Assembly (NCBI GenBank): GCA_964391455.1
Contig: CAYMJQ010000003.1
Location: 12,435-76,434 of the forward strand
Direction: 5' to 3'
Source of the DNA: an uncultured Candidatus Saccharibacteria bacterium
GTDB taxonomy: Bacteria > Patescibacteriota > Minisyncoccia > Phycocordibacterales > DATDWN01
Length of the DNA stretch: 64,000 bases
Positions 1 through 64,000 of this stretch are shown piece after piece. The translations under genes and the position numbers were made by a program. The first letter of the stretch is position 1, and every line of letters starts with the position of its first letter. Below the pieces are notes generated by a model. The model made no database searches. It worked only from the letters and a program-made list of their open reading frames with translations, and was not told where the DNA came from.

Positions 1-439
1 TATATGTAATCTCTCCGCTTGGCGCAGTAAAAGTGAATTTTTCACCCTTTTTCTTACCTAAAATTGCTTGTCCAAAAGGAGATTTCATTGAAATCTTGTT
101 TGCTGAAACATCTGCCTCTTCTGAACCAACAATATTATAAATGAATTCTTTACCATCTTTTTCTACAGTAACTTTTGAACCGACAGCTACAGCGTCCCCA
201 GTATTTGACGAAACGATTTGAGCATTTTTCAAAAGATCTTCTAACCTAGAAATTCTGTCTTCAATTGTAGCTTGGGCATCTCTGGCCTCGTGATACTCAG
301 CATTTTCTGACAAATCACCTAAAGATTTTGCGTACTCTAATGATTCAGCTATTTCTTTTCTTTTTTTACCCTTTAATTCAGCTAATTCTTTAGTAAATTC
401 ATCAAATTTCTCCTTTGTTAGGTATTCCTTGTCCTTCAT
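1..439 (-). CDS. greA: transcription elongation factor GreA, gene continues beyond window start
   Basis: Own translation of minus strand from ATG at 439: MKDKEYLTKEKFDEFTKELAELKGKKRKEIAESLEYAKSLGDLSENAEYHEARDAQATIEDRI..., which matches the GreA/GreB N-terminal coiled-coil and C-terminal domain. The ORF is open at the window edge. Confidence 0.8.
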   Translation of the reverse strand, partial: MKDKEYLTKEKFDEFTKELAELKGKKRKEIAESLEYAKSLGDLSENAEYHEARDAQATIEDRISRLEDLLKNAQIVSSNTGDAVAVGSKVTVEKDGKEFIYNIVGSEEADVSANKISMKSPFGQAILGKKKGEKFTFTAPSGEITY

Positions 440-494
440 AGATAAAATAATTAAAAATAAGTAAGTAGCAATATAGCAAAAAAATAAGACTTCG

Positions 495-2201
495 TCAATT
501 TAAGTATTCTGGTTTATAAATTTCAACCCATTTGAAAAATTCGTTCATGACCAAAACTGCACCAAATTGATTCCCTCGAGATCCTCTTTCCATAACAACA
601 GCAAAAGCGTACTTAGGGTCTTTATAAGGCCAAAAACCAACAATCCAAGAATTAACTTCATCTTTCGCTAAACCTATCTGAGCAGTACCAGTCTTGCCAG
701 CCACCTCTACAGAAGAAAAATTCAATGCTCCACAAGTGCCATCTGTAACACACATTCTCATTCCCTCTTTTACTATCTTATAATTATTTTTATTGAAATC
801 ATAAGATACCGCACCATTTAACACTTCATTATTTGTTTTTAATAATGTAGGTGTAACTAATTTCCCTTCTGTAGCAATGCCACCCAATGCTTTAACTACT
901 TGAATTGGGGAAACTTGAAAACCATATTGTCCGATTGATGTATTATAAGTGTCTCCTATTCTCCAATTATCTCCATTAAAAGTATTTTTCTTCCACTCTG
1001 GATTTGGTATTGTGCCGTTTTTTTCACCTGGGAAAGCAATACTTGTGGTGGTTCCAAAACCAAAAGATCTAACGTATTTTTCTATTTTTTCTATTCCAAT
1101 TCCTTTTTGCTCGCCAAAACCACCAGAAACAGCATAGAAATAAATATTTGAAGAAACTGCCAAAGCCCTCCTAAAATCAACTAGACCGTGAGCTCTCCAA
1201 TCCATAAAAATAGATGGTTTGTCTGGAAAAAATGGATTAGGTATCGTAATAGACCCAGTGCTTAAAATCTGTTTTCTAGGGTCTATTATATTTTCCTCTA
1301 AAACACCCATAGCAATAAATACTTTCATAATTGAACCCGGAGTATAAAGACCATTTATAACGCGGTTCAAAAAAGGGTGATTACTGCTTTTTAGCCAACC
1401 GTTTATTCTATCCCTATCTCTTCCTAAAGATATTACTTGCGACTCATATTCAGGGAAATTAGCTAAAGCCAAGATTTCTCCATTACGAACATCCATTATA
1501 ACTCCAGCTCCACCTTTGAAACCTCCTCTTCCAGATATATCAATTATGGAATCATATAATCTCTTCTGAAGACTCAAATCTATAGACAAGTCTAGATTAG
1601 CCCCATCTTGTGGAGACTGGACCACACTTTGTGATACGATATTACCCCTAACATCCGTCTCAACAATTCTTATTCCATCTCTTCCTGAAATAAGATCGTT
1701 GTATATTTTTTCTAAACCATCTTGAGGAACAAACTTCTCTTGAAAATAAAAACCTGAAGAATCTTTGGTTGGATATTTAATATAACCAAGAGTTGTAGAA
1801 AGACCTGTAGATGTAGCGTATTGTCTTAAAGAAAAATCTAAGCTATCCGGATTTGTTGTGTTCCAAACTATGGGATTCTTATTTCTGTCATAAATTATCC
1901 CTCTATCAGCAAAAATTAAGGTGTTGTGTAGATTATTATTATCACTTCTTTTACGAAACTCTTCTCCTTGTGCAATCTGTAAATCCCACAATCTATAAAT
2001 AAAAACAATTCCTACTAACAAAACAAAAAATCCAAAAAAATTAAAAACGCTATATGAAATAGGTTTTTCTAACCTTCCTTCTAGTTGATATTTATCAAAA
2101 TCTGGTAAATTTTTTGAATCTAAAAAAATCTCATCTGGGTCGATTGTTTTATTAGAACTTAATTTTCTTTTTCTCCAAAATCTTTTTATATTAGAAAACA
2201 T
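495..2201 (-). CDS. mrdA: penicillin-binding protein 2 / peptidoglycan D,D-transpeptidase (rod complex)
   Basis: 568 aa with an N-terminal TM segment and a transpeptidase domain carrying an STGS-like Ser motif plus SxN and KTG-type motifs (KTGTAQ). It lies directly upstream of mreD/mreC/mreB in the same orientation. Confidence 0.8.
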   Translation of the reverse strand: MFSNIKRFWRKRKLSSNKTIDPDEIFLDSKNLPDFDKYQLEGRLEKPISYSVFNFFGFFVLLVGIVFIYRLWDLQIAQGEEFRKRSDNNNLHNTLIFADRGIIYDRNKNPIVWNTTNPDSLDFSLRQYATSTGLSTTLGYIKYPTKDSSGFYFQEKFVPQDGLEKIYNDLISGRDGIRIVETDVRGNIVSQSVVQSPQDGANLDLSIDLSLQKRLYDSIIDISGRGGFKGGAGVIMDVRNGEILALANFPEYESQVISLGRDRDRINGWLKSSNHPFLNRVINGLYTPGSIMKVFIAMGVLEENIIDPRKQILSTGSITIPNPFFPDKPSIFMDWRAHGLVDFRRALAVSSNIYFYAVSGGFGEQKGIGIEKIEKYVRSFGFGTTTSIAFPGEKNGTIPNPEWKKNTFNGDNWRIGDTYNTSIGQYGFQVSPIQVVKALGGIATEGKLVTPTLLKTNNEVLNGAVSYDFNKNNYKIVKEGMRMCVTDGTCGALNFSSVEVAGKTGTAQIGLAKDEVNSWIVGFWPYKDPKYAFAVVMERGSRGNQFGAVLVMNEFFKWVEIYKPEYLN

Positions 2202-2214
2202 AATTGTTTGAGAT

Positions 2215-2469
2215 TTATCTTCTAATATTAGTTCTTACGAAATAAATTATTATTAAAATAATTGTAGTGATAATCAAAGATGCATAAGGTACTTTTTGGG
2301 AAGCTAAAAACAAATGATCAAATAAAAAACCAAAAAAAATAATTTCTAAATATAAAGGAAAATGAAAAGCCAGTATAATTAAAAAAACCAAAGTAAGCCA
2401 CCATGGCATATACAATACCGAAAGAAACACTACCACAAACAATATTAACCTTTCTACTGTAGAATTCAT
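2215..2469 (-). CDS. mreD: small polytopic membrane protein, probable MreD
   Basis: 84 aa and very hydrophobic. Its position between mreC and mrdA is the conserved mreBCD-mrdA arrangement. Confidence 0.45.
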   Translation of the reverse strand: MNSTVERLILFVVVFLSVLYMPWWLTLVFLIILAFHFPLYLEIIFFGFLFDHLFLASQKVPYASLIITTIILIIIYFVRTNIRR

Positions 2470-2492
2470 ATATATAATATTACCACAACGAA

Positions 2493-3278
2493 CTATTTTA
2501 CTATAAAAACCCTTTTTAGCTGAAAGACATTTGTTGGTACCTTTAGATGAATAGTCTTAAATGAACTTTGTAAATTAGAATCTACAAAATATACAGTAGC
2601 AACAACAGAGCTCCTTAAATTCGGATATAGAAATGTGTCCCCCCAAATAATATCGGTATCTCTTGGAACCTCTACTTTAAAATTCAAACCTCCATCACCT
2701 TTTATAACAAAATTAGAGCCGGTACGAGAAGAAATCACTTCGGTCTCTTGTGATCCATTTGAAAAAAGTGTGGCTATTGATGTTTTAGGAGTTACTTCTG
2801 TTATTGTAGCTATAATTACACTATCAGAAATGTACACTTTATCACCCAAAGACACTCCAGATTCCGAACCTGCATCTAAAAGTAAAGTATCAAATGGTAT
2901 TTGAGGTGGTTTTGATAATATACTTGAAATTATTTTTCTTTCAGTAAAAATCCTTCCTAAATCTGCTTTGATTTCTTCATTTTCTCTCAATAAAATATCA
3001 TAATCCATTTTTACTAATCTTAGACTATCTAATTCATTTTTTAGTTCTTGGTTTTCTTTTATAAGAGAGTTTTTGAAAATAAAAAATCTACTGAAATAAT
3101 TCATGGAATCAAGACCAGTGTTCTTAAGATAAAAAACAGGTTCCATAGTTATATGAATAGTATTTCTGAAAAAATCCCGAAAAAAAATAGACATAAAAAT
3201 CACAAAAATAAGAAACACAAATAAAAATAGTTTGTAATTAAATTTGTTTTTAGGTTTACTTTTTAGGTGGAAGTTCAT
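2493..3278 (-). CDS. mreC: rod shape-determining protein MreC
   Basis: 261 aa with an N-terminal TM segment, a coiled-coil (ENQELKNELDSLRL) and a C-terminal beta-rich domain. It is immediately downstream of mreB. Confidence 0.7.
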   Translation of the reverse strand: MNFHLKSKPKNKFNYKLFLFVFLIFVIFMSIFFRDFFRNTIHITMEPVFYLKNTGLDSMNYFSRFFIFKNSLIKENQELKNELDSLRLVKMDYDILLRENEEIKADLGRIFTERKIISSILSKPPQIPFDTLLLDAGSESGVSLGDKVYISDSVIIATITEVTPKTSIATLFSNGSQETEVISSRTGSNFVIKGDGGLNFKVEVPRDTDIIWGDTFLYPNLRSSVVATVYFVDSNLQSSFKTIHLKVPTNVFQLKRVFIVK

Positions 3279-4338
3279 CTTTGTTAGTAATCAAAATATC
3301 TTTATATAAATCTATGTTCTCCAATATAACACCTGTCCCTCTGCAAACTGCAGTTAGTGGATCTGGGGCTATGTGTACCGGCATTTTTGTGTATTCAGAA
3401 ATTATCTCAGATAAACCATTTATTAGTGCACCTCCTCCAGCAAGAAAAATACCCCTCTGCATTATATCAGCCAATACCTCCGGTGGAGTAGTTTCCAAAA
3501 CTTCTTTTACTCCGTCGACTAGAGTGTTTATTGATTGAGAAATAGCTTCTCTTATATCAGAGTCAGTTATTATAACTTCTCTTGGTAATCCAGTTATCAA
3601 ATCTCTCCCTTTTACAGAAGTCTCTAGAGGATCATCACCGGGTATTATTGCACCGATGGATATTTTTATTTCTTCAGCAGTTTTTTCTCCAATCAAAATT
3701 TTAAATTCACTTCTCATATAAGAAATGATATCGCTGTTTAATTTATCTCCAGCAATTCTAAGATTTTTCGAACGCACAACTCCACCTAGTGAGATTACAG
3801 CAATATCAGTTGTTCCACCACCTATGTCTATAATCATATTTCCAGTAGGTTCCAGCACAGGGAGCCTGATGCCTATAGCTGCCGCCATAGGCTCTTCTAC
3901 AATATGGACTTCAGAAGCTCCCGCATTTTTTGTAGCATCACGAACTGCACGAATCTCCACATTTGTTATCCCAGAAGGCACTCCAACGACAACTCTAGGG
4001 CCTAAAAGTTTTGTGTTTCCCTTTTGAGCCTTATTTAAAAGATAAGTAATCATCTCTTCAGTAACTTCAAAATCTGATATAACCCCATCTACCAGAGGTC
4101 TTACAGCAACTATATGCTGGGGAGTCCTCCCAAGCATTTGTTTGGCATCTTTACCAACAGCTACAACTTGACCAGTTTTTTGGTTTATTGCCACCACAGA
4201 AGGTTCATTTAAAACAATCCCTTTACCAGAAAGGTACACTAGAGTGTTTGCAGTACCCAAATCTATTCCAATATCGTTGGAGACATATCTTTTGAATTGT
4301 TCTAAATTTTTAATCATTTTTGCTAGTCTACCACACAA
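3256..4338 (-). CDS. mreB: rod shape-determining actin-like protein MreB
   Basis: 360 aa with the actin/Hsp70 fold motifs DLGTANTLVY, DIGGGTTD and LAGGGAL. Confidence 0.9.
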   Translation of the reverse strand: MCGRLAKMIKNLEQFKRYVSNDIGIDLGTANTLVYLSGKGIVLNEPSVVAINQKTGQVVAVGKDAKQMLGRTPQHIVAVRPLVDGVISDFEVTEEMITYLLNKAQKGNTKLLGPRVVVGVPSGITNVEIRAVRDATKNAGASEVHIVEEPMAAAIGIRLPVLEPTGNMIIDIGGGTTDIAVISLGGVVRSKNLRIAGDKLNSDIISYMRSEFKILIGEKTAEEIKISIGAIIPGDDPLETSVKGRDLITGLPREVIITDSDIREAISQSINTLVDGVKEVLETTPPEVLADIMQRGIFLAGGGALINGLSEIISEYTKMPVHIAPDPLTAVCRGTGVILENIDLYKDILITNKDELPPKK

Positions 4339-4380
4339 CTAATTAGATATTAAAATCTTAATTAATTTTCGTTGACTCAT

Positions 4381-4500
4381 AATTTTTATCGCCCCCGCAG
4401 GCCAAAAGCATGGTGTCGTCAAGGCACCCTTTCTTGACGACCTTGGCCGAGGACTGACCTTAAAAATTCGCTGTAATTTTTAAGGTTGCGATAAAAAATT
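4381..4500. other. GC-rich roughly 120-nt nested inverted-repeat element (three-way-junction-like) between proS stop and mreB start
   Basis: Outer 12-bp inverted repeat aatttttatcgc (4381-4392) / gcgataaaaaatt (4488-4500). Inner hairpins are ggccaa/ttggcc, gtcgtcaag/cttgacgac (4414-4441) and ccttaaaaatt/aatttttaagg (4458-4486). No coding potential. Confidence 0.35.
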
Positions 4501-4519
4501 ATGAGGAGAAAGAAAATTA

Positions 4520-5782
4520 TTACAAAATACTTACTGCATCATCCACCGACAAAATCTCCGCATCTGATTTTGTTCTATGCTTTACTTCTATTTTATTTTC
4601 TGCAACTGTTTTATCGCTAACTACAAACCTAACCGGAATACCGATTAAGTCCGAATCAGCAAATTTTTCCCCTGGTCTTACATCCCTATCGTCATAAAGA
4701 ACTTCCACACCTTTATTTTTTAAATCATTATAAAGATTGTCTGCATATTTTATAGTCTCTTCATTTGTTCCTAGTCTAACTAAATGAACATGAAAAGGAG
4801 CAACTTCTTTTGGCCAAATAATACCCTTGTCATCTGAAAGTGTCTCAACAATAGTTCCAAGTAATCTAGTTGGTCCTATACCATAACTACCCATAACCAC
4901 AGGTACTTCAACCCCTCCCTCATTTTTATATTTTAATCCTATAGCATCAGAAAACCTAGTGCCCAAATGAAAAATATTCCCAACTTCAACTGCTTTTTTT
5001 TCTACTAATTCATCCTTTTTTATATCTAGTTTATTTAAATTTTCATCTGTATAAACTTCTTTATTTAAAGCAATTCTTTTATTCTCATGAACGTAAATAA
5101 TATCTTCTCCTGAATCAGTTATTGTTTGAAATTCCTCAGAAAAATCTGAGAAAATTCCTCCGGAAGCATAAGTTATATAAGTTTTTTCTCCAATACCTAA
5201 TCTATCAAAAACCTTAAGATATGCACTCCTTACTTTTCCATAATCCTCCAAGTGAGATTCATTATCCTTTGAAAAAGTATAAAGGTCTTTCATTAGAAAC
5301 TCCTTACCTCTCATTACCCCGCTTTTTGCTCTTAATTCATTTCTAAATTTATTCTGAAATTGATAAGCAAATACTGGTAAATCTCTGTAAGAAAAAATAT
5401 GCTCAGTCATAATTCTAGTTAAAGGTTCTTCATGAGTTATACCCAAACCGGTTTCTCCTCCACTTTTTAGTTCGGTCTTAAACCAATTATCAACTTTTGC
5501 ATCGTCCCATCTATCAGTTTTTGTCCAAAGATCTTTGTCTTGAAGAGCTGACATAAACAATTCTTGTCCACCAATATTATTCATCTCCTCACGAATAATT
5601 TTTACTATATTATTCAATGTTTTTAATCCAAGTGGTAAGTAAGAATAAACCCCGGCTAATTCTTTGTGAATAAAACCTGCTTTTATTAAAAACTGTGCAT
5701 TTTTAGAAGTTTCATCTGAAGGCAGTTCCTTTCTTGTTTTTGTAAAAAGTTGTGACTGTTTCATAATATTTAGTACCTTCAT
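4520..5782 (-). CDS. proS: prolyl-tRNA synthetase, minimal bacterial-type form without a large insertion/editing domain
   Basis: 420 aa with class II aaRS motifs and a ProRS anticodon-binding C-terminal domain (LGTNEETIKYADNLYNDLKNKGVEV...). It is preceded by a GAAGG ribosome-binding site. Confidence 0.85.
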   Translation of the reverse strand: MKVLNIMKQSQLFTKTRKELPSDETSKNAQFLIKAGFIHKELAGVYSYLPLGLKTLNNIVKIIREEMNNIGGQELFMSALQDKDLWTKTDRWDDAKVDNWFKTELKSGGETGLGITHEEPLTRIMTEHIFSYRDLPVFAYQFQNKFRNELRAKSGVMRGKEFLMKDLYTFSKDNESHLEDYGKVRSAYLKVFDRLGIGEKTYITYASGGIFSDFSEEFQTITDSGEDIIYVHENKRIALNKEVYTDENLNKLDIKKDELVEKKAVEVGNIFHLGTRFSDAIGLKYKNEGGVEVPVVMGSYGIGPTRLLGTIVETLSDDKGIIWPKEVAPFHVHLVRLGTNEETIKYADNLYNDLKNKGVEVLYDDRDVRPGEKFADSDLIGIPVRFVVSDKTVAENKIEVKHRTKSDAEILSVDDAVSIL

Positions 5783-5823
5783 AGTATCTTAAAAAGAAAA
5801 TTTGAGCAAAATATAAATTAAAA

Positions 5824-5902
5824 GGGCCTCCAAATACTCACAATCAATCTTATAAGAAATAAAATTATTTCTCAAAAGATTCTGTGTCTATTTGAAGGCC
5901 CA
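5824..5902 (-). terminator. intrinsic terminator T2 in proS leader
   Basis: gggcctccaaata (5824-5836) pairs with tatttgaaggccc (5890-5902). An inner hairpin agaaataa/ttatttct is present, and the minus-strand RNA ends in UUUU. Confidence 0.55.
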
Positions 5903-5923
5903 GTGTCGCCATGTATCTAGAGT

Positions 5924-5959
5924 CTAAAAACTCGCACCTCCAGATTCTGGTACAGTGCG
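5924..5959 (-). terminator. intrinsic terminator T1 in proS leader
   Basis: Minus-strand CGCACUGUACCAGAAUCUGGAGGUGCG followed by AGUUUUUAG. Confidence 0.5.
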
Positions 5960-6104
5960 GTAGAATTTATGTACCACTCCAGAATACCAACGACTTCGGT
6001 ATGACAACCTTTTTTTACTTATCCTGTTACTCTGTCCTGAGTCAGGCAAGGTTGGGTCCGAAAACTTAATTTCTACATGCACCATAGAATAAAAATGATA
6101 AAAA

Positions 6105-6300
6105 GTCAAAAAAGGCCGCTCATTTCTGAGCGGCCACCCTGTGGGGGAAATACAATGCAAGTTGGAAGCGGAAGACCGTTCCAGCGGGGTTTTCACCCTT
6201 TGCCCAAGGGAGAAGCATCAGCTCCTGGAGGTAGCTGGCTCCATCAAACCCGGGGGGAGGACTGGAAACAGCACTCCCGCTTCCGACATATTTATATCAT
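6105..6300 (-). ncRNA. candidate structured small RNA (about 190 nt) with its own intrinsic terminator; identity unknown, with an SRP-RNA-like helix motif as one possibility
   Basis: Minus-strand RNA: GGAAGCGG...CCGCUUCC closes a roughly 125-nt domain with internal hairpins CAGCU/AGCUG, CCCUU/AAGGG and GGGU/ACCC. It contains GUGCUGUUUCCAG, which resembles the SRP RNA GUGCUGUUUACCAGG. It ends with GGCCGCUCAGAAAUGAGCGGCC + U6 (plus 6112-6136). The region is visibly GC-rich, and the 90-aa and 76-aa track ORFs here look spurious. Confidence 0.4.
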
Positions 6301-6328
6301 AAATTGAAAAATAAAGCAAATCAAAAAA

Positions 6329-7426
6329 CTACAAAAGTTTTAATATATCTTTTGTTGTAACTATAAGCATAAGCAACATAAGAAGAGCAAAACCGGTAAC
6401 ATTAGCCCACTTAACCACATTTGGATTTATCGGCCTTCTTATTATGGCTTCTATTAGTACAAACAGTAGTCTCCCTCCGTCTAGTGCTGGAAATGGAACC
6501 AAATTGATAACTGCTAAATTAATAGAAATTATTGCGGTTATAGAAAGTAGATATCTAAAACCTAATTCGTTTGCTTCTTTTACGATACTGGCAATACCAA
6601 CAGGTCCAGTTACTTGAGAAAAATCTGATCTTAAAGTAATAGTTTCAAATAAGAATTTTGATAATCCAACAGTCGTAGCTTTTAACAAATACCAAGTGGT
6701 TTTAGCTCCAGTTAAAAGTGAATCTATAGCTGAAAGTTTTAATGTCCCTATCCATTCCATAGATATACCTAACACCCTTCTTCCTGGAATTATATCCGTT
6801 GTTGGAGTTATGCTTACTTGCCTTTCAGTGCCATTCTCACTAGAAATTTTCAAAATCAAATCTTTAGATGTTGATTCTGAAATATATTTTTGAACAACTT
6901 CAGGATAAAGTTCTTTATCCAAAACCTCACTTCCTCCAGATATAGCAAGTATCGTCTCTCCTGGTTTTAGACCGGATTTAAAAGCTGGAGAGTCTGGCAA
7001 AACTTCAGTAATTATCAGTCTAGCATCATTAAAATCCCCCATAGTATTTGATGGTAAAACAGAAGTGGTGCCAAGAAAAAAACCTAGTGAAATAATCAAC
7101 CAAGCAAATATTAAATTAAAAGTAACTCCAGCTAGCAACACTAAAGCTTGTATCCATTTAGGTTTATAAACAAAACTTACTCCTTTGTTTTCTTCACTTA
7201 TTTCACCACTATGAGCATCTTCACCGAATATTTTTACAAAACCACCGAAAGGTATAACATTTAGTGTATAAAGAGTTCCCCCCCATTTTTTACTTAAAAT
7301 TTTAGGAGGAAATCCAATTGCGAACTCATCTACTCTTATCCCAGACTTTTTAGCAACAAGAAAATGACCTAACTCATGGACAAAAATCAACACCGCCAAA
7401 ATTATTAAAAATATTATTATACTCAA
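6329..7426 (-). CDS. rseP: RIP metalloprotease RseP (site-2 protease) with PDZ domain
   Basis: 365 aa with the HELGHFLVAKKSG HExxH motif in a TM helix, a PDZ-like middle domain and a C-terminal LDGG motif. Confidence 0.85.
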   Translation of the reverse strand: MSIIIFLIILAVLIFVHELGHFLVAKKSGIRVDEFAIGFPPKILSKKWGGTLYTLNVIPFGGFVKIFGEDAHSGEISEENKGVSFVYKPKWIQALVLLAGVTFNLIFAWLIISLGFFLGTTSVLPSNTMGDFNDARLIITEVLPDSPAFKSGLKPGETILAISGGSEVLDKELYPEVVQKYISESTSKDLILKISSENGTERQVSITPTTDIIPGRRVLGISMEWIGTLKLSAIDSLLTGAKTTWYLLKATTVGLSKFLFETITLRSDFSQVTGPVGIASIVKEANELGFRYLLSITAIISINLAVINLVPFPALDGGRLLFVLIEAIIRRPINPNVVKWANVTGFALLMLLMLIVTTKDILKLL

Positions 7427-7437
7427 GTTTTTAGTTG

Positions 7438-7724
7438 TTAGTTTTTAATTTCTAGTTTGTTAATCAAAACTCTAATCATTTTACTTACTTCAATTATCAA
7501 ATTTAGTTCCTTATCAATATTTATATCATATAAATCTCTACAAAGTAACAGCTGAGTTTCAAGTTCTGATATTGAGCCATATGCAATTTGTAAAAAATTT
7601 GCATAATCTTTTCTAGTTCTTCTATTAACTCCCTCGGCAATATTTGAAACTATAGAAACAGAAGACCTTCTAGTTTGAGATACCAGACCACTAGATCCTT
7701 GTAAGACTTTATACTATCTGACAT
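7438..7724 (-). pseudogene. remnant of a four-helix-bundle protein gene (the family usually found in 23S rRNA intervening sequences), with frameshift plus internal deletion
   Basis: Own translation of the minus strand gives an N-terminal fragment MSDSIKSYKDLVVWYLKLEGLLFL*. After a TAG and frame change comes LVSQTRRSSVSIVSNIAEGVNRRTRKDYANFLQIAYGSISELETQLLLCRDLYDINIDKELNLIIEVSKMIRVLINKLEIKN*. Together these match the conserved ...YGLTSQxRRAAVSIPSNIAEG...FxxIAxGSxxELETQ... family signature, but about 30 central residues are missing and there is no continuous ORF. Confidence 0.5.
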
Positions 7725-7759
7725 TCGCAAACTATAAACTAACAACTAAAAACTATCAA

Positions 7760-8311
7760 TTATTCTTTAATTTCTTTTTCTTTCTTTTCAAACATTGTCT
7801 CTAAAACCCCAGCACACTCATCAACAATTTTCTGAAGCTCATTTTTTAATCTAAACTTATCATCTTCACTAATTTCACCATTTTTCTCTTTTGTATCTAT
7901 ATCTTTAATTACTTTTTCTCTCTCTCCTCGTAAAGTAACCTTAGCGTCTTCAAGTTTTTGTTTTGTAATTTTCACTAAAGAAATCCTTCTCTCTCCTGTA
8001 AGTTCTGGGAAAACAATACGGAGTCCCTTATCGTCTACAGCAACAGAAAGACCTAGATCTGAAGAAATTATTGATTTTTCAATTTCTTTAGTCAAAGAAG
8101 AATCCCAAGGAGATACCCTAATGACCCTTACATCTTCCATAGAAATATTTGCCAATTGATTTATAGGCATAAAAGAACCGTAAGCTGGGACTTTAACTGA
8201 ATCTAGTATAGATATACTAGCCCTACCTGTCCTTATAGTTAATAATTCTTTTTTAAGCCAATCTTCTATCTCTTTAGTCGCCTGTTTAAATAAATTAAAA
8301 TTGTATGACAT
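7760..8311 (-). CDS. frr: ribosome recycling factor
   Basis: 183 aa with the typical RRF sequence (LLTIRTGRASISILDSVKV...). Confidence 0.9.
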   Translation of the reverse strand: MSYNFNLFKQATKEIEDWLKKELLTIRTGRASISILDSVKVPAYGSFMPINQLANISMEDVRVIRVSPWDSSLTKEIEKSIISSDLGLSVAVDDKGLRIVFPELTGERRISLVKITKQKLEDAKVTLRGEREKVIKDIDTKEKNGEISEDDKFRLKNELQKIVDECAGVLETMFEKKEKEIKE

Positions 8312-8334
8312 AGAAGAATATTACAATAAAAAAC

Positions 8335-9006
8335 CTAAAGATTCAAAACCAGATTCTCTAAAATCATTTTGACTGGAGCTCCCCTATCATACAAAGAAAC
8401 TCTTGTTTTTTCGCAAATCTTCAACTTATCTGCATTTTTAAAAACATCATCAGAATAAAGTTCAAACTCTATCTTGTTTAAAAACTCTATAGCATCTTGT
8501 TTGGTCTTCTCTTCATCTTTGATGCCTTCAGTGATTTCTTTAACCAAATTCAATTTATCTTTTATGCTAAGACTTAGAAAATTTTCTGATTGTGAAGTTT
8601 TAGAATTGTATTCATTGAATACCTGCATTCTAGATCGAAAAGTTGGCAATAATATGTCTTGAGGAGAAACAATAAAAAAATGTGTGTCTTTGCTTGGCTC
8701 TTCAAAAACTTTGAGTAAACTGTTCTGTGCTTCTTCTGTTATAAAATTTAATTCAAGAATAAATATCTTTTTATTGCCTAAAAAATCTCTCCTATTTTCT
8801 ATTTGTGATAGTTCTCTTGCGTTCTGAATATTAAAAGAATCATACTTAGCATAAAAAAAATCTGGGTTATTAGATGTATTTATTTTTAAAACATCTTCCA
8901 GAAATATTTTAATTTTATTAACAATATCTCCAGTATCTTTCTCTACAAAATAATAGACGTGATGAAGATTTTTTGAATTATTATAAATATCTAAAAAAGA
9001 CTGCAT
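8335..9006 (-). CDS. holB: DNA polymerase III delta-prime subunit-like (AAA+ clamp-loader subunit)
   Basis: Starting from MQSFLDIYNN..., the protein carries KIFILELNFITEEAQNSLLKVFEEP, HFFIVS and LLPTFRSRMQVF clamp-loader motifs. The upstream 88 codons of the 312-aa track ORF overlap an independent gene in another frame, so the shorter start at 9006 is preferred. Confidence 0.65.
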   Translation of the reverse strand: MQSFLDIYNNSKNLHHVYYFVEKDTGDIVNKIKIFLEDVLKINTSNNPDFFYAKYDSFNIQNARELSQIENRRDFLGNKKIFILELNFITEEAQNSLLKVFEEPSKDTHFFIVSPQDILLPTFRSRMQVFNEYNSKTSQSENFLSLSIKDKLNLVKEITEGIKDEEKTKQDAIEFLNKIEFELYSDDVFKNADKLKICEKTRVSLYDRGAPVKMILENLVLNL

Positions 9007-9067
9007 ATTGTAAGTATTATAACAAATCAGGTAACCACTCACAGAGCAGTTACCTGATTTCTTCACA

Positions 9068-9283
9068 TCACAGTCCGACGGAAACCCCGACAAACTGATC
9101 GAGAAACTCCGACGGAGAAAGAAGTGAATCGTGAGGCTCAATTGAACCACCATAACCATTGAGGAGAAAATACCTCTTGTTCTGGTGTTCCCAAGAAACC
9201 CCAACTTTTTCCAAAAACTCTTGGGCCAAATCCAGTGAGGTAAATGGCCCGATGTTTCGATTGCAGTATACAATTTTGTACAT
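9068..9283 (-). CDS. hypothetical 71-aa protein, GC-richer than flanks, with its own SD and terminator
   Basis: GGGGAGG lies 4 nt before the ATG. The product is MYKIVYCNRNIGPF...VGVSVGL. A hairpin aatcaggtaac/gttacctgatt (9032-9066) follows the stop codon. Confidence 0.5.
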   Translation of the reverse strand: MYKIVYCNRNIGPFTSLDLAQEFLEKVGVSWEHQNKRYFLLNGYGGSIEPHDSLLSPSEFLDQFVGVSVGL

Positions 9284-9326
9284 ACAACCTCCCCTTCATT
9301 AAGAATACTACAAAAATATTCTGTGT

Positions 9327-10340
9327 CTATCTTTTAGAAATTACAGACTTTTTATAATCATCCAAATGTTCTAGAGCAATACCTGTTCCCTTCACAACAC
9401 AATATAAAGCATCTTTAGCTAGAACAGCTTTAACTCCAGTCCTTCTAAAAACCAGTTCTGGAAAATTCCTAAGCTGTGATGTACCTCCAGTCATTATTAT
9501 CCCTTGATCAATAATGTCCGATGAAAGCTCTGGTGGAGTTTCTTGCAAAACATCTTTTATCGCCTTTATCATTTCTCTCAAATCCTTACTTATTGCTTTT
9601 ACTATTTCATTTGTTTTTATTTCTACACTTCTCGGAAGGCCAGTAATAAAATCTCTTCCTTTTATTGTAACAGTCAATTCTTCATCTAATGGAATAGCTG
9701 ACCCAACTTTAACTTTTATATCTTCTGCAGTTTTATCACCAATACCAAGATTAAATGTCTTTTTTATATAATCGGTTATTGCTTGATCAATTCTATTGCC
9801 TGCACATTTAACCGATGTTGAAGCCACTATACCTCCAAGAGAGATGACGGCAACGTCTGTCGTCCCCCCACCTATATCTACAATCATATGCCCTTTGGCT
9901 TCATGAATAGGGATACCGGCACCAATAGCTGCCAAGATAGGTTCTTTAATAACATAAGCACTTTTTGCTCCAGCTCTAATAGCCGCTTCAATAACCGCAC
10001 GTCTTTCAGTAGAAGTAACTCCAGCTGGAACAGAAACCAAAACGTCTGGTTTAAAAAATTGCCATTTACCAAGAGCTTTATCTATGTAATATCTAAGCAT
10101 GGCTTCAGTTACCCTATAATCAGCTATAACACCATCTTTCATTGGTCTATAAGCGATAATATTGTCAGGAGTTCTGCCTATCATCTCTTTAGCTTCTATA
10201 CCTATAGCAACGATTCTGTTATCCTCCTCTGAAACAGCAACCACCGAAGGCTCATTTAAAACCACACCACGGCCAGGGACAAAAACCAGAGTATTAGCAG
10301 TACCCAAATCAATACCTATTTTTTTTGAGAAAAATGACAT
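9327..10340 (-). CDS. second actin-like MreB-family protein (MreB paralog, Mbl-like)
   Basis: 337 aa carrying GIDLGTANTLVF, DIGGGTTD and MTGGTS motifs. It is distinct from the mreB at 3256-4338. Confidence 0.85.
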   Translation of the reverse strand: MSFFSKKIGIDLGTANTLVFVPGRGVVLNEPSVVAVSEEDNRIVAIGIEAKEMIGRTPDNIIAYRPMKDGVIADYRVTEAMLRYYIDKALGKWQFFKPDVLVSVPAGVTSTERRAVIEAAIRAGAKSAYVIKEPILAAIGAGIPIHEAKGHMIVDIGGGTTDVAVISLGGIVASTSVKCAGNRIDQAITDYIKKTFNLGIGDKTAEDIKVKVGSAIPLDEELTVTIKGRDFITGLPRSVEIKTNEIVKAISKDLREMIKAIKDVLQETPPELSSDIIDQGIIMTGGTSQLRNFPELVFRRTGVKAVLAKDALYCVVKGTGIALEHLDDYKKSVISKR

Positions 10341-10410
10341 AATTTTGAGTGTACCACAAAAAACAACTGCAAAAATTTGTTTTTATGATATATTCGGTAT
10401 AATAGCCGAT

Positions 10411-11154
10411 ATGAAGGATAATGTAAAAAATAAAAAAATCTATTATCAAGTCGCTTTTGCGATCGGCGCCTTGGTTGTGCTTGTATCAATATTTAGTTAT
10501 GAAATAACTGGAGGGTTAAGCATTGGTAAAACTGGACAGCTAGCTTTAACTATCCCAATTCCAGAAACAAATATTTTTATTGATCAATCAAAAAAAATTG
10601 TAACTGAAAAAGAAAATGAAGTTTTAGAAATATCTCTTAGTCCAAAAGAACACACAATAATAGTTTCTCACGAAGATTTTTATCCTTGGAAAAAGGAAAT
10701 AAGAATTTCTAAAGATGAAAAAATAAATCTATCACCTATTTTTGTGTACAGAAATCCTTCTGGAAACATCATTACAAAAAATGACCCTGAATACTCAAAA
10801 ATACTAAACGACATTATTAGCAACGTGACGCCTCAAAAAAATTCTCCTAAAAAAAGTCTGGATGGATTAGTTTCCGTGTGGGCAGAAGATGACAAAATAA
10901 TGTCAAAAAAAGACGGTGATATAAAAGAGGTTGTTAAATTCCAAACCCCTATTAGAAACTTGGATTTTTACAAAGACAGAAATGATGTGGTTATGTTCTC
11001 ATCTGGAAATGGCGTTTATGTTATAGAACTAAACAAAGAAGGAACTCAGAATTTTATGCCTATATATAAAGGTGAAAATCCTTCTTTCTTTACGGCCGAT
11101 AAAAACTACATTTTTATACAAGATTTTCAAAACTTAATGCAAGTTATTATATAA
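10411..11154 (+). CDS. hypothetical membrane-anchored protein
   Basis: Starts at the ATG at 10411 (MKDNVKNKK...), has one N-terminal TM segment and no recognisable motif. The longer 330-aa track ORF is antisense to mreB2. Confidence 0.45.
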   Translation: MKDNVKNKKIYYQVAFAIGALVVLVSIFSYEITGGLSIGKTGQLALTIPIPETNIFIDQSKKIVTEKENEVLEISLSPKEHTIIVSHEDFYPWKKEIRISKDEKINLSPIFVYRNPSGNIITKNDPEYSKILNDIISNVTPQKNSPKKSLDGLVSVWAEDDKIMSKKDGDIKEVVKFQTPIRNLDFYKDRNDVVMFSSGNGVYVIELNKEGTQNFMPIYKGENPSFFTADKNYIFIQDFQNLMQVII

Positions 11155-11160
11155 GCATAT

Positions 11161-13083
11161 TTGGAGTATAATACCTCACAAATGCAGATAATAACTATAA
11201 TACCTATAAGTAAAGGAATCCCTAAAGATGTTTTAACCTATTTCACAAAAGATGAGATTGATTTGGGTAGTCTAGTCAAAATACCTTTAAGAAAAAAAAC
11301 CGCCTATGGTTTAGTTATAGATGCAGTAAAAGCCGAAGAAGTTAAATCCCAAATAAAATCTCTGCCCTATTCAATGAAAAAAATTGAGGAAATCAAATCT
11401 AGATATTTTTTGCCAGAATATTTTATAGAATCTGCAAAAAGAATATCAGATTATAATGCTGGAAGTGTAGGTTCTGTATTGTATTCTCTTATACCTAAAA
11501 TAATATTAGAAGAAAGTGATAGTATTAATTTTGAAAAAAAAGAGAGACCAAAAGACACTTTTAATGAAATAGCCTTACTTCAATCAGATAATGAGGAAAG
11601 ATTTGCAACTTATAAAAGTTTGGTGAGAGAAGAATTTGCAAGAAATCATTCAGTATTTTTTTGTATTCCTACTTCAGAAGACTTGGTCAATTCAAAGGCA
11701 ATATTGGAAAAAGGTATAGAAAAATATACTTATGTTTTAAACTCTAATTTATCCAAAAAAGAATTGCTAGAAAACTGGAAAAAAATACTTGAAGAAAATC
11801 ACCCAGTTTTGATAATCGGGACTGGACAGTTTTTATCAATTCCGAGAAATGATATAGGAACAATCATATTGGAAAAAGAATCTTCAAGAGCCTATAAAAC
11901 ACAGACCAGACCTTTTTTAGACATAAGAACAGTTGTAGAAATGCTAGCAAAAGAAATGAAAGCCAGATTGGTTATAGGAGACACCCTTCTTCGTGTTGAG
12001 ACACTTTGGGGTGAAAAAAAAGGTAAATATGCTCAATTGTCTCCTTTAAAATTTAGATCACTTTCTCCGGCTAATTGCGAAATAGTGGACATGAAAATCC
12101 CACAAGAAATGAAAAGTAAAGAATTTAAAATAATCGGAGATAAACTAAAAGAACTGATATCAAATACAATATCAAACAATGAAAATTTGTTTTTATTTTG
12201 TGCTAGAAAAGGCTTATCACCCATAACAATATGTAGTGATTGTGGAACCGTAGTCTCGTGTAAAAATTGCAAAATGCCTGTAGTCCTTTATGGAAAAAAG
12301 GAAGAGGCTGGTGGAGCAAAAAATATTTTTGTTTGTAATCATTGTAGAGAAAAATTTGATACCAGAATAACTTGTACTCACTGCGGAGGATGGAGACTAA
12401 ACCCTATGGGTATAGGCACAGAAAAAGTGAAAGAAGAAATAGAAAAAATTTTCCCCAAAGCAAATATTTTTATTTTTGATAAAGACCATGTAAACACACA
12501 AAAGAAAGCTGAAAAAATACGTAACAATTTTTACGGATCACCTGGATCCATATGTATAGGTACAGAAATGGCTATACCTTATTTGAATCAAAAAATAGAA
12601 AATACAGCTGTAGTAACTTTAGATTCATACTTTTCCATACCAGATTTTCAGATTAATGAAAAAGTATTTCACATCCTACTTGAAATGAGATATATAAGTT
12701 TGAAAGAATTTATCATTCAAACCAGACAAGAAAACACAAAAATATTTGAGTATGCCACAAAAGGCAACTTGATAGATTTTTACAGAGATGAGATAGAAGA
12801 AAGAAAAACGCTTGGTTATCCCCCATTTAATAAATATATAAAAATTACATTAGAAGGAGAAAAAAATACTATCCGAAAAGAAATGGAGAAGATAAAAACA
12901 TTTTTTGAACCTTATAAAGTTCAAATTTTTGATGCTTTCGGTAAAAGCATAAAAAATAAACACACTGTTCATGGATTGTTATATTTGGAAGCAGAACAAT
13001 GGCCAGAAAAAAATATTCTGTCTAAAATAAGACAACTTCCTCCACAAGCTATCGTAAAAATAGACCCAGCAAGCCTTTTGTGA
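11161..13083 (+). CDS. priA: primosomal protein N' (replication restart helicase PriA)
   Basis: 640 aa with N-terminal 3'-DNA-binding, helicase and Cys-rich zinc-binding regions (CSDCGTVVSCKNCKMPV...CNHCREKF...CTHCGG). Confidence 0.8.
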   Translation: MEYNTSQMQIITIIPISKGIPKDVLTYFTKDEIDLGSLVKIPLRKKTAYGLVIDAVKAEEVKSQIKSLPYSMKKIEEIKSRYFLPEYFIESAKRISDYNAGSVGSVLYSLIPKIILEESDSINFEKKERPKDTFNEIALLQSDNEERFATYKSLVREEFARNHSVFFCIPTSEDLVNSKAILEKGIEKYTYVLNSNLSKKELLENWKKILEENHPVLIIGTGQFLSIPRNDIGTIILEKESSRAYKTQTRPFLDIRTVVEMLAKEMKARLVIGDTLLRVETLWGEKKGKYAQLSPLKFRSLSPANCEIVDMKIPQEMKSKEFKIIGDKLKELISNTISNNENLFLFCARKGLSPITICSDCGTVVSCKNCKMPVVLYGKKEEAGGAKNIFVCNHCREKFDTRITCTHCGGWRLNPMGIGTEKVKEEIEKIFPKANIFIFDKDHVNTQKKAEKIRNNFYGSPGSICIGTEMAIPYLNQKIENTAVVTLDSYFSIPDFQINEKVFHILLEMRYISLKEFIIQTRQENTKIFEYATKGNLIDFYRDEIEERKTLGYPPFNKYIKITLEGEKNTIRKEMEKIKTFFEPYKVQIFDAFGKSIKNKHTVHGLLYLEAEQWPEKNILSKIRQLPPQAIVKIDPASLL

Positions 13084-13100
13084 TATTTTAATGAAATAAT

Positions 13101-13649
13101 ATGGTAAAAAAAATCCTACAAAAAAATGAAAAAATTTTAAGGGAAATCGCCAAAGAAGTACCTTTAGAAGAAATAAAATCTCTAAAAATAAAAAAAATAA
13201 TAGAAGAGATGAAAGAAGCTTTAGCCTCCCAAGATGACGGGGTTGCCATTGCGGCGCCACAAATAGGATATTCCTTAAGAATATTTGTCGTATCTAGGCG
13301 AGTAGAAGAAATACTTCTTGAGACAAAACCAGATAAAAAAGAAAATGAGTTAAAAGATTGGATATTTATAAACCCAGTATTGAAAAAATTATCCAAAGAA
13401 AAAAAGAACGTGGAGGAAGGATGTCTTTCAGTAAGGTATCTGTATGGAGAAGTAAAAAGAAGTAAAAAGGCCATAGTAGAAGCATATGATGAAAATGGTA
13501 AGAAATTTCAAAGAGGAGGCACTGGTCTTATGGCCCAGATATTTCAGCATGAGATAGATCATTTAGATGGAATACTCTTTATAGATAAAGCACAAAATGT
13601 TGAAGAAATATTCCCAGAAAAATTAAAGAAATTAAATAATGAAAAATAA
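13101..13649 (+). CDS. def: peptide deformylase
   Basis: Carries the GVAIAAPQIG, EGCLSV and HEIDHLDG motifs. Confidence 0.9.
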   Translation: MVKKILQKNEKILREIAKEVPLEEIKSLKIKKIIEEMKEALASQDDGVAIAAPQIGYSLRIFVVSRRVEEILLETKPDKKENELKDWIFINPVLKKLSKEKKNVEEGCLSVRYLYGEVKRSKKAIVEAYDENGKKFQRGGTGLMAQIFQHEIDHLDGILFIDKAQNVEEIFPEKLKKLNNEK

Positions 13650-14496
13650 AAATATAGATTTCGCTTACTTTGGAACATCAGAGTTCGCCGTATATGTAAT
13701 AGAAGAATTGAAATCAAAAAACTTGATACCTAAGTTAGTAATAACTACCGAAGACAAACCGAGTGGAAGAAAATTAAAACTATCCCCTTCACCAATGAAA
13801 GTATGGGCTGAAAATAATAATATAAAATACATACAACCAAAAACTCTTAAAGGAGAAGATTTTCAAGAGCAATTCAAAAAATACGATATAAACCTTTCAA
13901 TAGTGGCTTCTTATGGAAAAATAATTCCAAAAAATATAATAGAAATACCTGAATTCAAAACAATAAATGTCCACCCCTCTCTTCTACCTAAACTAAGAGG
14001 ACCTTCACCCATCCAAAATACAATACTTCAAGAAAATGAATCTGGAGTAACTATAATAAAAATTGATGAAGAAGTTGACCACGGACCGATACTCTTACAA
14101 AAAAAAGTGGAAAATATAGACTGGCCTCCTTACGCAGATGAACTTGAAAAAACTCTTGGGAAAATTGGCGGAGAAATGTTATTTGAAGTAATAGAAAAAT
14201 TAAAAAATGAAACCATTAAAGAGGTAGAACAAGACCACAAAAATGCAACCTTCACAAAAAAAATAGAGAAAGCTGATGCTGAATTAAATTTCAATGATGC
14301 ACCAGAAGTAAATTTAAGAAAAATAAGAGCTTATAATATATGGCCAAATGCTTATTACTTTGAAAATATAAAAGGTGTTAAAAAAAGAATAATAATAAAA
14401 AAAGCTCATATAGAAAATGGCGAGCTTATTCTAGAAAGAGTTGTCCCTGAAGGCAAAAAAGAAATGAATTACAAAGATTTTCTAAGAGGTGTCTAA
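13639..14496 (+). CDS. fmt: methionyl-tRNA formyltransferase
   Basis: 285 aa with formyl-transferase N and C domains (NVHPSLLPKLRGPSPIQ). It overlaps the def stop in the classic def-fmt pair. Confidence 0.85.
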   Translation: MKNKNIDFAYFGTSEFAVYVIEELKSKNLIPKLVITTEDKPSGRKLKLSPSPMKVWAENNNIKYIQPKTLKGEDFQEQFKKYDINLSIVASYGKIIPKNIIEIPEFKTINVHPSLLPKLRGPSPIQNTILQENESGVTIIKIDEEVDHGPILLQKKVENIDWPPYADELEKTLGKIGGEMLFEVIEKLKNETIKEVEQDHKNATFTKKIEKADAELNFNDAPEVNLRKIRAYNIWPNAYYFENIKGVKKRIIIKKAHIENGELILERVVPEGKKEMNYKDFLRGV

Positions 14497-14663
14497 TCAT
14501 ACGAACCAGAATTGTAGATTGAAATTGAATCTACATACATTGATTTTTCTTGGGCTTTTACCATAACATGTAAAAGCAATATAATGATAAAAATACACCC
14601 AAAGACAAAACCTGTCATAAACCAATTAGCTTTTTGTTTGAAACTTCCTATCTGGATCATAAA

Positions 14664-15035
14664 TTAATTTCTAAAATCTACTCTCTTCAATAAATCTTTT
14701 ATCTTTGAAGCGCCTCTTCTAAACAAAGTGTCTTTTTTACTTTTTTTTGATACCAACTGTCTTTCTATATCATCTTTTACAATATCTATTGCAGCGTACA
14801 GATCAGACTGTTCAGAAACGGCATATACTTGAGGTGAACCGGAGATAGACATATTGACCTCCGCTTTAAATATATCACCAGAATTATGATGTTTAGTAGT
14901 CCTACCTATTTCAACTTCACATAAAACCTCCCCGTCTACTCCTGTAAATTTCTCTAAAGAAGACAGTTTTTTATTAACGTACTCACTTATAGCATCTGTT
15001 AAATCAAAATTTACTGATCTTATTTTTATATTCAT
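14664..15035 (-). CDS. hpf: ribosome hibernation promoting factor / RaiA family
   Basis: 123 aa starting MNIKIRSVNFDLTDAISEYVNKKL... Confidence 0.85.
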   Translation of the reverse strand: MNIKIRSVNFDLTDAISEYVNKKLSSLEKFTGVDGEVLCEVEIGRTTKHHNSGDIFKAEVNMSISGSPQVYAVSEQSDLYAAIDIVKDDIERQLVSKKSKKDTLFRRGASKIKDLLKRVDFRN

Positions 15036-15112
15036 ACCTTAATTATATAACTAAAAAATACTTTTTGAAAAGACCCCAAAATAGGGTTTATAAACAAAAA
15101 GTACTATACAAA

Positions 15113-15616
15113 TTAATCTAGAATGGATACCTCTTTTATGTTGGATTTTAGAATTTTTGAAGAATATTCAGCATCAGATGGTCTATCAAACAAAAAATCT
15201 CCCTCAAACAACTTTCCACTCAAAAGAAATGGAAACCAATATTCATCATCAGGCCACATTTGTGTAAAAGGTACTACACTCATTAAAAACCATTTCGGTT
15301 TCATTTCTTCAGTCTCAACTGGCTCCCGTAAAAAATCTAATAATTTAAAAACATGAACTTCTAGAACTTTATCATCATTTTCAAAAGAAAATTCTAAAAT
15401 ACCTACCTTATTTAATTGACCGTCATTTATCCCCACTTCTTCTTTCAACTCCCTAAGTGCAGCTTGTTCTATAGTTTCTCCTTCTTCCACCTTGCCCCCA
15501 AAACCATTCCATCTACCCGAGCCGAATCCCCTCTTTTTCATACCAAGCAGAATTTTATCACCTTTAATTGGAAAACATAAAGTCAATATTTTTTTCATAA
15601 AAAAATTGTAACACAA
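15113..15616 (-). CDS. NUDIX hydrolase
   Basis: Carries a NUDIX box GGKVEEGETIEQAALRELKEEVG. The true start may be the internal MKKILTL. Confidence 0.8.
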   Translation of the reverse strand: MCYNFFMKKILTLCFPIKGDKILLGMKKRGFGSGRWNGFGGKVEEGETIEQAALRELKEEVGINDGQLNKVGILEFSFENDDKVLEVHVFKLLDFLREPVETEEMKPKWFLMSVVPFTQMWPDDEYWFPFLLSGKLFEGDFLFDRPSDAEYSSKILKSNIKEVSILD

Positions 15617-15664
15617 ATAATTTAATCCAAGGGTAATATTGGGTTGTAATATATATACAGAAAC

Positions 15665-15700
15665 CGCCCGAAAGCTCGACGGCTCTGCGGGCGGCTTTTA
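15665..15700 (-). terminator. GC-rich hairpin terminator at left edge of tRNA-Asn island
   Basis: ccgcccg / cgggcgg form a 7-bp stem with a 16-nt loop, immediately after the stop of the 15714-16109 ORF. Confidence 0.5.
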
Positions 15701-15713
15701 CTGGTTACCTCTT

Positions 15714-16109
15714 TCAGTCCATTTCCAAATAGTCTGGTAGTGACCTACTATAGATTTCATAAGTAAGTTTAGTACCATCGCCATTGAGGACAATAAAGCA
15801 GACCCAATCGTAGTCCATCTTGCCTATTTCTTCAGCGAGATCACTGAGTCCACCATTACCCCAGAATTCAGGAACTCTAGTGCTTTCCTTCGTCTCTTCA
15901 GTCCACAAACAGAGACGTCTGTCTGTGTTTGTTGCAGTGTCAATGATATATCCCCCATTGAATTCAGTTGCGATAAGACGTCTCGCAAAAGAATGTTCAA
16001 GTTTTGGCTCAAATACAACAATAGCTTTTGCTTTTTGCGAAGAACTTGTTACTCCTGGGTCATCTACAAGTTTTTCTATGTTTACTGAACCAGTTTCAAT
16101 CCAGTACAT
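15714..16109 (-). CDS. hypothetical 131-aa protein (island gene F); weak resemblance to SUKH/Smi1-type immunity-like proteins
   Basis: Starts MYWIETGS... with GGAAGGAG 5 nt upstream. A TTGACA-17-TAATTT promoter lies at 16131-16159. The gene is GC-rich and carries EFWGNGG and LPDYLEM motifs. Confidence 0.5.
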   Translation of the reverse strand: MYWIETGSVNIEKLVDDPGVTSSSQKAKAIVVFEPKLEHSFARRLIATEFNGGYIIDTATNTDRRLCLWTEETKESTRVPEFWGNGGLSDLAEEIGKMDYDWVCFIVLNGDGTKLTYEIYSRSLPDYLEMD

Positions 16110-16130
16110 TTTAACTCCTTCCTGATGCAA

Positions 16131-16159
16131 AAATTAACATTAGAATTAATGTGTGTCAA
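16131..16159 (-). promoter_or_regulatory. promoter of island gene F (TTGACA-17-TAATTT), paralogous to the gene E promoter
   Basis: The minus-strand read is ATTGACACACATTAATTCTAATGTTAATTTTTG. It aligns with ATTGACACGCATTTATTTGTGTGTTAATTTTG upstream of gene E. Confidence 0.5.
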
Positions 16160-16172
16160 TTCACAACGCTCA

Positions 16173-16199
16173 TTGGACAAGTTCAGAACTCTGAATTGG
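16173..16199. repeat. 27-bp palindromic element copy 2 (ttggacaagttcagaactctgaattgg)
   Basis: Inverted-repeat arms TTCAGA/TCTGAA flanked by CCAA/TTGG, lying 13 nt upstream of the gene F -35. A near-identical copy is at 16751-16777. Confidence 0.6.
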
Positions 16200-16249
16200 A
16201 GAAAAACTGAGATAGAGTTTGAAATGATAATGTTTGGTTTTGTGTATAA

Positions 16250-16276
16250 CGAAAGCCGCTCTACAAGAGAGCGGCC
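16250..16276 (-). terminator. terminator after island gene E
   Basis: Minus-strand GGCCGCTCTCTTGTAGAGCGGC + TTTCGTT. Confidence 0.5.
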
Positions 16277-16539
16277 AAGATGTGGGCCTTTTTGTCATCA
16301 AATTCATTGAGTGGAACAATTGAGATTGTGTTCAGCCCAATACGAAGTTCAGAGAAGTCAGTAACCTGTTGTCCGATTTTGTGTATCGGAATTCCAGCTG
16401 TTACGAGTTTCTGTACAACGGCCTGTTGAGCTTCTTTTCTGTTCTCTGATTCGACCAATCCAAGCGAGTATGAGCCTCGTCCTGGGTTTTCAATGCTCAC
16501 AATGAAATGCATTTTTACCTCCAAAAACAAAATTAACAC
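16261..16539 (-). CDS. hypothetical 92-aa protein (island gene E)
   Basis: GGAGG lies 7 nt before the ATG. A TTGACA promoter at 16530-16558 sits 5 nt from att repeat A1. The gene is GC-rich. Confidence 0.5.
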   Translation of the reverse strand: MLILFLEVKMHFIVSIENPGRGSYSLGLVESENRKEAQQAVVQKLVTAGIPIHKIGQQVTDFSELRIGLNTISIVPLNEFDDKKAHILAALL

Positions 16540-16563
16540 ACAAATAAATGCGTGTCAATAAAG

Positions 16564-16579
16564 TGCTCCGGCGGTAGGG
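16564..16579. repeat. direct repeat A1: partial copy of tRNA-Asn 3' end (tgctccggcggtaggg)
   Basis: A 16/16 match to plus-strand 17492-17507 (the tRNA acceptor/T-arm 3' portion). Confidence 0.7.
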
Positions 16580-16712
16580 TGATCTTTTTTAATTTTAAAT
16601 TTTCGTCAAAATTTAAAATTAAAAACGCAGTTTGTCGACAAGCCGTACTCGGCTCGTAAACCGACAAACTGTTCGATCCCTACACGAAAACTTTCAGTTT
16701 TCTCGCCGATAG

Positions 16713-16740
16713 TAAAAAAGACCCTTACGGGTCTTTCTTT
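16713..16740. terminator. bidirectional hairpin terminator (aaaaaagaccc ttac gggtctttcttt)
   Basis: Stem agaccc/gggtct with an A-run on the 5' side and a T-run on the 3' side. Confidence 0.5.
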
Positions 16741-16750
16741 GCTCCGCAAG

Positions 16751-16777
16751 TTGGACGCATTCAGAACTCTGAATTGG
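16751..16777. repeat. 27-bp palindromic element copy 1 (ttggacgcattcagaactctgaattgg)
   Basis: Differs from copy 2 only at 3 central-left positions. Confidence 0.6.
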
Positions 16778-16914
16778 GTTGCTATTAAAAGAGAATTAGA
16801 ACTTTCGGGGATTTTAGGTATATCTTATTTTCAAACTGCTTCAGAACTAGTGTAAAAACAGAATCGCCCAACGAGGTCGGGCGACCTGTTGAGCGATGAT
16901 AGAGAAACGGGAAG

Positions 16915-17265
16915 TTACTTCTTTGCACGGGACGTTCTGGAACGAAAGGACAGTTCTTCCTTGCTGAACTGGATGTGATGGGTGTTTTCAATGATAGTCC
17001 TGCGTTTCGCACCCTTGTCGACATTCCACTGTCGCAATCCTTTGCGACGCCCAACACGAAGCCCTTTGGTTTTCTCGTCGCAATATTTCATCACACACTT
17101 CGCGACGTGTTTTGGAAGTGTGTGCAAACAACTTCCATCACAAGGACCGATGACAATGTGCTCATCTGCCATTCGGTTTACGTAGTTGTAGTGGGAAACG
17201 TGGATTTCACCATTGATACAGAACTGGTCTCCCCATTCTTCACGACTAATCAGAGTTGCTTTCAC
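16915..17265 (-). CDS. hypothetical 116-aa Cys/His-rich protein (island gene G), a possible zinc-finger or HNH-like nuclease fold
   Basis: GTG start with GGGAGG 5 nt upstream. A TTGACT-17-TATTAT promoter at 17294-17322 lies 2 nt from att repeat A2. The protein carries C16, HVSHYN, GPCDGSCLH, KHVAKC, KYC and NTHHI clusters and a basic C-terminal tail. Confidence 0.5.
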   Translation of the reverse strand: MKATLISREEWGDQFCINGEIHVSHYNYVNRMADEHIVIGPCDGSCLHTLPKHVAKCVMKYCDEKTKGLRVGRRKGLRQWNVDKGAKRRTIIENTHHIQFSKEELSFRSRTSRAKK

Positions 17266-17293
17266 TAAACACCTCCCTTCAAATCTAAATTAG

Positions 17294-17322
17294 ATAATAA
17301 CACGACTTATAAAATAAGTCAA
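17294..17322 (-). promoter_or_regulatory. promoter of island gene G (TTGACT-17-TATTAT)
   Basis: The minus-strand read is TTGACTtattttataagtcgtgtTATTAT. Confidence 0.5.
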
Positions 17323-17324
17323 AC

Positions 17325-17347
17325 TTGCTCCGGCGGTAGGGATCGAA
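17325..17347. repeat. direct repeat A2: 23-nt copy of tRNA-Asn 3' end (ttgctccggcggtagggatcgaa)
   Basis: A 23/23 match to 17491-17513. Confidence 0.75.
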
Positions 17348-17493
17348 ACTTACAGTTTCAGTACACCTGTTCTGTTTTTTATTTCTAATTGAATAAAAAA
17401 CTATCACAGGTCTTCGATCCCTAACGTAAAAGTCTCCCAGACTTTTACTCCGTCCTTCGCAAATGAAAAATCCCCTTTCGGGGTTTTCATTTG

Positions 17494-17565
17494 CTCCGGC
17501 GGTAGGGATCGAACCTACGACCAATCGATTAACAGTCGATTGCTCTACCACTGAGCTACACCGGA
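17494..17565 (-). tRNA. tRNA-Asn (anticodon GTT)
   Basis: The minus-strand read is TCCGGTGTAGCTCAGTGGTAGAGCAATCGACTGTTAATCGATTGGTCGTAGGTTCGATCCCTACCGCCGGAG. It has a 7-bp acceptor stem, a D-arm AGCTCAGTGGTAGAGC, an anticodon loop CUGUUAA and a T-arm GTAGGTTCGATCCCTAC. CCA is not encoded. Confidence 0.85.
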
Positions 17566-17745
17566 ATGTTTAAGCTCAGGACCACTGGCCACAAGTTAAA
17601 ATCTGCTGATTTTACTCGCGACCCCTCCTCGCCCCCGTCTCGGGCTCCGGCCTTGCGAAGTAAAAACATCACTTCTCACTACACCGGAATAAATAGATAA
17701 TACCAAAAATATAGAGGAAAGCAACAATTTTATACTTACTCTGTA

Positions 17746-18150
17746 CTATTGATTATAGGAATCTCTTAACCACATTCTCATATCCCCTATCTCTTTATTT
17801 TGAGTCAAAATAATAGCTTCTGCCAAATCCTTTATCTCTTGCATTTTTGCATTAGTTAGAGCAAGTTTAGCCATTTCAACAGCACCCTCATGATGAATAA
17901 TCATTTCTTGTAAGAATGCTACGTCAAATTCATCTCCTGTTTTACCCTTAAGTTGAGCATTCATACTTATCATCATATCTTCCATACTCATCATATTCAT
18001 ATCTCCCATAAGACTTCCGTCAGGCATTACATGCATACCTGAAGGAACATTGGTCTTAACATCTGTGGTTTTAGAACCTCCAAACCAGTATCCTCCCAAA
18101 AAAGACACTAAAATTAAAACTACAATTAAAGAAATATTATTTTTTTCCAT
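17746..18150 (-). CDS. DUF305-family (ferritin-like) protein with N-terminal TM segment
   Basis: Carries the FDVAFLQEMIIHHEGAVEMA motif typical of DUF305. Confidence 0.65.
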   Translation of the reverse strand: MEKNNISLIVVLILVSFLGGYWFGGSKTTDVKTNVPSGMHVMPDGSLMGDMNMMSMEDMMISMNAQLKGKTGDEFDVAFLQEMIIHHEGAVEMAKLALTNAKMQEIKDLAEAIILTQNKEIGDMRMWLRDSYNQ

Positions 18151-18198
18151 ATAAATATACTATAATATACTTCCTAAAAAGCAATATATAAATACATT

Positions 18199-18618
18199 AT
18201 GCTGAACAAAAAATATAATGTAAAAAACCTTAAATTAAGAGTTAAAAGATCCAAAACTGGAAAAGGTCTTTTTACATTAGAAAATATCCCTAAAGGTACT
18301 TGTATTATTGAGTATATCGGAGTTGTAGTTCCGGAGGAAAAACTAGATACAATAAATTCAAGATATCTTTTTGAGGTCGGTAAAAAAACAACAATAAACG
18401 GCAACATACCTAAAAATATAGCCCGTTATATAAATCACTCTTGTCGTCCAAACTGTGAAGCAGATGGACCTGAAGGAAGGGTTTTTATAACTGCAATAAA
18501 AAATATAAAAGCTGGAGAAGAACTGTTTTATGATTATGGAGAAGAATATTTTGAAGAATACCTAAGTAATGGCAGATGTTTGTGTGAAAAATGTAAAAAG
18601 ACAAAATCCAAAAAATAA
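18199..18618 (+). CDS. SET-domain protein (putative protein-lysine methyltransferase)
   Basis: Carries NHSCRPNC and ELFYDYG SET motifs and a post-SET Cys cluster CLCEKC. Confidence 0.8.
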   Translation: MLNKKYNVKNLKLRVKRSKTGKGLFTLENIPKGTCIIEYIGVVVPEEKLDTINSRYLFEVGKKTTINGNIPKNIARYINHSCRPNCEADGPEGRVFITAIKNIKAGEELFYDYGEEYFEEYLSNGRCLCEKCKKTKSKK

Positions 18619-18632
18619 TTTATTATAAGTAA

Positions 18633-19412
18633 ATGGATCTAAATCTTTTTGCAATATCTATAGTAGAGGGTATAACTGAATTCCTCCCGATATCTTCCAC
18701 CGCACACCTGATAATACTTGGCAAAATTCTATCTGTAGATTTATCAGATCCATATATCAAATTTTACTTACTAGCAATACAATTCGGAGCTCTTTTGGCT
18801 GGAATATTCCTCTTCACAAAAAAAATAATTCTTAACAAAAAATTATTTGTTAACATAGTAGTAAGCTTCATTCCAAGTGCAGTTGCTGGTTTTATCTTAT
18901 ACCAGACTTTCAAGCAATTATTGGAAGGAAATATTATTCTTCTATCCTCAATGCTTTTAATAGGAGGAATAATTCTGGTATATATTGAACGATTTGTTAT
19001 AAAAAACTTAAATGATTCTGAATTCGGAAAAGAAGATATGACTAAAACTGATGCTTTGATTGTGGGAATGGCCCAAGCAATAGCCATAATACCCGGGGTT
19101 TCAAGATCTGGAGCAACCATCGTATCTGGCATATTAAGAGGTATAAAGAAATCAACAATAATTGAATACACTTTCCTTCTGGCAATACCGACATTGGGAA
19201 GTGCTGTAGCGTACGACACCTATAAATCTCGTGAAATGTTTTTTGCTCTAGAGAATTACTCTGCCCTGTTTCTTGGAATTTTTATATCTTTTTTAACTGC
19301 TTTAATAACTCTATACGTAATCAGAAAACATATTAGAAAAATATCCCTCTCCGCTTTCGGAATATATAGAATAATCCTATCTTTAATTATATTTTTCGTT
19401 TATCTTTTCTAA
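18633..19412 (+). CDS. uppP: undecaprenyl-diphosphatase
   Basis: The BacA/UppP N-terminus EGITEFLPISSTAHL with a polytopic membrane profile. Confidence 0.85.
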   Translation: MDLNLFAISIVEGITEFLPISSTAHLIILGKILSVDLSDPYIKFYLLAIQFGALLAGIFLFTKKIILNKKLFVNIVVSFIPSAVAGFILYQTFKQLLEGNIILLSSMLLIGGIILVYIERFVIKNLNDSEFGKEDMTKTDALIVGMAQAIAIIPGVSRSGATIVSGILRGIKKSTIIEYTFLLAIPTLGSAVAYDTYKSREMFFALENYSALFLGIFISFLTALITLYVIRKHIRKISLSAFGIYRIILSLIIFFVYLF

Positions 19413-19516
19413 AAAAGCTTTTTTCTTTTTATTTTCTATATACCAGACAAAATACAAAACAATTATCACCACCACATTTGGAATAAATACTAACGGGTCA
19501 CTCCATGGTATGCCAC

Positions 19517-19903
19517 TTATTCTAATATCTGATATCGGCCATAAAAAGGTGTTGGGAAAAATTCAAAAGAATGTGAGGGCATGTCAACTAGTATATGTAA
19601 AGGCCAGCCTAATGTTAATTTTGCAAAAGATTTTTTACCCATAAACCATAGAATTGAAAAGAATATGAGATAAGGAACAAAGCTATGAGTAAAATCATAT
19701 AAAATGTGAACGTATTTTGGTATTTCGGAAATTTCTGGTTTATCCAAAGGTAAACGACCGAAACTCATCAATCTAGAAATAAAAAATATACCAAAGGAAA
19801 AAAGATCTGGCCCAATACCAAAAAGAAACGCAATTATATATTTTCTTCTATTTTCCCTACCAAAGGCTATCCCGCCGTGCAAACCATGAGACAATATATC
19901 CAT
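19517..19903 (-). CDS. hypothetical membrane protein (possible membrane-bound metal-dependent hydrolase family)
   Basis: 128 aa, hydrophobic, with His-rich ends (HGLHGG ... HSFEFF). Confidence 0.35.
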   Translation of the reverse strand: MDILSHGLHGGIAFGRENRRKYIIAFLFGIGPDLFSFGIFFISRLMSFGRLPLDKPEISEIPKYVHILYDFTHSFVPYLIFFSILWFMGKKSFAKLTLGWPLHILVDMPSHSFEFFPTPFYGRYQILE

Positions 19904-20205
19904 TAGGATTTTGCTTTATCAAGCTTATCTAGACCAATAACTTTTACTCCATAGTAAACCACAAGAGCAATGACTAGAAAATCCACAATAACACTTATAA
20001 AATCACCGTACATTATCTTTGCTGAGCCTATACTAAAATAAGCTTCTTTTAATCCTTCTGCAGAACCCAAAACAACACCTAATATAGGATTTATTATGTC
20101 TGTAACCAAGGCTGAAACCACTTTAGAAACCGCACCTCCTAAAATAAAACCAACTGCCAAACCAACCACTCCTTGTTCCCTTATAAAATTTAAAAATCCT
20201 TGCAT
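19903..20205 (-). CDS. mscL: large-conductance mechanosensitive channel
   Basis: 100 aa starting MQGFLNFIREQGVVGLAVGFILGGA... Confidence 0.85.
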   Translation of the reverse strand: MQGFLNFIREQGVVGLAVGFILGGAVSKVVSALVTDIINPILGVVLGSAEGLKEAYFSIGSAKIMYGDFISVIVDFLVIALVVYYGVKVIGLDKLDKAKS

Positions 20206-20287
20206 ATAATTTCAATAATTAGTAATAAAACAATTATACACCAAATACTAAGTAAAATTAAAAAATATTTTTGGTATAATTCTCTCT

Positions 20288-20611
20288 ATGGAAGTATTTA
20301 AAAGAACTACTCATCTTTCAGAAATTCTACAAAAATCTGAGCAAGAAGAAGTTTTGATATATAAAAACTCAAATAATTGCAATACTAGTAAAGAAATTGA
20401 AAATATACTTACTGATGCAATAATGAAACAAAAAATAACATTTCCTGTTTATATGGTAACTGTCCAAGAAATGCCTATCCTATCAAAAAATATAGAAACG
20501 ATACTAGAGATAAAACATGAGACACCACAAGTAATTCTATTAGAAAAAGGCAAAGTAAAACATACATCTAGTCATAAAGATATAAATCTTAAAAACATTG
20601 CTAAAATTTAA
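20288..20611 (+). CDS. thioredoxin-like small protein (YtxJ/DUF2847-like)
   Basis: 107 aa with a single Cys in a KNSNNCNTSKE context; a weak family call. Confidence 0.4.
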   Translation: MEVFKRTTHLSEILQKSEQEEVLIYKNSNNCNTSKEIENILTDAIMKQKITFPVYMVTVQEMPILSKNIETILEIKHETPQVILLEKGKVKHTSSHKDINLKNIAKI

Positions 20612-20657
20612 TCTTTATTATAGTCTGATTTTAGAACAAATTAATTAAGGGGTTAAA

Positions 20658-21341
20658 ATGCCACAAAAAACTGAGCTTCACCCAGAAGAAGTAGCAAAGT
20701 TGTTTGGTGTACACAAAAGAACCATTTTCAGATGGATAAAAAGGAAACATCTGAAAAATGTAAATGGAAAAGTTCAGATGGATGGTTTGCAAGAAAAACT
20801 ATCTCTCTGGAAAAACAGTGTGCCCAGACACGAAGCCAGAAAAAGACTGAGAGTTAGGGTATGGACCTTGAACACTTGGATCTCTCATGGCTATCTTGAA
20901 ACCGTCTCTGTGATGGGAGAAACAAGGGTGATAACAACTTCTCTGGTGAATGCTCCCCAGAAAAGAATAGGGCTGTCTCTGGACTTGAGACGATTTGTAA
21001 ATTTCAACCAATTGATTGTAATGTTGGACACTTCTTCTCCAACATTAAATAAATATGCAAACATTGAGTTTAAAGTTCAAACCTCAGGAAAACACAAAGT
21101 TGTTACAGAAGAAGAGGCTCACCGTTTAATTGAGCTAAAAAGGAGTTCCTTTTCAACAAAAGAAACCTGCCAGATTCTGGATGTAAACAAAAAACAACTC
21201 AAACAAATGGTAAAAAGTAAGGAACTGGAATTGTTAGTACTTCTTGGAAGAGTAAGGGTAACCAAAAAATCAGTCAGATCTATGGTTACAAAAATTGCCA
21301 GTAGAAAAAAACTGCAAGAGATTGGTCTTGCAAAGACTTGA
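20658..21341 (+). CDS. DNA-binding protein with three tandem excisionase/MerR-like HTH (HTH_17-type) repeats
   Basis: The three repeats are EVAKLFGVHKRTIFRWIKRKHL, VWTLNTWISHGYLETV and ETCQILDVNKKQLKQMVKSKELE. AAGGGG lies before the ATG, and a terminator follows at 21351-21381. Confidence 0.55.
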   Translation: MPQKTELHPEEVAKLFGVHKRTIFRWIKRKHLKNVNGKVQMDGLQEKLSLWKNSVPRHEARKRLRVRVWTLNTWISHGYLETVSVMGETRVITTSLVNAPQKRIGLSLDLRRFVNFNQLIVMLDTSSPTLNKYANIEFKVQTSGKHKVVTEEEAHRLIELKRSSFSTKETCQILDVNKKQLKQMVKSKELELLVLLGRVRVTKKSVRSMVTKIASRKKLQEIGLAKT

Positions 21342-21350
21342 AACTGAATT

Positions 21351-21381
21351 GGACACCCTATAAACTTAGGGTGTCCTTTTT
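21351..21381 (+). terminator. intrinsic terminator
   Basis: ggacaccct...agggtgtcc followed by ttttt. Confidence 0.6.
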
Positions 21382-21405
21382 CTTAAAATATGGAATAATA
21401 CGTAA

Positions 21406-22296
21406 ATGAATCTAAAGATCAAAAATGATAAAAAAACTTGGTTAACTGTAACATCTGCAACTATTATATTGCTCTCAATAGGATTTAATTTTTATCTATA
21501 TTGGCTATTAAATAACCATAATAAAGAATTAAATTCACAATTAGAAACACTGGAATCAGCATTAGAAATAAATCAAAAAAAATTATCAAAGGTAAATTAT
21601 GAGAAAGAAAAAGTTGAAGAGAATTTAGTTAAAGAAAAAGAAAATATAAACATCTTTAAAAACCAGATTGAAAATATAGCTGGAACAGTAAACGTTCTCG
21701 AAAGACTTAGTAAAACCGACGAAGAGCTTCTAAAAAAATATTCCAAAGTATATTTTCTAAATGAAAATTACATTCCGGAGAGTCTAACAAGAATCGATCC
21801 CGCATATCTTTTACAGAAAGATAAAGTTGTAGAAATAAAAACTAAAGTTACGCCTTACTTACTTAATCTAATGGAAGATGCCAAAGGTTCTGGTTTAGAG
21901 CTTCTAATACTATCTGGATATAGATCATTTGATACACAAGCATCATTAAAATCATCATATAAAGTAACCTACGGATCTGGAGCTAATAAATTTTCAGCCG
22001 ATCAGGGTTATTCTGAACACCAACTTGGAACAACAGTAGATTTTACTAATGCACAAATAGGCACTGTATTGTCTGGTTTTCAGAACACAAAAGAATATGA
22101 ATGGCTTAAAAATAATGCTCACAAATACGGTTTTATACTCTCATACCCTGAAAATAATGAATACTATATATTTGAACCTTGGCACTGGAGATATGTAGGC
22201 ACAGAATTGGCAACTAAACTTTATGAAGAAAAAATAAGCTTTTATTCATTAGACCAAAGAGTTCTCGATAGCTATTTATTAAATCTTTTTAACTAA
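21406..22296 (+). CDS. D-alanyl-D-alanine carboxypeptidase (peptidase M15, VanY-like) with N-terminal TM and coiled coil
   Basis: Carries SGYRSFDTQ, EHQLGTTVDF and EPWHWRYVG motifs. Confidence 0.8.
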   Translation: MNLKIKNDKKTWLTVTSATIILLSIGFNFYLYWLLNNHNKELNSQLETLESALEINQKKLSKVNYEKEKVEENLVKEKENINIFKNQIENIAGTVNVLERLSKTDEELLKKYSKVYFLNENYIPESLTRIDPAYLLQKDKVVEIKTKVTPYLLNLMEDAKGSGLELLILSGYRSFDTQASLKSSYKVTYGSGANKFSADQGYSEHQLGTTVDFTNAQIGTVLSGFQNTKEYEWLKNNAHKYGFILSYPENNEYYIFEPWHWRYVGTELATKLYEEKISFYSLDQRVLDSYLLNLFN

Positions 22297-22297
22297 C

Positions 22298-22326
22298 AAA
22301 AAACACACCCAAAGGTGTGTTTTTTG
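22298..22326. terminator. bidirectional terminator (aaaaaacacacc caaa ggtgtgtttttt)
   Basis: A perfect 7-bp GC-containing stem flanked by an A-run and a T-run. Confidence 0.65.
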
Positions 22327-22351
22327 TTATAAATTTAAACCAAAAATTTAT

Positions 22352-22564
22352 TTAAGAGTTTGAAACACTACAATTCTTGCAATCATTTCTATGATTGACT
22401 ACTTCGTAAATCGCTGATAGACCAACCAATAGATAAACTGCTTTCTCTAAAGTAGGCATAGAGCCCAAAAGCATATAAACCAAATTGAAGTCAAGAGCAT
22501 ACAATCCCCAGTTTACACCTCCCACAACGAGAAGTATGTAAGTAACCTTATGTAATGATTTCAT
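22352..22564 (-). CDS. small membrane protein (DUF378-like)
   Basis: 70 aa with two TM segments. Confidence 0.5.
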   Translation of the reverse strand: MKSLHKVTYILLVVGGVNWGLYALDFNLVYMLLGSMPTLEKAVYLLVGLSAIYEVVNHRNDCKNCSVSNS

Positions 22565-22628
22565 ATTATTTAAATTTAATATAATAATTCTAACAAATAT
22601 ATTTTAACATAAAAAACATAAAAAATGT

Positions 22629-23225
22629 CTAATGTTTTAAATTCTCTGCCCTACCTTCATTTGCCCTATTTTGTGTTCCAAAAATAACTTTTCTAATTTG
22701 TTGAGGATTTTTAACTGATTTTATAGAGAAATCCAAACTATCCTGACCGGCTGTTTGCACCTTAACATTTCCGAAATCTAACAAGGTGGGTATAAAACCG
22801 TGAACGTCAACTGTAATATCTTGAATCTTATCAAAACGCAAATTAGACATCCCTCTGTGAAAAATATCTCTCTGATCAACTATAATTATCCTTTTTTGTG
22901 TAACGTACCAAACATCTAAATAGTATTTAGTCCAATCTATAAAAAACAAAATCCACAATGTTAAAAGCCAGAGAGTATATAGAAATAAAAATAAAGCAAT
23001 ACCGTTGCCCGGAATATCAATATTAAAAATACCAGGAACAAACCATCTTAAAGCCAGAAATAAAATTAAAGGAAAAATACCTGAAAATAGAAAGCCGGAA
23101 GCGACACTTACAAAAACTATCCAATGTTTTCTTACTTCTAATATTACACTTTCATCTGAATCCAAATGTAGATTTTTATATGTAGTCATACTAATAATAA
23201 TGAATTGATAAACCCAGAATAACAA
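22629..23225 (-). CDS. membrane protein with bacterial PH (bPH_2/YdbT-like) domain
   Basis: Two TM segments followed by a IIIVDQRDIFHRGMSNLRFDKIQDITV... domain. Confidence 0.5.
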   Translation of the reverse strand: MLFWVYQFIIISMTTYKNLHLDSDESVILEVRKHWIVFVSVASGFLFSGIFPLILFLALRWFVPGIFNIDIPGNGIALFLFLYTLWLLTLWILFFIDWTKYYLDVWYVTQKRIIIVDQRDIFHRGMSNLRFDKIQDITVDVHGFIPTLLDFGNVKVQTAGQDSLDFSIKSVKNPQQIRKVIFGTQNRANEGRAENLKH

Positions 23226-23439
23226 AGAGTATTATAGAAACAAGAAAAAAAATGCTTTGAGCAAAAATTATACCAGGGTTTCTCATACCATAATTATGCC
23301 AATGATACTTCAATATCCCAGAAATTATTAAATAGATTACAAAAAATCCCACAGAAATAAAAATTAAAACTGGTTTATTTACTAAATAAAAAATTTTGAA
23401 ACTAGACATGTCAGTAATTGGTAAGATGGGGATTTCCAT
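23191..23439 (-). CDS. small hydrophobic protein
   Basis: 82 aa with two TM segments. Confidence 0.3.
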   Translation of the reverse strand: MEIPILPITDMSSFKIFYLVNKPVLIFISVGFFVIYLIISGILKYHWHNYGMRNPGIIFAQSIFFLVSIILFVILGLSIHYY

Positions 23440-23460
23440 AACTCTATTATATCAAAAAAA

Positions 23461-24060
23461 TTATTTTTGTACTTTTGGGAATAAATCTGTTTTTACTTTC
23501 TTGGAAACCTTAAAAAATAGAAATATAATAACAATACCTATCGTGATAAATGCGAAATTCTGAAAATAACCGTCTATTCTGTCATAGTAAATACCAGCAT
23601 AGTAACCTATCAAAATAAGAACTAATGCTTTTGGCAATGTAGTGACAAAAGAAATAAATAAATATTCAATAAATCTCATTCTGGCTATACCTGAAGCTAT
23701 TTCTATCATGCCTCCTATCCCATGAGTAAATTTGCCTATTAAAAATGTTTTGAATTTGTGTTTTCTAAAATGTTCTTCTAAATAAATTTCTGTTGACTCA
23801 TCATAACCTAAAAATTTTACAAGTCTCTTTATCCGAGGAGAACTTCGCCAGTACCTACCAATAAAATAATATACTGTATCTCCTAAAACATCAGCAATAA
23901 CAAGCAAAAAATAAGACAAGAAAGGACTCAGGACTCCTAAATTAATAAGAAAACCGGAAATAATTGTTATCATCGGACCCTCAACCAAAGCTATAGGGAA
24001 AATAATCCAATATTTATATTGACCAAGTATTGTAAATAACTCTGCGGGAGAAATAAACAT
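23461..24060 (-). CDS. DedA/VTT-family membrane protein
   Basis: 199 aa, polytopic, with DedA-like motifs. Confidence 0.65.
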   Translation of the reverse strand: MFISPAELFTILGQYKYWIIFPIALVEGPMITIISGFLINLGVLSPFLSYFLLVIADVLGDTVYYFIGRYWRSSPRIKRLVKFLGYDESTEIYLEEHFRKHKFKTFLIGKFTHGIGGMIEIASGIARMRFIEYLFISFVTTLPKALVLILIGYYAGIYYDRIDGYFQNFAFITIGIVIIFLFFKVSKKVKTDLFPKVQK

Positions 24061-24181
24061 ATATATATAATCTCAATTTTGAGAATATTAATCAAATCTA
24101 TATATTTGACTAGAAGCATAAAATTTGCTTTAATTAACGAACTTCTGCCGGCCAAATTGCCGGCTTTTAAAATCAAATAAT

Positions 24182-25960
24182 ATGGAAATAAGAAACATAG
24201 CAATCATAGCTCACGTAGATCACGGCAAAACAACTTTAACTGACGCTCTAATGCGTCAAACCGGCATGGTTACAGATGAATCTGCGACAATGGATTCAAA
24301 CGCTCTAGAACAAGAACGTGGTATTACTATTTATGCAAAAAACACTTCTGTATACTATCCGACTAAAGACTCTGGGAAAGAAGTTACTAAAATAAACATT
24401 GTAGACACACCAGGGCACTCCGACTTTGGTTCTGAAGTAGAACGTGTACTACGTTCTATCGATACAGTTCTACTTCTAGTAGACGCCCAAGAAGGACCAA
24501 TGCCTCAAACTCGTTTCGTTTTAAAAAAATCTCTTGAGCTTGGCTTAAAACCTATTGTCATAATAAACAAAATAGATAAACCGGCAGCAAGACCAGATGA
24601 GGTTCATGAAATGGTGCTAGAATTATTTTTAGAGCTTGGAGCTAATGATGAACAGTTAGATTTTACAACTGTATATGCCATAGGCAGAGAAGGTGTAGCC
24701 AAAATGAGATTAGATGATGAAAACAAAGATTTGACTCCTTTACTTGAAACAATATTAAAAGAAGTTCCACCTGCTAAAGCAGATGTAAACGCACCTCTAA
24801 GAATGCAATCTTTCAATTTAGCTTATGACAACTTCCTGGGGAGAGAAGCTGTTTGTAGAATATATGACGGAAAAGTAAAAAACGGCCAAACTGTTTTTGT
24901 AAAACAACCAGATGGTCAAGTTTTTACAGGAAGACTAACCAAGATTTTTACATTTCAAGGAACAAAGAGGATAGAGACCGAAGAAGCTTTTGCTGGAGAT
25001 ATTGTTATGATTGCAGGCCTTCCAAAGGTATATATTGGAGATACTATTTGTGAAAATGAAACCCAAGAAAGACTTCCTTCTATAAACATAGATGAGCCAA
25101 CTATCTCATTAAACTTTTTGGTTAACGACTCACCTTTTGCAGGAAAAGAAGGTAAATTTGTAACCGGAAGACAAATAAGAGACAGATTAGAGAAAGAGCT
25201 GGAAATAAATGTTGGATTAAAAGTTGATTGGAATAACAATGAATACTATACAGTGTATGGGCGAGGAGAATTACATATTGCAATACTTTGTGAAAATATG
25301 AGAAGAGAGGGTTTTGAACTACAAGTATCTCAACCCCAAGTAATTATAAAAGAAATAAATGGTGTAAAAACAGAGCCTTTTGAAGAAGTAACGATTGATG
25401 TTCCAGATGAATTAGCAAGTTCTATAATATCCAGACTTACAGAAAGAAAAGGTTTGTTAATGAATGTAAAACAAGGCCACGGTACACAGAGATTGATATT
25501 TGAAATACCAACAAGAGGACTTTTAGGATATAGAGGACAATTCGTTGTAGATACAAAAGGTTTAGGAATACTTTCTTCAAGATTTATAGAATTTAGAGAA
25601 TACGTTGGAGAAATAAAGAAAACAAAATACGGTTCAATGGTATCTATGGAAAAAGGAAAAGCTCTTGCTTTTGCACTGGATAATCTACAACAAAGAGGAA
25701 CGCTGTACATAGACCCTGGAACAGAAGTATATGTTGGAATGGTAATCGGCAACGTATCGAAAGGAGAAGACTTGGTTGTAAATCCAACAAAAGGGAAACA
25801 GTTAACAAACATGAGAGCTTCTGGTTCTGATGATTCTGTATATCTTGCAGCAACTATTAAACTTGATATAGAGAAAGCTATGGAAATTATGTCAGAAGAT
25901 GAATACATTGAAATAACTCCTAAATCTGTAAGATTAAGAAAAAAAGTGCTAAAAAGATAA
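24182..25960 (+). CDS. typA: translational GTPase TypA/BipA
   Basis: Carries [20 protein letters not shown] and NKID G-motifs; 592 aa. Confidence 0.9.
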
Positions 25961-25978
25961 TTTTATAAAAAAAACAAA

Positions 25979-26012
25979 GTCTCGAGTTGTCACAACAACT
26001 CGAGACTTTTTG
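25979..26012. terminator. bidirectional terminator (gtctcgagttg / caactcgagac + ttttt)
   Basis: An 11-bp stem. Confidence 0.65.
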
Positions 26013-26023
26013 GATCTTGGGAA

Positions 26024-26329
26024 CTACCTTCTCTCAGCGAGAGAAAGTGGATTGGCAATCCTTTCTCCAGGAAGGATCGTCTCAGGGTGAATCTTTTCGA
26101 CAAGCTCCAGCATAACGCCGACGGTAGCAGTGCCGAGCTCTGGCTCACAGGAAAGAGCGAGGTCTTTCAGAACTTGCTTTTCCAGACGACCAGCATGACC
26201 AGTCGTGACCTCGATGATGTCTTGTTTCGACATTCCAGTTCTTTCTCCGAGAAGAGTCTTGGAACCGACTCTCACTGCCGCTCGGTGAACAAGAACACCG
26301 AACTCTGCAGAAGCAAACCTATTTGTCAT
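26024..26329 (-). CDS. hypothetical GC-rich 101-aa protein with probable HTH (sigma-70 region-4-like) segment
   Basis: Starts MTNRFASAEF... with GGGAGG 4 nt upstream. The HTH-like segment is LGERTGMSKQDIIEVTTGHAGRLEKQ. It lies directly after the atpC terminator and is GC-richer than its neighbours. Confidence 0.5.
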   Translation of the reverse strand: MTNRFASAEFGVLVHRAAVRVGSKTLLGERTGMSKQDIIEVTTGHAGRLEKQVLKDLALSCEPELGTATVGVMLELVEKIHPETILPGERIANPLSLAERR

Positions 26330-26408
26330 CTTGCCTCCCAAAAGGAACAAAAACCCCGACCATCGGGGCTATTAATAATTAAACCTAATCCAAGTGTATT
26401 TTGCAATA

Positions 26409-26860
26409 TTAATTTTTCCACTTATTAAACACTTCAATTCTATTTAACTCTTTATCCATCATGGATTTAAATTTCGCAAAATCAACATCAGATTCAAACT
26501 CTTTCGATTCTATGACTTTCAAGACTTTTTGGTAAGATAATTTAGCTCTTTCTATATCTATTTCATAAGCAAATTCTGCTCTATATGCAAGTATAATTAT
26601 TTCAGTATCAATATCTTTTTTATTAAAACTCTCTCTTACTTCAATTATTCCAGAAGATATTGCAATGGGTAAAATGCTTTTGTCCAACCTAGTTATTTTT
26701 ATTTCTCCAGTAACCGCTATAGTAACTAAGGGTTGATGATTAGGTAAAACTGTAATATGACCGACCTCAGTAGGTATAACAATACTTAAAACACTATCTT
26801 GATAAATAGTCTTTTCTGGAGTAATTATTTTAAGATTTATAATATTGGAACCTTTCTGCA

Positions 26861-26861
<1 letters not shown>
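26409..26861 (-). CDS. atpC: ATP synthase epsilon subunit
   Basis: Last position in the operon; 150 aa. Confidence 0.8.
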
Positions 26862-29161
<2,300 letters not shown>

Positions 29162-29187
<26 letters not shown>

Positions 29188-30649
29188 GTTTTATCAAAAT
29201 TTCCTTTTTCAAATCATCACTCCAACCCTTTTCTATTTTTTCCAACAAATCAGGACTGCTTGTTTTAAATAGATTATGTAATTTTTCTTCTGATTCTTTT
29301 ATATTTGAAATAGAAATGTTATCAAAAAAACCATTATTAACCGCAAATATAGACAAAACTTGAAGTGCAACCGGAAGAGGACTCCATAGATTTTGTTTCA
29401 AAACTTCTATAGTCTTTCTACCTCTTTCTAAAATTTGTTTTGTGTTTAAATCAAGATCAGAATCAAATTGGGAAAAACTTTCTAGTTCTCTGTATTGAGC
29501 TAAAGACAATTTCATTGGACCAGCATTTTTTTTCATTGAAGATATTTGAGCAGCACCACCAACTCTAGAAACAGAAAGTCCAACATTTATCGCCGGCCTT
29601 ATTCCCTTATTAAAAAGAGAAGATTCCAAAAATATTTGTCCGTCGGTTATAGAGATAACATTAGTCGGTATATAAGCAGAAATATCACCTCCTTGAGTCT
29701 CAATAATAGGTAATGCTGTTATGGAGCCACCACCAGATTCTTCGTTTCTCCTACAAGCTCTTTCTAATAATCTAGAATGAAGATAAAATACATCTCCAGG
29801 ATAAGCTTCTCTTCCAGGTGGTCTTCTTAAAAGAAGAGATATCTCTCTATAAGCATTTGCATGTTTAGATAAATCATCATACACAACAAGAACATCTTTT
29901 CCTTGTTCCATAAAATACTCAGCAATAGCAACCCCAGAATAAGGAGCTAAGTATAAAAGAGATGGACTATCTGAAGCTCCAGAAAAAACAACTGTAGTAT
30001 ATTCCATTGCCCCCCTTTTGGTAAGTTCTTGCACAACTCGCATCACTTTTGATTTTTTCTGACCAATTGCTACATAAACACAAATGACGCCTTGTCCTTT
30101 TTGATTGATAATTGTATCAATAGCAAGAGAGGTTTTTCCTGTTTGTCTATCTCCTATAATAAGCTCTCTTTGTCCACGACCTATCGGGACCAGACAATCA
30201 ATTACTTTAATACCAGTCTGAAGTGGGACATCTACTGATTTCCTATCCATAACACCAGAAGCAACTCTTTCAACTAACATGTCTTTTTTAGGTTTAATTT
30301 TGGAACCACCATCAATAGGAGTAACTAATGGATCCACAACTCGACCCAACAGTTCATCAGAAACCGGAATAGACAAGACTTTACCAGTTCTTATCGCCAC
30401 GTCACCTTCTTTCACTTTGTTATAATTCCCCAGTATAACAACCCCCACAGAATCTTCTTCTAAATTTAAAGCCAAACCAAAAGAATCACCTATTTTAATC
30501 ATCTCTGATGACATGCACCCAGATAACCCAGAAACTTTTGCGATACCATCATTTATAGATATAACACTCCCTGATTCAACAACAAGAACTTTGTGATCAA
30601 AAGCTTTTATTGAATCTTCTAATTGTTTTATTATTTCTTCTACAGACAT
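29162..30649 (-). CDS. atpA: ATP synthase alpha subunit
   Basis: Carries the GDRQTGKTS motif; 495 aa. Confidence 0.95.
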
Positions 30650-30650
30650 T

Positions 30651-31034
30651 TTAATTATTAATTAATGATTCTTTTAATTTATCTAATTTATTTCTAATAC
30701 TGAAGTCATATATATAACCCTTGTGACCGACAACACCACCACCGAGTAAATTACTATCTACAATATTTAATACTTTTTTATCTTTTGGAGAACCAACAAT
30801 GTTTTTTAGTTTATTTTCTTCATTTTCACTCAATTTAAAAGCAGATGATATGTTTATGTCATTTGCCTTGTTATCTTTCTCTAAAATATTTTTCAAATGA
30901 GACACAATTTTAGGAAGATTTTTTTCAAGATGTCTTTTTTTTATATAATCCAAAAATGAAGATACTACTTTATCACCTTCTTCTTTCTTCCCTAATATAT
31001 AAAGTGATTTTGCTAAAATAAGTGGGTTTTTCAT
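30651..31034 (-). CDS. atpH: ATP synthase delta subunit (short form)
   Basis: Located between atpF and atpA; 127 aa. Confidence 0.55.
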
Positions 31035-31035
31035 T

Positions 31036-31518
31036 TTACAATTTTTCTATATATCTTTTATCTACTTCAATAGTAATTTTTTCTCCAAGTATTTTTTCAA
31101 CACCTAAAGCTATCATATTAGCAGATTTCTCTTTAAACTTATTCTCCATTTCTTGTCTCTTTTTCTCTACTTCTTTGTAACCACTATCCAATATTTCTTT
31201 TTTCAAAGATTCAGCATCTTCTTTTACTTTTGATAACAGATTTTCTGCTTTTTTATTAGCTTCTCTTACTATTTCATCAGCTTTTACTCTAGCTTCTCTT
31301 AAGGTGGTATTTTTTAGCTCTTCAGCCATAATTCTATCTGTTTCGGCTAATCTAGCATTTTCCAAACCCTTTTCAATTGTTTTCTGTCTATTTGATATCG
31401 TTTCTTTTATTGGACCAAAAGCAAATTTCCTTAAAATAAATAGAATAATTATAAAATTAACAAGGTTCGCTAATGCAACCTGCCAATCAAAACCAATTTT
31501 TGCCAAAATAGAAAGCAT
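31036..31518 (-). CDS. atpF: ATP synthase subunit b
   Basis: An N-terminal TM segment followed by a long charged helix. Confidence 0.7.
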   Translation of the reverse strand: MLSILAKIGFDWQVALANLVNFIIILFILRKFAFGPIKETISNRQKTIEKGLENARLAETDRIMAEELKNTTLREARVKADEIVREANKKAENLLSKVKEDAESLKKEILDSGYKEVEKKRQEMENKFKEKSANMIALGVEKILGEKITIEVDKRYIEKL

Positions 31519-31535
31519 TGGAATTTAAAAAATTA

Positions 31536-31757
31536 TTATAGTAAGAAAAATGCTACGAAAGCGTATATAGCAGTTGATTCTGCCAAAGCTACACCGATAA
31601 TCATTTTTGGAAATATTGCATCACTTGCATCTGGGTTTCTTCCAATTGCTTCAAGTGCTTTTCCAATAAGATAACCTTCCCCGATAGCAGAACCGGCCAT
31701 CGCAAATGTCATCGTCATAGCTTTTGCTATTAATCTTGCTGATTCTATATTTTCCAT
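31536..31757 (-). CDS. atpE: ATP synthase subunit c
   Basis: A 73-aa proteolipid hairpin. Confidence 0.85.
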   Translation of the reverse strand: MENIESARLIAKAMTMTFAMAGSAIGEGYLIGKALEAIGRNPDASDAIFPKMIIGVALAESTAIYAFVAFFLL

Positions 31758-31835
31758 ATTTTTATTTTTAATCTAATAATTTGACATAAAAATCTGTCAT
31801 CTAAACTCTATTGTTAAAGTCCAGATTGCAAATTT

Positions 31836-32630
31836 TTAAGGAATACTATTCTCAACCTTTTCTTTGTTTATTGAAAGAATGTAATAAGAAGCAATCAAAG
31901 AACCGAAAACTACTGATTGCACCACTCCAGAAACCAAAGACATAAATGACCAAGTTATAGGAAGTACAAAAGCAAAAGCACCTAATATAAGAGTTGCCAA
32001 AACATCTCCAGCATACATATTTCCAAAAAGACGAAGTGACAGAGAAACAACTTTTGCTAATTCACCAACAATATCTAGTAACCCAACAAAAAAATTTATT
32101 ATTGCGATAAATCCATCCCCTACAGATTTCCTAAATCCATAAAACAACTCTTTGAATTGAAAGAATTTCCCTAAATAACCCAAAACCCCTAAATCTTTTA
32201 TAGAAATAAATTGCAAAAATATTACAGCACCAAGAGCTAATCCGAAGGTCGTATTAAAATCAGAAGTGGGACCTCTAAATATAGAATATCCATCGTATGT
32301 TATAGAGGTAAGACCTGGTATCAAACCGATTAAATTAGCTACAGCTATATAAACAAAAACTGAACCTATAACAGGTAAAATCTTTTCAGCTATTTTTATA
32401 CTGCCTGTTATTTGAGAAATTAAAGAAAGTATTGACTCATATATAATTTCAGATAACGACTGAAAATTGCCTGGCTTTAGTTTATGTTTTCTATAAGTCG
32501 CAACCCCGATAATTAGAAATACTAGTGTTATAAAAATAGAAAGAAGTGTTGTATTAACAATATGAAAAAAACCAAGATCTATAATTGTATCTGGGTGAAT
32601 ACTATTTATATCTCGTGTTAACCTAAACAT
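31836..32630 (-). CDS. atpB: ATP synthase subunit a
   Basis: 264 aa, polytopic, with the conserved Arg in LRLFGNMYAG. Confidence 0.85.
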   Translation of the reverse strand: MFRLTRDINSIHPDTIIDLGFFHIVNTTLLSIFITLVFLIIGVATYRKHKLKPGNFQSLSEIIYESILSLISQITGSIKIAEKILPVIGSVFVYIAVANLIGLIPGLTSITYDGYSIFRGPTSDFNTTFGLALGAVIFLQFISIKDLGVLGYLGKFFQFKELFYGFRKSVGDGFIAIINFFVGLLDIVGELAKVVSLSLRLFGNMYAGDVLATLILGAFAFVLPITWSFMSLVSGVVQSVVFGSLIASYYILSINKEKVENSIP

Positions 32631-32633
32631 AAA

Positions 32634-32939
32634 TTATTTTTTCTCTGTTAATCTTGCTTGTTTTATTTTCTCATTCAAATCCTTAAGAATCTTGGTCTTT
32701 CTTTTATATTCAATAGCAACAATAATCCAAGATAAGATAAATGCCAAAAATAGCATTACAAAATGAGCACTATTAACCCCATAAAATTCATTTATTTTGT
32801 TGCCTACAAAAATAGCTATGACTGCCGGGATACCAAATATAAATGCTGTATATAGTGCTAACCAAAAAAAGTTAGTAACAATTTGATCTCGCTTTTTTTC
32901 TAATTCACTTAAATTCATATTTTGGCAATATTTTTGCAC
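32634..32939 (-). CDS. small membrane protein at head of atp operon (AtpI/AtpZ-like)
   Basis: 101 aa with two TM segments, placed upstream of atpB. Confidence 0.4.
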   Translation of the reverse strand: MQKYCQNMNLSELEKKRDQIVTNFFWLALYTAFIFGIPAVIAIFVGNKINEFYGVNSAHFVMLFLAFILSWIIVAIEYKRKTKILKDLNEKIKQARLTEKK

Positions 32940-32995
32940 ACAAAAAACAGAAGGTTAATATTATACACGAAATAGAGTTAAAAAGGAAGGTGGGG

Positions 32996-33751
32996 TTATT
33001 TTATTTTGAAATCGCCAACACTTATCCTTTTTATGTGAAAAGTTAGAGCTAAAGCATCTGATTCAGTGGCGATATCTTTAATATACTGCCTTACATAAAA
33101 CCCAGAAGAAACACTTAAATTTATCCTATCTAAAACAAATTCTTCTTTTTCTAATTCAAAAATACTTTTTCTCCAGCTATTCAATATTTCATTTTGTCTA
33201 AAATCTCCAGAAACCAAATTTACCCTATTTTCTATTTCTTTTAACAGAGAATTTTTTGTCAAAAGCTCTCGTTTCAAAAAAGAAGCCTCGTGTATAGATA
33301 CTTCGTGGACCGGTATATCTATCTCGTCAATCCTATCTTCCCTTGCCCAAACAAAAAGCGGTTTACCTTTTACCGGTTTTGACGAAAAATTTGGATATCT
33401 CTGATTTAATTTTCCAATATTATTTTTTAAAAGATGGGAGACTTCTTCGATTGAAGGAATTTTGTCTTTAAAGGCCGAGACTACTCCTAATATATCCAGC
33501 GAATCTGTCTCAAACCCCCATAAAACACTGACCTCATACACCTTTGGTAAATTTTGAAATTCTTCTTTTTTATATAAATTATCACCAGACAAAACCAGAA
33601 GCAGACCTTCAGCCATTGGATCCAATCTACCCGCGTAGGTCATGCTTAAATCTTTCAAATCTGGATTTTCATTTTTAAATCTCAAAATACATTCTTTTGG
33701 AGTCTCCCCTAGTTTTTTGTATAAAATATGAATATCACTATTTTTTTTCAT
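32996..33751 (-). CDS. truB: tRNA pseudouridine synthase (TruB-like)
   Basis: Carries the AGRLDPMAEGLLLV catalytic-Asp motif. Confidence 0.7.
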   Translation of the reverse strand: MKKNSDIHILYKKLGETPKECILRFKNENPDLKDLSMTYAGRLDPMAEGLLLVLSGDNLYKKEEFQNLPKVYEVSVLWGFETDSLDILGVVSAFKDKIPSIEEVSHLLKNNIGKLNQRYPNFSSKPVKGKPLFVWAREDRIDEIDIPVHEVSIHEASFLKRELLTKNSLLKEIENRVNLVSGDFRQNEILNSWRKSIFELEKEEFVLDRINLSVSSGFYVRQYIKDIATESDALALTFHIKRISVGDFKIK

Positions 33752-33798
33752 GTATTTTTGTGATACACTATAACATAATTAATAAACTCTATAAAAAA

Positions 33799-35064
33799 AT
33801 GAAAATAAGTACCGAAAGTTATAAAGGTGTAAGAGACTTCTATCCAGAAGATTTTTTTATACAAAATTATATATTTGAAAATTGGAAAAAAACAGCAGAA
33901 AGTTTTGGCTACCTACAATATGACGCTTCAATATTAGAACCAGCAGAATTATACAAAGCCAAATCCGGAGAAGAAATTATAAACGAACAAACTTATACTT
34001 TCTTTGATCGTGGAGAAAGAGAAGTTACCTTAAGACCAGAAATGACGCCTACAGTAGCTCGCATGGTAGCAGCTAAAGAAAAAGAACTTTCTCTACCAAT
34101 AAGATGGTTTTCAATACCGAACCTTTTTAGATACGAAAAACCTCAAAGAGGTAGACTCCGTGAACACTGGCAATTAAATGTAGATTTATTTGGAATAAAA
34201 TCTAATCTTGGAGATATAGAAATAATAAATATTGCCTATAGAATAATGAAAAATTTTGGAGCTAAAGATGAAGATTTTATAATAAGAATAAATGATAGAA
34301 GGTTAATGAAAATGCTCTATCAAAAATTTGAAATAGATGAAGAAAACTCATATAAAATATCAAAAATAATTGATAAAAAGGATAAAATATCAGAATTAAA
34401 TTTTAAAGAAAGTATTAGTTTGATAATCAAAGAAAAAAGCGAAAAATTTATTGAACTGCTGAATTCTCATGAAAAACTTTTGGATTTCCTAGGTGAAAAC
34501 GAAATAACCAAAGAACTGATAGGAACAATTGACGAACTGCTTTCTTTGGGAGTAAAAAATATCTACTTTGACCCAACTCTTATGCGTGGTTTTGACTACT
34601 ATACAGGCATAGTATTTGAAGTATTTGATACTGATCCAGAAAACAATCGTTCTGTTTTTGGAGGTGGAAGGTATGACGAACTTATGGATATTTTTGGTGC
34701 AAAGAAAATTCCATCTGTTGGTTTTGGAGCAGGAGATGTAACAACAAAAGACTTTTTAGAAAAGCATAACCTTATTCCTTCGTTTAAACCAAATACCCAT
34801 ATATATATATGCACAACAAAAAACGAATTCAAATATGAAGCTATAATAATTGCTCAAAAAATAAGAGAAATGGGTATAAACACGGCTGTAGATTTAACAG
34901 AGAAAAAAATTGGAGATCAGATTAAAAATGCTGATAAAAATAAAGTTCCATTTATAATTGTATTAGGTGATGATGAAATTAACTCTGCTATATACACACT
35001 AAAAAATCTATCTACTGGTGAAGAGAAAAAAGTAAAACTAGAAGAATTGGTTTCCCATATTTAG
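33799..35064 (+). CDS. hisS: histidyl-tRNA synthetase
   Basis: Starts MKISTESYKGVRDFYPED... with class II motifs and a C-terminal anticodon-binding domain. The track ORF begins earlier, antisense to truB. Confidence 0.85.
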   Translation: MKISTESYKGVRDFYPEDFFIQNYIFENWKKTAESFGYLQYDASILEPAELYKAKSGEEIINEQTYTFFDRGEREVTLRPEMTPTVARMVAAKEKELSLPIRWFSIPNLFRYEKPQRGRLREHWQLNVDLFGIKSNLGDIEIINIAYRIMKNFGAKDEDFIIRINDRRLMKMLYQKFEIDEENSYKISKIIDKKDKISELNFKESISLIIKEKSEKFIELLNSHEKLLDFLGENEITKELIGTIDELLSLGVKNIYFDPTLMRGFDYYTGIVFEVFDTDPENNRSVFGGGRYDELMDIFGAKKIPSVGFGAGDVTTKDFLEKHNLIPSFKPNTHIYICTTKNEFKYEAIIIAQKIREMGINTAVDLTEKKIGDQIKNADKNKVPFIIVLGDDEINSAIYTLKNLSTGEEKKVKLEELVSHI

Positions 35065-35106
35065 AATCTCTTATTTACAATACTTTTCTGGTACCAGAAT
35101 AATTTC

Positions 35107-35688
35107 CTAAAACAAAGACTGGGTTTTTACTTCCACCTGTGGCTCCCAATGTTTTGTATCTAATTTAATCTCCTTTGTAAAAGGTCCTTCTTTAAAAATT
35201 AGTTTTTTATTCTTCATTGCAAACTCATAAACATCCTTAGTGATTTTCACATCATCTATACAATACTTTCTTATTTTATCTATCTCTCCGCTCCGCCACC
35301 AAGCCACCGCCTCTAGCCCATTACCACTTTTGTTTATTCCAAAAGTTCCTTGTGCTATCTGATCCAATTTCATTCTTCTTCCGTAAGAATTCTTTACTTC
35401 TTTTAAGATATCTAATGAAGCTATTTGAGTTAAGTCACCTTGACCTGCTTTTTTATAATATTTATTCAAAAGTGGTATATCAAAATGTTCACCATTAAAA
35501 GTTATGAGCTGTTCTGCTTTTTTAAAAAAGGGCCACATTTTATCAAACTCTTCCTCTATAAAAGTCTCATACTTGTTTGTATCGTAGTCATACAAGCCCA
35601 CAAGAGAGATATCTAAATCTACCGGATCGTTTGAGCCAACATCCTGAAAAATATTTTTAGTCTCAATATCAAACACAATTTTTCTCAT
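35107..35688 (-). CDS. DEDD-family 3'-5' exonuclease (DnaQ/RNase-T-like)
   Basis: Carries VFDIETKNIF (Exo I) and YCIDDVKITKDVY (Exo III) motifs. The start is taken at MRKIVFDIE; the track's longer N-terminus is uncertain. Confidence 0.6.
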   Translation of the reverse strand: MRKIVFDIETKNIFQDVGSNDPVDLDISLVGLYDYDTNKYETFIEEEFDKMWPFFKKAEQLITFNGEHFDIPLLNKYYKKAGQGDLTQIASLDILKEVKNSYGRRMKLDQIAQGTFGINKSGNGLEAVAWWRSGEIDKIRKYCIDDVKITKDVYEFAMKNKKLIFKEGPFTKEIKLDTKHWEPQVEVKTQSLF

Positions 35689-35739
35689 AAGATTTAGTAT
35701 ACCAGCACAATAAAACTTAACAAAATTAAGCACAAAAAA

Positions 35740-35858
35740 ACTGGTGGGGAGGTTTGCAGTCCCTCCCTAACCAGTCTTGACGAGCCCCTGTGTACTCGTC
35801 GGCCGGCGGGTCTGCCGCCATTAAAGGGTCACGGTGTAGGTGTGACTCATAAAAGTCA
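35740..35858. other. GC-rich structured non-coding element with four hairpins and mutually exclusive gtcac/gtgac/gtcac pairings
   Basis: The hairpins are actggt...accagt (35740-35775), gacgag...ctcgtc (35779-35800), ggcgg...ccgcc (35805-35819) and gtcac...gtgac (35828-35846), with an alternative gtgac...gtcac pairing (35842-35858). The element sits in the divergent region between the exonuclease and the DsbA-like gene. Confidence 0.35.
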
Positions 35859-35993
35859 CCTTCCTTTCCCAAATCGTAAACCTAGGAAATCTAGGCTACT
35901 TCTCAATTATAACATATGTAAAAATAATAATCAACTAATACAAGGTCTGCTTGAAAATTGCATCTAAATCGATTCCCTAGTAGAATAGGCGTT

Positions 35994-36695
35994 ATGAATA
36001 TAGAAAAATTATCTGTGCCAATCGCAATAGTTATTGCTGGAGCTTTAATAGCCTTTGCTTTTTATTACTCAAACGTACAAAGTGCTAAAGAGACGGCTAG
36101 GGTTCAAACAGAATCACTAAAAAATGCCGATGGAGAAAAAATGAGACCTATAACTGATGAGGATCATATACTAGGAAATCCGAATGCAGAACTTATGTTT
36201 GTGGAGTACTCTGATACAGAATGTCCTTTCTGTAAACAATTTCATTCAACTCTAAAAAGAATGATGGATGAGTATGGTAAAGATGGAAAGGTTGCTTGGG
36301 TTTATAGACATTTCCCCATCGATCAACTCCACAAAAAAGCTCGTAAACAAGCCGAAGCTTCTGAATGTGCAGCAAATCTTGGTGGCAATGCTAAATTCTG
36401 GGAATATATAGACCAGGTATATGCTAGAACAAATTCCAACGATTCTCTTCCGGATTCAGAACTTCCAAGAATAGCTCAAGATATAGGTCTAAATGTTACC
36501 GCTTTCAATGAGTGTTTATCTAGTGGAAAATTTGCAGATAAAGTAGAACAAGATTATCAAAATGCAATAGCATCTGGTGGACGTGGAACTCCACACTCTA
36601 TAATAGTTGCGAGAGATGGAACAAAAGTACTAGTGCAAGGAGCTCAACCTTACGAGAATATAAAAACAATTATAGACGCAATGCTTTTCCAATAA
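35994..36695 (+). CDS. DsbA-like thiol:disulfide oxidoreductase (thioredoxin fold) with N-terminal TM anchor
   Basis: Carries the CPFC active site. Confidence 0.75.
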   Translation: MNIEKLSVPIAIVIAGALIAFAFYYSNVQSAKETARVQTESLKNADGEKMRPITDEDHILGNPNAELMFVEYSDTECPFCKQFHSTLKRMMDEYGKDGKVAWVYRHFPIDQLHKKARKQAEASECAANLGGNAKFWEYIDQVYARTNSNDSLPDSELPRIAQDIGLNVTAFNECLSSGKFADKVEQDYQNAIASGGRGTPHSIIVARDGTKVLVQGAQPYENIKTIIDAMLFQ

Positions 36696-36723
36696 AAGCT
36701 TCTAAAAAATATTTGGAATAAAA

Positions 36724-39627
36724 CTATTTAAAACTGCAGTACTGACAATCTTGGTCTCCACATTTTTTATTTAAAAATTCTCCAGACCAAACAGAGTTAA
36801 CTAAATTAACCACCTCTTTCTCTATATCTTTTAAATCAGAATCTTCTATTGGCAAAACTACTGTAGGACACTTACCACTACTGGTTGGTTTTACAAAAAT
36901 AAGAGCAGGGGTTATCTCCTTGTCTTTATAATTATGGTTATCTTTCAGCAAAAACTTATAGAACACTAACTGTCTAAAATAGTTTCCATCAGACCCTTCT
37001 GTTTCACCTTTTATATTGGCAATACTCTTTGAATCTGTAGTTTTATAATCAAAAATCCTAACTTCCTTTTCGTCGACCAATATAGCATCTAGCTGACCAT
37101 GTAAATTAAAAGCAATGTCTTTGTCTTTGTATTTGGTAACAAATTCTCTTTCTTCCCACTTCTCCACAAAAACCTGTCCAGCAAAAGCAAAATAATCTTC
37201 TAATTCTCTAGCTAAACTAACTGCGTATGATTTTATCTCTTCTCTTACCATTTCTTTTTCAAATTTAGGAAGAAGTGAAGTTTTGAAATAATCAGTTGCA
37301 ACAGAAATAATAGTCTTTTCAATATCTTTTGTTTTTCTTTTCTCTTCTCTCCAAATTAAAGAAAGAGCCTTGTGCATTGCAATACCTCTTTCAGAAGAAA
37401 CACTTGGAGCTTCTGGTATCTTCAAAATACTTTTATAAAAAAATCCTCTAGGGCATTTTATAAAATGATTTAAAGCTGTAACCGAAAGACCTTTTTCCAC
37501 CAAAACTCTTTTGGTGTATTCTACAGATTCTTTTAATCTTAATTCATCATAAAAATTAAGTGATAAATCCAAAGGTCTTTCCTCTACACGTGGAATAGAT
37601 TTTATCTCAACAAATTCTTTGTCCAATTCAGAAACAAAACGAAGCAATGTTAACCCCTTACCACCAAAATCTTCTTCTGGAGCTATAATTTCTATGTGTT
37701 TTTTGGCACGAGTCATCGCCACATAAAACAATCTTCTGGAATCTTTGATTTCATCTAAATTATCTTTTTGAAACGAAAAAACAAAAGAGCTACCACGATT
37801 ATGAGACATCCAGGACTCCTCTGTAACATTAGGCATCAAAACATAATCATACTCCAAACCCTTTGAAGAATGAGCTGTGATAATTTGCACCTTTGAATCA
37901 ATATTCCCACTGCCTATTTTTATAGACCTATTTTCTGCAGTCTTTCTATAATTCAATAATTCTGATATAAGCACATTTGGATTATCTATACCCTGTCTTT
38001 CCGATATATCTTTTGCAAGATCTATGATAGCCCGCCAAACTTCAGCTCCTGTTGGATTTTGCTTTACAAAATAAGAAAGCCCGGAAAGTTCTGAAACTGA
38101 TATAAGAAAGTTAATGACTCCAGACGAATTTGATTCAGTAAAAAGTTTTTTAATTTCAGGTATCTCTTTTTCAACCTCTATATCGCCACTTTTTAACTTA
38201 TTTATAATTTCTACTGATTTTTTAAAATCTAATCCCCACAAACCTCTGGCCACTGTATTAGCTAGGGCTTCTGTATTTGACCTATCATTTATATATTCCA
38301 AAATATCAAAATACAAAACTCCTAAACTGGATTTAAAAATGTTTACACCTCTTTCAGCTGAGGCCTCAACCCCACACCTCTCGCATAAAGACAAAAAGTG
38401 TTCAACTTCTCTATTTTTCCTAACTATTAAAGCAATAGTGGCGTCTTTATCTTCTTTTGTAATTTCTTTAATTCTTTTTATTAAATAATCATCTTGAGAA
38501 AAAACATCTGGAGCCATCAAAACATCAATAGGTCTTTCTTTATCTCTTCCGGTTAATTTAACTCTAAGATCTATATGTTCCCCTTCTTCATAATTATTCT
38601 CAATCATCTTAAAAGTAGCTGAAAGTATTGCCTGATGACTCCTGTAATTACTTTCAAGTTTTACAACTTTCATATCTTTCCATTTGGTTTGAAAAGTTAA
38701 AAAGTTTTTTACAGACGCTCCTTGAAATCTGTATATGGCCTGCTTTTCATCACCCACAATAAAAATATTTGGAGTATCAAAATAATCCACCAGTTTCATA
38801 ACAATAGTATTTTGAGACTCATTGGTATCCTGATGTTCGTCTATATGGACATATTGAAATTTCTCTTGAAGTTCTCGCAAAAGTTGTTCATTTGTATCCA
38901 AAGCATTTAAAAGTTTTATAAGCAGGTCATCAAAATCCAAAAGTCTTTCTTCTTTCTTTTTTTCTTCGTAAATCCTGTAAACTTCTGAAAATAAAATCGT
39001 CTTCTCACATTTTTCTATCTTGCCCAAAGCATCTGCTTTTAGTTTACCTTTGGTGTGACCTCTAGAAGATATACTTTGAGGATCATTTTTTATTCTTTCT
39101 ATTTCTGCTTTGGCAAAATCAGAAATATTCTCTGGAGTTTGATTTTCTTTTTTGGCATCACTTATAGCTTTTAATATTTTAACCAAATAATAATCAGGTT
39201 CTCCAAAAGGCCTAAGGTCTCCGAACTTTTCTGATTTTAAAATATCCCTGATTACATTTTCTGCTTCAATATCTGTTATTTGTTTTGTTCTGAAAAGTTC
39301 TGGGAAATGGTCTGGAAATTCAGAAAATACTGACCCGGCAAAAGAGTGAAAAGTGTGTATCCTAACCTCATCTGCCCGACTTCCAATAATTTCTCTTAAC
39401 TTTTTCTTCATCGATTTAACTCCCGCATCAGTAAATGTAAGGGCTAAAATGGAGCTAGGTGTGGCTTGTGTCTCAAGGAGTATATTTGCTATATGTAAAG
39501 TAAGAATAGTAGTTTTACCCGTTCCAGGGCCGGCTACTACCATAACTGGACTCTCAATAGCATCCACTGCCTCTTTTTGAGCTTTGTTTAGATTTTTATA
39601 TTTTTCTTTAAAAATCGCATCCGACAT
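36724..39627 (-). CDS. UvrD/PcrA-like superfamily-1 helicase fused to C-terminal PD-(D/E)xK (RecB/Cas4-like) nuclease with Cys cluster
   Basis: Carries GPGTGKT Walker A and helicase motifs, then a C-terminal DAILVDEKEVRIFDYKT nuclease motif and CGDQDCQYC. Confidence 0.8.
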   Translation of the reverse strand: MSDAIFKEKYKNLNKAQKEAVDAIESPVMVVAGPGTGKTTILTLHIANILLETQATPSSILALTFTDAGVKSMKKKLREIIGSRADEVRIHTFHSFAGSVFSEFPDHFPELFRTKQITDIEAENVIRDILKSEKFGDLRPFGEPDYYLVKILKAISDAKKENQTPENISDFAKAEIERIKNDPQSISSRGHTKGKLKADALGKIEKCEKTILFSEVYRIYEEKKKEERLLDFDDLLIKLLNALDTNEQLLRELQEKFQYVHIDEHQDTNESQNTIVMKLVDYFDTPNIFIVGDEKQAIYRFQGASVKNFLTFQTKWKDMKVVKLESNYRSHQAILSATFKMIENNYEEGEHIDLRVKLTGRDKERPIDVLMAPDVFSQDDYLIKRIKEITKEDKDATIALIVRKNREVEHFLSLCERCGVEASAERGVNIFKSSLGVLYFDILEYINDRSNTEALANTVARGLWGLDFKKSVEIINKLKSGDIEVEKEIPEIKKLFTESNSSGVINFLISVSELSGLSYFVKQNPTGAEVWRAIIDLAKDISERQGIDNPNVLISELLNYRKTAENRSIKIGSGNIDSKVQIITAHSSKGLEYDYVLMPNVTEESWMSHNRGSSFVFSFQKDNLDEIKDSRRLFYVAMTRAKKHIEIIAPEEDFGGKGLTLLRFVSELDKEFVEIKSIPRVEERPLDLSLNFYDELRLKESVEYTKRVLVEKGLSVTALNHFIKCPRGFFYKSILKIPEAPSVSSERGIAMHKALSLIWREEKRKTKDIEKTIISVATDYFKTSLLPKFEKEMVREEIKSYAVSLARELEDYFAFAGQVFVEKWEEREFVTKYKDKDIAFNLHGQLDAILVDEKEVRIFDYKTTDSKSIANIKGETEGSDGNYFRQLVFYKFLLKDNHNYKDKEITPALIFVKPTSSGKCPTVVLPIEDSDLKDIEKEVVNLVNSVWSGEFLNKKCGDQDCQYCSFK

Positions 39628-39645
39628 AAGATAAGGATAACATTT

Positions 39646-39690
39646 TTTGGATAATAAAAAATCCCGGTTCTCGACTGTTGCCGAAAACCG
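39646..39690 (-). terminator. terminator of GC-rich gene (tcccggtt / aaccggga + T-run)
   Basis: An 8-bp stem; the minus-strand read is followed by TTTTTTATTAT. Confidence 0.6.
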
Positions 39691-39726
39691 GGACCTGTGC
39701 TGGGAAGCAAATACAAGAAGATCAAA

Positions 39727-40383
39727 TCAGATCGCTGAGGCGAATTCCTCCGCAGCCGCTCTCACCTCGTCGGCGATCCGCGTATCTTTCTCAGCCTGTT
39801 CGCGACGCCTCTCTTCTGGCGTCTTTTCAACGAGAAGCTCGACTCTCGCCTTCTGCTTCTTGGAAGCCTTGCCGAGCCTGGCAAGCATGCGGGCATTGGC
39901 ATCCCGCGCCTCCTGAAGTCTGGGAGCTTCCTCGATAGAATCGAGAAGATCCCAGTAGAGACGGCTGAGTTCGTTGAGATCGAACTCGTCGAGCAGCCGA
40001 GTGCTCTCAACCGCCTCCTTGAAGAGATTGAATTTCTTCATGAGGCCGTCATAGATGTCCTGGTCCACGAGCTGGGCCACCATGCGGAGCTTGTTCGGGA
40101 AAAAGTTCTCCACCGAGCGAATGGCGTAGAACTTTTGACTGTTCCGGAGTGAACGAAGTGCCTTCACTGCGCCATTGAAGGCAAACAGGAAGGACATCAC
40201 CCCGAACGCCCGGACTGAATCGAGGTAAAGTATCTTGATCTCATCCTTTACCTTGAAATTCATGAATCGGGCTCGAGTCTTGCCACTGTCACCAGTGGCA
40301 ATCTTTACCTCTGCTAGGAAGGCACGGAAAACACCCTCCACCTCCTGCCGAGTCGGGATCTTCTTCACCTTCTTCTTGTCCAT
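39727..40383 (-). CDS. hypothetical 218-aa protein encoded by a strongly GC-rich gene with its own consensus promoter and terminator
   Basis: Starts MDKKKVKKIPTRQ... with GGGAGG 5 nt upstream. The C-terminal half is an E/R/A-rich coiled coil. Codon usage is unlike its neighbours. Confidence 0.55.
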   Translation of the reverse strand: MDKKKVKKIPTRQEVEGVFRAFLAEVKIATGDSGKTRARFMNFKVKDEIKILYLDSVRAFGVMSFLFAFNGAVKALRSLRNSQKFYAIRSVENFFPNKLRMVAQLVDQDIYDGLMKKFNLFKEAVESTRLLDEFDLNELSRLYWDLLDSIEEAPRLQEARDANARMLARLGKASKKQKARVELLVEKTPEERRREQAEKDTRIADEVRAAAEEFASAI

Positions 40384-40427
40384 TGTCGCCTCCCAGCAAT
40401 ACGCCACGAAATGTGACTAAATTGCTC

Positions 40428-40463
40428 TGTTTTGATACTAGCATATTTATCACTATTTGTCAA
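40428..40463 (-). promoter_or_regulatory. sigma70-consensus promoter TTGACA-17-TAGTAT for the GC-rich gene
   Basis: The minus-strand read is TTGACAaatagtgataaatatgcTAGTAT. The spacer 3' end plus the -10 (ATATGCTAGTAT) nearly matches the 54174 promoter (ATATGCTACTAT). Confidence 0.55.
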
Positions 40464-40547
40464 ATAATTTTTTACTTTTTATATAAAAACCCTTATTTTA
40501 AGCCAAAAAATACATGGTGTCGGAACCGATGCACTAGTTTAGTTAAA

Positions 40548-40590
40548 ATAAAAAAATCATACTTGATCTGGGAAGTATGATTTTTTATTT
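40548..40590. terminator. bidirectional terminator after rpoD (atcatactt / aagtatgat)
   Basis: A 9-bp stem flanked by A- and T-runs. Confidence 0.6.
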
Positions 40591-40721
40591 TAATTCCAAA
40601 CTTTCATAATTTGGTGAAATCCGACGTTGAGAGTTTTAAAATGTAAGGAGCCTTACCAGAAGTAAAGTGACAAGGATTTTGAAACTCGAGAACGAGGAGT
40701 TCGCCGAATTTGGAAGTTTAC

Positions 40722-42038
40722 TTAATAATAATTCCTTAATCTATTTATTTTGTCATGCTGTCGTATCTTCTCATGCGCTTTCGCTTCAATCTGTCTTATA
40801 CGCTCTCTTGTAACTCCAAATTCCTTCCCTACTTCTTCTAGTGTGTGAGTAACTCCATCAACGAGTCCATGACGAAGCTCTAGAATTTTTCTTTCCTTTT
40901 CAGGCAAATCATTTAATATTTCTCTGACCTGATCAGAAATAATTCTTCGTGATGCTTCTTGTTCTGGTGAAAGAATTTTATCATCAGCCAAAAAGTCTCC
41001 TAGTTTACTTTTACTGTCGTCATCTTCACCAATAGGTGCTTCAAGTGAAAGTGTAGACTGATCAATTTTTTCAATAGTGTACACTTTGTCCACTGACAAA
41101 TTCATCTCAACGGCAATTTCCTCTGGCAAAGGATCTCTTCCTAAATCTTGAGAAAGTCGTCTCACAACTTGTTTGTATTTTGCAATAGTTTCCACCATAT
41201 GAACTGGAACACGAATAGTTCTACTCTGGTCAGCAAGAGCACGAGTAATAGCTTGTCTAATCCACCACGTTGCGTATGTAGAAAACTTATAACCCTTTGT
41301 CCAATCAAATTTATCTACTGCTTTAAACAAACCTAAATTCCCCTCTTGAATAAGGTCCAGCAAAGTCAAATCAGCAGAACGAGTAGCATATTTTTTCGCA
41401 ATAGAAACAACAAGTCTTAAGTTTGCACGAGCAAGTAGTGTTTTTGCCTCTTCATCGCCTTGTTCAATTCTCTTTGCCAGTTCTTTCTCCATACCTCCGG
41501 AAATAAGTTGGTATTGACCTATTTCTTTAAGATACATTTGAATTGAATCGTAAGAAGAATCAACCGCTCTTCCATAAGTATATTTTTTAGCAAGCAAATC
41601 ATCATCCGCACCAGCATCCAAAAGTCCTCCACCTTCTAATACATCTACCCCACTAACAGAAAATTTATCATAAAGTTCCTCAAGAAAGAGAATGTCTTCT
41701 TCTATCGTTGGAAATTCTTTTAATATTTCATCATAAGTTACATATCCTCTTTCTTTGCCTTTGTTTAGAAGCCTCATCATTCCATCATTTTGCCTATCTG
41801 CTTTTTTAACAGACTTGGTTGATTTAGGTAAATTTTTAGAAGCCCTGATAGCCAGAGAAGTTTTATTTTTCTTTTTAGCTCTTATGTTTGGAACTGATAT
41901 CTTTTTTGTTTTGTTTTTTTGTTTTTTGTTAGAAGATTTTACTTTTTTACTAATATTTTTAGCCACTTTTTTAGTCTTTACGACTTTATGTGGTTTAGTA
42001 TTCTTTTTTGATTTTGCTTTATTTTTTCTCATAAGCAT
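40722..42038 (-). CDS. rpoD: RNA polymerase sigma-70 factor RpoD with lysine-rich N-terminal extension
   Basis: Regions 1.2 to 4 are recognisable. Confidence 0.9.
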
Positions 42039-43761
42039 TTTTAATAATCTTTATTGTGTTTATTCTTTGTGTTATCCTCTGAACTTCTTCTAAAAATTTT
42101 AATACGTCTCCACTTTCCCTCTTTTGCTCTGCTTTGGTCAAGTTGTTCATAGCAAGCTCTAATTCTTTTTTTAAATATTCTTCTTCTAAAGAAAGTAGTA
42201 ACTCTGAAACATCTTTTTCTAAATTTGTTTTACTATTATAATAACTTTCTGTCTCAAATAATAGTGTCTCCGTGTCCTTTTCAAAAATTTTCTCTAATTC
42301 TTTTAATCTGTCTTTGATTATTTCTTTAACTTTTTCTTCTATTGTTTTTAAATTATCTGGTATTTCGTTTTTATCTTTTTCTTTTTGTCTCTTCCATAAT
42401 ACAAGCCCCCAAATTCTTCTTTCTATTATATCCACCCTATTAGTTGGAGGAGAAGAATTGAGTGGAGATGTGTTATTTACAAAACTAGCAACATTTATTT
42501 TCTTCAAATCTTCCCATAAAGCTTCTTCATTTAAAAATGTTTTTCTTTTTATTACACTTACCCAATGTGATTGATCTGTCTTATCTTTCATGGAAGCTAT
42601 ATAAGGAAGGATTTTTTTTCTTATTTCTATAGTTAAATCTTTTGGATCTAGATTTTTCGACAAAAGTGTGTCTACATAGAAATCAACAATTGATTTAGAA
42701 TTTCTGAAGCATTCTTTTAAAGTTTCTGGGTTTTCTTTTGCTAAATCTGCGGGATCAAAACCTTCTGGCATGGAAACTAATTTCAAATCCATACCTAAAG
42801 CAAGAGCTATTTTTGCAGCCCTATCTGAAGCGCTGAAGCCTGCAGAATCTGAATCAAAAGACATTATTATTCTATCTGAAAATCTTTTCAATTTAATTAA
42901 GTGATTTTCTGTTATAGCTGTACCAGAAGAAGCCACTGAATTGTTTAGCCCAACTTGATGCATCATTACAAGATCCATTTGTCCTTCCACAAGAATAGAG
43001 TAATCTTTCGTCTTAATATTTCTTTTTGCTTTATCTAGGCCAAAAAGAATTTCACTTTTATTGAATAGTTCTGTCTCTGGAGTATTTAGATATTTAGGAG
43101 ACTTTTCATCTGGTATAAGTATTCTCCCTGAAAAACCCACAACTCTTCCGGAAGAATCACTTATAGGAAACATTATCCTACCTCTAAAAACATCGTAATA
43201 AGATGAGCCTAGAGAAATAGAAGAATCTTTTTGTTTTATAAGGCCAGCAGACAACATCTGTTTTTCTGTAACTCCCTTGTCTTTTAGGTAATCATAAAGC
43301 TGTCTCCATTCTAAAGAAGAATAGCCGATTCTAAAATTTTTTATAGATTCATCATTTATTCCCCTACTATATACATAGTTCAATGCCTCTTTATTTCCGG
43401 AAAGATTTCTTTCGTAAAAAAGCACTGCCATCTCTAAAACAGAAAGTAGTTTTTCTTTTTCTGATTTCTCTCCTGATACATAGTTTTGAAGTTCTACTCC
43501 AGCTTTTTCAGCCAACACTTTTAATGACCCCATAAAATCTAAACCTTCGAACTCTTGGACAAAAGTAAAAATATCTCCTTTCGCGTGACACCCAAAACAA
43601 TAATAGGTTCCTCTATCCGGAGACACAAAAAAGGATGGCGTTTTTTCGTTGTGAAAAGGACACCTGCCCTTAAAGTTCCCTCCTGCTTTTTCTAATTTCA
43701 CATAATTAGAAACTAGAGAAACTATGTCTATCTTTGATTTTATTTGATCTACTGATGACAT
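42019..43761 (-). CDS. dnaG: DNA primase
   Basis: Carries the zinc ribbon [11 protein letters not shown], a TOPRIM domain and a C-terminal helical domain. Confidence 0.85.
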
Positions 43762-43888
43762 AAAATGAGTTTAAAAGTTCCAATCTAATAAGTTTTAAAA
43801 TTAAATTCAAAACTTGAACCAAATTTGACTTGAAATACTAAGAGTATTCACAAATTCGAAACAAGAAGTTCGTCAAATTTGTAGACTC

Positions 43889-46800
43889 TTACTGATAACG
43901 TGTTGACTCGTCAAACACAACCGGTCTATCCTCCCTCATCTTCTTTATCATTTCAGATTTAGAACTTCCCTTGAAACCTGTGCCGGCAGGAATAAGTTTT
44001 CCAAGAATAACGTTTTCCATAAGTCCAGCTAATCTATCCGCATTACCTCTTATAGCACTAGATATAAGTATTCTGGTTGTGTGTTGGAAAGAAGCAGCTG
44101 ATAAGAAACTGTGTCTAGATAGTGAGACATCTGTAATACCCATCACCACTGGTTCTGCTGTAGCAGGCTCTTTACCTTCTTCCTTAATTTTTGCATTTTC
44201 TTCGTCTAGCAAATTCGCTTCTACAATATCTCCAGGAACAAAGTATGTATCCCCAGGAGTCTTTATTCTTTTTCTTGAGAACATTTGTCTAACTATAGTT
44301 TCTATGTGTTTTCTAGAAACATTTTCTCCTTGAAGCTCATAAGGTTTATTTATTTCATGAATTATATAATCAATAGTTTTTTCTTTGCCTGCGTATTTGA
44401 ATAATTCATCTATATCTGCAGACCCGTCCGTTATAATATCGCCCTTTTTTACCTCATCTCCAACTTTAACCAATAAAGTTCTGTTGAGAGAAGTGGAATA
44501 ATCTATCCTGTCTTTTGATTTTTTTCTGTCTTCTAGATCTGGAGTTATAGTGATTATCTTTTCTTTATCAGTAACTTTTATTTCTGATATTGTTCCTGAC
44601 ACACTTGCAACTACAGCTGGATTTTTTGGTTTCCTCTTTTCAAATAATTCTTCTACTCTTGGCAAACCAGAAACAATATCTCCAGAAACTGAAGCAGTTC
44701 CTCCGGCATGGAAAGTTCTCATTGTTAATTGAGTTCCTGGTTCACCAATAGCTTGTCCTGCAACAGTCCCAACCGCTTCACCTAATTCAACTACTTTATT
44801 TTTACCTAGATCTGTTCCATAACACTTAACACAAATACCATTAGATGTTTTACATGATAAAGGAGACCTTACAGATACAGAAGTAACTCCTGCCCCTTCT
44901 ATTTTTTGAGCATCCGCTTTTGTTAAGAGATGATCTTTTTTAAACAAAACTGTTCCGTCTGCAAGCTTAACGTCAGAAGCTAAAAATCTTCCTTTTATGT
45001 GTTTTGCAATTGGAGTTTCAATCCCAGAAATTGCGTATTTATCAATCACTACCCCGTCTTTAGTAAGACAATCTTCTTCGGTGATTATAGTATCCTGTGC
45101 CACTACGAACATTTTTCTTGTTAGATATCCGGATTTAGCAGTATTTAGAGCGGTATCAGTAAGACCCTTTCTGGCACCGTGAGTAGTGATGAAATATTCA
45201 AGTGGAGTCAAACCTTCTTTTGAACAAGAAATAATCGGAAATTCAATAGTCTCTCCAGCAGTATTTGTAATAAGACCTTTCATACCAGCCATTTGAGTAA
45301 TATTACCCATTGTTCCTCTAGCTCCTGAAGAAACCATATCAATAACAGAACCGTTTTGAGGCAGTGTTTCAGGCATTAATTTTTCAACTTCAGCTTTAGC
45401 TCCGTGCCAAACTTCAATAGTTTGTCTTAATCTCTCTTCTTTTGATATAAGTCCAGCTTCAAAGTGGCCGACTATCGCTTCAGTTTTTTCTCTTGCTCTT
45501 TTAACAATATCTTCTTTACCTTTAGGAATAATAATGTCATCTAACCCCCAAGTAACCCCAGAGTGAGTAGCATATTTAAAACCGAAAGATTTAATCTTAT
45601 CTATTATAGATGGAATATTCTCTATTCCATATTTTTCAGTTAAATCATCAACCAAGTTTGTAGTTTTCTTTTTATTTATTTCACCATTTATAAAAGGATA
45701 ATCACTTGGTAGAACCGAATTAAATAAAAGTCTCCCAACAGTAGTTTCAAATATCTTGCCTTCAAATTGAGAATACTTTTCTGAATCACTTGGTAGAACT
45801 TTTATTTTTGCCCTAAAAGATACCTCTCCTAGGTCATAAGCCATAATTGCCGTATTAGGACTTTGAAAAACTTTTCCTTCTCCTTTTTCTCCAACGATTT
45901 CTTTTGTCATCCAATAACAACCCAAAATAATATCAAGCATTTTTGCAGACACTGTAGGATCTCCAGAACCTGGTTTCAGAATATTTTTATCTGATGCCAT
46001 TATTTCTTTAGCTTCTAATTGTGCTTCATCAGAAAGAGGTACATGCACTGCCATTTGATCTCCATCGAAGTCCGCATTAAAAGCAGAACACACTAGAGGG
46101 TGTAGTTGAATAGCATCTCCTTCTATCAAGATAGGTTTGAAAGCTTGAATACCTAGTCTGTGCAAAGTAGGTGCACGGTTAAGCAAAACATATCTATCTG
46201 AAATTACTTCTTCAAGTATTGCCCACACCTCTGGTATCCCATCTTCTATGAGTTTACTTGCGCCTTTTATGTTATAAGCAAATTCTCTTTTTAGTAGTTG
46301 TGATATTACAAAAGGTTTAAAAAGCTCTAACGCCATATGTTTTGGGAGACCACATTGGTTTAGATGTAAATCAGGACCCACCACAATAACGGAACGTCCA
46401 GAATAATCCACTCTTTTACCCAAAAGGTTTTGTCTAAAGATACCTCTTTTACCTTTCAAATTATCAGCAAGAGATTTTAATGCTCTTCTCTGTGATTGAT
46501 TTAGTGCAGACTGGCTTGAACCGTGTCTTATAGAATTATCTATAAGAGCATCTACAGCTTCTTGAAGGATTCTCTTTTCATTTCTTAAAATAACATCAGG
46601 TGCACTTATTTCTTTAAGTTTCTTTAAACGATTATTTCTATTTATAACTCTTCTGTACAAATCATTTACATCTGAAGTAGCATATCTACCCCCATCAAGT
46701 GGAACCATAGGACGAAGTGCTGGAGGAATAACAGGTATAGCTGTAAGAAACATCCATTCAGGACGAATTCCAGAATTAATCATTGAACTTATTACACTAA

Positions 46801-47617
46801 TTCTTTTATTTATTTTTGGAGCTTCCAAACCACTTGCCTTTGTAAGTTCTTCATTTAACTGAGTAAGTAATTTTTTAAGATCAATTTTCTTAAATATATT
46901 GTATATTGCCTCCGCACCAATGCTTGCTTCAAACATTGTTCCATACTTCATACCAAAATTGTAATACTCAACTTCATCCAAAACTCTACCTTCTTGTATA
47001 GAATCTATGTCTCTTTTTGCAGAAAGCAACATCTCTTTAAGTTTTTCCTTAGTCTTCTCATCTTGAAGAGTTTTAACTTTAGCTTTGTATTCTGAATCCA
47101 AATCTTTCAAATATCTAACTCTATCTTCCTCAGAAACCTTAGTAACAATATATCCAGCAAAATATATTACCTTTTCTAAATCTGTTACAGGTATACCTAA
47201 TACCAAAGAAATCCTACTAGGCATTGATTTTAAAAACCATATATGTGAGACAACAGTGGCTAATTCTATATGCCCCATTCTTTCTCTTCTCACAATTGAT
47301 CTTGTAATTTCAACTCCACATTTTTCACAGACAATACCTTTATATCTTATACCTCTGTACTTTCCACAGTAACATTCAAAATCTCTATCTGGACCGAATA
47401 TTTTTTCATCAAACAGACCATTTTTTTCTGACCTTTGTGTCCTGTAGTTAATGGTTTCTGGTTTTGTAACCTCACCAAAAGACCACTCTTTTATCCTTTC
47501 TGGAGAAGCCAGCTTAAGAGCTATTGTTTCAAAATCATTTGTATCCTGGTTTATTCTTGTTTTCATATTTTTTATTTTTAGAGAATTAATATTACTGTGT
47601 ATTTTGTTTACCTCCAT
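43889..47617 (-). CDS. rpoC: DNA-directed RNA polymerase beta' subunit
   Basis: 1242 aa with the NADFDGD motif. Confidence 0.95.
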   Translation of the reverse strand: MEVNKIHSNINSLKIKNMKTRINQDTNDFETIALKLASPERIKEWSFGEVTKPETINYRTQRSEKNGLFDEKIFGPDRDFECYCGKYRGIRYKGIVCEKCGVEITRSIVRRERMGHIELATVVSHIWFLKSMPSRISLVLGIPVTDLEKVIYFAGYIVTKVSEEDRVRYLKDLDSEYKAKVKTLQDEKTKEKLKEMLLSAKRDIDSIQEGRVLDEVEYYNFGMKYGTMFEASIGAEAIYNIFKKIDLKKLLTQLNEELTKASGLEAPKINKRISVISSMINSGIRPEWMFLTAIPVIPPALRPMVPLDGGRYATSDVNDLYRRVINRNNRLKKLKEISAPDVILRNEKRILQEAVDALIDNSIRHGSSQSALNQSQRRALKSLADNLKGKRGIFRQNLLGKRVDYSGRSVIVVGPDLHLNQCGLPKHMALELFKPFVISQLLKREFAYNIKGASKLIEDGIPEVWAILEEVISDRYVLLNRAPTLHRLGIQAFKPILIEGDAIQLHPLVCSAFNADFDGDQMAVHVPLSDEAQLEAKEIMASDKNILKPGSGDPTVSAKMLDIILGCYWMTKEIVGEKGEGKVFQSPNTAIMAYDLGEVSFRAKIKVLPSDSEKYSQFEGKIFETTVGRLLFNSVLPSDYPFINGEINKKKTTNLVDDLTEKYGIENIPSIIDKIKSFGFKYATHSGVTWGLDDIIIPKGKEDIVKRAREKTEAIVGHFEAGLISKEERLRQTIEVWHGAKAEVEKLMPETLPQNGSVIDMVSSGARGTMGNITQMAGMKGLITNTAGETIEFPIISCSKEGLTPLEYFITTHGARKGLTDTALNTAKSGYLTRKMFVVAQDTIITEEDCLTKDGVVIDKYAISGIETPIAKHIKGRFLASDVKLADGTVLFKKDHLLTKADAQKIEGAGVTSVSVRSPLSCKTSNGICVKCYGTDLGKNKVVELGEAVGTVAGQAIGEPGTQLTMRTFHAGGTASVSGDIVSGLPRVEELFEKRKPKNPAVVASVSGTISEIKVTDKEKIITITPDLEDRKKSKDRIDYSTSLNRTLLVKVGDEVKKGDIITDGSADIDELFKYAGKEKTIDYIIHEINKPYELQGENVSRKHIETIVRQMFSRKRIKTPGDTYFVPGDIVEANLLDEENAKIKEEGKEPATAEPVVMGITDVSLSRHSFLSAASFQHTTRILISSAIRGNADRLAGLMENVILGKLIPAGTGFKGSSKSEMIKKMREDRPVVFDESTRYQ

Positions 47618-50600
47618 CTAATAATTCTTTCGACCCCTTTTTTATTTGAACATCTAAAGACAACCCTCTTAGATTATTAATCAAAACATTAAATGATGCC
47701 GGCACGTTCAATTGAGTAATCGGCAAACCTTTAACTATTGCATCATAAGCTGCTGAACGACCAACAATATCATCAGACTTAATTGTTAGAATTTCTTGTA
47801 GAGTATGAGCCGCACCGTGTCCCAAAAGTGCCCACACTTCCATTTCTCCAAATCTCTGTCCTCCATTTTGAGCTTTACCACCAAGAGGTTGTTGAGTAAT
47901 AAGTGAGTATGGACCAATAGATCTCATGTGAATCTTATCTTCTACCATGTGGTGAAGTTTCAGTATGTACATATATCCAACTGCAACTTCTTGAGCGAAT
48001 GGTTCACCAGTTCTACCATCAAACAGTTTCATTTTACCTGTAGAAGAGTAGCCGGCCTTAACAAGTTCTTCTTTTATTTCATCTCCAGTCGCTCCAGCAA
48101 AAGGAGGAACGATAGCTTGGTAACCTAAAGTATTTGCCGCTAGACCCAAGTGAAGTTCCAGAATTTGCCCAAGATTCATACGTGAAGGCACACCAAGTGG
48201 AGTAAGAATTACATCTACAGGAGTACCATCTGCCATATAAGGCATATCTTCTTCAGGAAGTATTCTAGAAATAACTCCTTTGTTTCCATGTCTTCCAGCA
48301 AGTTTATCTCCAACAGATATGTTTCTTAGTTGAGCAACTTCTATGTGAATTCTTTTTATTATTCCAGAATCCAACTTGTCTCCTTTTTCTCTAGAAAATA
48401 CTTGAACTTTGATAACTCTTCCTCTTTTACCTCCTTCCATTCTCTTTGAGGTATCTTTAATATCATGAGCTTTCTCTCCAAAAAGTGATCTAAGTAATCT
48501 TTCTTCTGGAGTTAACTGTGTCTCTCCTTTTGGAGTAATTTTTCCAACCAAAATGTCTCCAGGTCTAACCTCAGCCCCAACTCTTACTATACCGTCCTCG
48601 GCAAGATTTTTTAGTTTTGCTTCTCCAACATTTGGAATATCACAAGTTGTAACTTCTGGACCAAGTTTTGTGTCTCGCACATTAACCACAAACTCATCTA
48701 TGTGAATAGATGTGAATTTACTATCTTTAATAACTCTTTCAGAAAGAATAATCGCGTCTTCATAGTTTGATCCAGACCAAGACATGAAAGCAACGAGCAT
48801 ATTTTGACCTATCGCTGATTGCCCATTAACCGAAGCACTCGTATCTGCAATAACTTGCCCTTTCTTCACCTTGTCCCCAACATTAACGCTCGGTCTTTGG
48901 TGGAAAGCTGTAAATCCATTTGTTCTAGAAAAATTAATTAATTTATATTCTACTTCCTTACCCTTATTACTCTTCATTACAATTTTTTTACCATCAGCAT
49001 GAGTAACAACCCCGTCTTCATCTGCAATAACCAGTCTTCCTGTATCTTTAAGTGCATCAGCTTCCATACCAGTTGCAACAAGAGGAGCTTCTGGAACTAT
49101 ACAAGGAGTCGCTTGTCTTTGCATGTTACTTGCCATCAGTGCTCTGTTTGCTTCATCGTGATTCAGAAAAGGAATCATAGATGTAGCAATTGAAAAAGCT
49201 TGATTTGTAGAAACGTCTATATAATCCACTTTATCTCGTGAAATAGTTGCTGGTTCTCCCTCTATTCTAACTTCAACTTCAGATGAAAGTATTTTTCCAT
49301 TTTCATCTACAGGAGTTGCTGCATGTGCAATATTGAAACCTTCTTCTTCAGAAGCATTAAGATAAACTATTTCATCCGTAACTTTTCCATTTTTTACTTT
49401 GGCGTATGGGGTCTCAATCATCCCAAAACTATTTATTCTTGCATATACAGAAAGTCTTAATACCAAACCGATGTTTGGACCTTCTGGTGTGTGAATAGGA
49501 CACAGTCTTCCATAATGAGAAGGATGAACGTCACGAACTTCAAAACCAGCACGAGTTCTGTTTAATCCGCCCGGACCTAGAGCTGATAAAGTTCTTAGAT
49601 TTTCAATTTCAGCTACAGGATTTTCCTGTGTCATAAATTGAGACAATTGATTTGTTGTGAAAAATTCTTTAATTCTTGCTTGAAGAGGTCTAGGTGCAAC
49701 AAACTGAACAGGCAAAGTAACATCTGTCTCAATTGTAGACATCTTATTTTGAATATTTCTCTTTATTTGAGCAATACCTTTTCTTATATTTTGCTGAAAC
49801 AATTCTCCAACAAATCTAACTCTTCTTGAGCCCAAGTGATCTATATCATCTGCTGTAGCGTTAGGAGTATTGTTAAGTAATGCTATATGAGAAACTATTG
49901 TTGAAATATCAGATACTGAAATAGTTCTTCTCTTTAATTCCTTATCGTCCATAGAAAGACCGAACCTTTTATTAAATCTGTGCCTTCCAACAGGAGAAAG
50001 ATCGTATCTTTCACTATCAAATATAGAATCGACAAACTCTTTTGCATTTTCTGCTGTAGCCAAATCCCCGTCTCTTAGTCTCTTGTGTATATCTATATAT
50101 GCTTCTTCTACAGTTTTTGTGTGGTCTTTGACCAAAGTTTTTTCTATAGAATTTTTAGCAAACTCATCTTTTTCAAAAAGTTTCTTAATTGCTTCATCAT
50201 CTTTTACACCAAGAACTCTAAGAAGAGTTGTAATAGCAAACTTTCTTTTTCTATCTATTCTCACAAACATAACACCATCACTATCTGATTCTATTTCTAT
50301 CCAAGCTCCTCTAGAAGGTATAATTTTGGCACCAAAGAAATTTCGTCCTTTTATTTCTGTGGCAGTAAAAAATACACCATAACTTCTAGCTAGTTGAGGA
50401 ACAATCACTCTCTCAATACCAGAGATAATAAAAGTACCGTGTGAAGTCATCAAAGGAAAATCAGCCAAAAATATTTCTTGCTCTTTTTCTGTTCCCAAAA
50501 TGTGGTTCTTTAGTCTGACTCTTGCTTTAAGAGGAGCTTCGTATGACAATTTATTATCTTTTGCATAATACTCATCATATTTTGGAGTAGATAATTCAAA

Positions 50601-50795
50601 ACCTGTAAAATCTAGAGTAAATTTTTTCTCAGAAAAATCTTTTATAGAAGAAAACTCTTCAAAAACCTCTTTCAATCCTTTCTCAACAAGCCACTTAAAA
50701 GATTCTATTTGTGGTTCTACAAAATTGGGAGTTGGCAAAAGAGGTTTTTTGTATCGACTAAAAAATTTCTGCGGACGAATAGTTGGTGTATTCAT
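47592..50795 (-). CDS. rpoB: DNA-directed RNA polymerase beta subunit
   Basis: 1067 aa; the stop overlaps the rpoC start. Confidence 0.95.
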   Translation of the reverse strand: MNTPTIRPQKFFSRYKKPLLPTPNFVEPQIESFKWLVEKGLKEVFEEFSSIKDFSEKKFTLDFTGFELSTPKYDEYYAKDNKLSYEAPLKARVRLKNHILGTEKEQEIFLADFPLMTSHGTFIISGIERVIVPQLARSYGVFFTATEIKGRNFFGAKIIPSRGAWIEIESDSDGVMFVRIDRKRKFAITTLLRVLGVKDDEAIKKLFEKDEFAKNSIEKTLVKDHTKTVEEAYIDIHKRLRDGDLATAENAKEFVDSIFDSERYDLSPVGRHRFNKRFGLSMDDKELKRRTISVSDISTIVSHIALLNNTPNATADDIDHLGSRRVRFVGELFQQNIRKGIAQIKRNIQNKMSTIETDVTLPVQFVAPRPLQARIKEFFTTNQLSQFMTQENPVAEIENLRTLSALGPGGLNRTRAGFEVRDVHPSHYGRLCPIHTPEGPNIGLVLRLSVYARINSFGMIETPYAKVKNGKVTDEIVYLNASEEEGFNIAHAATPVDENGKILSSEVEVRIEGEPATISRDKVDYIDVSTNQAFSIATSMIPFLNHDEANRALMASNMQRQATPCIVPEAPLVATGMEADALKDTGRLVIADEDGVVTHADGKKIVMKSNKGKEVEYKLINFSRTNGFTAFHQRPSVNVGDKVKKGQVIADTSASVNGQSAIGQNMLVAFMSWSGSNYEDAIILSERVIKDSKFTSIHIDEFVVNVRDTKLGPEVTTCDIPNVGEAKLKNLAEDGIVRVGAEVRPGDILVGKITPKGETQLTPEERLLRSLFGEKAHDIKDTSKRMEGGKRGRVIKVQVFSREKGDKLDSGIIKRIHIEVAQLRNISVGDKLAGRHGNKGVISRILPEEDMPYMADGTPVDVILTPLGVPSRMNLGQILELHLGLAANTLGYQAIVPPFAGATGDEIKEELVKAGYSSTGKMKLFDGRTGEPFAQEVAVGYMYILKLHHMVEDKIHMRSIGPYSLITQQPLGGKAQNGGQRFGEMEVWALLGHGAAHTLQEILTIKSDDIVGRSAAYDAIVKGLPITQLNVPASFNVLINNLRGLSLDVQIKKGSKELLDGGKQNTQ

Positions 50796-51019
50796 AAAAT
50801 TTAAAACTTAATAAAATATTAAAACTAAAAACTTAATTCTTAATAATAAAGACAAACAAAACTAACCATCTTCATTTCTTTAGATGGTTTCCTCTACACT
50901 ATTCAATTTTTAGAGATTGAAATGCAAAATAGTAGAGAGTAATAACTAGTAAACCCTTACAAATAAACCCTAGAATTAACTCGCCTCTGCCAAAACTCAA
51001 TCATGTGAAGCTAAACCAG

Positions 51020-51048
51020 AGTATATGTCAATAGGTATTTTTTGTCAA
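51020..51048 (-). promoter_or_regulatory. strong promoter of rpoB-rpoC (TTGACA-17-TATACT) with long structured 5' UTR
   Basis: The minus-strand read is TTGACAaaaaatacctattgacaTATACT, about 220 nt upstream of the rpoB ATG. Confidence 0.5.
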
Positions 51049-51153
51049 CAAAAGTCAAATAGTTTATCCACATACTACCAACAGCCAATTTGACTCTACA
51101 AAAACAAAAACCGGATAAATCCGGCTTTGTCTAAGAGATAAAAATCAATTGGC

Positions 51154-51705
51154 TTACTGTCTAATTTCAGTGAAAGTAATACCTCTCGGCAGAGAAAACT
51201 TTGATTTATCTGTATTCCAAGGTTCACAATTATAGTCACCTATTTGTTCAGCATTAAAACTATACTGCCCGCTTGTTCCAAAATTAGAATCTCCTCCTTC
51301 TCCCATATCTACAGGTGCCTTAAATCCAACTCCAGACATCATGCTAGACCAAGTATAAGTAAAACCTCCAGTGACTAAAAGTTCACTATTTATATTCATA
51401 CCAGATACAGATGTAGAAAATGTTCCTCTGATATTTTCACCATCAATATAGACAGTACCTTTGCTCTCAATATTTTCAACATACTGATTGACACTACAAA
51501 CATAAGATCCACCTTGTTTCAAAAAATCATTGAACGACATTTTTTTATTAGATGTGTTCTCTTGTGGTACAGAAGGATTAGGTTCCCCAACTGCAATGGA
51601 GTTTTGTGATTTTTCTGTAGAACTTTCTCTATTATTCATAAAAAAGTAAGCACCTCCCAAAACCACTACCCCGCCCAAAACCCCTGCAATTAATTTATTA
51701 TTCAT
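51154..51705 (-). CDS. hypothetical exported protein
   Basis: An N-terminal TM/signal segment followed by a Ser/Gly-rich, probably beta-rich domain. Confidence 0.45.
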   Translation of the reverse strand: MNNKLIAGVLGGVVVLGGAYFFMNNRESSTEKSQNSIAVGEPNPSVPQENTSNKKMSFNDFLKQGGSYVCSVNQYVENIESKGTVYIDGENIRGTFSTSVSGMNINSELLVTGGFTYTWSSMMSGVGFKAPVDMGEGGDSNFGTSGQYSFNAEQIGDYNCEPWNTDKSKFSLPRGITFTEIRQ

Positions 51706-51720
51706 ATTATTTATTTACTT

Positions 51721-52002
51721 CTAATGTTCCATATTATACCTCCAACCTTCCTTTTTAAGTAGAGCCAGTTTTTTGGATGGACCACCACGATTGTATTCCC
51801 CAACTTTACCATCAGAGAGTATTACCCGATGACATGGAACAGTTTTGTCATGGTTGGCCTTCATGATACTTCCCACGGCTCGACTTGCTCCAGGACTTCC
51901 AGCTCGTGTTGCAACTTGTTTGTATGTTAAAACTTTACCTTGGGGTATTCTCCTTACCACATATTTCACAAATTCAGTAAATGTTTTCTTTTTTATTTTC
52001 AT
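51721..52002 (-). CDS. small methylated-DNA-protein-cysteine methyltransferase (MGMT/Ogt C-domain only)
   Basis: Carries the PCHRV active-site motif and an HTH-like YKQVATRAG segment. Confidence 0.75.
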   Translation of the reverse strand: MKIKKKTFTEFVKYVVRRIPQGKVLTYKQVATRAGSPGASRAVGSIMKANHDKTVPCHRVILSDGKVGEYNRGGPSKKLALLKKEGWRYNMEH

Positions 52003-52049
52003 TTATTTTTTACTAAAAACTAGAAACTAACGACTAGAAACTTGAAAAT

Positions 52050-52556
52050 TTATAATTTTCTACTGTCATATGCCCAATGAAGCACAGCTTGTCTCTGTTT
52101 TCTGTGGCACGAATAATCTCCTGGGCTACATTTTAAAGTTATTTGAACAATATGCCTCTTGATAGCTTTCCAACGCTTTATTTGTCTTTCATCATCACTT
52201 GTCCTTCTACCCATATAGTAACGACAATACCACTCAAACCAACCTCTAGGATCTTGTGCATTTATCCAACCCTTTTTTCTCCAGACAGAAAGTGGTTGAC
52301 TAGCGTTAATTCCAAAGAAATTAATTTTTGGATCATGTTTTTCTTTGCAGAGTTTTACCTTCTTCCACCAATCTTTTGGATATTCATCTGTTTCTGCAAC
52401 ATCTGTCATATATTTTCCACCAAAAACACCGAGCTCTAGCATTTCTTTTGGAGTTAATTCTGGTTTAAAATCAGGATGAAAATTTTTTCCTTTAGGTTCT
52501 GTAAGCTCATACTCATAACTCCCTTGCATCTTATTGTTTACTTTTACTTTTTTCAT
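52050..52556 (-). CDS. hypothetical protein
   Basis: 168 aa, Trp/Lys-rich (GWFEWYCRYYMGRR). No motif recognised. Confidence 0.4.
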   Translation of the reverse strand: MKKVKVNNKMQGSYEYELTEPKGKNFHPDFKPELTPKEMLELGVFGGKYMTDVAETDEYPKDWWKKVKLCKEKHDPKINFFGINASQPLSVWRKKGWINAQDPRGWFEWYCRYYMGRRTSDDERQIKRWKAIKRHIVQITLKCSPGDYSCHRKQRQAVLHWAYDSRKL

Positions 52557-52557
52557 A

Positions 52558-52830
52558 CTACTCAGCTTTATTTAGCTTTTTATATAAAGTTCCAGTAAAA
52601 AATAAAGTTACTACACCAATTATCAATAAATAATATGGATTTTCTCTAAAGAAAGCTATGTCATCTGCAACCAATTCAAATCCATGTAGTATAGAAGCCA
52701 AACCAAATGTAACTAAAAAAGCAAAAAGTAACGGGTATCTTTTTAAAACAGGTTTAGTCCTGTAACCAAACTCATCATGAATACTCTTTATCATTCTTTC
52801 TATTTCAAGAATTGGATCTTTTTCTTGCAT
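52558..52830 (-). CDS. small membrane protein
   Basis: 90 aa with two TM segments. Confidence 0.4.
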   Translation of the reverse strand: MQEKDPILEIERMIKSIHDEFGYRTKPVLKRYPLLFAFLVTFGLASILHGFELVADDIAFFRENPYYLLIIGVVTLFFTGTLYKKLNKAE

Positions 52831-52837
52831 AAATTAT

Positions 52838-53116
52838 TTATTTAATATTAAAGGATACATTAATTGTATCATTTTCATAAACCCCCACACTTTTTCTTAT
52901 GTTATTTTTTAAGCACAATAGATATCCTTTAGATTTCTTATGTGGGAAAAGTGATGTATTCCAACTAACACCTTTTACAAGGGCATTAATTTTTATCATA
53001 CCCTTGCCATACTTTACCCTAATTTCTTCACTTATTTTTACAGGTACATTAACAAAGTGCCACCCACCGACACCCGGCCATAACCACACAGAAGCTTTAA
53101 ATTTATAGACCTTAGA
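52838..53116 (-). CDS. DUF1905-like small protein
   Basis: Starts MSKVYKFKASVWLWPGVGGWHFVNVP... Confidence 0.5.
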   Translation of the reverse strand, partial: SKVYKFKASVWLWPGVGGWHFVNVPVKISEEIRVKYGKGMIKINALVKGVSWNTSLFPHKKSKGYLLCLKNNIRKSVGVYENDTINVSFNIK

Positions 53117-53262
53117 CATGTAAATTATACTGATTTTAATTTCTGAGAATTTTTGCTTGAGTTCGAGACGTGAGTATGGATTGTGACTAAAATGTACAGA
53201 TAGTACATTGCAGGAACAAACGCAAACAAGCAACAAAAAAATCGAGCAAAAAGACTAGAAAT

Positions 53263-53844
53263 TTAGTACTTTCGAATAACTCCACGCACAATAGCCGCCA
53301 CCTTCAAATCATAAGTAGGATATATCGGTGCATAGTTTTTATTGGCTGGTTTTAGATATACAGTATTGCCCTTTTTTTTGAAATACTTCATGGTCCAACC
53401 CCCATCAACTTCTGCAATAACTATATCACCATCTTTTGGATCCCCTCGTCTTTCAACCAAAACTAAATCTCCTTCACGTATACCTTCATCTATCATGGAG
53501 TCCCCTTTTACTTCAAGTAAATATGTAGAGTTTTTGTTTCTCCCTATAAGATACTCATCTATACTTAAAGATTCTGTGTCATCTTGGTCCACCGTTGTTG
53601 GAATACCAGCTTCTACAAGTCCCAAAAGTGGTGTTTCCCCAAATATTTTTAAAGGAGTGAGTTTGCCGTTACTGTCTTTATCTATAATCTCATCTGCAAC
53701 CATTTTATTTATGAGTTTATAGACTGCATTTTTGGATTTAAATCCAAGTAGTTGCATTATTTCTTTATAGCCAGGCATACGCCTATTGTTTCTATAAAAA
53801 GAAAGTATTTTTTCTTTGTATATTGAATATCTTTCGTCAGACAT
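53263..53844 (-). CDS. lexA: LexA repressor
   Basis: An N-terminal wHTH, an Ala-Gly cleavage site (VEAGIP), the S24 Ser motif GDSM and a Lys motif YFKKKGNTVYLKP. Confidence 0.85.
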   Translation of the reverse strand: MSDERYSIYKEKILSFYRNNRRMPGYKEIMQLLGFKSKNAVYKLINKMVADEIIDKDSNGKLTPLKIFGETPLLGLVEAGIPTTVDQDDTESLSIDEYLIGRNKNSTYLLEVKGDSMIDEGIREGDLVLVERRGDPKDGDIVIAEVDGGWTMKYFKKKGNTVYLKPANKNYAPIYPTYDLKVAAIVRGVIRKY

Positions 53845-53848
53845 ATCT

Positions 53849-54040
53849 TTAAATTAATGAAAATCTTCTAAAACTCAAACTTGATCTCCTGTGTTTCAAA
53901 ACTTCAAGTCTTTTCAAAATGTTTTTGTGTTCTCTGGCCTCTCTTGTGTAAGACAAACCTCTAACTATTTTTCTATCAATAATATCATTTAAAACTTGTA
54001 ATTGTACCCTAAGTGTTTTTTCTAAATTTAATTGTGTCAT
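53849..54040 (-). CDS. small basic 63-aa ORF between SOS box and lexA (uncertain)
   Basis: The ORF is intact and ends 4 nt before the lexA ATG, but it lacks a clear SD. Confidence 0.3.
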   Translation of the reverse strand: MTQLNLEKTLRVQLQVLNDIIDRKIVRGLSYTREAREHKNILKRLEVLKHRRSSLSFRRFSLI

Positions 54041-54100
54041 ATTTTTTGTAAATTTAATTTATTAATTACTAAACCCTGGTTTACTTATAAATATATATTA

Positions 54101-54116
54101 GTGAACTATGGTTCAC
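54101..54116. promoter_or_regulatory. LexA operator of Cheo-box type (GTGAACTATGGTTCAC; GAAC-N4-GTTC)
   Basis: A perfect 6-4-6 palindrome matching the low-GC Gram-positive SOS-box consensus CGAACRNRYGTTCG, upstream of the lexA operon. Confidence 0.6.
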
Positions 54117-54173
54117 CAGTCAATAAAGACAAAACTAAAACTGTGGAAAACTAATTTTTAATATTTTAAAAAC

Positions 54174-54202
54174 TTGACATTTAACTTGATATATGCTACT
54201 AT
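54174..54202 (+). promoter_or_regulatory. sigma70-consensus promoter TTGACA-17-TACTAT of GC-rich cassette
   Basis: TTGACAtttaacttgatatatgcTACTAT. AGGAGG lies 7 nt before the ATG at 54223. Confidence 0.5.
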
Positions 54203-54222
54203 TAAGGATAGGAGGATAACAC

Positions 54223-54441
54223 ATGCCGAGTCCGAACTCGACCCGCTCCCGGCTTTGCAACCGGGAGAAAACCCGCGGTTTCCAGACCGCGGGCCACCAC
54301 ACGGTGAATATGTTTGGCGCGACGCCGACCATGTTCACGGACCAGCCGTGGCGGGACCCTCGGGTCCCCCGGCTGAAGAGCTTCAGCTCGGACAGGAGCT
54401 ACCTGCTCCCGTCCGAGTACAAGATCGAGGTGAGCCACTAG
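54223..54441 (+). CDS. 72-codon ORF in extremely GC-rich cassette; a protein-coding versus structured-RNA role is unresolved
   Basis: The product MPSPNSTRSRLCNREKTRGF...YKIEVSH has a strong SD. The region also carries six perfect hairpins, including a 14-bp stem that holds the stop codon in its loop. Confidence 0.35.
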   Translation: MPSPNSTRSRLCNREKTRGFQTAGHHTVNMFGATPTMFTDQPWRDPRVPRLKSFSSDRSYLLPSEYKIEVSH

Positions 54442-54459
54442 GCTCACCTCGATCACGCA

Positions 54460-54498
54460 GGCCGACCCACTTCAGAGAGCGGGTCGGCCTTTTCATTT
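54460..54498 (+). terminator. intrinsic terminator (ggccgaccc ... gggtcggcc + tttt)
   Basis: A 9-bp GC stem with a 12-nt loop and a T-run. It is preceded by a second perfect hairpin at 54423-54454. Confidence 0.65.
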
Positions 54499-54499
54499 G

Positions 54500-55159
54500 C
54501 TACCTAATTAAATCTTGCAATACAGGATAAACTCTTTCTGCAATTTTTTCATAACCTAAATCATTTGGGTGTATCTGATCTGACATATACCTATCATCCA
54601 ACAAAAGACCGTCTAAAACATTCGACACAAAAGCGACATTGTATCTTTTACTTAATTCTTCAAAATCAGAATCAAAATTATCCCTCAAAAGTCCACCCCT
54701 AACACCAAGAAGTAAAACCGTACTACCTCTTTGATGAATACTCTCTATAATTTTTCCTAAGTTATCAAAAGTTGTTTGTCTTGGAATTCTCCTGAGATAA
54801 TCATTACCACCAAGCAAAACTATAACCACTTTTGGATTATATTTATCTAAATCTGCTAATCTATTTAATCCATCGGTTGTAGTATTACCTGATACTCCCA
54901 AATTTATAATTGGTCTACCTAACCTTTTGGATAAAACCGAAATAAAATTGGTAGATTCTGAAGACGCTCCAACCCCTTGGATCAAACTGTCTCCAAAAGC
55001 TATTATATCTACCCCATCGGATGGATAATTCGTATAGCTATCTTTATTAAAAAAGAAGTATAAGAATATACCAATTAATCCTAAAAAAATAAAAACTATT
55101 GATATTAAATTTGTTTTATTTTCTAAAATACTTTTCATTAAACAAATAATAACACACAA
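54500..55159 (-). CDS. SGNH/GDSL-family hydrolase with N-terminal TM anchor
   Basis: Carries the IIAFGDSLIQG motif. Confidence 0.75.
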   Translation of the reverse strand: MCVIICLMKSILENKTNLISIVFIFLGLIGIFLYFFFNKDSYTNYPSDGVDIIAFGDSLIQGVGASSESTNFISVLSKRLGRPIINLGVSGNTTTDGLNRLADLDKYNPKVVIVLLGGNDYLRRIPRQTTFDNLGKIIESIHQRGSTVLLLGVRGGLLRDNFDSDFEELSKRYNVAFVSNVLDGLLLDDRYMSDQIHPNDLGYEKIAERVYPVLQDLIR

Positions 55160-55189
55160 AGAATCCGTGAAGGTAACACCTTCACGGAT

Positions 55190-55774
55190 TCACTCAAGAA
55201 TAGAAAAGTGGTACCAGTCAAAAATCATTATGTGAAAAACTAACTGTGACCACTCCTCTGTTGCTTCAATCAGATTCTGTTCCTCAAAAAACAAAAGTTC
55301 TTGCCTCAACCAATCCAACTCTGATAAAGAAAGTCCAATCTTTCCAATATCAATAGTTGAACCAGTGTTGTGTGTGGATGCCCTATCTCCAGATATCGGA
55401 GCAGCATTTGAATTTACCTTCTGAAGTTCTGCTTGATAGACCGTAGTCCTCACAGCAGAATTGATTTGAAACATTCTACCGAATGCATTGATGAAACGTA
55501 TTGCCAAATCATCAATGTACTTAGCGGTGGTGTATCTTACGAAACGAAAATCTTTTGGGATTCGTTCGTCGATTAAGACAGACTCTGGAATAGGAACAAG
55601 AATCCCGTTTCTTTTCAGCTCTTCCAAGTCGTCCTCATTATGGATTCTTGGAAGATTAAGAATCTTCGCTACTTCATTTTGCTTCTGCAAAGATTCTCTT
55701 GAACCAACAAGACTCTGAGAAAAGACTGTTTGATTAAAAAGAAACAGAAAACAAATGGTAAAAAACACATACAT
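55190..55774 (-). CDS. hypothetical exported protein
   Basis: Has an N-terminal signal-like segment. The promoter (TATAAT), RBS (AGGAGG) and first 9 codons lie inside the 65-bp repeat. Confidence 0.5.
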   Translation of the reverse strand: MYVFFTICFLFLFNQTVFSQSLVGSRESLQKQNEVAKILNLPRIHNEDDLEELKRNGILVPIPESVLIDERIPKDFRFVRYTTAKYIDDLAIRFINAFGRMFQINSAVRTTVYQAELQKVNSNAAPISGDRASTHNTGSTIDIGKIGLSLSELDWLRQELLFFEEQNLIEATEEWSQLVFHIMIFDWYHFSILE

Positions 55775-55811
55775 CTCACACCTCCTTTCTATAAATATTA
55801 TAGAAAAAATA
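55747..55811. repeat. 65-bp direct repeat copy 1 (promoter -10, RBS and start of the 55190-55774 gene)
   Basis: Identical to 56680-56744. Confidence 0.8.
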
Positions 55812-55935
55812 TATATTATTTGAAAGTTAATTTTTTAGTTTTTATTATTTTTTAAGATATTGAATAAAATTCAGACCCATACAATGTAATGACATAATTT
55901 CTTTTTGTATTTTATGATTTAGTTGTTCTACTGTG

Positions 55936-56556
55936 TTATTTGACCTTAAAAGTATTATAAATCTGCTCGAGCTCTTCTTTCATTCCAACTGGTATTTTCT
56001 CTTTTATTTTATCACTACCAAAAAGTGTATATGCGTGACTTTCATCATCTAAAACAGATTCGTGATAACCCCCCATAGAACGTAGCCATTCTTTGATTAA
56101 ATTTAGATCGTATTTCTTTAAAACCTCATCAACTTGTTTTTTATACTCTGGTCTTGTGTAGTAGAGTCCATGAGCTGTTTCGTGTTTTAAAGTTTTTTGC
56201 ACTCTCTCTGTATTTATATCGCCATATAAACCGATAATATAAAAAGGGTGTTCATCTCCTTTAAAATATTCTAGAAATATTTTTTCTTCGTCACTCAGTG
56301 GGTCGAAATCGCCAGCAAAAAAAGGGTTGAGTATATGAGATGGAATATTGAAACCAGACCAGTCTGTGTAATAGGTAAAATCCCCTTTTATTTCTGAATA
56401 CCATTTTTTATATTCATCTAGAGTAAATATTTTCCCTTTAAACTCCGGAGACTCATAGTGTTCCTGAAACCGCAAAAAAGTAGAAGTAAGTTCTACTTGA
56501 TTCTCAAATTGTAGTAAATATGTCCTATCTGCAACCTTAATCTTTTTTATATTCAT
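55936..56556 (-). CDS. hypothetical protein
   Basis: 206 aa with no motif recognised. Confidence 0.45.
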   Translation of the reverse strand: MNIKKIKVADRTYLLQFENQVELTSTFLRFQEHYESPEFKGKIFTLDEYKKWYSEIKGDFTYYTDWSGFNIPSHILNPFFAGDFDPLSDEEKIFLEYFKGDEHPFYIIGLYGDINTERVQKTLKHETAHGLYYTRPEYKKQVDEVLKKYDLNLIKEWLRSMGGYHESVLDDESHAYTLFGSDKIKEKIPVGMKEELEQIYNTFKVK

Positions 56557-56679
56557 TTTAAAAATTTATAGTTAATCTCGAGATCAATCAACTTACCTAC
56601 TCACAACCGTTAGAAAGCAATTCAACATCTTGATTCTACATCTCTGATCCAACATTAAAACATCATCCTTAAAAATATT

Positions 56680-56744
56680 GAAAACAAATGGTAAAAAACA
56701 CATACATCTCACACCTCCTTTCTATAAATATTATAGAAAAAATA
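56680..56744. repeat. 65-bp direct repeat copy 2 (duplicated promoter/RBS/start fragment giving a 12-codon mini-ORF MYVFFTICFQYF)
   Basis: Identical to 55747-55811 and located about 125 nt upstream of the 55936-56556 gene start. Confidence 0.8.
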
Positions 56745-56799
56745 AGAGAAAACCGCTATCTGGGAAAAATCTCAAATAGCGGGGGTTGTCTTTCTTTAC

Positions 56800-57282
56800 T
56801 TAAAGATGTTGGTCTACTTTCTCGACAAAGCGATGCTTTAAGTAAAGTATTCTAGCTGTGGCTGGACGAGTTCCCAGTGCAATGGGAATCGAAAGATCCT
56901 TGTCTTTCGCCCAAACAGAAAGGAAGAAATCTGCGTGATGGACTTGAGTAGAAACAATTACCACGTCGTTTCTTATCCCAACTCTATCAACTAGACTCAC
57001 TGCCTCTTGAGCGTACGAGGAATTGTCCAGACAAGAAGCCCTGTGCCCGAAACAGTTGTGCTGGCTAAACCTGGAAACACCCAGACAAGAAGCTAGAATC
57101 AAACTAGTCTCTTCTGCTCTTATGGAAGGAGAAGAGAGAATGGCGATACGAGAACCTTTTAGCTTTAGCATAAGAATTCTCGCCAAAGCAAAAACGTTAC
57201 TCCTACCTCTATCTGTCAAACTCCCATTGCTACGGTTGTATTCTCCATTGCAAACAACGATTAATTTTTCCAACATGTACAC
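56800..57282 (-). CDS. histidine-phosphatase-superfamily-like protein (SixA-like) lacking the canonical RHG catalytic motif
   Basis: Carries VVCNGE in place of RHGE. A TTGACA-17-TAATCT promoter and GGGAGG RBS are present. The gene is GC-richer than its flanks. Confidence 0.45.
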   Translation of the reverse strand: MYMLEKLIVVCNGEYNRSNGSLTDRGRSNVFALARILMLKLKGSRIAILSSPSIRAEETSLILASCLGVSRFSQHNCFGHRASCLDNSSYAQEAVSLVDRVGIRNDVVIVSTQVHHADFFLSVWAKDKDLSIPIALGTRPATARILYLKHRFVEKVDQHL

Positions 57283-57332
57283 CTCCCAAGAAAAAGATTA
57301 GGTTTTTAAAAAAACTTTGTCAAATTTATATT

Positions 57333-57365
57333 GAAAAAGGTCGGGGGCAAATCCCCGACCTTTTT
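57333..57365 (-). terminator. terminator (ggtcgggg gcaaat ccccgacc + T-run)
   Basis: An 8-bp GC stem. Confidence 0.6.
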
Positions 57366-57372
57366 GAAGAAC

Positions 57373-57876
57373 CTAGATTTTCAAAACATACCACTGAACA
57401 GAAAGTTCCCTACGAAGCCTACTCTGTCTCTCTGCCCAAATCGGAAATCCAAGAGACATTCTGCTAAAGAACTCAGATCTCTTACTTGAACTAGTATTAC
57501 GAGAAAGAGTTCTAAAAAATCTAGCTCCCTCTCCATGATACCAATTCAAATTGTGACGCCCTCTCATCTGGTCAGCGAAAAACCCAGACAGCAGGAGAAT
57601 TTGACAAGCAACTGCTTCACAAACCTCAGGGTCAGAAACAATGTCTCCAACCTGAGAATTCGGCAAAATATGGTTGTCAAACACCTGAGACAAATTCCTT
57701 GGACACGGAATAGTCTCAGTTGAGTCACAGGAAACTTGAGCAAAGTGTGCCAGAACACTTGCGTTATACAAGAGTTCATCTTCTCTTACTTCACCTTGAG
57801 AAACATCTTTCAGTCCCCCAAAGAAAAACTGTAGAGCTTGCCTGTGGTTTACAGAGAGAGGTTCTGCAAAAGACAT
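57373..57876 (-). CDS. hypothetical protein, GC-richer than flanks
   Basis: Starts MSFAEPLSVNH... with GGAGGG upstream. No motif recognised. Confidence 0.4.
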   Translation of the reverse strand: MSFAEPLSVNHRQALQFFFGGLKDVSQGEVREDELLYNASVLAHFAQVSCDSTETIPCPRNLSQVFDNHILPNSQVGDIVSDPEVCEAVACQILLLSGFFADQMRGRHNLNWYHGEGARFFRTLSRNTSSSKRSEFFSRMSLGFPIWAERQSRLRRELSVQWYVLKI

Positions 57877-57896
57877 ACACCCTCCTACGATAGATA

Positions 57897-58859
57897 TTAT
57901 AACTTTATAACAAATCTGCAATCTTTATGTTCTATATCTTTTATAAATTTTTGACAAAAATCATTCCTTTCTTCCTCCTTCATCAAATCTGGAGCAAATG
58001 CTTTCATATTAAATGGAAAAAGCTCAAATACAGTTTCGGTTTTTCTAAAATCCACTTTTACCCCAAGACCTACTGTCGTGTCGCCAAAATTTTGATCAAA
58101 AACAAAGTTTCCTAATGAGTAAAATATTGCCTTACCTTTATAGACCTCCATATTTTGTACAACATGTGGATGATGCCCAAAAATAATATCCGCTCCAGAA
58201 TCTATAAGTTTGTAAGCGATATTTCTTTGATTCAAATCATTTTTTAATTCATACTCCCTACCCCAATGAATATGTAAAACTACTAAATCATTTTCTGATT
58301 TTAATTTTTGAATTAATGGATAAAATCTAGAAAGAGGTATTACTTGAATCGTTTCATCTATTCCCAAAAATGCGACTTTTTTCCCTGAAATTTCTTTTAC
58401 TAAATAACTTCGTTCTAAATTACTATCTCCTATATATTCAATACTAGAAGAAGCAAGGTATTTTTTCGTATCATCTAATCCCTTCCTATAACAATCATAC
58501 GTATGATTATTTGCCAGATTAACCATGTTAACTCCAATACTCTCAAGTCTGTTTATTGTATCAGGCGAAAACTGAAAATTATAAGCTTTTTGCTGACAAT
58601 CACTCCTTCTCATATTAGTGATTGGGCCTTCCAGGTTAACAACAAAGACATTATATTCACCGAATATGTTTAAATCTTTTTTAATATACTCAAAAGGATC
58701 TCTATCTCGATTCTCTATTATGTTTCTAACACCTCTATCGAACATCACATCTCCAAAACTTAGAATTTTTACACTTGGTTCTTTTTCAAAAACAAAGTTA
58801 TAAGAAATCACAAATACTAAACATAGAACAAGTATTATTAAAAAATAATATTTTTTCAT
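57897..58859 (-). CDS. capA: CapA-family metallophosphatase (poly-gamma-glutamate biosynthesis CapA-like)
   Basis: Carries GDVMFDR, NLANNH, GIDE, HWGREYE and GHHPH motifs. Confidence 0.75.
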   Translation of the reverse strand: MKKYYFLIILVLCLVFVISYNFVFEKEPSVKILSFGDVMFDRGVRNIIENRDRDPFEYIKKDLNIFGEYNVFVVNLEGPITNMRRSDCQQKAYNFQFSPDTINRLESIGVNMVNLANNHTYDCYRKGLDDTKKYLASSSIEYIGDSNLERSYLVKEISGKKVAFLGIDETIQVIPLSRFYPLIQKLKSENDLVVLHIHWGREYELKNDLNQRNIAYKLIDSGADIIFGHHPHVVQNMEVYKGKAIFYSLGNFVFDQNFGDTTVGLGVKVDFRKTETVFELFPFNMKAFAPDLMKEEERNDFCQKFIKDIEHKDCRFVIKL

Positions 58860-58965
58860 TTATAAACAATTTTAACATGAATAATAAAAGAAAATGTAAT
58901 CAAGACTATTTAAACATTAAAAAAGAAAAGCACACCTAGAAAGGATGTGCTCCTCTTGGTGCGCC

Positions 58966-59253
58966 CTAGCTGGCAAAGACACTTGTCTCATTTTTGCCAG
59001 TGTTTAGATAGTTTTCATATTCTTGCCAAAACTTTTTCAAAGCAGTTTTAGCATTTTTTATTGCTTCATTATACCTTTCATTTTTATACATTTCCATAGC
59101 AACTACAGAAAAAGCCTTAACACTGGTGGAAGGTGTAAAACCCTTCATGCCACCACCAACTTCAAAAGCTTTTTCTAGGCTAAGAATTTGAATTCTGGCT
59201 CTGGTTTTTAAACTCAGCCTTGACATAGAAGAACCCCCAAAAATAAAATACAT
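58966..59253 (-). CDS. hypothetical small protein
   Basis: 95 aa. The start is uncertain (possibly MSRLSL). Confidence 0.3.
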   Translation of the reverse strand: MYFIFGGSSMSRLSLKTRARIQILSLEKAFEVGGGMKGFTPSTSVKAFSVVAMEMYKNERYNEAIKNAKTALKKFWQEYENYLNTGKNETSVFAS

Positions 59254-59286
59254 TTAAAATAATGTTATGTCAATTACAAATTGACG

Positions 59287-60972
59287 CTACAAAAATAGTC
59301 TGGCGATTCTTATTTTTAAATAACTTGGTTTCTTTTTCTTTCTTAATAAGTAATTATAAACCGGAGATAAATTCTTTGTACCCAAATCTTCAAATGCATC
59401 TAAAATATCATCTAATTCACTTCTCTTTAATTCTCTTTTTAAATAATCCACATCAGGACACTTATTATCACTTTTTAAATCTTCAATATGAGAAATGATA
59501 GTCTCTTCTTTGACGCCACGAGCTTTGGCAATATCTTTTAATGGCCTTTGCTCTTGAAGCATTTCTAAAGTAATATCTGTGGTACTCTTTTTCATCTCTT
59601 TCTCTTTTCTTTTTATTTTAATTTTTTCTTCGGGCTCTATTTTTTTAATCCATTGTTTTTGCTTCTCTAAAATCTCACTTTTTTTCATAGATTTTAGGTC
59701 TTCTACTGCTTCTTCTGATTTATCTCTAAAATCTTTATCTGTCTTTAGAACCTCTGAAGAGACTTCAAGTGACATCTGGTTAAATCCTAAAAGTTTTATA
59801 CCCTCCAATGTTCTCACCCGAGAAAGCGCGACATAACCCATGCCCTTTACAAAAGATTTTGATAAATCTACCTCCATAGCATCCAAAGACATCCCCTGAC
59901 TTTTATGAACCGTTATGGCCCAAGCAAGACGAAGTGGCAGTTGAGTTATTTCTGCTTTAACCTTGCCGTCCTCTTCTATCCTCCAAGACTGTGGCGTCAC
60001 AGACAACTCCAAACCACTGTTTGTAAGAACAACAGGAAAACCATATGAATCAAAATCTTTAACAACCCCCAATGTGCCATTTACATACAATCCTTCTGGA
60101 TGATTTTTGGTAAACATAACCCTAGCTCCAATTTTTAACTCAAGCTCTTCTGGAGAAAGACAACTTTTTTTTAAGGTTTCAGATAATCCTGTAGAACCAG
60201 AACTAGTCATATAAAATTTTTTAGATTTTTCCCCTATAAGATCCAAATGTTTTTTATTAACCACATCTACATCTATATTATGAGTATATAGTCTTGTGTA
60301 TTCGCCAACACTTTCCAAATCTTGATTGAATCTAGACTTCAAAAGATCTAAAGTTCTACTAGAGACTTTATCTTCGCGAATCTGATTCAATATAGAAAGA
60401 TAAGTATTGTCTTTTTGTCTATGTTGTTCCGAAAGATAACATATTGTAAATTTTGCATTTCTAAAACTCTCTGATTTATATACAAATTCTAATTCTTGTT
60501 CTGCATCAAAATAACTCAAGTTTTTTAATCGAGTAACCGGTGGTAATTGAAAAAAATCTCCACATAAAATAATTTGCATACCGCCAAATGGTTTTTCATC
60601 TCTCTTCATCTGTCTGCAAATCCAATCAATCATATCTAGACGATAATTATGAAGCATAGATACTTCATCAATGATTAAAACTTTTGTTTTTTGAAACCTT
60701 TTATACAAATACTGTCTTTCCATTAAATCCTCTATATCATAGTCAGTTAGAGTATCTTTTATTCCAAGCCCCGACCAAGAGTGTATGGTCATACCGCCTA
60801 TATGTGTAGCAGCTATTCCTGTGGAAGCAGTCACCGCAACATCCACTCCATGATTTTTCAAATAATTAACATATTCATTTATTACATAAGTTTTCCCACT
60901 ACCAGCAGGACCGGTTAAAAATACATTCTTACCCATTTTTAGAATATCCAAAGCTTGTGATTGAAGCATCAA
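59287..60972 (-). CDS. Pif1/RecD-like superfamily-1 DNA helicase with C-terminal HTH-like extension
   Basis: Carries GPAGSGKTY Walker A, DEVSML Walker B and CGDFFQLPPV motifs. Confidence 0.8.
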   Translation of the reverse strand: MMLQSQALDILKMGKNVFLTGPAGSGKTYVINEYVNYLKNHGVDVAVTASTGIAATHIGGMTIHSWSGLGIKDTLTDYDIEDLMERQYLYKRFQKTKVLIIDEVSMLHNYRLDMIDWICRQMKRDEKPFGGMQIILCGDFFQLPPVTRLKNLSYFDAEQELEFVYKSESFRNAKFTICYLSEQHRQKDNTYLSILNQIREDKVSSRTLDLLKSRFNQDLESVGEYTRLYTHNIDVDVVNKKHLDLIGEKSKKFYMTSSGSTGLSETLKKSCLSPEELELKIGARVMFTKNHPEGLYVNGTLGVVKDFDSYGFPVVLTNSGLELSVTPQSWRIEEDGKVKAEITQLPLRLAWAITVHKSQGMSLDAMEVDLSKSFVKGMGYVALSRVRTLEGIKLLGFNQMSLEVSSEVLKTDKDFRDKSEEAVEDLKSMKKSEILEKQKQWIKKIEPEEKIKIKRKEKEMKKSTTDITLEMLQEQRPLKDIAKARGVKEETIISHIEDLKSDNKCPDVDYLKRELKRSELDDILDAFEDLGTKNLSPVYNYLLRKKKKPSYLKIRIARLFL

Positions 60973-61031
60973 AACATTGTATCAGTATGTATCAAAAAAC
61001 TATCAATTGACATACTGTGATTTTTGATATT

Positions 61032-61688
61032 CTATTTATTTTTTAACTTCCATTTTTCAATTTCTGTATGATTTCCAGAAAGCAAAACTTTTGGGACTCT
61101 ATATTTTTTACCTTTGTATTCAAAAAATTCGGGTCTGGTATAAACCTCATGACTAGAGACTCTATTTTCTTCAAGAGAGTTAAAATTCCCTAAAACACCT
61201 TGTATTTGTCTGGAAACACAGTCTATATATATCATCGCTGGTAATTCACCTCCAGTTAAAATAAAAGGCCCAATAGAAACTTCTTCCATTTTAAAGACTT
61301 TTTTAACCCTAGCGTCTACACCTTCATATCTACCGCAAACCAAAATAATATCTTTTATTTGATTTTTATTTTTTTTTGTAATCTTTTTTGCATATTCATT
61401 TGTAAATTCTTTACCTCCAGGAGTAAAAAATACAATTTTGTATTTTTTTTTACCTATTTTTTTTAAAGATTTCTCGATTGCCTTGATAACAGGCAATGCT
61501 TGTATAACCATACCAGGTCCACCACTATATGGTTTCTGATCAACTCGTTTCCATTTATCATCCGAATAATCCCTAGGGTTATAAAAATAGACTTTTATTT
61601 TCTTATCCTCTATTGCCCTAGAAATAATAGACTCATTTAGATATGAATCAAAAGCACTCGGAAACAAAGTTATGATATGAAAATTCAT
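61032..61688 (-). CDS. trmD: tRNA (guanine37-N1)-methyltransferase
   Basis: A SPOUT-fold TrmD sequence. Confidence 0.9.
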   Translation of the reverse strand: MNFHIITLFPSAFDSYLNESIISRAIEDKKIKVYFYNPRDYSDDKWKRVDQKPYSGGPGMVIQALPVIKAIEKSLKKIGKKKYKIVFFTPGGKEFTNEYAKKITKKNKNQIKDIILVCGRYEGVDARVKKVFKMEEVSIGPFILTGGELPAMIYIDCVSRQIQGVLGNFNSLEENRVSSHEVYTRPEFFEYKGKKYRVPKVLLSGNHTEIEKWKLKNK

Positions 61689-61753
61689 ATTTTATTTATA
61701 ACACAAAAAATATACACAGTAAAGGGCGTAAGATTATTACGCCCTTACACAGT

Positions 61754-61927
61754 CTATGCCACCCTATTCTTCGGTGGAATTTCCTCCCTCTTGATATTTT
61801 TTACCACCTGAGAAGCCAGGTGCCAATTTGATATTGGCTCCTGACACATATTGCATTTGTTGTCTCCCTTGAAGGCCTGCCAAGCTCCGCAGTGTGGCTT
61901 ATCACAGCATATCCAACGTTCAGACAT
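61754..61927 (-). CDS. 57-aa Cys-rich zinc-ribbon-like small protein (not in supplied ORF track; below its length cutoff)
   Basis: Own translation: MSERWICCDKPHCGAWQAFKGDNKCNMCQEPISNWHLASQVVKNIKREEIPPKNRVA. GGAGGG lies 8 nt before the ATG. The gene sits between the KH-protein terminator and trmD and is GC-richer than its flanks. Confidence 0.5.
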   Translation of the reverse strand: MSERWICCDKPHCGAWQAFKGDNKCNMCQEPISNWHLASQVVKNIKREEIPPKNRVA

Positions 61928-61961
61928 TGTGATACCCTCCTAAAAAATTATAACCCTAAAC

Positions 61962-61995
61962 AAAAAAGAACTCTAGCTTCTAGAGTTCTTTTTTG
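61962..61995. terminator. bidirectional terminator (gaactctag ctt ctagagttc + T-run)
   Basis: A 9-bp stem flanked by A6 and T6. Confidence 0.65.
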
Positions 61996-62015
61996 TTATT
62001 TTAATAACTACAAAA

Positions 62016-62330
62016 CTATAGTTTTAAGTCATTCATAGCTTCATCTAAAGATTTTGTAGAACTTTGCTTAACTTCACTTATAATTCCTTCTGGTTCGTTA
62101 ATCTTTAAATTAACTCTAGAATTATTTTTCATACCGACAACTCTAAGCAACGTCCTTATCGCTTTAGCAGTATTGCCTTCGCGACCTATTATCTTACCCA
62201 TATCGTCTTTATTTACATCCAAGGTCATTAAAACACCCATCTCATCTACAGTCCTAGTTATTTTCACGTCTTCTGGTTTTTCAACCAATGCTTTCACAAC
62301 AAATTCTAAAAATTTTACATCATTTTCCAT
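62016..62330 (-). CDS. KH-domain RNA-binding protein (YlqC-like) of the rpsP-trmD cluster
   Basis: Carries the GKIIGREGNTAKAIRTL KH motif. Confidence 0.8.
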   Translation of the reverse strand: MENDVKFLEFVVKALVEKPEDVKITRTVDEMGVLMTLDVNKDDMGKIIGREGNTAKAIRTLLRVVGMKNNSRVNLKINEPEGIISEVKQSSTKSLDEAMNDLKL

Positions 62331-62405
62331 AGTATCAATTCAGTTAATTTTAAAGTCTTACAGTCTCAATTTTATAATCAAAAAATACGGTCGTCAAACA
62401 ACTTA

Positions 62406-62885
62406 TTAAACAGTTGTAGTTTCTGTTGAGTTTTCTGCATCAGAAGTTTCTGTTACAGCCTCCGATGTAGTCTCTGCAACTGGAGATTCCAGAGGAGCTT
62501 CTACAACTGGAGTTTCTGGCGTAATTTCTGTTGTTGATGCCTCTGTCGGTGTTGGCTCTGGTGGAACAGAAGAGACTGGAGCTTCCACCGGTGGAATATC
62601 TTTAACTATTGCTTTTTTAAGTGGAAGTACGTTTACTTTTTTACCAGAAACAACCTTTTTATCCACAAGTATATTGTGAACTGTACCTGAAACTTGAGCC
62701 CCTTTACTCATCCAATATTCTACCCTATCTTTTTTTATTTCAGACTTTTCTCCTCTTCTTGCATCATAACTTCCGAGTGATTCTAGATATTTACCACTTT
62801 TTGTTGAGTTTTTTGAATCAGTCAAAACAAGCCTAAAAACTGGCTCATGCTTTCTCCCTACTCTCTGTAGTCTTATTTTTAACAT
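62406..62885 (-). CDS. rpsP: 30S ribosomal protein S16 with Thr/Glu/Pro-rich C-terminal extension
   Basis: Starts MLKIRLQRVGRKHEPVFRLVL... Confidence 0.9.
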   Translation of the reverse strand: MLKIRLQRVGRKHEPVFRLVLTDSKNSTKSGKYLESLGSYDARRGEKSEIKKDRVEYWMSKGAQVSGTVHNILVDKKVVSGKKVNVLPLKKAIVKDIPPVEAPVSSVPPEPTPTEASTTEITPETPVVEAPLESPVAETTSEAVTETSDAENSTETTTV

Positions 62886-62953
62886 GGGCTATATACTAAC
62901 AAAAGAAACCAAAATGGTCAAATAACTCAATATTTGCTAGTATATCTCTACTT

Positions 62954-64000
62954 ATGAAAAAAGACTCTTTTATAGGTCCTATAATAGTAAACACTAAAGG
63001 TGTTGGTTTTTTTGACCCAAAACCAGAGGAAAAAAACAGAGAAAATAGTATAGAAATTCAACCTCAATTTTTAAATAAAGCTTTAAATGGAGATACCGTA
63101 GAAGTCGTATTAACCGGTGAAAAAATAAAAAACAGAGTCCAGGGTAAAGTTGTAAAAATAATAAAACGGGCAAAAGAAGAATTCGTCGGTGTAATAACAA
63201 AAAAAAACGGTAAAACTTTTATTATTCCTGACGACCAAAGGCTTTACGTAGATATTTTCTTAAAAGAGGATACTAAAGCCCCTGAGGGTGAAAAAGTGTT
63301 AGTAAAGATAATTGATTGGGACACTCTTTCTGGAGAAATTATAAAAGTAATAGGTAAAAAAGGTGAAAACAATACAGAAATGGAATCAATTATCCTGGAA
63401 AAAGGTTTTAGGATAGAATTCCCCGAAGCAGTACAGAAAGAAGCCTTACAGATTAAATCCAAATCAGAAACAGAGGTTTCTGCGGAAATTAAAAATCGTC
63501 GAGATATGCGAAATGTCACAACAATGACAATTGATCCTTTTGACGCTAAAGATTTTGATGATGCAATATCTTTTGTAGACCTTGGCAACAACCAATATGA
63601 AATTGGAGTTCATATAGCCGATGTATCACATTACGTTACGCCTGGTTCTGAATTAGACAAAGAAGCAGAAAAAAGAGGTCTCTCTGTTTACCTTGTCGAC
63701 AGAACCATACCAATGCTTCCAGAAATACTTTCCAATGATCTCTGTTCTCTAAATCCAAATGAAGATAAATTTACTTTTTCAGCAGTATTTAAAATAACCA
63801 ATGAAGGAGAAGTGTTGGAAGAATGGTTTGGAAGAACAGTAATACATTCTGACAAAAGATTTACTTATGAAGATGCAAACGAAGTTATACTTGGAAAACA
63901 AGACGGACCTTTTCAAACTGAACTTAGAAAATTAAACGAAATAGCAAAAAACCTTGAGAAAAAGAAATCTCAGGATGGTGCAATGAGTTTTGATACTGAA
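62954..64000 (+). CDS. rnr: ribonuclease R (RNB family), runs off window end
   Basis: Own translation from the ATG at 62954 is open to 64000. It shows N-terminal cold-shock-like domains and the start of the RNB domain (MTIDPFDAKDFDDAIS). It is absent from the track because no stop lies in the window. Confidence 0.8.
   Translation, partial: MKKDSFIGPIIVNTKGVGFFDPKPEEKNRENSIEIQPQFLNKALNGDTVEVVLTGEKIKNRVQGKVVKIIKRAKEEFVGVITKKNGKTFIIPDDQRLYVDIFLKEDTKAPEGEKVLVKIIDWDTLSGEIIKVIGKKGENNTEMESIILEKGFRIEFPEAVQKEALQIKSKSETEVSAEIKNRRDMRNVTTMTIDPFDAKDFDDAISFVDLGNNQYEIGVHIADVSHYVTPGSELDKEAEKRGLSVYLVDRTIPMLPEILSNDLCSLNPNEDKFTFSAVFKITNEGEVLEEWFGRTVIHSDKRFTYEDANEVILGKQDGPFQTELRKLNEIAKNLEKKKSQDGAMSFDTE

Follow-up and report, generated by a model that had tools for sequence, protein, structure and literature searches.

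Analysis of a 64-kb stretch of DNA (hereafter the window), from a host which is an AT-rich ultra-small CPR (Paceibacteria-type) bacterium, revealed that the 218-aa ORF at 39727-40383, on the minus strand, belongs to a protein family which is GC-rich in all the AT-rich genomes examined, and that the tail of its mRNA is predicted to fold over its own ribosome-binding site. Taken together, these two features argue against a simple recent import of the gene. The reading that we prefer, and to which we give a probability of about one in two, is that the gene is an autonomous hypervariable cassette with a compact, translation-gated mRNA, and that its GC-richness has been maintained in place rather than recently imported.

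A GC-rich transcription unit among AT-rich housekeeping genes

The 218-aa gene is the largest GC island within the 64 kb. Its GC content is 0.545 from ATG to stop (0.548 for a longer ORF starting with GTG), with values of 0.59-0.60, 0.35-0.36 and 0.69 at codon positions 1, 2 and 3, as compared to 0.334 GC for the whole window and a GC3 of about 0.18-0.30 for native genes. A previous sequence-only reading, according to which the gene is much GC-richer than its housekeeping neighbours (rpoB, rpoC, dnaG, rpoD, a UvrD/PDDEXK helicase and DsbA), is thus confirmed: 55% GC against 33% around, and a GC3 of 0.69 against about 0.2. The Arg/Lys ratio and the Ala content of the product are shifted too, as are GC1 and GC2. 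The same reading had described a TTGACA-17-TAGTAT promoter, a GGGAGG element and a terminator around the gene, and all these elements are indeed there, the gene being on the minus strand (Table 1).

Table 1. Coordinates (in the window) of the features of the 218-aa gene unit and of the second cassette
Feature	Coordinates	Strand	Remarks
Conserved upstream motif TGGCTTAAAATA	40494..40505	-	Alignable with L002 and L033 upstream regions; within about 80 nt of conserved promoter-proximal DNA
-35 hexamer TTGACA	40458..40463	-	Promoter scan, coordinates checked
17-nt spacer AATAGTGATAAATATGC	between -35 and -10	-	
TG-extended -10 (TGC TAGTAT)	40435..40443	-	TAGTAT 40440-40435, TG 40443-40442
Predicted 5'UTR, 45 nt	40384..40428	-	TSS at about 40428, deduced from promoter geometry
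5'-proximal hairpin GUCAC-AUUUC-GUGGC	40403..40417	-	In MFE and centroid structures
5' arm UGCUGGGAGGCGA, with SD	40386..40398	-	Predicted partner: 3'UTR anti-SD arm
SD GGGAGG	40394-40389	-	Inside the 5' arm
CDS	39727..40383	-	ATG at 40383, TGA at 39729-39727; GC3 periodicity
3'UTR arm GAUCUUCUUGU	39713..39723	-	Predicted to pair with first codons GACAAGAAGAAGG (codons 2-5, 40380-40368); MFE and centroid
3'UTR anti-SD arm UUGCUUCCCAGCA	39698..39710	-	Complementary to SD-containing 5' arm
Intrinsic terminator	39650..39696	-	Hairpin 39696-39659 and T-tract
Second cassette	54174..54495	+	Promoter 54174-54202, SD 54210-54215, 72-aa ORF 54223-54441 (GC3 0.90), terminator 54460-54489

These elements recur in the family. 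The -35 hexamer is TTGACA or TTGACT in 11/11 family loci having uncut upstream sequence, a hairpin terminator also accompanies the GC-rich family loci, and 5'UTRs homologous to that of the 218-aa gene are present in two genomes, L002 and L021. The AUUUC loop of the 5'-proximal hairpin is conserved there, and both sides of the stem are altered (ACCGC/GCGGU in L002, GCCAC/GUGGC in L021). A scan of metagenome contigs with the 5'UTR motif gave no match, and a shorter motif searched in viral contigs gave four chance matches.

The protein has a Lys-rich N-terminus and a charged C-terminus, in agreement with its earlier description. In the AlphaFold model (pLDDT 87), residues 174-196 are disordered and residues 200-217 form a helix; no TM segment was found in the protein, which is cytoplasmic and highly charged and is modelled as an all-helical bundle. 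Pfam, PHROGs, NCBIfam and PADLOC were searched with the 218-aa protein and with the 72-aa protein of the second cassette, and Pfam and PHROGs with all 30 family members, and no usable match was obtained. Profile and fold searches (Pfam, NCBIfam, PHROGs, PADLOC, PDB) gave nothing above threshold, the only similarities being sub-threshold ones of TPR-like or generic helical-bundle type, and no toxin-like fold was found for the 218-aa protein.

A hypervariable family in a variable slot

The family comprises about 30 full-length representatives (clusters) of 205-241 aa, with conserved residues. The best homologue of the 218-aa protein is 40% identical and comes from a related AT-rich genome, where it occupies the same slot. 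This slot, between rpoD and the helicase-nuclease gene, is occupied by the family in the window and in L002, L021, L022, L023 and L033. Among these genomes, identity amounts to 94-100% for rpoD, 61-81% for the helicase and 25-40% for the family protein; for the closest relative, L033, the values are 98.7%, 81% and about 25%, respectively. At the DNA level, about 80 nt of promoter-proximal sequence and the flanks are conserved and the transcribed part has diverged: homology with the closest relative stops near the -10 and restarts past the terminator, at boundaries that are apparently sharp. This pattern of divergent alleles replacing one another in the rpoD-helicase slot suggests, as far as can be judged from sequence, diversifying or balancing selection such as acts on interaction or conflict proteins. 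The broad family alignments are without any conserved stretch of 7-10 columns; a word-indexed protein search returned the query itself only, and its profile version three members only, low-complexity words saturating the candidates.

The sequence-only reading had viewed the unit as inserted between rpoD and the helicase-nuclease gene. A self-contained, foreign-looking transcription unit in a variable slot is what we also find, but a simple insertion is not, given that five other related genomes hold the family there. The check proposed there, whether relatives have the gene at this position with a native composition, had an unexpected outcome: the gene is indeed kept in place in relatives, but its composition is GC-rich, and non-native, in each of them. 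In 13/13 independent loci the family gene has a GC content of 0.55-0.63 and a GC3 of 0.58-0.86, the flanks being housekeeping regions of 0.33-0.43, and the members found outside the slot (L006, L008 and L024) are equally GC-rich. Since this composition is found in every relative, a simple recent transfer from a GC-rich donor would not account for it. In relatives L009-L011, the same slot contains other GC-elevated genes, including widespread families: EamA-like membrane proteins and an LMW-PTP/ArsC-like protein, the latter recognized by eye from an N-terminal CxxxxxR-type motif and not by a family search. The GC-rich promoter-driven units of L024 (minus strand), L011 and L017b were left out because automated ORF picks were unreliable. 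Viral contigs searched with the family contained no relative and there was no significant PHROG match; no mobility gene is present within 36000-45000, and the sole tRNA lies at 17493-17565. A literature search on GC-rich genes in Patescibacteria/Parcubacteria brought nothing relevant.

Predicted pairing of the SD region with the 3'UTR

The predicted helix between the SD-containing 5' arm and the anti-SD arm is of 13 bp, 2 of them G-U, in both MFE and centroid structures, and the duplex of the 5' arm with the 3'UTR has an energy of -23.8 kcal/mol (z -3.0 versus shuffled 3'UTR). Since the arm containing the SD would pair with that of the 3'UTR, the mRNA is predicted to be closed and its ribosome-binding site (RBS) occluded. 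This closure is present in the full-transcript MFE and centroid structures.

For the family, the mean energy of the RBS/3'UTR duplex is -18.7 kcal/mol for cognate and -14.5 kcal/mol for non-cognate pairs (permutation p 0.0005). Complementarity is significant in 8/13 loci (z <= -2.4 in 7/12, plus L033 at z -4.7), as against 0/43 native genes with a duplex z below -2. Analogous arms, of different sequence and yet complementary, were found with the duplex test in L002, L008, L021, L022, L031 and L033, and with MFE only in L023; distinct but complementary allelic arm pairs are UGCUGGGAGG/CUUCCCAGCA, CCAGGAGGCA/UGCCUCCUGG, CUGGGAGAU/AUCUCCCAG and ACCGAACCCGC/GCGGGUUCGGU. The narrow duplex test revealed no significant RBS/3'UTR complementarity in the other 5/13 loci (L006, L017, L023, L026 and L032). 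In full-transcript MFE structures, L023 pairs its RBS with the 3'UTR, in L006, L024 and L026 the pairing involves other segments of the 5'UTR, and 5'-3' closure is absent from L017 and L032.

Whole-transcript z-scores of -13.1, -5.4 and -9.2 were obtained, compared to -0.8 for one native gene; it is the UTR hairpins and the closure, rather than the coding body, that account for most of these strongly negative values. When synonymous codons are shuffled, the CDS of the 218-aa gene has a z of -2.6 and the family a mean of -2.98, versus -0.38 for native genes (p 0.0006) and -0.80 for genes of a 70% GC contig (p 0.0026), with the proviso that the distributions overlap, two native genes being at -3.7 and -5.9. 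For 2/9 other GC-elevated accessory genes the CDS shuffle z is about 0. A search against the Rfam 15 covariance models, with gathering and E-value thresholds, gave no match.

A second cassette of the same design

The transcript of the cassette at 54174 is predicted to be a string of eight hairpins, with a z of -12.3. The end of its promoter spacer together with the -10 had been noted to differ by one base from that of the 218-aa gene, and it does: ATATGCTAGTAT versus ATATGCTACTAT at 54191-54202. These two cassettes have the only two matches in the window to the strict pattern TTGACA-N14-TGN-TANNAT, for a chance expectation of 0.02. The 54174 unit is also of the same kind in that it has a TG-extended consensus promoter and a strong SD, ends with its own terminator, and gives a transcript that is both very GC-rich and very structured. 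The further proposal, that both cassettes share an origin or a mobilising vehicle, is not supported, because the bases common to the two promoters are consensus elements (the -35 consensus, the 17-nt spacing, a TRTG-type -16 element and TAnnAT) and nothing else can be aligned: there is no similarity of UTR, CDS or terminator between the 39727 and 54174 cassettes. Moreover, ...TATGCTA... is also found in family alleles of other genomes (AGTATGCTATCAT in L031, AGTATGCTAGGAT in L033). No homologue of the 72-aa ORF was found. From their sequences, the two cassettes appear to be of the same design class and not homologous.

Discussion

Control of translation or decay by 5'/3'-UTR pairing has experimental precedents. 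The 3'UTR of Staphylococcus aureus icaR has a pyrimidine-rich anti-SD motif with complementarity to the mRNA's own SD region (PMC3868564); in Bacillus subtilis hbs, stability is coupled to initiation through a structured leader, a strong SD and a 5'/3' interaction of about 14 bp (PMC5737220). There is also an experimental precedent for long-range anti-SD effects (PMC12697547). The family resembles icaR and hbs in that helices of 10-15 bp are predicted at the same places, with a complementarity of the 3'UTR to the SD beyond that expected by chance. It differs from them in that the pairing is a predicted one and the arm is found 15-30 nt past the stop codon, not within a long 3'UTR. It also differs in the extreme GC shift of its coding region, its consensus promoter and its hypervariable alleles, and in the variation of the arms across the protein family with complementarity retained.

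Other known systems share part of this design. Type I toxin mRNAs inhibited by fold-back, such as those of hok/sok and AapA1/IsoA1, have a strong promoter and a stable, compact full-length form in which a 5'-3' long-distance closure hides the SD. The mRNA of the 218-aa gene likewise combines a strong promoter with a predicted SD-sequestering 5'-3' fold-back, but the product is about 4-8 times larger, soluble, charged and helical instead of being a hydrophobic peptide of <60 aa, and a crude promoter scan detected no antisense RNA gene. Phage 'morons' are solitary genes of deviant composition, each with a promoter and a terminator of its own, placed between conserved genes. The 218-aa unit, too, is a promoter-gene-terminator module of a composition unlike that of its neighbours, present or absent between genes that are adjacent in relatives. 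In contrast to morons, it lies outside a prophage, next to rpoD, dnaG, rpoBC and the helicase, phage relatives were not found, and the deviant composition, instead of mirroring a donor, is conserved across hosts. With genomic islands it has in common the compositional contrast and the variable slot, but the unit is just 0.8 kb, without integrase or tRNA, and its homologues are known only from genomes that are likewise AT-rich.

Recent horizontal acquisition from a GC-rich donor, with a captured or co-transferred promoter and incidental RNA features, would account for the atypical GC and codon usage and for a variable slot where L009-L011 carry other GC-elevated genes; CPR bacteria do take up foreign DNA. 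We consider it unlikely, since 13/13 family loci are in AT-rich CPR-type housekeeping contexts and 0 in a GC-rich genome, the nearest homologue is just 40% identical and in the same slot, and neither mobility genes nor viral relatives were found. No donor lineage of matching composition with close homologues appears among the 13/13 AT-rich contexts. Furthermore, promoter, 5'UTR and 3' elements are homologous across genomes whose proteins are 25-40% identical; the unit must therefore be old in the lineage, in which case its synonymous sites should have drifted to AT. Another way to high GC would be a hot spot of recombination and GC-biased gene conversion, where alleles are swapped between strains and repair bias enriches GC, the RNA structure being functionless. 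The very divergent alleles between conserved flanks, the apparently sharp homology boundaries and the several unrelated accessory genes of the slot that are GC-elevated too fit this, as do the shifts in GC1, GC2, Arg/Lys ratio and Ala content, which directional pressure would give. It is nevertheless unlikely: to our knowledge, gene conversion bias reported in bacteria is far smaller than a GC3 shift from 0.2 to 0.7-0.86, the members in L006, L008 and L024 are equally GC-rich outside the slot, the adjoining AT-rich promoter was left unconverted, and neither composition-exceeding structure nor allele-specific complementary arms are predicted by it. The same composition could also come from an unsampled GC-rich reservoir (a CPR plasmid or phage) or from such a hot spot.

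The RNA features themselves may be read differently. A latent toxin or defence effector, kept as an inert, closed mRNA of hok type until stress, phage attack or 3' processing opens it, would agree with the predicted closure hiding the SD, the strong, constitutive-looking promoter, the compact structure and the hypervariable alleles typical of conflict genes. This is quite unlikely for a soluble helical protein of 205-240 aa, not a small hydrophobic peptide, with no PADLOC match and no toxin-like fold, and a crude consensus scan inside 39650-40470 revealed no antisense promoter-like site or antitoxin partner. That the inverted repeats work as DNA, serving as sites of recombination or cassette exchange by which the CDS is swapped between a fixed promoter and terminator, is suggested by arms that flank the CDS exactly and by homology to the closest relative that ends near the -10 and resumes past the terminator. 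We hold this to be very improbable, because the arms vary among alleles rather than being conserved for a recombinase, of which there is none nearby, the G-U pairs of the helix would not match in DNA or on the antisense strand, the SD lies in the arms, and distant alleles carry their terminator sequences along. Just as improbable is a transcript that is mainly an RNA (dual-function or structural) with a secondary ORF: transcript z of -5 to -13, a terminator and arms apparently conserved no less than the protein, and a sister cassette at 54174 made nearly entirely of hairpins speak for it, but there is strong 3-periodicity, about 30 clusters retain full-length ORFs of 205-241 aa, residues are conserved and the fold is confident, and Rfam gave no match.

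Several other candidates were rejected. An attC-like site and an integrase, as expected of an integron cassette, are absent; a DGR target was set aside by reasoning, as divergence spans the whole gene; translational selection for expression does not fit with rpoB/C and other core genes remaining at a GC3 of about 0.2; an assembly chimera does not agree with the same units being present in independent NCBI, JGI and Logan assemblies; and, as opposed to an Obelisk-like RNA element, the unit is DNA-encoded, with promoter, terminator and chromosomal flanks.

In the translation-gated cassette that we prefer, a near-consensus sigma-70 promoter with a TG-extended -10 would direct synthesis of a monocistronic transcript of about 770 nt. 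Its predicted layout is a small 5' hairpin, a 5' arm containing the SD and the first codons, a GC-rich coding region whose fold would be more stable than codon content demands, a 3'UTR arm and a strong terminator hairpin. Once the mRNA is finished, the 3'UTR anti-SD arm is predicted to pair with the 5' arm, leaving the molecule closed and compact with its ribosome-binding site occluded; translation would then occur chiefly while the chain is nascent, or once the closure has been opened or processed, and both ends as well as the RNA body may be shielded from RNases. SD occlusion seems to fit poorly with a consensus promoter, were high expression the only aim. The high GC3 (0.6-0.86 versus about 0.2-0.3 in the hosts) would be kept by selection that favours RNA structure or stability at synonymous and at some non-synonymous sites; reached by exclusion, such selection is what most plausibly maintains the GC. 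More tentatively, and less likely than not, the unit may represent a class of Paceibacteria (CPR) cassettes in which RNA-level selection, not donor ancestry, lifts GC3 from about 0.2 to 0.6-0.9, and in which hyper-structured, end-paired, RBS-masked mRNAs serve hypervariable allele pools as long-lived latent messages or in an RNA-level role; the 218-aa family, the 54174 hairpin-array and the 26024-26329 cassettes would be three examples in the window. Further such units could be sought by combining GC3 outliers, a TTGACA/TG-extended promoter and 5'/3' complementarity.

If this reading is true, a large anomaly of GC and codon usage, usually read as recent transfer, can be a stable, selected trait of a gene family in AT-rich genomes, which is a caveat for composition-based detection of HGT. 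The family, from poorly understood CPR bacteria, would also supply natural compensatory variants, and would draw attention to hypervariable proteins, probably from strongly transcribed genes, in organisms about whose host-interaction and conflict systems little is known.

The cassette and its neighbourhood

With 55% GC (GC1/2/3 of about 0.59/0.36/0.69), the main gene is the largest GC island of the 64-kb window, which has 33.4% GC and native genes, i.e. the ordinary AT-rich genes of the host, with a GC3 of about 0.18-0.30. The sequence-only reading had described a GC-rich gene with its own consensus promoter, Shine-Dalgarno (SD) sequence and terminator, and this is borne out: the pattern TTGACA-N14-TGN-TANNAT occurs twice in the window, at this cassette and at 54174-54202, where 0.02 occurrences would be expected by chance. 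The -35 is preceded, at a distance of about 30 nt, by a motif, TGGCTTAAAATA, kept in three genomes (the window and the loci L002 and L033; L numbers designate loci from other genomes); it may be an UP-like element, a regulator site or a remnant. The gene order is rpoB, rpoC, dnaG, rpoD, main gene, a UvrD-type helicase with a PD-(D/E)XK nuclease domain, a DsbA-like gene and an RNase H-like gene. An N-terminal extension, Lys-rich and about 90 amino acids long, precedes the sigma-70 regions of the rpoD product. With the helicase as query, the relatives retrieved were MAGs assigned to Paceibacteria, Zambryskibacteria, Vogelbacteria or "Saccharibacteria"; these labels place the window in a Parcubacteria-type CPR bacterium.

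Features of the GC-elevated units and their surroundings (window positions)
Feature	Position	Strand	Remarks
Main cassette, -35 TTGACA	40463-40458	-	
Main cassette, spacer	between -35 and -10	-	17 nt, end ...ATATGC
Main cassette, -10 TAGTAT	40440-40435	-	TG-extended (TG at 40443-40442)
Main cassette, SD GGGAGG	40394-40389	-	
Main cassette, CDS	ATG at 40383, TGA 39729-39727	-	218 codons
Main cassette, terminator	hairpin 39696-39659	-	GC hairpin, then T-tract
Motif TGGCTTAAAATA	40494-40505	-	
rpoD	40722-42038	-	start overlaps dnaG end by 20 nt (42019-42038)
54174 cassette	54174-54495	+	
54174 cassette, promoter	54174-54202	+	TG-extended consensus
54174 cassette, SD AGGAGG	54210-54215	+	
54174 cassette, ORF	54223-54441	+	72 aa, GC3 0.90
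54174 cassette, terminator	54460-54489	+	
Third unit	25976-26368	-	
Third unit, hairpin + T-run	26368-26354	-	
Third unit, SD GGGAGG	26339-26334	-	
Third unit, ORFan	26329-26024	-	101 aa, GC 0.50
Third unit, anti-SD-like TTCCCAAG	26023-26016	-	directly after stop
Third unit, terminator	26010-25976	-	
ORFan	57921-57373	-	182 aa, GC 0.41, CDS z -4.2
ORFan	57282-56800	-	160 aa, GC 0.43, CDS z -3.0
160-aa ORFan, TTGACA-17-TAATCT	57323-57295	-	
160-aa ORFan, GGGAGG	57287-57282	-	
Moderately GC-elevated stretch	15660-17290		beside tRNA-Asn (17493-17565)
Stretch, ORFans	15714-16130, 16261-16539, 16915-17265		
Stretch, strict TTGACA...TG promoters	16558 and 16159	-	

A divergent protein family in a variable site

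The 218-aa protein had no match in Pfam, NCBIfam, PHROGs or PADLOC, and a word-indexed protein search returned only the query itself. When 1.84 billion representatives were scanned exhaustively with HMMER, 33 hits were obtained, about 30 of them full-length (193-241 aa), at 24-40% identity. Their alignment displays the motifs TG..G.R.PRF.GF, QR.Y, LD.DL and AS..YWAL.D.I..AP.EQ..R..NR and a charged C-terminus, and AlphaFold run on it confidently predicts an all-helical bundle (pLDDT 87, pTM 0.78), in which residues 174-196 form a disordered charged linker followed by a terminal helix. Charged residues make up about 36% of the proteins, whose net charge varies and which contain more Arg and Ala than native proteins. 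Scanned one by one, 30 members gave no consistent family, and the searches assign no function. The protein belongs to a real, uncharacterised family.

The family gene lies between rpoD and the helicase gene in six genomes, namely the window and those compared with it in the table below; in L017 and L031 it is found just past the helicase-dsbA pair.

Identity to the window of proteins encoded at the rpoD-helicase site
Locus	Helicase	RpoD	Family protein
L033	81% (926 aa)	98.7%	~25%
L021	81% (N-terminal 163 aa)	not covered	~30-32%
L002	61%	94%	40%
L022	62.5% (675 aa)	100% (C-terminal 72 aa)	~22-29%
L023	63% (N-terminal 41 aa)	95% (195 aa)	~25-34%

Between L021 and L033, too, family-protein identity is low, at 32%. 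In the DNA alignment of the window and L033, the flanks and about 80 nt of promoter-proximal DNA (-35, -10, TGGCTTAAAATA) are conserved and the transcribed part is strongly diverged. In L009-L011, whose helicases are 75-76% identical, the family is absent and the site is filled by other GC-elevated genes, for EamA-like membrane proteins and an LMW-PTP/ArsC-like protein (by eye, from an N-terminal motif). The presence of different genes or alleles between conserved flanks shows that this is a variable site, where the family gene behaves either as a set of ancient, very divergent, mutually replacing alleles or as an exceptionally fast-evolving gene. Over L009-L011, L002, L022, L023 and L033, the site also contains a methyltransferase gene and several ORFans; its genes are mostly GC-elevated, several with an excess of predicted mRNA structure. 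In L033 there is an extra insert of about 390 nt, whose 88-aa ORF has two Cys pairs and, judged by eye, may be zinc-ribbon-like.

GC-richness was assessed in 13 independent loci for which DNA was available (window, L002, L006, L008, L017, L021, L022, L023, L024, L026, L031, L032 and L033). In all 13 the family gene has a GC content of 0.55-0.63 and a GC3 of 0.58-0.86, between flanks of 0.33-0.43 GC made of ordinary housekeeping genes, including rpoD, smpB, infC, rnhB, rpmF, ychF and leuS. In each of the 11 loci with upstream sequence, a TTGACA/TTGACT -35 is separated by 16-18 nt from a TAnnnT-type -10 that in most cases follows a TG; a strong SD and a hairpin terminator are present at all family loci. 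GC-richness is thus a trait of the family, not of the window genome. The sequence-only reading had seen an inserted module; the family proves to be conserved at this position in six genomes, yet with a non-native, GC-rich composition in all.

Predicted pairing and excess structure of the mRNA

In the window transcript, an anti-SD arm in the 3'UTR, UUGCUUCCCAGCA (39710-39698), can pair with the SD-containing UGCUGGGAGGCGA (40398-40386) over 13 bp, two of them G-U, and GAUCUUCUUGU (39723-39713) with codons 2-5; both helices are found in the MFE and centroid structures. Over 12 loci, duplexes between ribosome-binding site (RBS) and 3'UTR average -18.7 kcal/mol for cognate against -14.5 kcal/mol for non-cognate pairs (permutation p 0.0005). 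Compared with shuffled 3'UTRs, z is at most -2.4 in 7 of the 12, and L033 additionally gives -4.7 (-29 kcal/mol); in 43 native genes, z never drops below -2, nor the duplex energy below -13.4 kcal/mol. The arms vary in sequence among alleles (GCUGGGAGG/CUUCCCAGC in window, L002 and L021; CCAGGAGGCA/UGCCUCCUGG in L008, L022 and L033; CUGGGAGAU/AUCUCCCAG in L031; ACCGAACCCGC/GCGGGUUCGGU in L024), but complementarity is kept, with helices in different registers. Full-transcript folds, computed for the 12 loci other than L033 (itself significant in the duplex test), mostly share one architecture: a 5' hairpin, a 5' arm paired with the 3'UTR, and the terminator hairpin. The RBS lies inside this closure in seven loci (window, L002, L008, L021, L022, L023, L031); closure involves other parts of the 5'UTR in three (L006, L024, L026), and the folds of L017 and L032 have no 5'-3' closure.

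The predicted folds of whole transcripts are also more stable than those of dinucleotide shuffles (z of -13.1 for the window, -5.4 for L002 and -9.2 for L008, against -0.8 for a native gene with flanks), much of the excess being supplied by UTR hairpins and closure. When coding sequences were compared with synonymous-codon shuffles, which hold protein and codon usage constant, the family gave a mean z of -2.98 (range -0.2 to -5.1), against -0.38 for 18 native genes (Mann-Whitney p 0.0006) and -0.80 for 12 gene segments from a 70% GC contig (p 0.0026). Given the latter value, GC content alone does not produce the excess. Other GC-elevated accessory genes of the relatives reach z of -2 or lower in 7 of 9 cases (native mean there -0.24, p 0.0056). 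Two window genes of near-native composition, 55190-55774 (-, z -5.9) and 20658-21341 (+, z -3.7), may contain embedded RNA structures according to the same shuffles.

Other GC-elevated units

The 54174 transcript is predicted to form eight near-perfect hairpins in succession (z -12.3; CDS z -3.9), including a 14-bp stem around the stop codon (54424-54453). This unit may be a structured RNA with coding capacity as well, or a coding gene using synonymous sites for pairing. Its 72-aa ORF had no homologue in the protein collection, from which its own sequence is absent too, and the duplex test revealed no SD/3'UTR complementarity. The two cassettes had been proposed to share an origin or a mobilising vehicle. 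Both are units of one kind, but shared ancestry or a shared vehicle finds no support, only consensus promoter elements being alignable between them; the common ...TATGCTA..., also present in promoters of other family alleles elsewhere, fits the TRTG -16 element of Gram-positive-type promoters. In 323 kb (window and related loci), 9 of 15 strict consensus promoters precede sequence of at least 0.52 GC, which suggests a wider class of such units.

The third unit has an SD/3'UTR duplex of -20.3 kcal/mol (z -2.9), and its predicted closure design is the same as that of the main gene. Pfam had no match for the 182- and 160-aa ORFans, nor Rfam or Pfam for the 15660-17290 stretch.

Origin and possible function

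Simple recent import, as the sequence-only reading implied, is not upheld, since the gene is GC-rich in 13 of 13 AT-rich contexts and its control elements are homologous despite protein divergence. Promoter, 5'UTR hairpin, SD arm, anti-SD arm and terminator are recognisable across loci whose proteins are 25-40% identical, which argues that the unit is old in the lineage; the protein appears to be no better conserved than the non-coding RNA elements. Terminator hairpins are similar (GTCCCGaCCGACAAAgGAG...GTCGGTCGGGGCTTTT) in L006, L008, L022 and L031, at different genomic positions and with proteins about 25-30% identical. At such divergence synonymous sites are saturated, and host mutational bias would predict a GC3 of about 0.2; the values seen are 0.6-0.86 in all hosts. 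Because the known hosts are all AT-rich, exchange between CPR genomes could not keep GC3 high; we thus infer that some force, selection or biased conversion, maintains GC in place. The alternative is that each lineage drew recently on an unsampled GC-rich reservoir, which would also have to carry the AT-rich promoter; the family was seen neither in a GC-rich context, among the 13 loci, nor in searches of viral contigs.

Besides a consensus promoter, a terminator and a strong SD, the cassette has SD/anti-SD complementarity specific to each allele and an excess of predicted structure. The finished mRNA is predicted to fold back on itself and mask its ribosome-binding site. Only nascent chains, or molecules that had been opened or processed, would then be translated, and so compact and GC-rich an RNA would be expected to persist for long. 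The hok and AapA1 toxin mRNAs follow a fold-back logic, which the family mRNA is predicted to share, but the family product is not a small hydrophobic peptide like theirs, and for an antisense RNA a crude consensus scan of 39650-40470 showed no promoter-like site. Pairing of this sort has experimental precedents. [quoted passage not shown]

The gene forms a hypervariable cassette confined to CPR bacteria, with GC-richness, a consensus promoter and a predicted self-pairing mRNA as conserved family traits. Its RNA mechanism would resemble known 5'/3'-UTR systems; the novel element, as we infer it, would be an extreme GC3 kept in AT-rich genomes, possibly via selection for mRNA structure.

Follow-up and report, generated by a model that had tools for sequence, protein, structure and literature searches.

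In Acinetobacter, ddrR is encoded divergently from umuDAb, and in phage GIL01 the small protein gp7 serves as a co-regulator of LexA. DdrR is described as a small corepressor that the LexA-like UmuDAb requires for binding to its SOS box (PMC11332147). A small open reading frame (ORF) lying divergent from lexA has also been used as a criterion for discovering SOS division inhibitors (PMC6851548). YneA, SosA, ChiZ/Rv2719c and DivS of Gram-positive bacteria are encoded in this way: their ORFs are small and lineage-specific, lie divergent from lexA, and share with it an intergenic region that contains a GAAC-N4-GTTC box.

We analyzed a locus with the same arrangement in the window (the whole 64,000-nt stretch of DNA under study). 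Its product differs from YneA, SosA, ChiZ and DivS in having no membrane anchor, no LysM domain and no sequence similarity to them, and its promoter differs from theirs in having no LexA box of its own and in appearing constitutive. To our knowledge, extreme enrichment in GC or GC3 has not been reported for the genes that encode these inhibitors. The protein shares the ~50–80 amino acid size of DdrR and gp7, the partners of UmuDAb and LexA, but is not homologous to either. As in RNAIII/hld, SgrS/SgrT and SR1/SR1P, a small peptide is encoded by a short, heavily structured transcript that has its own promoter and terminator – though, unlike those RNAs, the cassette has no conserved RNA fold or known target-pairing region and its coding signal dominates. 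Horizontally acquired islets and ‘morons’ of atypical composition likewise deviate in GC content and codon usage, and they encode an orphan protein under a promoter and terminator of their own. In contrast to such elements, the cassette occupies a conserved orthologous position, has its GC boundary at the start codon, and carries no donor or mobility signatures.

A GC-rich cassette divergent from lexA

The sequence-only reading had described a self-contained expression cassette with a consensus promoter, a Shine-Dalgarno sequence, a 72-codon ORF and a terminator, and we located every one of these elements on the forward strand. A sigma-70-type promoter (54174–54202) consists of TTGACA (54174–54179), a 17-nt spacer ending in TGC, and TACTAT (54197–54202); it is near-consensus, matching at 10 of 12 positions and including the TG of an extended -10 element. 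The Shine-Dalgarno sequence AGGAGG (54210–54215) lies 7 nt upstream of the ATG at 54223, which opens a protein-coding gene (54223–54441, with TAG at 54439–54441) for a 72 amino acid member of an unnamed small-protein family, MPSPNSTRSRLCNREKTRGFQTAGHHTVNMFGATPTMFTDQPWRDPRVPRLKSFSSDRSYLLPSEYKIEVSH. An intrinsic terminator follows at 54459–54494. Its stem had been given as 9 bp, but the arms are in fact 13 nt long (54459–54471 and 54478–54490), are 92% complementary with one mismatch, enclose the loop TCAGAG and are followed by TTTTC. These features indicate a genuine single-gene transcription unit with its own near-consensus promoter, a very short leader, a strong Shine-Dalgarno sequence and an intrinsic terminator.

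The cassette deviates strongly from its surroundings in composition. GC content is 65% across 54223–54490 versus 33.4% in the window, and the highest 150-nt GC value of the window (0.68) falls within the cassette, bearing out the earlier description of about 220 nt far richer in GC than the genome. The GC-rich stretch begins at the ATG and runs to the terminator, while the promoter and 5′ untranslated region are AT-rich. GC values at the three codon positions of the ORF are 0.51, 0.52 and 0.90, and the ORF relies on the rarest codons of its genome: seven of its eight arginine codons are CGG (five) or CGC (two), each of which accounts for ~1% of arginine codons here, and a CAI-like index is 0.18 versus 0.70 in 45 reference genes, whose minimum is 0.51. 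Both composition and codon usage are like those of an ordinary gene from an organism of roughly 65% GC. Translational codon adaptation was rejected as the source of the high GC3, since GC3 is near 0.2 in core genes of the window, namely ORFs of RNA polymerase size, an ORF resembling a ribosomal-protein gene, and large central ORFs. The locus had been called the most anomalous in the window, and it is indeed both the most deviant in composition and the lowest in folding energy.

One automated gene caller chose an antisense ORF at the cassette. We rejected this 84 amino acid ORF as a real gene, because its GC1 of 0.84 merely mirrors the sense GC3. The exact product of the 72-codon ORF was not found in a collection of 15 billion proteins. 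In the same kind of exact-product look-up, neither LexA nor the TTG-start GDSL product had a match; the one product with a record was the ATG-start form of the GDSL protein.

The neighbouring genes encode LexA, a GDSL hydrolase and a DUF5715 protein. The lexA gene (53263–53844, reverse strand), a Peptidase_S24 member, forms an operon with a 63 amino acid ORF. This operon is transcribed away from the cassette from the promoter TTGACT-17-TAATAT (54095–54123, reverse strand), the spacer of which contains the LexA box GAACTATGGTTC (54103–54114). The earlier reading had placed a perfect LexA box about 60 bp from a cassette divergent from the lexA operon; that geometry holds, with 57 nt between the box and the cassette -35 element and ~100 nt between the box and the predicted start downstream of it. 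Such proximity is no sign of LexA control, however. The box is the only one of its kind in the window, it belongs to the lexA promoter, and together with the lexA-operon -35 element it is invariant in six species. Where relatives of the cassette are separated from lexA (L082, L189 and L006), no GAAC-N4-GTTC box lies upstream of them and the promoter is kept. Because the box sits within the lexA promoter spacer, and because the separated copies are boxless yet retain their promoter, the cassette gene is probably not itself repressed by LexA. A second conserved intergenic motif, AAAACTGTGGAAAAC (54137–54151; AAAACTGTGGAAAAG as the consensus in the aligned relatives), keeps a constant spacing to the lexA promoter, whereas its spacing to the cassette promoter varies; AAACTGTGGAAAA occurs as a single exact copy in the window.

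A small-protein family in Parcubacteria

An exhaustive HMMER search over 1.84e9 proteins matched P0001–P0003 (E 6e-8 to 5e-5), and profile searches matched P0001–P0008. Scanning DNA with a lexA-promoter pattern gave 95 loci and two new members; of 76 stretches recovered by a back-translated metagenome scan, none was confirmed as a member. The family comprises ~12 distinct members, and statistics drawn from it are thus thin. All 12 have 61–73 codons. Relatives, of 62–73 amino acids, share a core motif, [EQ]PW[KR]DPxVPRL, followed by a C-terminal P-x-EYK[VI], and M1, S6, P42, W43, P46, L51 and Y66 are invariant in the alignment.

Host contigs are Parcubacteria, labelled Zambryskibacteria or Paceibacterota. 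Related Parcubacteria yielded orthologs with the same promoter, Shine-Dalgarno spacing, GC-rich body and neighbourhood in no fewer than 11 other genomes or contigs. The cassette lies directly divergent from the operon of the 63 amino acid ORF and Peptidase_S24 gene in the window and in L003, L086, L087–L091, L143 and L145; in the three separated copies it lies within ~2 kb of the lexA operon with one gene between. Every member combines a GC-rich body with an AT-rich promoter of the form TTGACA / TGn-TAnnnT. A single regular-expression scan identified TTGACA-(16-17)-TAnnnT in 11 of the 12 members, with the -10 element ending 17–24 nt before the start codon. The twelfth, L085, has a CTTGACA that is visible by eye and a longer leader. 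In every member (12/12), AAGGAG or AGGAG(G) is present 6–9 nt ahead of the start codon. The terminator hairpin is kept in orthologs (helix 10 is 83% paired, with three pairs changed on both sides), and L002 and L085 have terminators homologous to it. On these comparisons the family, which had no name before, evolves fast, is limited to a narrow clade of Parcubacteria and holds a conserved slot beside, and divergent from, the lexA operon.

Several lines of evidence indicate that the 72-codon ORF is truly coding: the GC profile across codon positions, the homologs identified by HMMER and profile searches, the invariant residues, indels between family members that are multiples of three, and the conserved Shine-Dalgarno sequence. 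Among the options offered from sequence alone (a small protein, a precursor peptide, or a structured sRNA with an incidental ORF), the small protein fits best, given the GC3 of 0.90 and the conserved amino-acid motifs. The same observations, along with hairpins that are not conserved, tell against the incidental-ORF option. Whole-gene dN/dS by the NG86 method is 0.5–1.2, so that the protein is under weak purifying selection of the classical kind. A ratio near 1 could reflect fast protein evolution combined with constrained synonymous sites, and leaves room for a function at the RNA level.

The protein is basic (11 K+R versus 6 D+E) and has a GRAVY of -0.95. Its maximum 15-residue Kyte-Doolittle mean is 0.07, and it has no hydrophobic stretch able to span a membrane. 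AlphaFold returned a low-confidence model (pLDDT 55.9, pTM 0.19), consistent with a protein that is likely disordered. The peptide had been thought to carry no recognisable motif. That holds with respect to databases – searches of Pfam, NCBIfam, PADLOC and PHROGs with the peptide and the family found no match, a PDB profile search gave only noise at E = 1, and Pfam, PDB and other family searches revealed neither a LysM domain nor homology to known division inhibitors – but not with respect to the family itself, which is unnamed and has a clear core motif. We considered a LexA cleavage-site mimic in ‘AIVAMGAV’ and set it aside; the motif is missing from the window’s own protein.

High GC content is a family trait, with members at ~65% GC in genomes of ~35% GC. 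GC3 ranges from 0.57 to 0.95 among the 12 members and is the highest of the codon positions in each. Across the family, GC content is 23–44% in the 80 nt upstream, 54–72% in the coding sequence and 23–49% in the 100 nt past the terminator, and the GC-rich bodies sit in genomes of 33–44% GC. Where residues are conserved, most of the synonymous changes are between G and C (e.g., 8 versus 2 in the pair L085/L086). Since all members are GC-rich and synonymous differences mostly exchange G for C, the richness appears to be an old, maintained trait of a resident gene rather than a mark of recent foreign DNA.

Hairpins in the message

The coding sequence folds unusually well. Its folding energy is -0.513 kcal/mol/nt, the lowest of the window, versus -0.157 ± 0.053 in 288 other 219-nt tiles, and the fold z relative to dinucleotide shuffles is -10.9 on the forward strand and -8.9 on the reverse strand. 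The minimum free energy (MFE) structure contains six consecutive near-perfect hairpins between 54227 and 54417 on the forward strand, at 54227–54240, 54246–54267, 54272–54293, 54302–54339, 54342–54374 and 54385–54417. For these hairpins, z is -8.1 relative to dinucleotide shuffles and -3.9 relative to synonymous-codon shuffles. Perfect Watson-Crick hairpins of at least 6 bp number four in the coding sequence versus 0.95 expected (1000 synonymous-codon shuffles, P = 0.013); an excess of such hairpins was also found in a GC-rich gene of 218 amino acids in the window (8 versus 2.3, P = 0.001). Of the four internal hairpins picked out in the sequence-only reading, cccgg/ccggg, cccgcgg/ccgcggg and ggaccc/gggtcc are present in the MFE structure, while gctgaa/ttcagc is a real palindrome that is outcompeted there. 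No loop motif recurs among the hairpins.

At the stop codon lies a perfect 14-bp hairpin (54423–54454, forward strand), with fully complementary arms at 54423–54436 and 54441–54454 and the loop ACTA. The stem is as had been proposed, but its loop holds only the T and A of the TAG, and the 3′ arm begins with the G. An empirical P of 0.006 was obtained for this stop-spanning hairpin relative to other gene positions. Similar stems across the stop codon are otherwise confined to L005 (8 bp) and L002 (7 bp), and the combined P excluding the window is 0.12. An ArfA-like scheme, in which cleavage of a 3′ hairpin would yield a non-stop mRNA, was rejected on the same grounds: a strong stem is present just in the window, L005 and L002, and P is 0.12 once the window is left out.

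Across the family, conservation extends to the terminator and a single codon-driven hairpin, but not to the row of perfect hairpins. In five of seven homologs, folding does not exceed that of shuffled sequences, and synonymous-shuffle z in L003, L082, L085, L086 and L087 ranges from -1.1 to +0.7, with no excess folding. The comparison of homologs that had been suggested as a check found no conserved fold: the RNAalifold consensus was weak (-10.6 kcal/mol) with a positive covariation term (+1.8), and across seven aligned sequences the window structure was 59% paired, falling to 42–50% for helices 3–5. Within the nearest subfamily (the window, L005, L006 and L143), hairpins 2–3 were 64% paired versus 19–49% in slid controls, with some two-sided changes, in a comparison of four sequences of which one is the source of the structure. 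Rfam gave no match at the gathering threshold and only chance-level matches at E ≤ 10, and the only ARAGORN prediction was a tRNA-Asn elsewhere. We infer that the hairpin row in this genome is a lineage-specific overlay.

Origin and candidate functions

We consider it probable, though well short of secure, that the cassette is a resident single-gene unit for a fast-evolving small-protein family at lexA, the GC content of which is held by selection. On the best reading, the message would be strongly transcribed, very stable, rich in rare codons, and would encode a small motif-bearing protein. Selection at the nucleotide or mRNA level would keep GC high against the AT pressure of the genome, giving a message that may be compact, nuclease-resistant and slowly translated while having no specific conserved RNA fold; repeated recombination among GC-rich alleles could contribute. 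The protein would probably act through short linear motifs on a partner, and the conserved synteny makes a component of the DNA-damage (LexA/RecA/division) module a possible one. A contact between proteins of the DdrR type would suit a disordered, motif-bearing peptide. A more specific proposal, which we advance tentatively as having perhaps an outside chance, is that selection on the message holds the coding sequence at ~65% GC (GC3 up to 0.95), either as a hyper-stable compact mRNA or as a rare-codon switch in which CGG and CGC gate translation on scarce tRNAs, and that the product serves the LexA module of Candidate Phyla Radiation (CPR) bacteria as an accessory factor of a new kind.

The slot itself invites a different function, that of an SOS-linked small effector – a checkpoint protein in the manner of YneA, SosA, ChiZ or DivS, or a modulator of LexA or RecA in the manner of DdrR or GIL01 gp7 – that is induced by or active during the SOS response. 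Divergent lexA synteny, with a Cheo-type box in the DNA between the two units, recurs in many species, such synteny is a hallmark by which inhibitors of the SosA/YneA type are found (PMC6851548), and the known inhibitors are, like the present family, small, lineage-specific and poorly conserved. We nonetheless judge this role unlikely: the sole LexA box falls within the spacer of the lexA promoter, well 5′ of the cassette’s predicted start, the separated copies have none, the near-consensus promoter looks constitutive, and the protein has neither a membrane-spanning stretch, a LysM match nor homology to any known inhibitor. The absence of a LexA box at the cassette promoter also weakens the possible link, suggested by synteny, between the protein and the DNA-damage module. 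A dual-function or purely regulatory RNA, with the hairpin array as the product (e.g., a protein sponge, a stable RNA with an antisense or insulator role, or a substrate for processing) and the ORF secondary, would account for the extreme fold z on both strands, the excess of perfect hairpins over synonymous shuffles, the constrained synonymous sites at a dN/dS near 1, the partial retention of hairpins 2–3 in the nearest subfamily and the stop-codon hairpins of 14, 8 and 7 bp. It sits poorly with the strong period-3 composition in the ORF frame of every member, with amino-acid motifs conserved despite synonymous change, and with the failure to find a consensus structure, a recurrent loop motif, better-than-shuffled folding in most homologs or a meaningful Rfam match even at E ≤ 10; we regard it as rather improbable.

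The cassette had been taken for a recently acquired foreign module. In that case a GC-rich ORF would have come from a mobile element or a donor of high GC content and been placed under a native promoter. The composition and codon usage of the cassette would fit such a donor, the window contains other GC-rich orphan ORFs (e.g., 39727–40407), and in L002 and L004 the slot divergent from lexA holds unrelated GC-enriched ORFs. Against this, orthologs in several species share the promoter, leader, terminator and neighbourhood, the orthologs in related genomes are GC-rich rather than AT-rich, synonymous turnover has retained G and C, and the GC boundary coincides with the ATG. Homology searches also failed to uncover a donor: the HMMER scan of 1.84 billion proteins placed homologs only in Parcubacteria contexts and gave none from a donor lineage, blastn/tblastn searches of phages and plasmids and a scan of viral contigs returned nothing, and neither flanking direct repeats nor an integrase or transposase was found at the cassette or among its neighbours. 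Recent transfer is thus already largely refuted, and we consider it very improbable. The abrupt switch in composition within ~300 nt could also have arisen from mis-assembly or a contaminant chimera, the probability of which we take to be negligible: an independent Logan contig (SRR15237806, 2016 bp) is 100% identical over 53761–55776, spanning both junctions, and the same architecture recurs in many independent metagenomes.

Compositional ‘foreignness’ alone is a poor indicator of recent transfer. The locus also illustrates an annotation problem – an antisense miscall together with a true product absent from the record – and such genes are systematically under-reported. With a GC3 near 0.9 in genomes of 33–44% GC, and with G↔C turnover at synonymous sites, the family is a candidate of unusual clarity for selection that acts on those sites or on properties of the mRNA. 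If selection on the message and the accessory role both hold, the cassette would provide a clean natural example of a small gene in which long-term selection at synonymous sites overrides the composition of the genome, together with a new protein family at an SOS locus. In other phyla, the slot divergent from lexA has been a repeated source of checkpoint factors. With the present family, the lexA locus of CPR bacteria, a group whose DNA-damage biology is almost unexplored, gains an unnamed family of small proteins.

A GC-rich cassette encoding a member of a small-protein family

The sequence-only reading had described a self-contained expression cassette, and its promoter, SD, 72-codon ORF, hairpins and terminator were all found in the sequence. 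Direct reading and a consensus scan placed the -35 (TTGACA, 54174-54179, +) and -10 (TACTAT, 54197-54202, +) elements, and the scan found that the 17-nt spacer ends in TGC, giving an extended -10. An SD (AGGAGG, 54210-54215, +) and the ORF (ATG 54223, TAG 54439-54441, +) were read downstream. An inverted-repeat search located a perfect 14-bp hairpin with the stop codon at its loop (54423-54436 / 54441-54454, +) and a terminator hairpin followed by TTTT (54459-54490, +). The region 54223-54490 is 65% GC, compared with 33.4% for the window, and contains the window's top 150-nt GC value (0.68). Mis-assembly does not explain this segment: an independent assembly, a Logan contig, matches 53761-55776 at 100% identity, so the cassette is not an assembly chimera. 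The gene caller on this identical contig (L001) chose an antisense 78-aa ORF (1339-1575, equivalent to window 54202-54438, -) rather than the true gene, and the protein collection lacks the 72-aa product that the window actually encodes.

An incidental ORF within a structured sRNA had been proposed as one explanation of the cassette. In the 72-codon frame, the three codon positions have GC contents of 0.51/0.52/0.90, a periodicity that a structured RNA would lack and that, at the sequence level, marks the ORF as a protein-coding gene; we rejected the incidental-ORF reading. Exhaustive HMMER searching of 1.84 billion representative proteins identified three relatives (E 6e-8 to 5e-5), profile searches raised the database relatives to eight proteins, and searching fetched loci in all six frames contributed L003, L005, L006, L019, L143 and L145. 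Lengths across the 12 distinct members run from 61 to 73 aa, and indels come in multiples of three. Residues M1, S6, P42, W43, P46, L51 and Y66 are invariant in an alignment of the eight clearest members; a core motif, [EQ]PW[KR]DPxVPRL, is followed at the C-terminus by P-x-EYK[VI]. Two N-terminal types occur – MSxQxSRxVELG...AIVAMG (type 1) and MPxLxSxRxRL..GRSTGFQ (type 2) – and the window protein joins a type 2 N-terminus to the C-terminus of type 1. No match to the family turned up among Pfam, NCBIfam, PADLOC and PHROGs models or among PDB entries. The 72-aa protein is basic and hydrophilic, has no stretch hydrophobic enough for a membrane span, and yielded a low-confidence AlphaFold model (pLDDT 55.9, pTM 0.19). 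The 72-codon gene genuinely belongs to an uncharacterised family of small proteins, one whose compositional signature is unusual and conserved.

Residence beside the lexA operon

Contigs with related LexA genes are from Parcubacteria (labels Zambryskibacteria, Paceibacterota and similar). Among loci with context available, the small gene is directly divergent from the operon of a 63-aa ORF and lexA in the window, L003, L086, L087-L091, L143 and L145, and is separated from it by one gene in L082, L189 and L006. A TTGACA-(16-17)-TAnnnT promoter, with 17-24 nt from the -10 end to the start codon, is present in 11 of the 12 members; in the remaining member, L085, the leader is longer, and an SD is present in all 12. 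Across members, GC content is 23-44% in the 80 nt upstream, 54-72% in the CDS (GC3 0.57-0.95), 48-67% in the 3' UTR and terminator, and 23-49% in the next 100 nt, so the GC-rich block coincides with the translated region plus terminator. Most codon differences at ortholog-conserved residues are third-position G<->C exchanges (for instance 8 vs 2 for L085/L086 and 6 vs 0 for L082/L087), indicating that synonymous sites have turned over yet stayed G or C. The HMMER search found no homolog in any high-GC lineage, searches of phage, plasmid and viral contigs likewise found none, and no insertion signatures were found at the cassette. On this evidence of residence in relatives, G/C turnover and no donor homolog, we rejected the earlier inference of a recently acquired foreign module. 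We infer that the gene has been kept GC-rich at this locus over the long term; the simplest cause would be selection acting on the nucleotide sequence or the mRNA.

The lexA gene (Peptidase_S24) lies on the strand opposite the cassette, behind the 63-aa ORF. The sole LexA box of its kind in the window, GAACTATGGTTC (54103-54114), sits between the -35 (TTGACT) and -10 (TAATAT) of the lexA-operon promoter (- strand) – a layout classically associated with autoregulation. From the cassette's -35 it is 57 nt away, on the upstream side, and small-gene copies apart from lexA keep the promoter and have no LexA box upstream. From the position of the box in the lexA promoter spacer and the box-free separated copies, we conclude that the small gene is probably not directly LexA-repressed. 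Another motif, AAAACTGTGGAAAAG / AAAACTGTGGAAAA(C/G) (window 54137-54151), has a core invariant in six species; its distance upstream of the lexA-operon promoter is fixed and that to the cassette promoter variable, and it could be a UP element or regulator site. The 63-aa ORF (53849-54040, -) opens the lexA operon, and related loci having gene calls carry an exactly-63-aa gene at the same place. It has no match in Pfam, NCBIfam, PADLOC or PHROGs and is a putative, uncharacterised partner of LexA.

Hairpins and other GC-rich elements

The cassette transcript folds as a chain of eight local hairpins (MFE -164 kcal/mol; z = -10.9 on the + strand, -8.9 on the - strand) and, per nt, exceeds every other 219-nt tile of the window in stability (-0.513 vs -0.157 +/- 0.053). 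Compared with synonymous-codon shuffles, folding z is -3.9 for the window gene, about -2.5 for L005, -2.4 for L006, and -1.1 to +0.7 for L003, L082, L085, L086 and L087; ordinary window genes range from -0.5 to -2.9. RNAalifold on seven members gave -10.6 kcal/mol, its covariation term was positive, and only the terminator and a hairpin formed by the conserved W-x-D-P-x-V-P codons were retained; GAC and GTC are reverse complements. Projected on the family alignment, the window structure is 59% paired (helices 3-5, 42-50%); helices 2-3 are partly retained in the nearest subfamily (64% vs 19-49% for slid controls, in four sequences only). The stop-codon-spanning hairpin is strong in the window (14 bp), L005 (8 bp) and L002 (7 bp; an unrelated ORF), and is not significant when the window is excluded (combined P = 0.12). 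Perfect hairpins of at least 6 bp number 4 in the window gene vs 0.95 expected, are also enriched in L085 and L189, and do not occur in five other members; a second GC-rich orphan gene of the window has 8 vs 2.3 expected (P = 0.001). Sequence comparison indicates that the hairpins are mostly private to the window genome. Because the excess recurs in the other orphan gene and is lacking in five members, hairpin richness appears to characterise GC-rich genes of the lineage, through mutation or selection, rather than to be an RNA structure that defines the family.

That orphan gene (218-226 aa; window 39645-40470, -; ORF 39727-40383/40407) has 55% GC, GC3 0.69, a CAI-like index of 0.27, no Pfam, NCBIfam, PADLOC or PHROG match, its own terminator, and its own promoter (TTGACA-17-TAGTAT), whose spacer end, ATATGC, is shared with that of the 72-codon ORF. 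An ~150-nt GC-rich element at 6100-6295 (-), with a long closing helix then an intrinsic terminator (z = -5.4), matched no Rfam family even at E <= 1; it looks like an RNA gene and may be an undescribed CPR ncRNA. Another structured GC-rich element (35735-35905, -; z = -4.6) ends in a terminator and has no Rfam match. A 96%-identical copy of the 3' 26 nt of tRNA-Asn (17493-17565, -) occurs 166 nt from the original (17325-17350 / 17491-17516) and adjoins a GC-richer orphan ORF (16915-17265); an integrated element may have left this duplication as an att-site remnant. Several window orphans are GC-elevated (26024-26350, 16915-17265, 61754-61927), the first being a 108-aa ORF (-) of intermediate GC (CAI-like 0.46) between two hairpin terminators.

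Possible function and turnover of the locus

Only synteny suggests that the small gene might have a role in a DNA-damage module. The division inhibitors YneA, SosA, ChiZ and DivS (PMC6851548) and small co-regulators such as DdrR offer analogies, but the small gene lacks those defining features of these families that are testable here. Its message uses the rarest codons of the genome: the CAI-like index is 0.18 vs 0.70 for reference genes, and CGG or CGC, each making up about 1% of the genome's Arg codons, encodes seven of its eight Arg residues. A near-consensus promoter, minimal leader and strong SD drive this very GC-rich, very stable message, which may be abundant, long-lived and slowly translated. 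The small product, probably disordered, would act via its conserved linear motifs.

The small gene has a dN/dS of 0.5-1.2, and the lexA-divergent position of sister species is occupied by unrelated GC-enriched small ORFs with the same type of promoter – in L002, 62 aa (5425-5613, -; GC3 0.73), with a terminator homologous to that of the window cassette, and in L004, 73 aa (5404-5625, -; GC3 0.68). These observations point to rapid turnover; the lexA-divergent locus seems to act as a hot spot where small genes turn over. The small gene is the sole + strand gene between 51154 and 63591, and + strand GC skew is negative across the whole window; transcription and replication thus probably meet head-on at this gene, which might add to its fast evolution.
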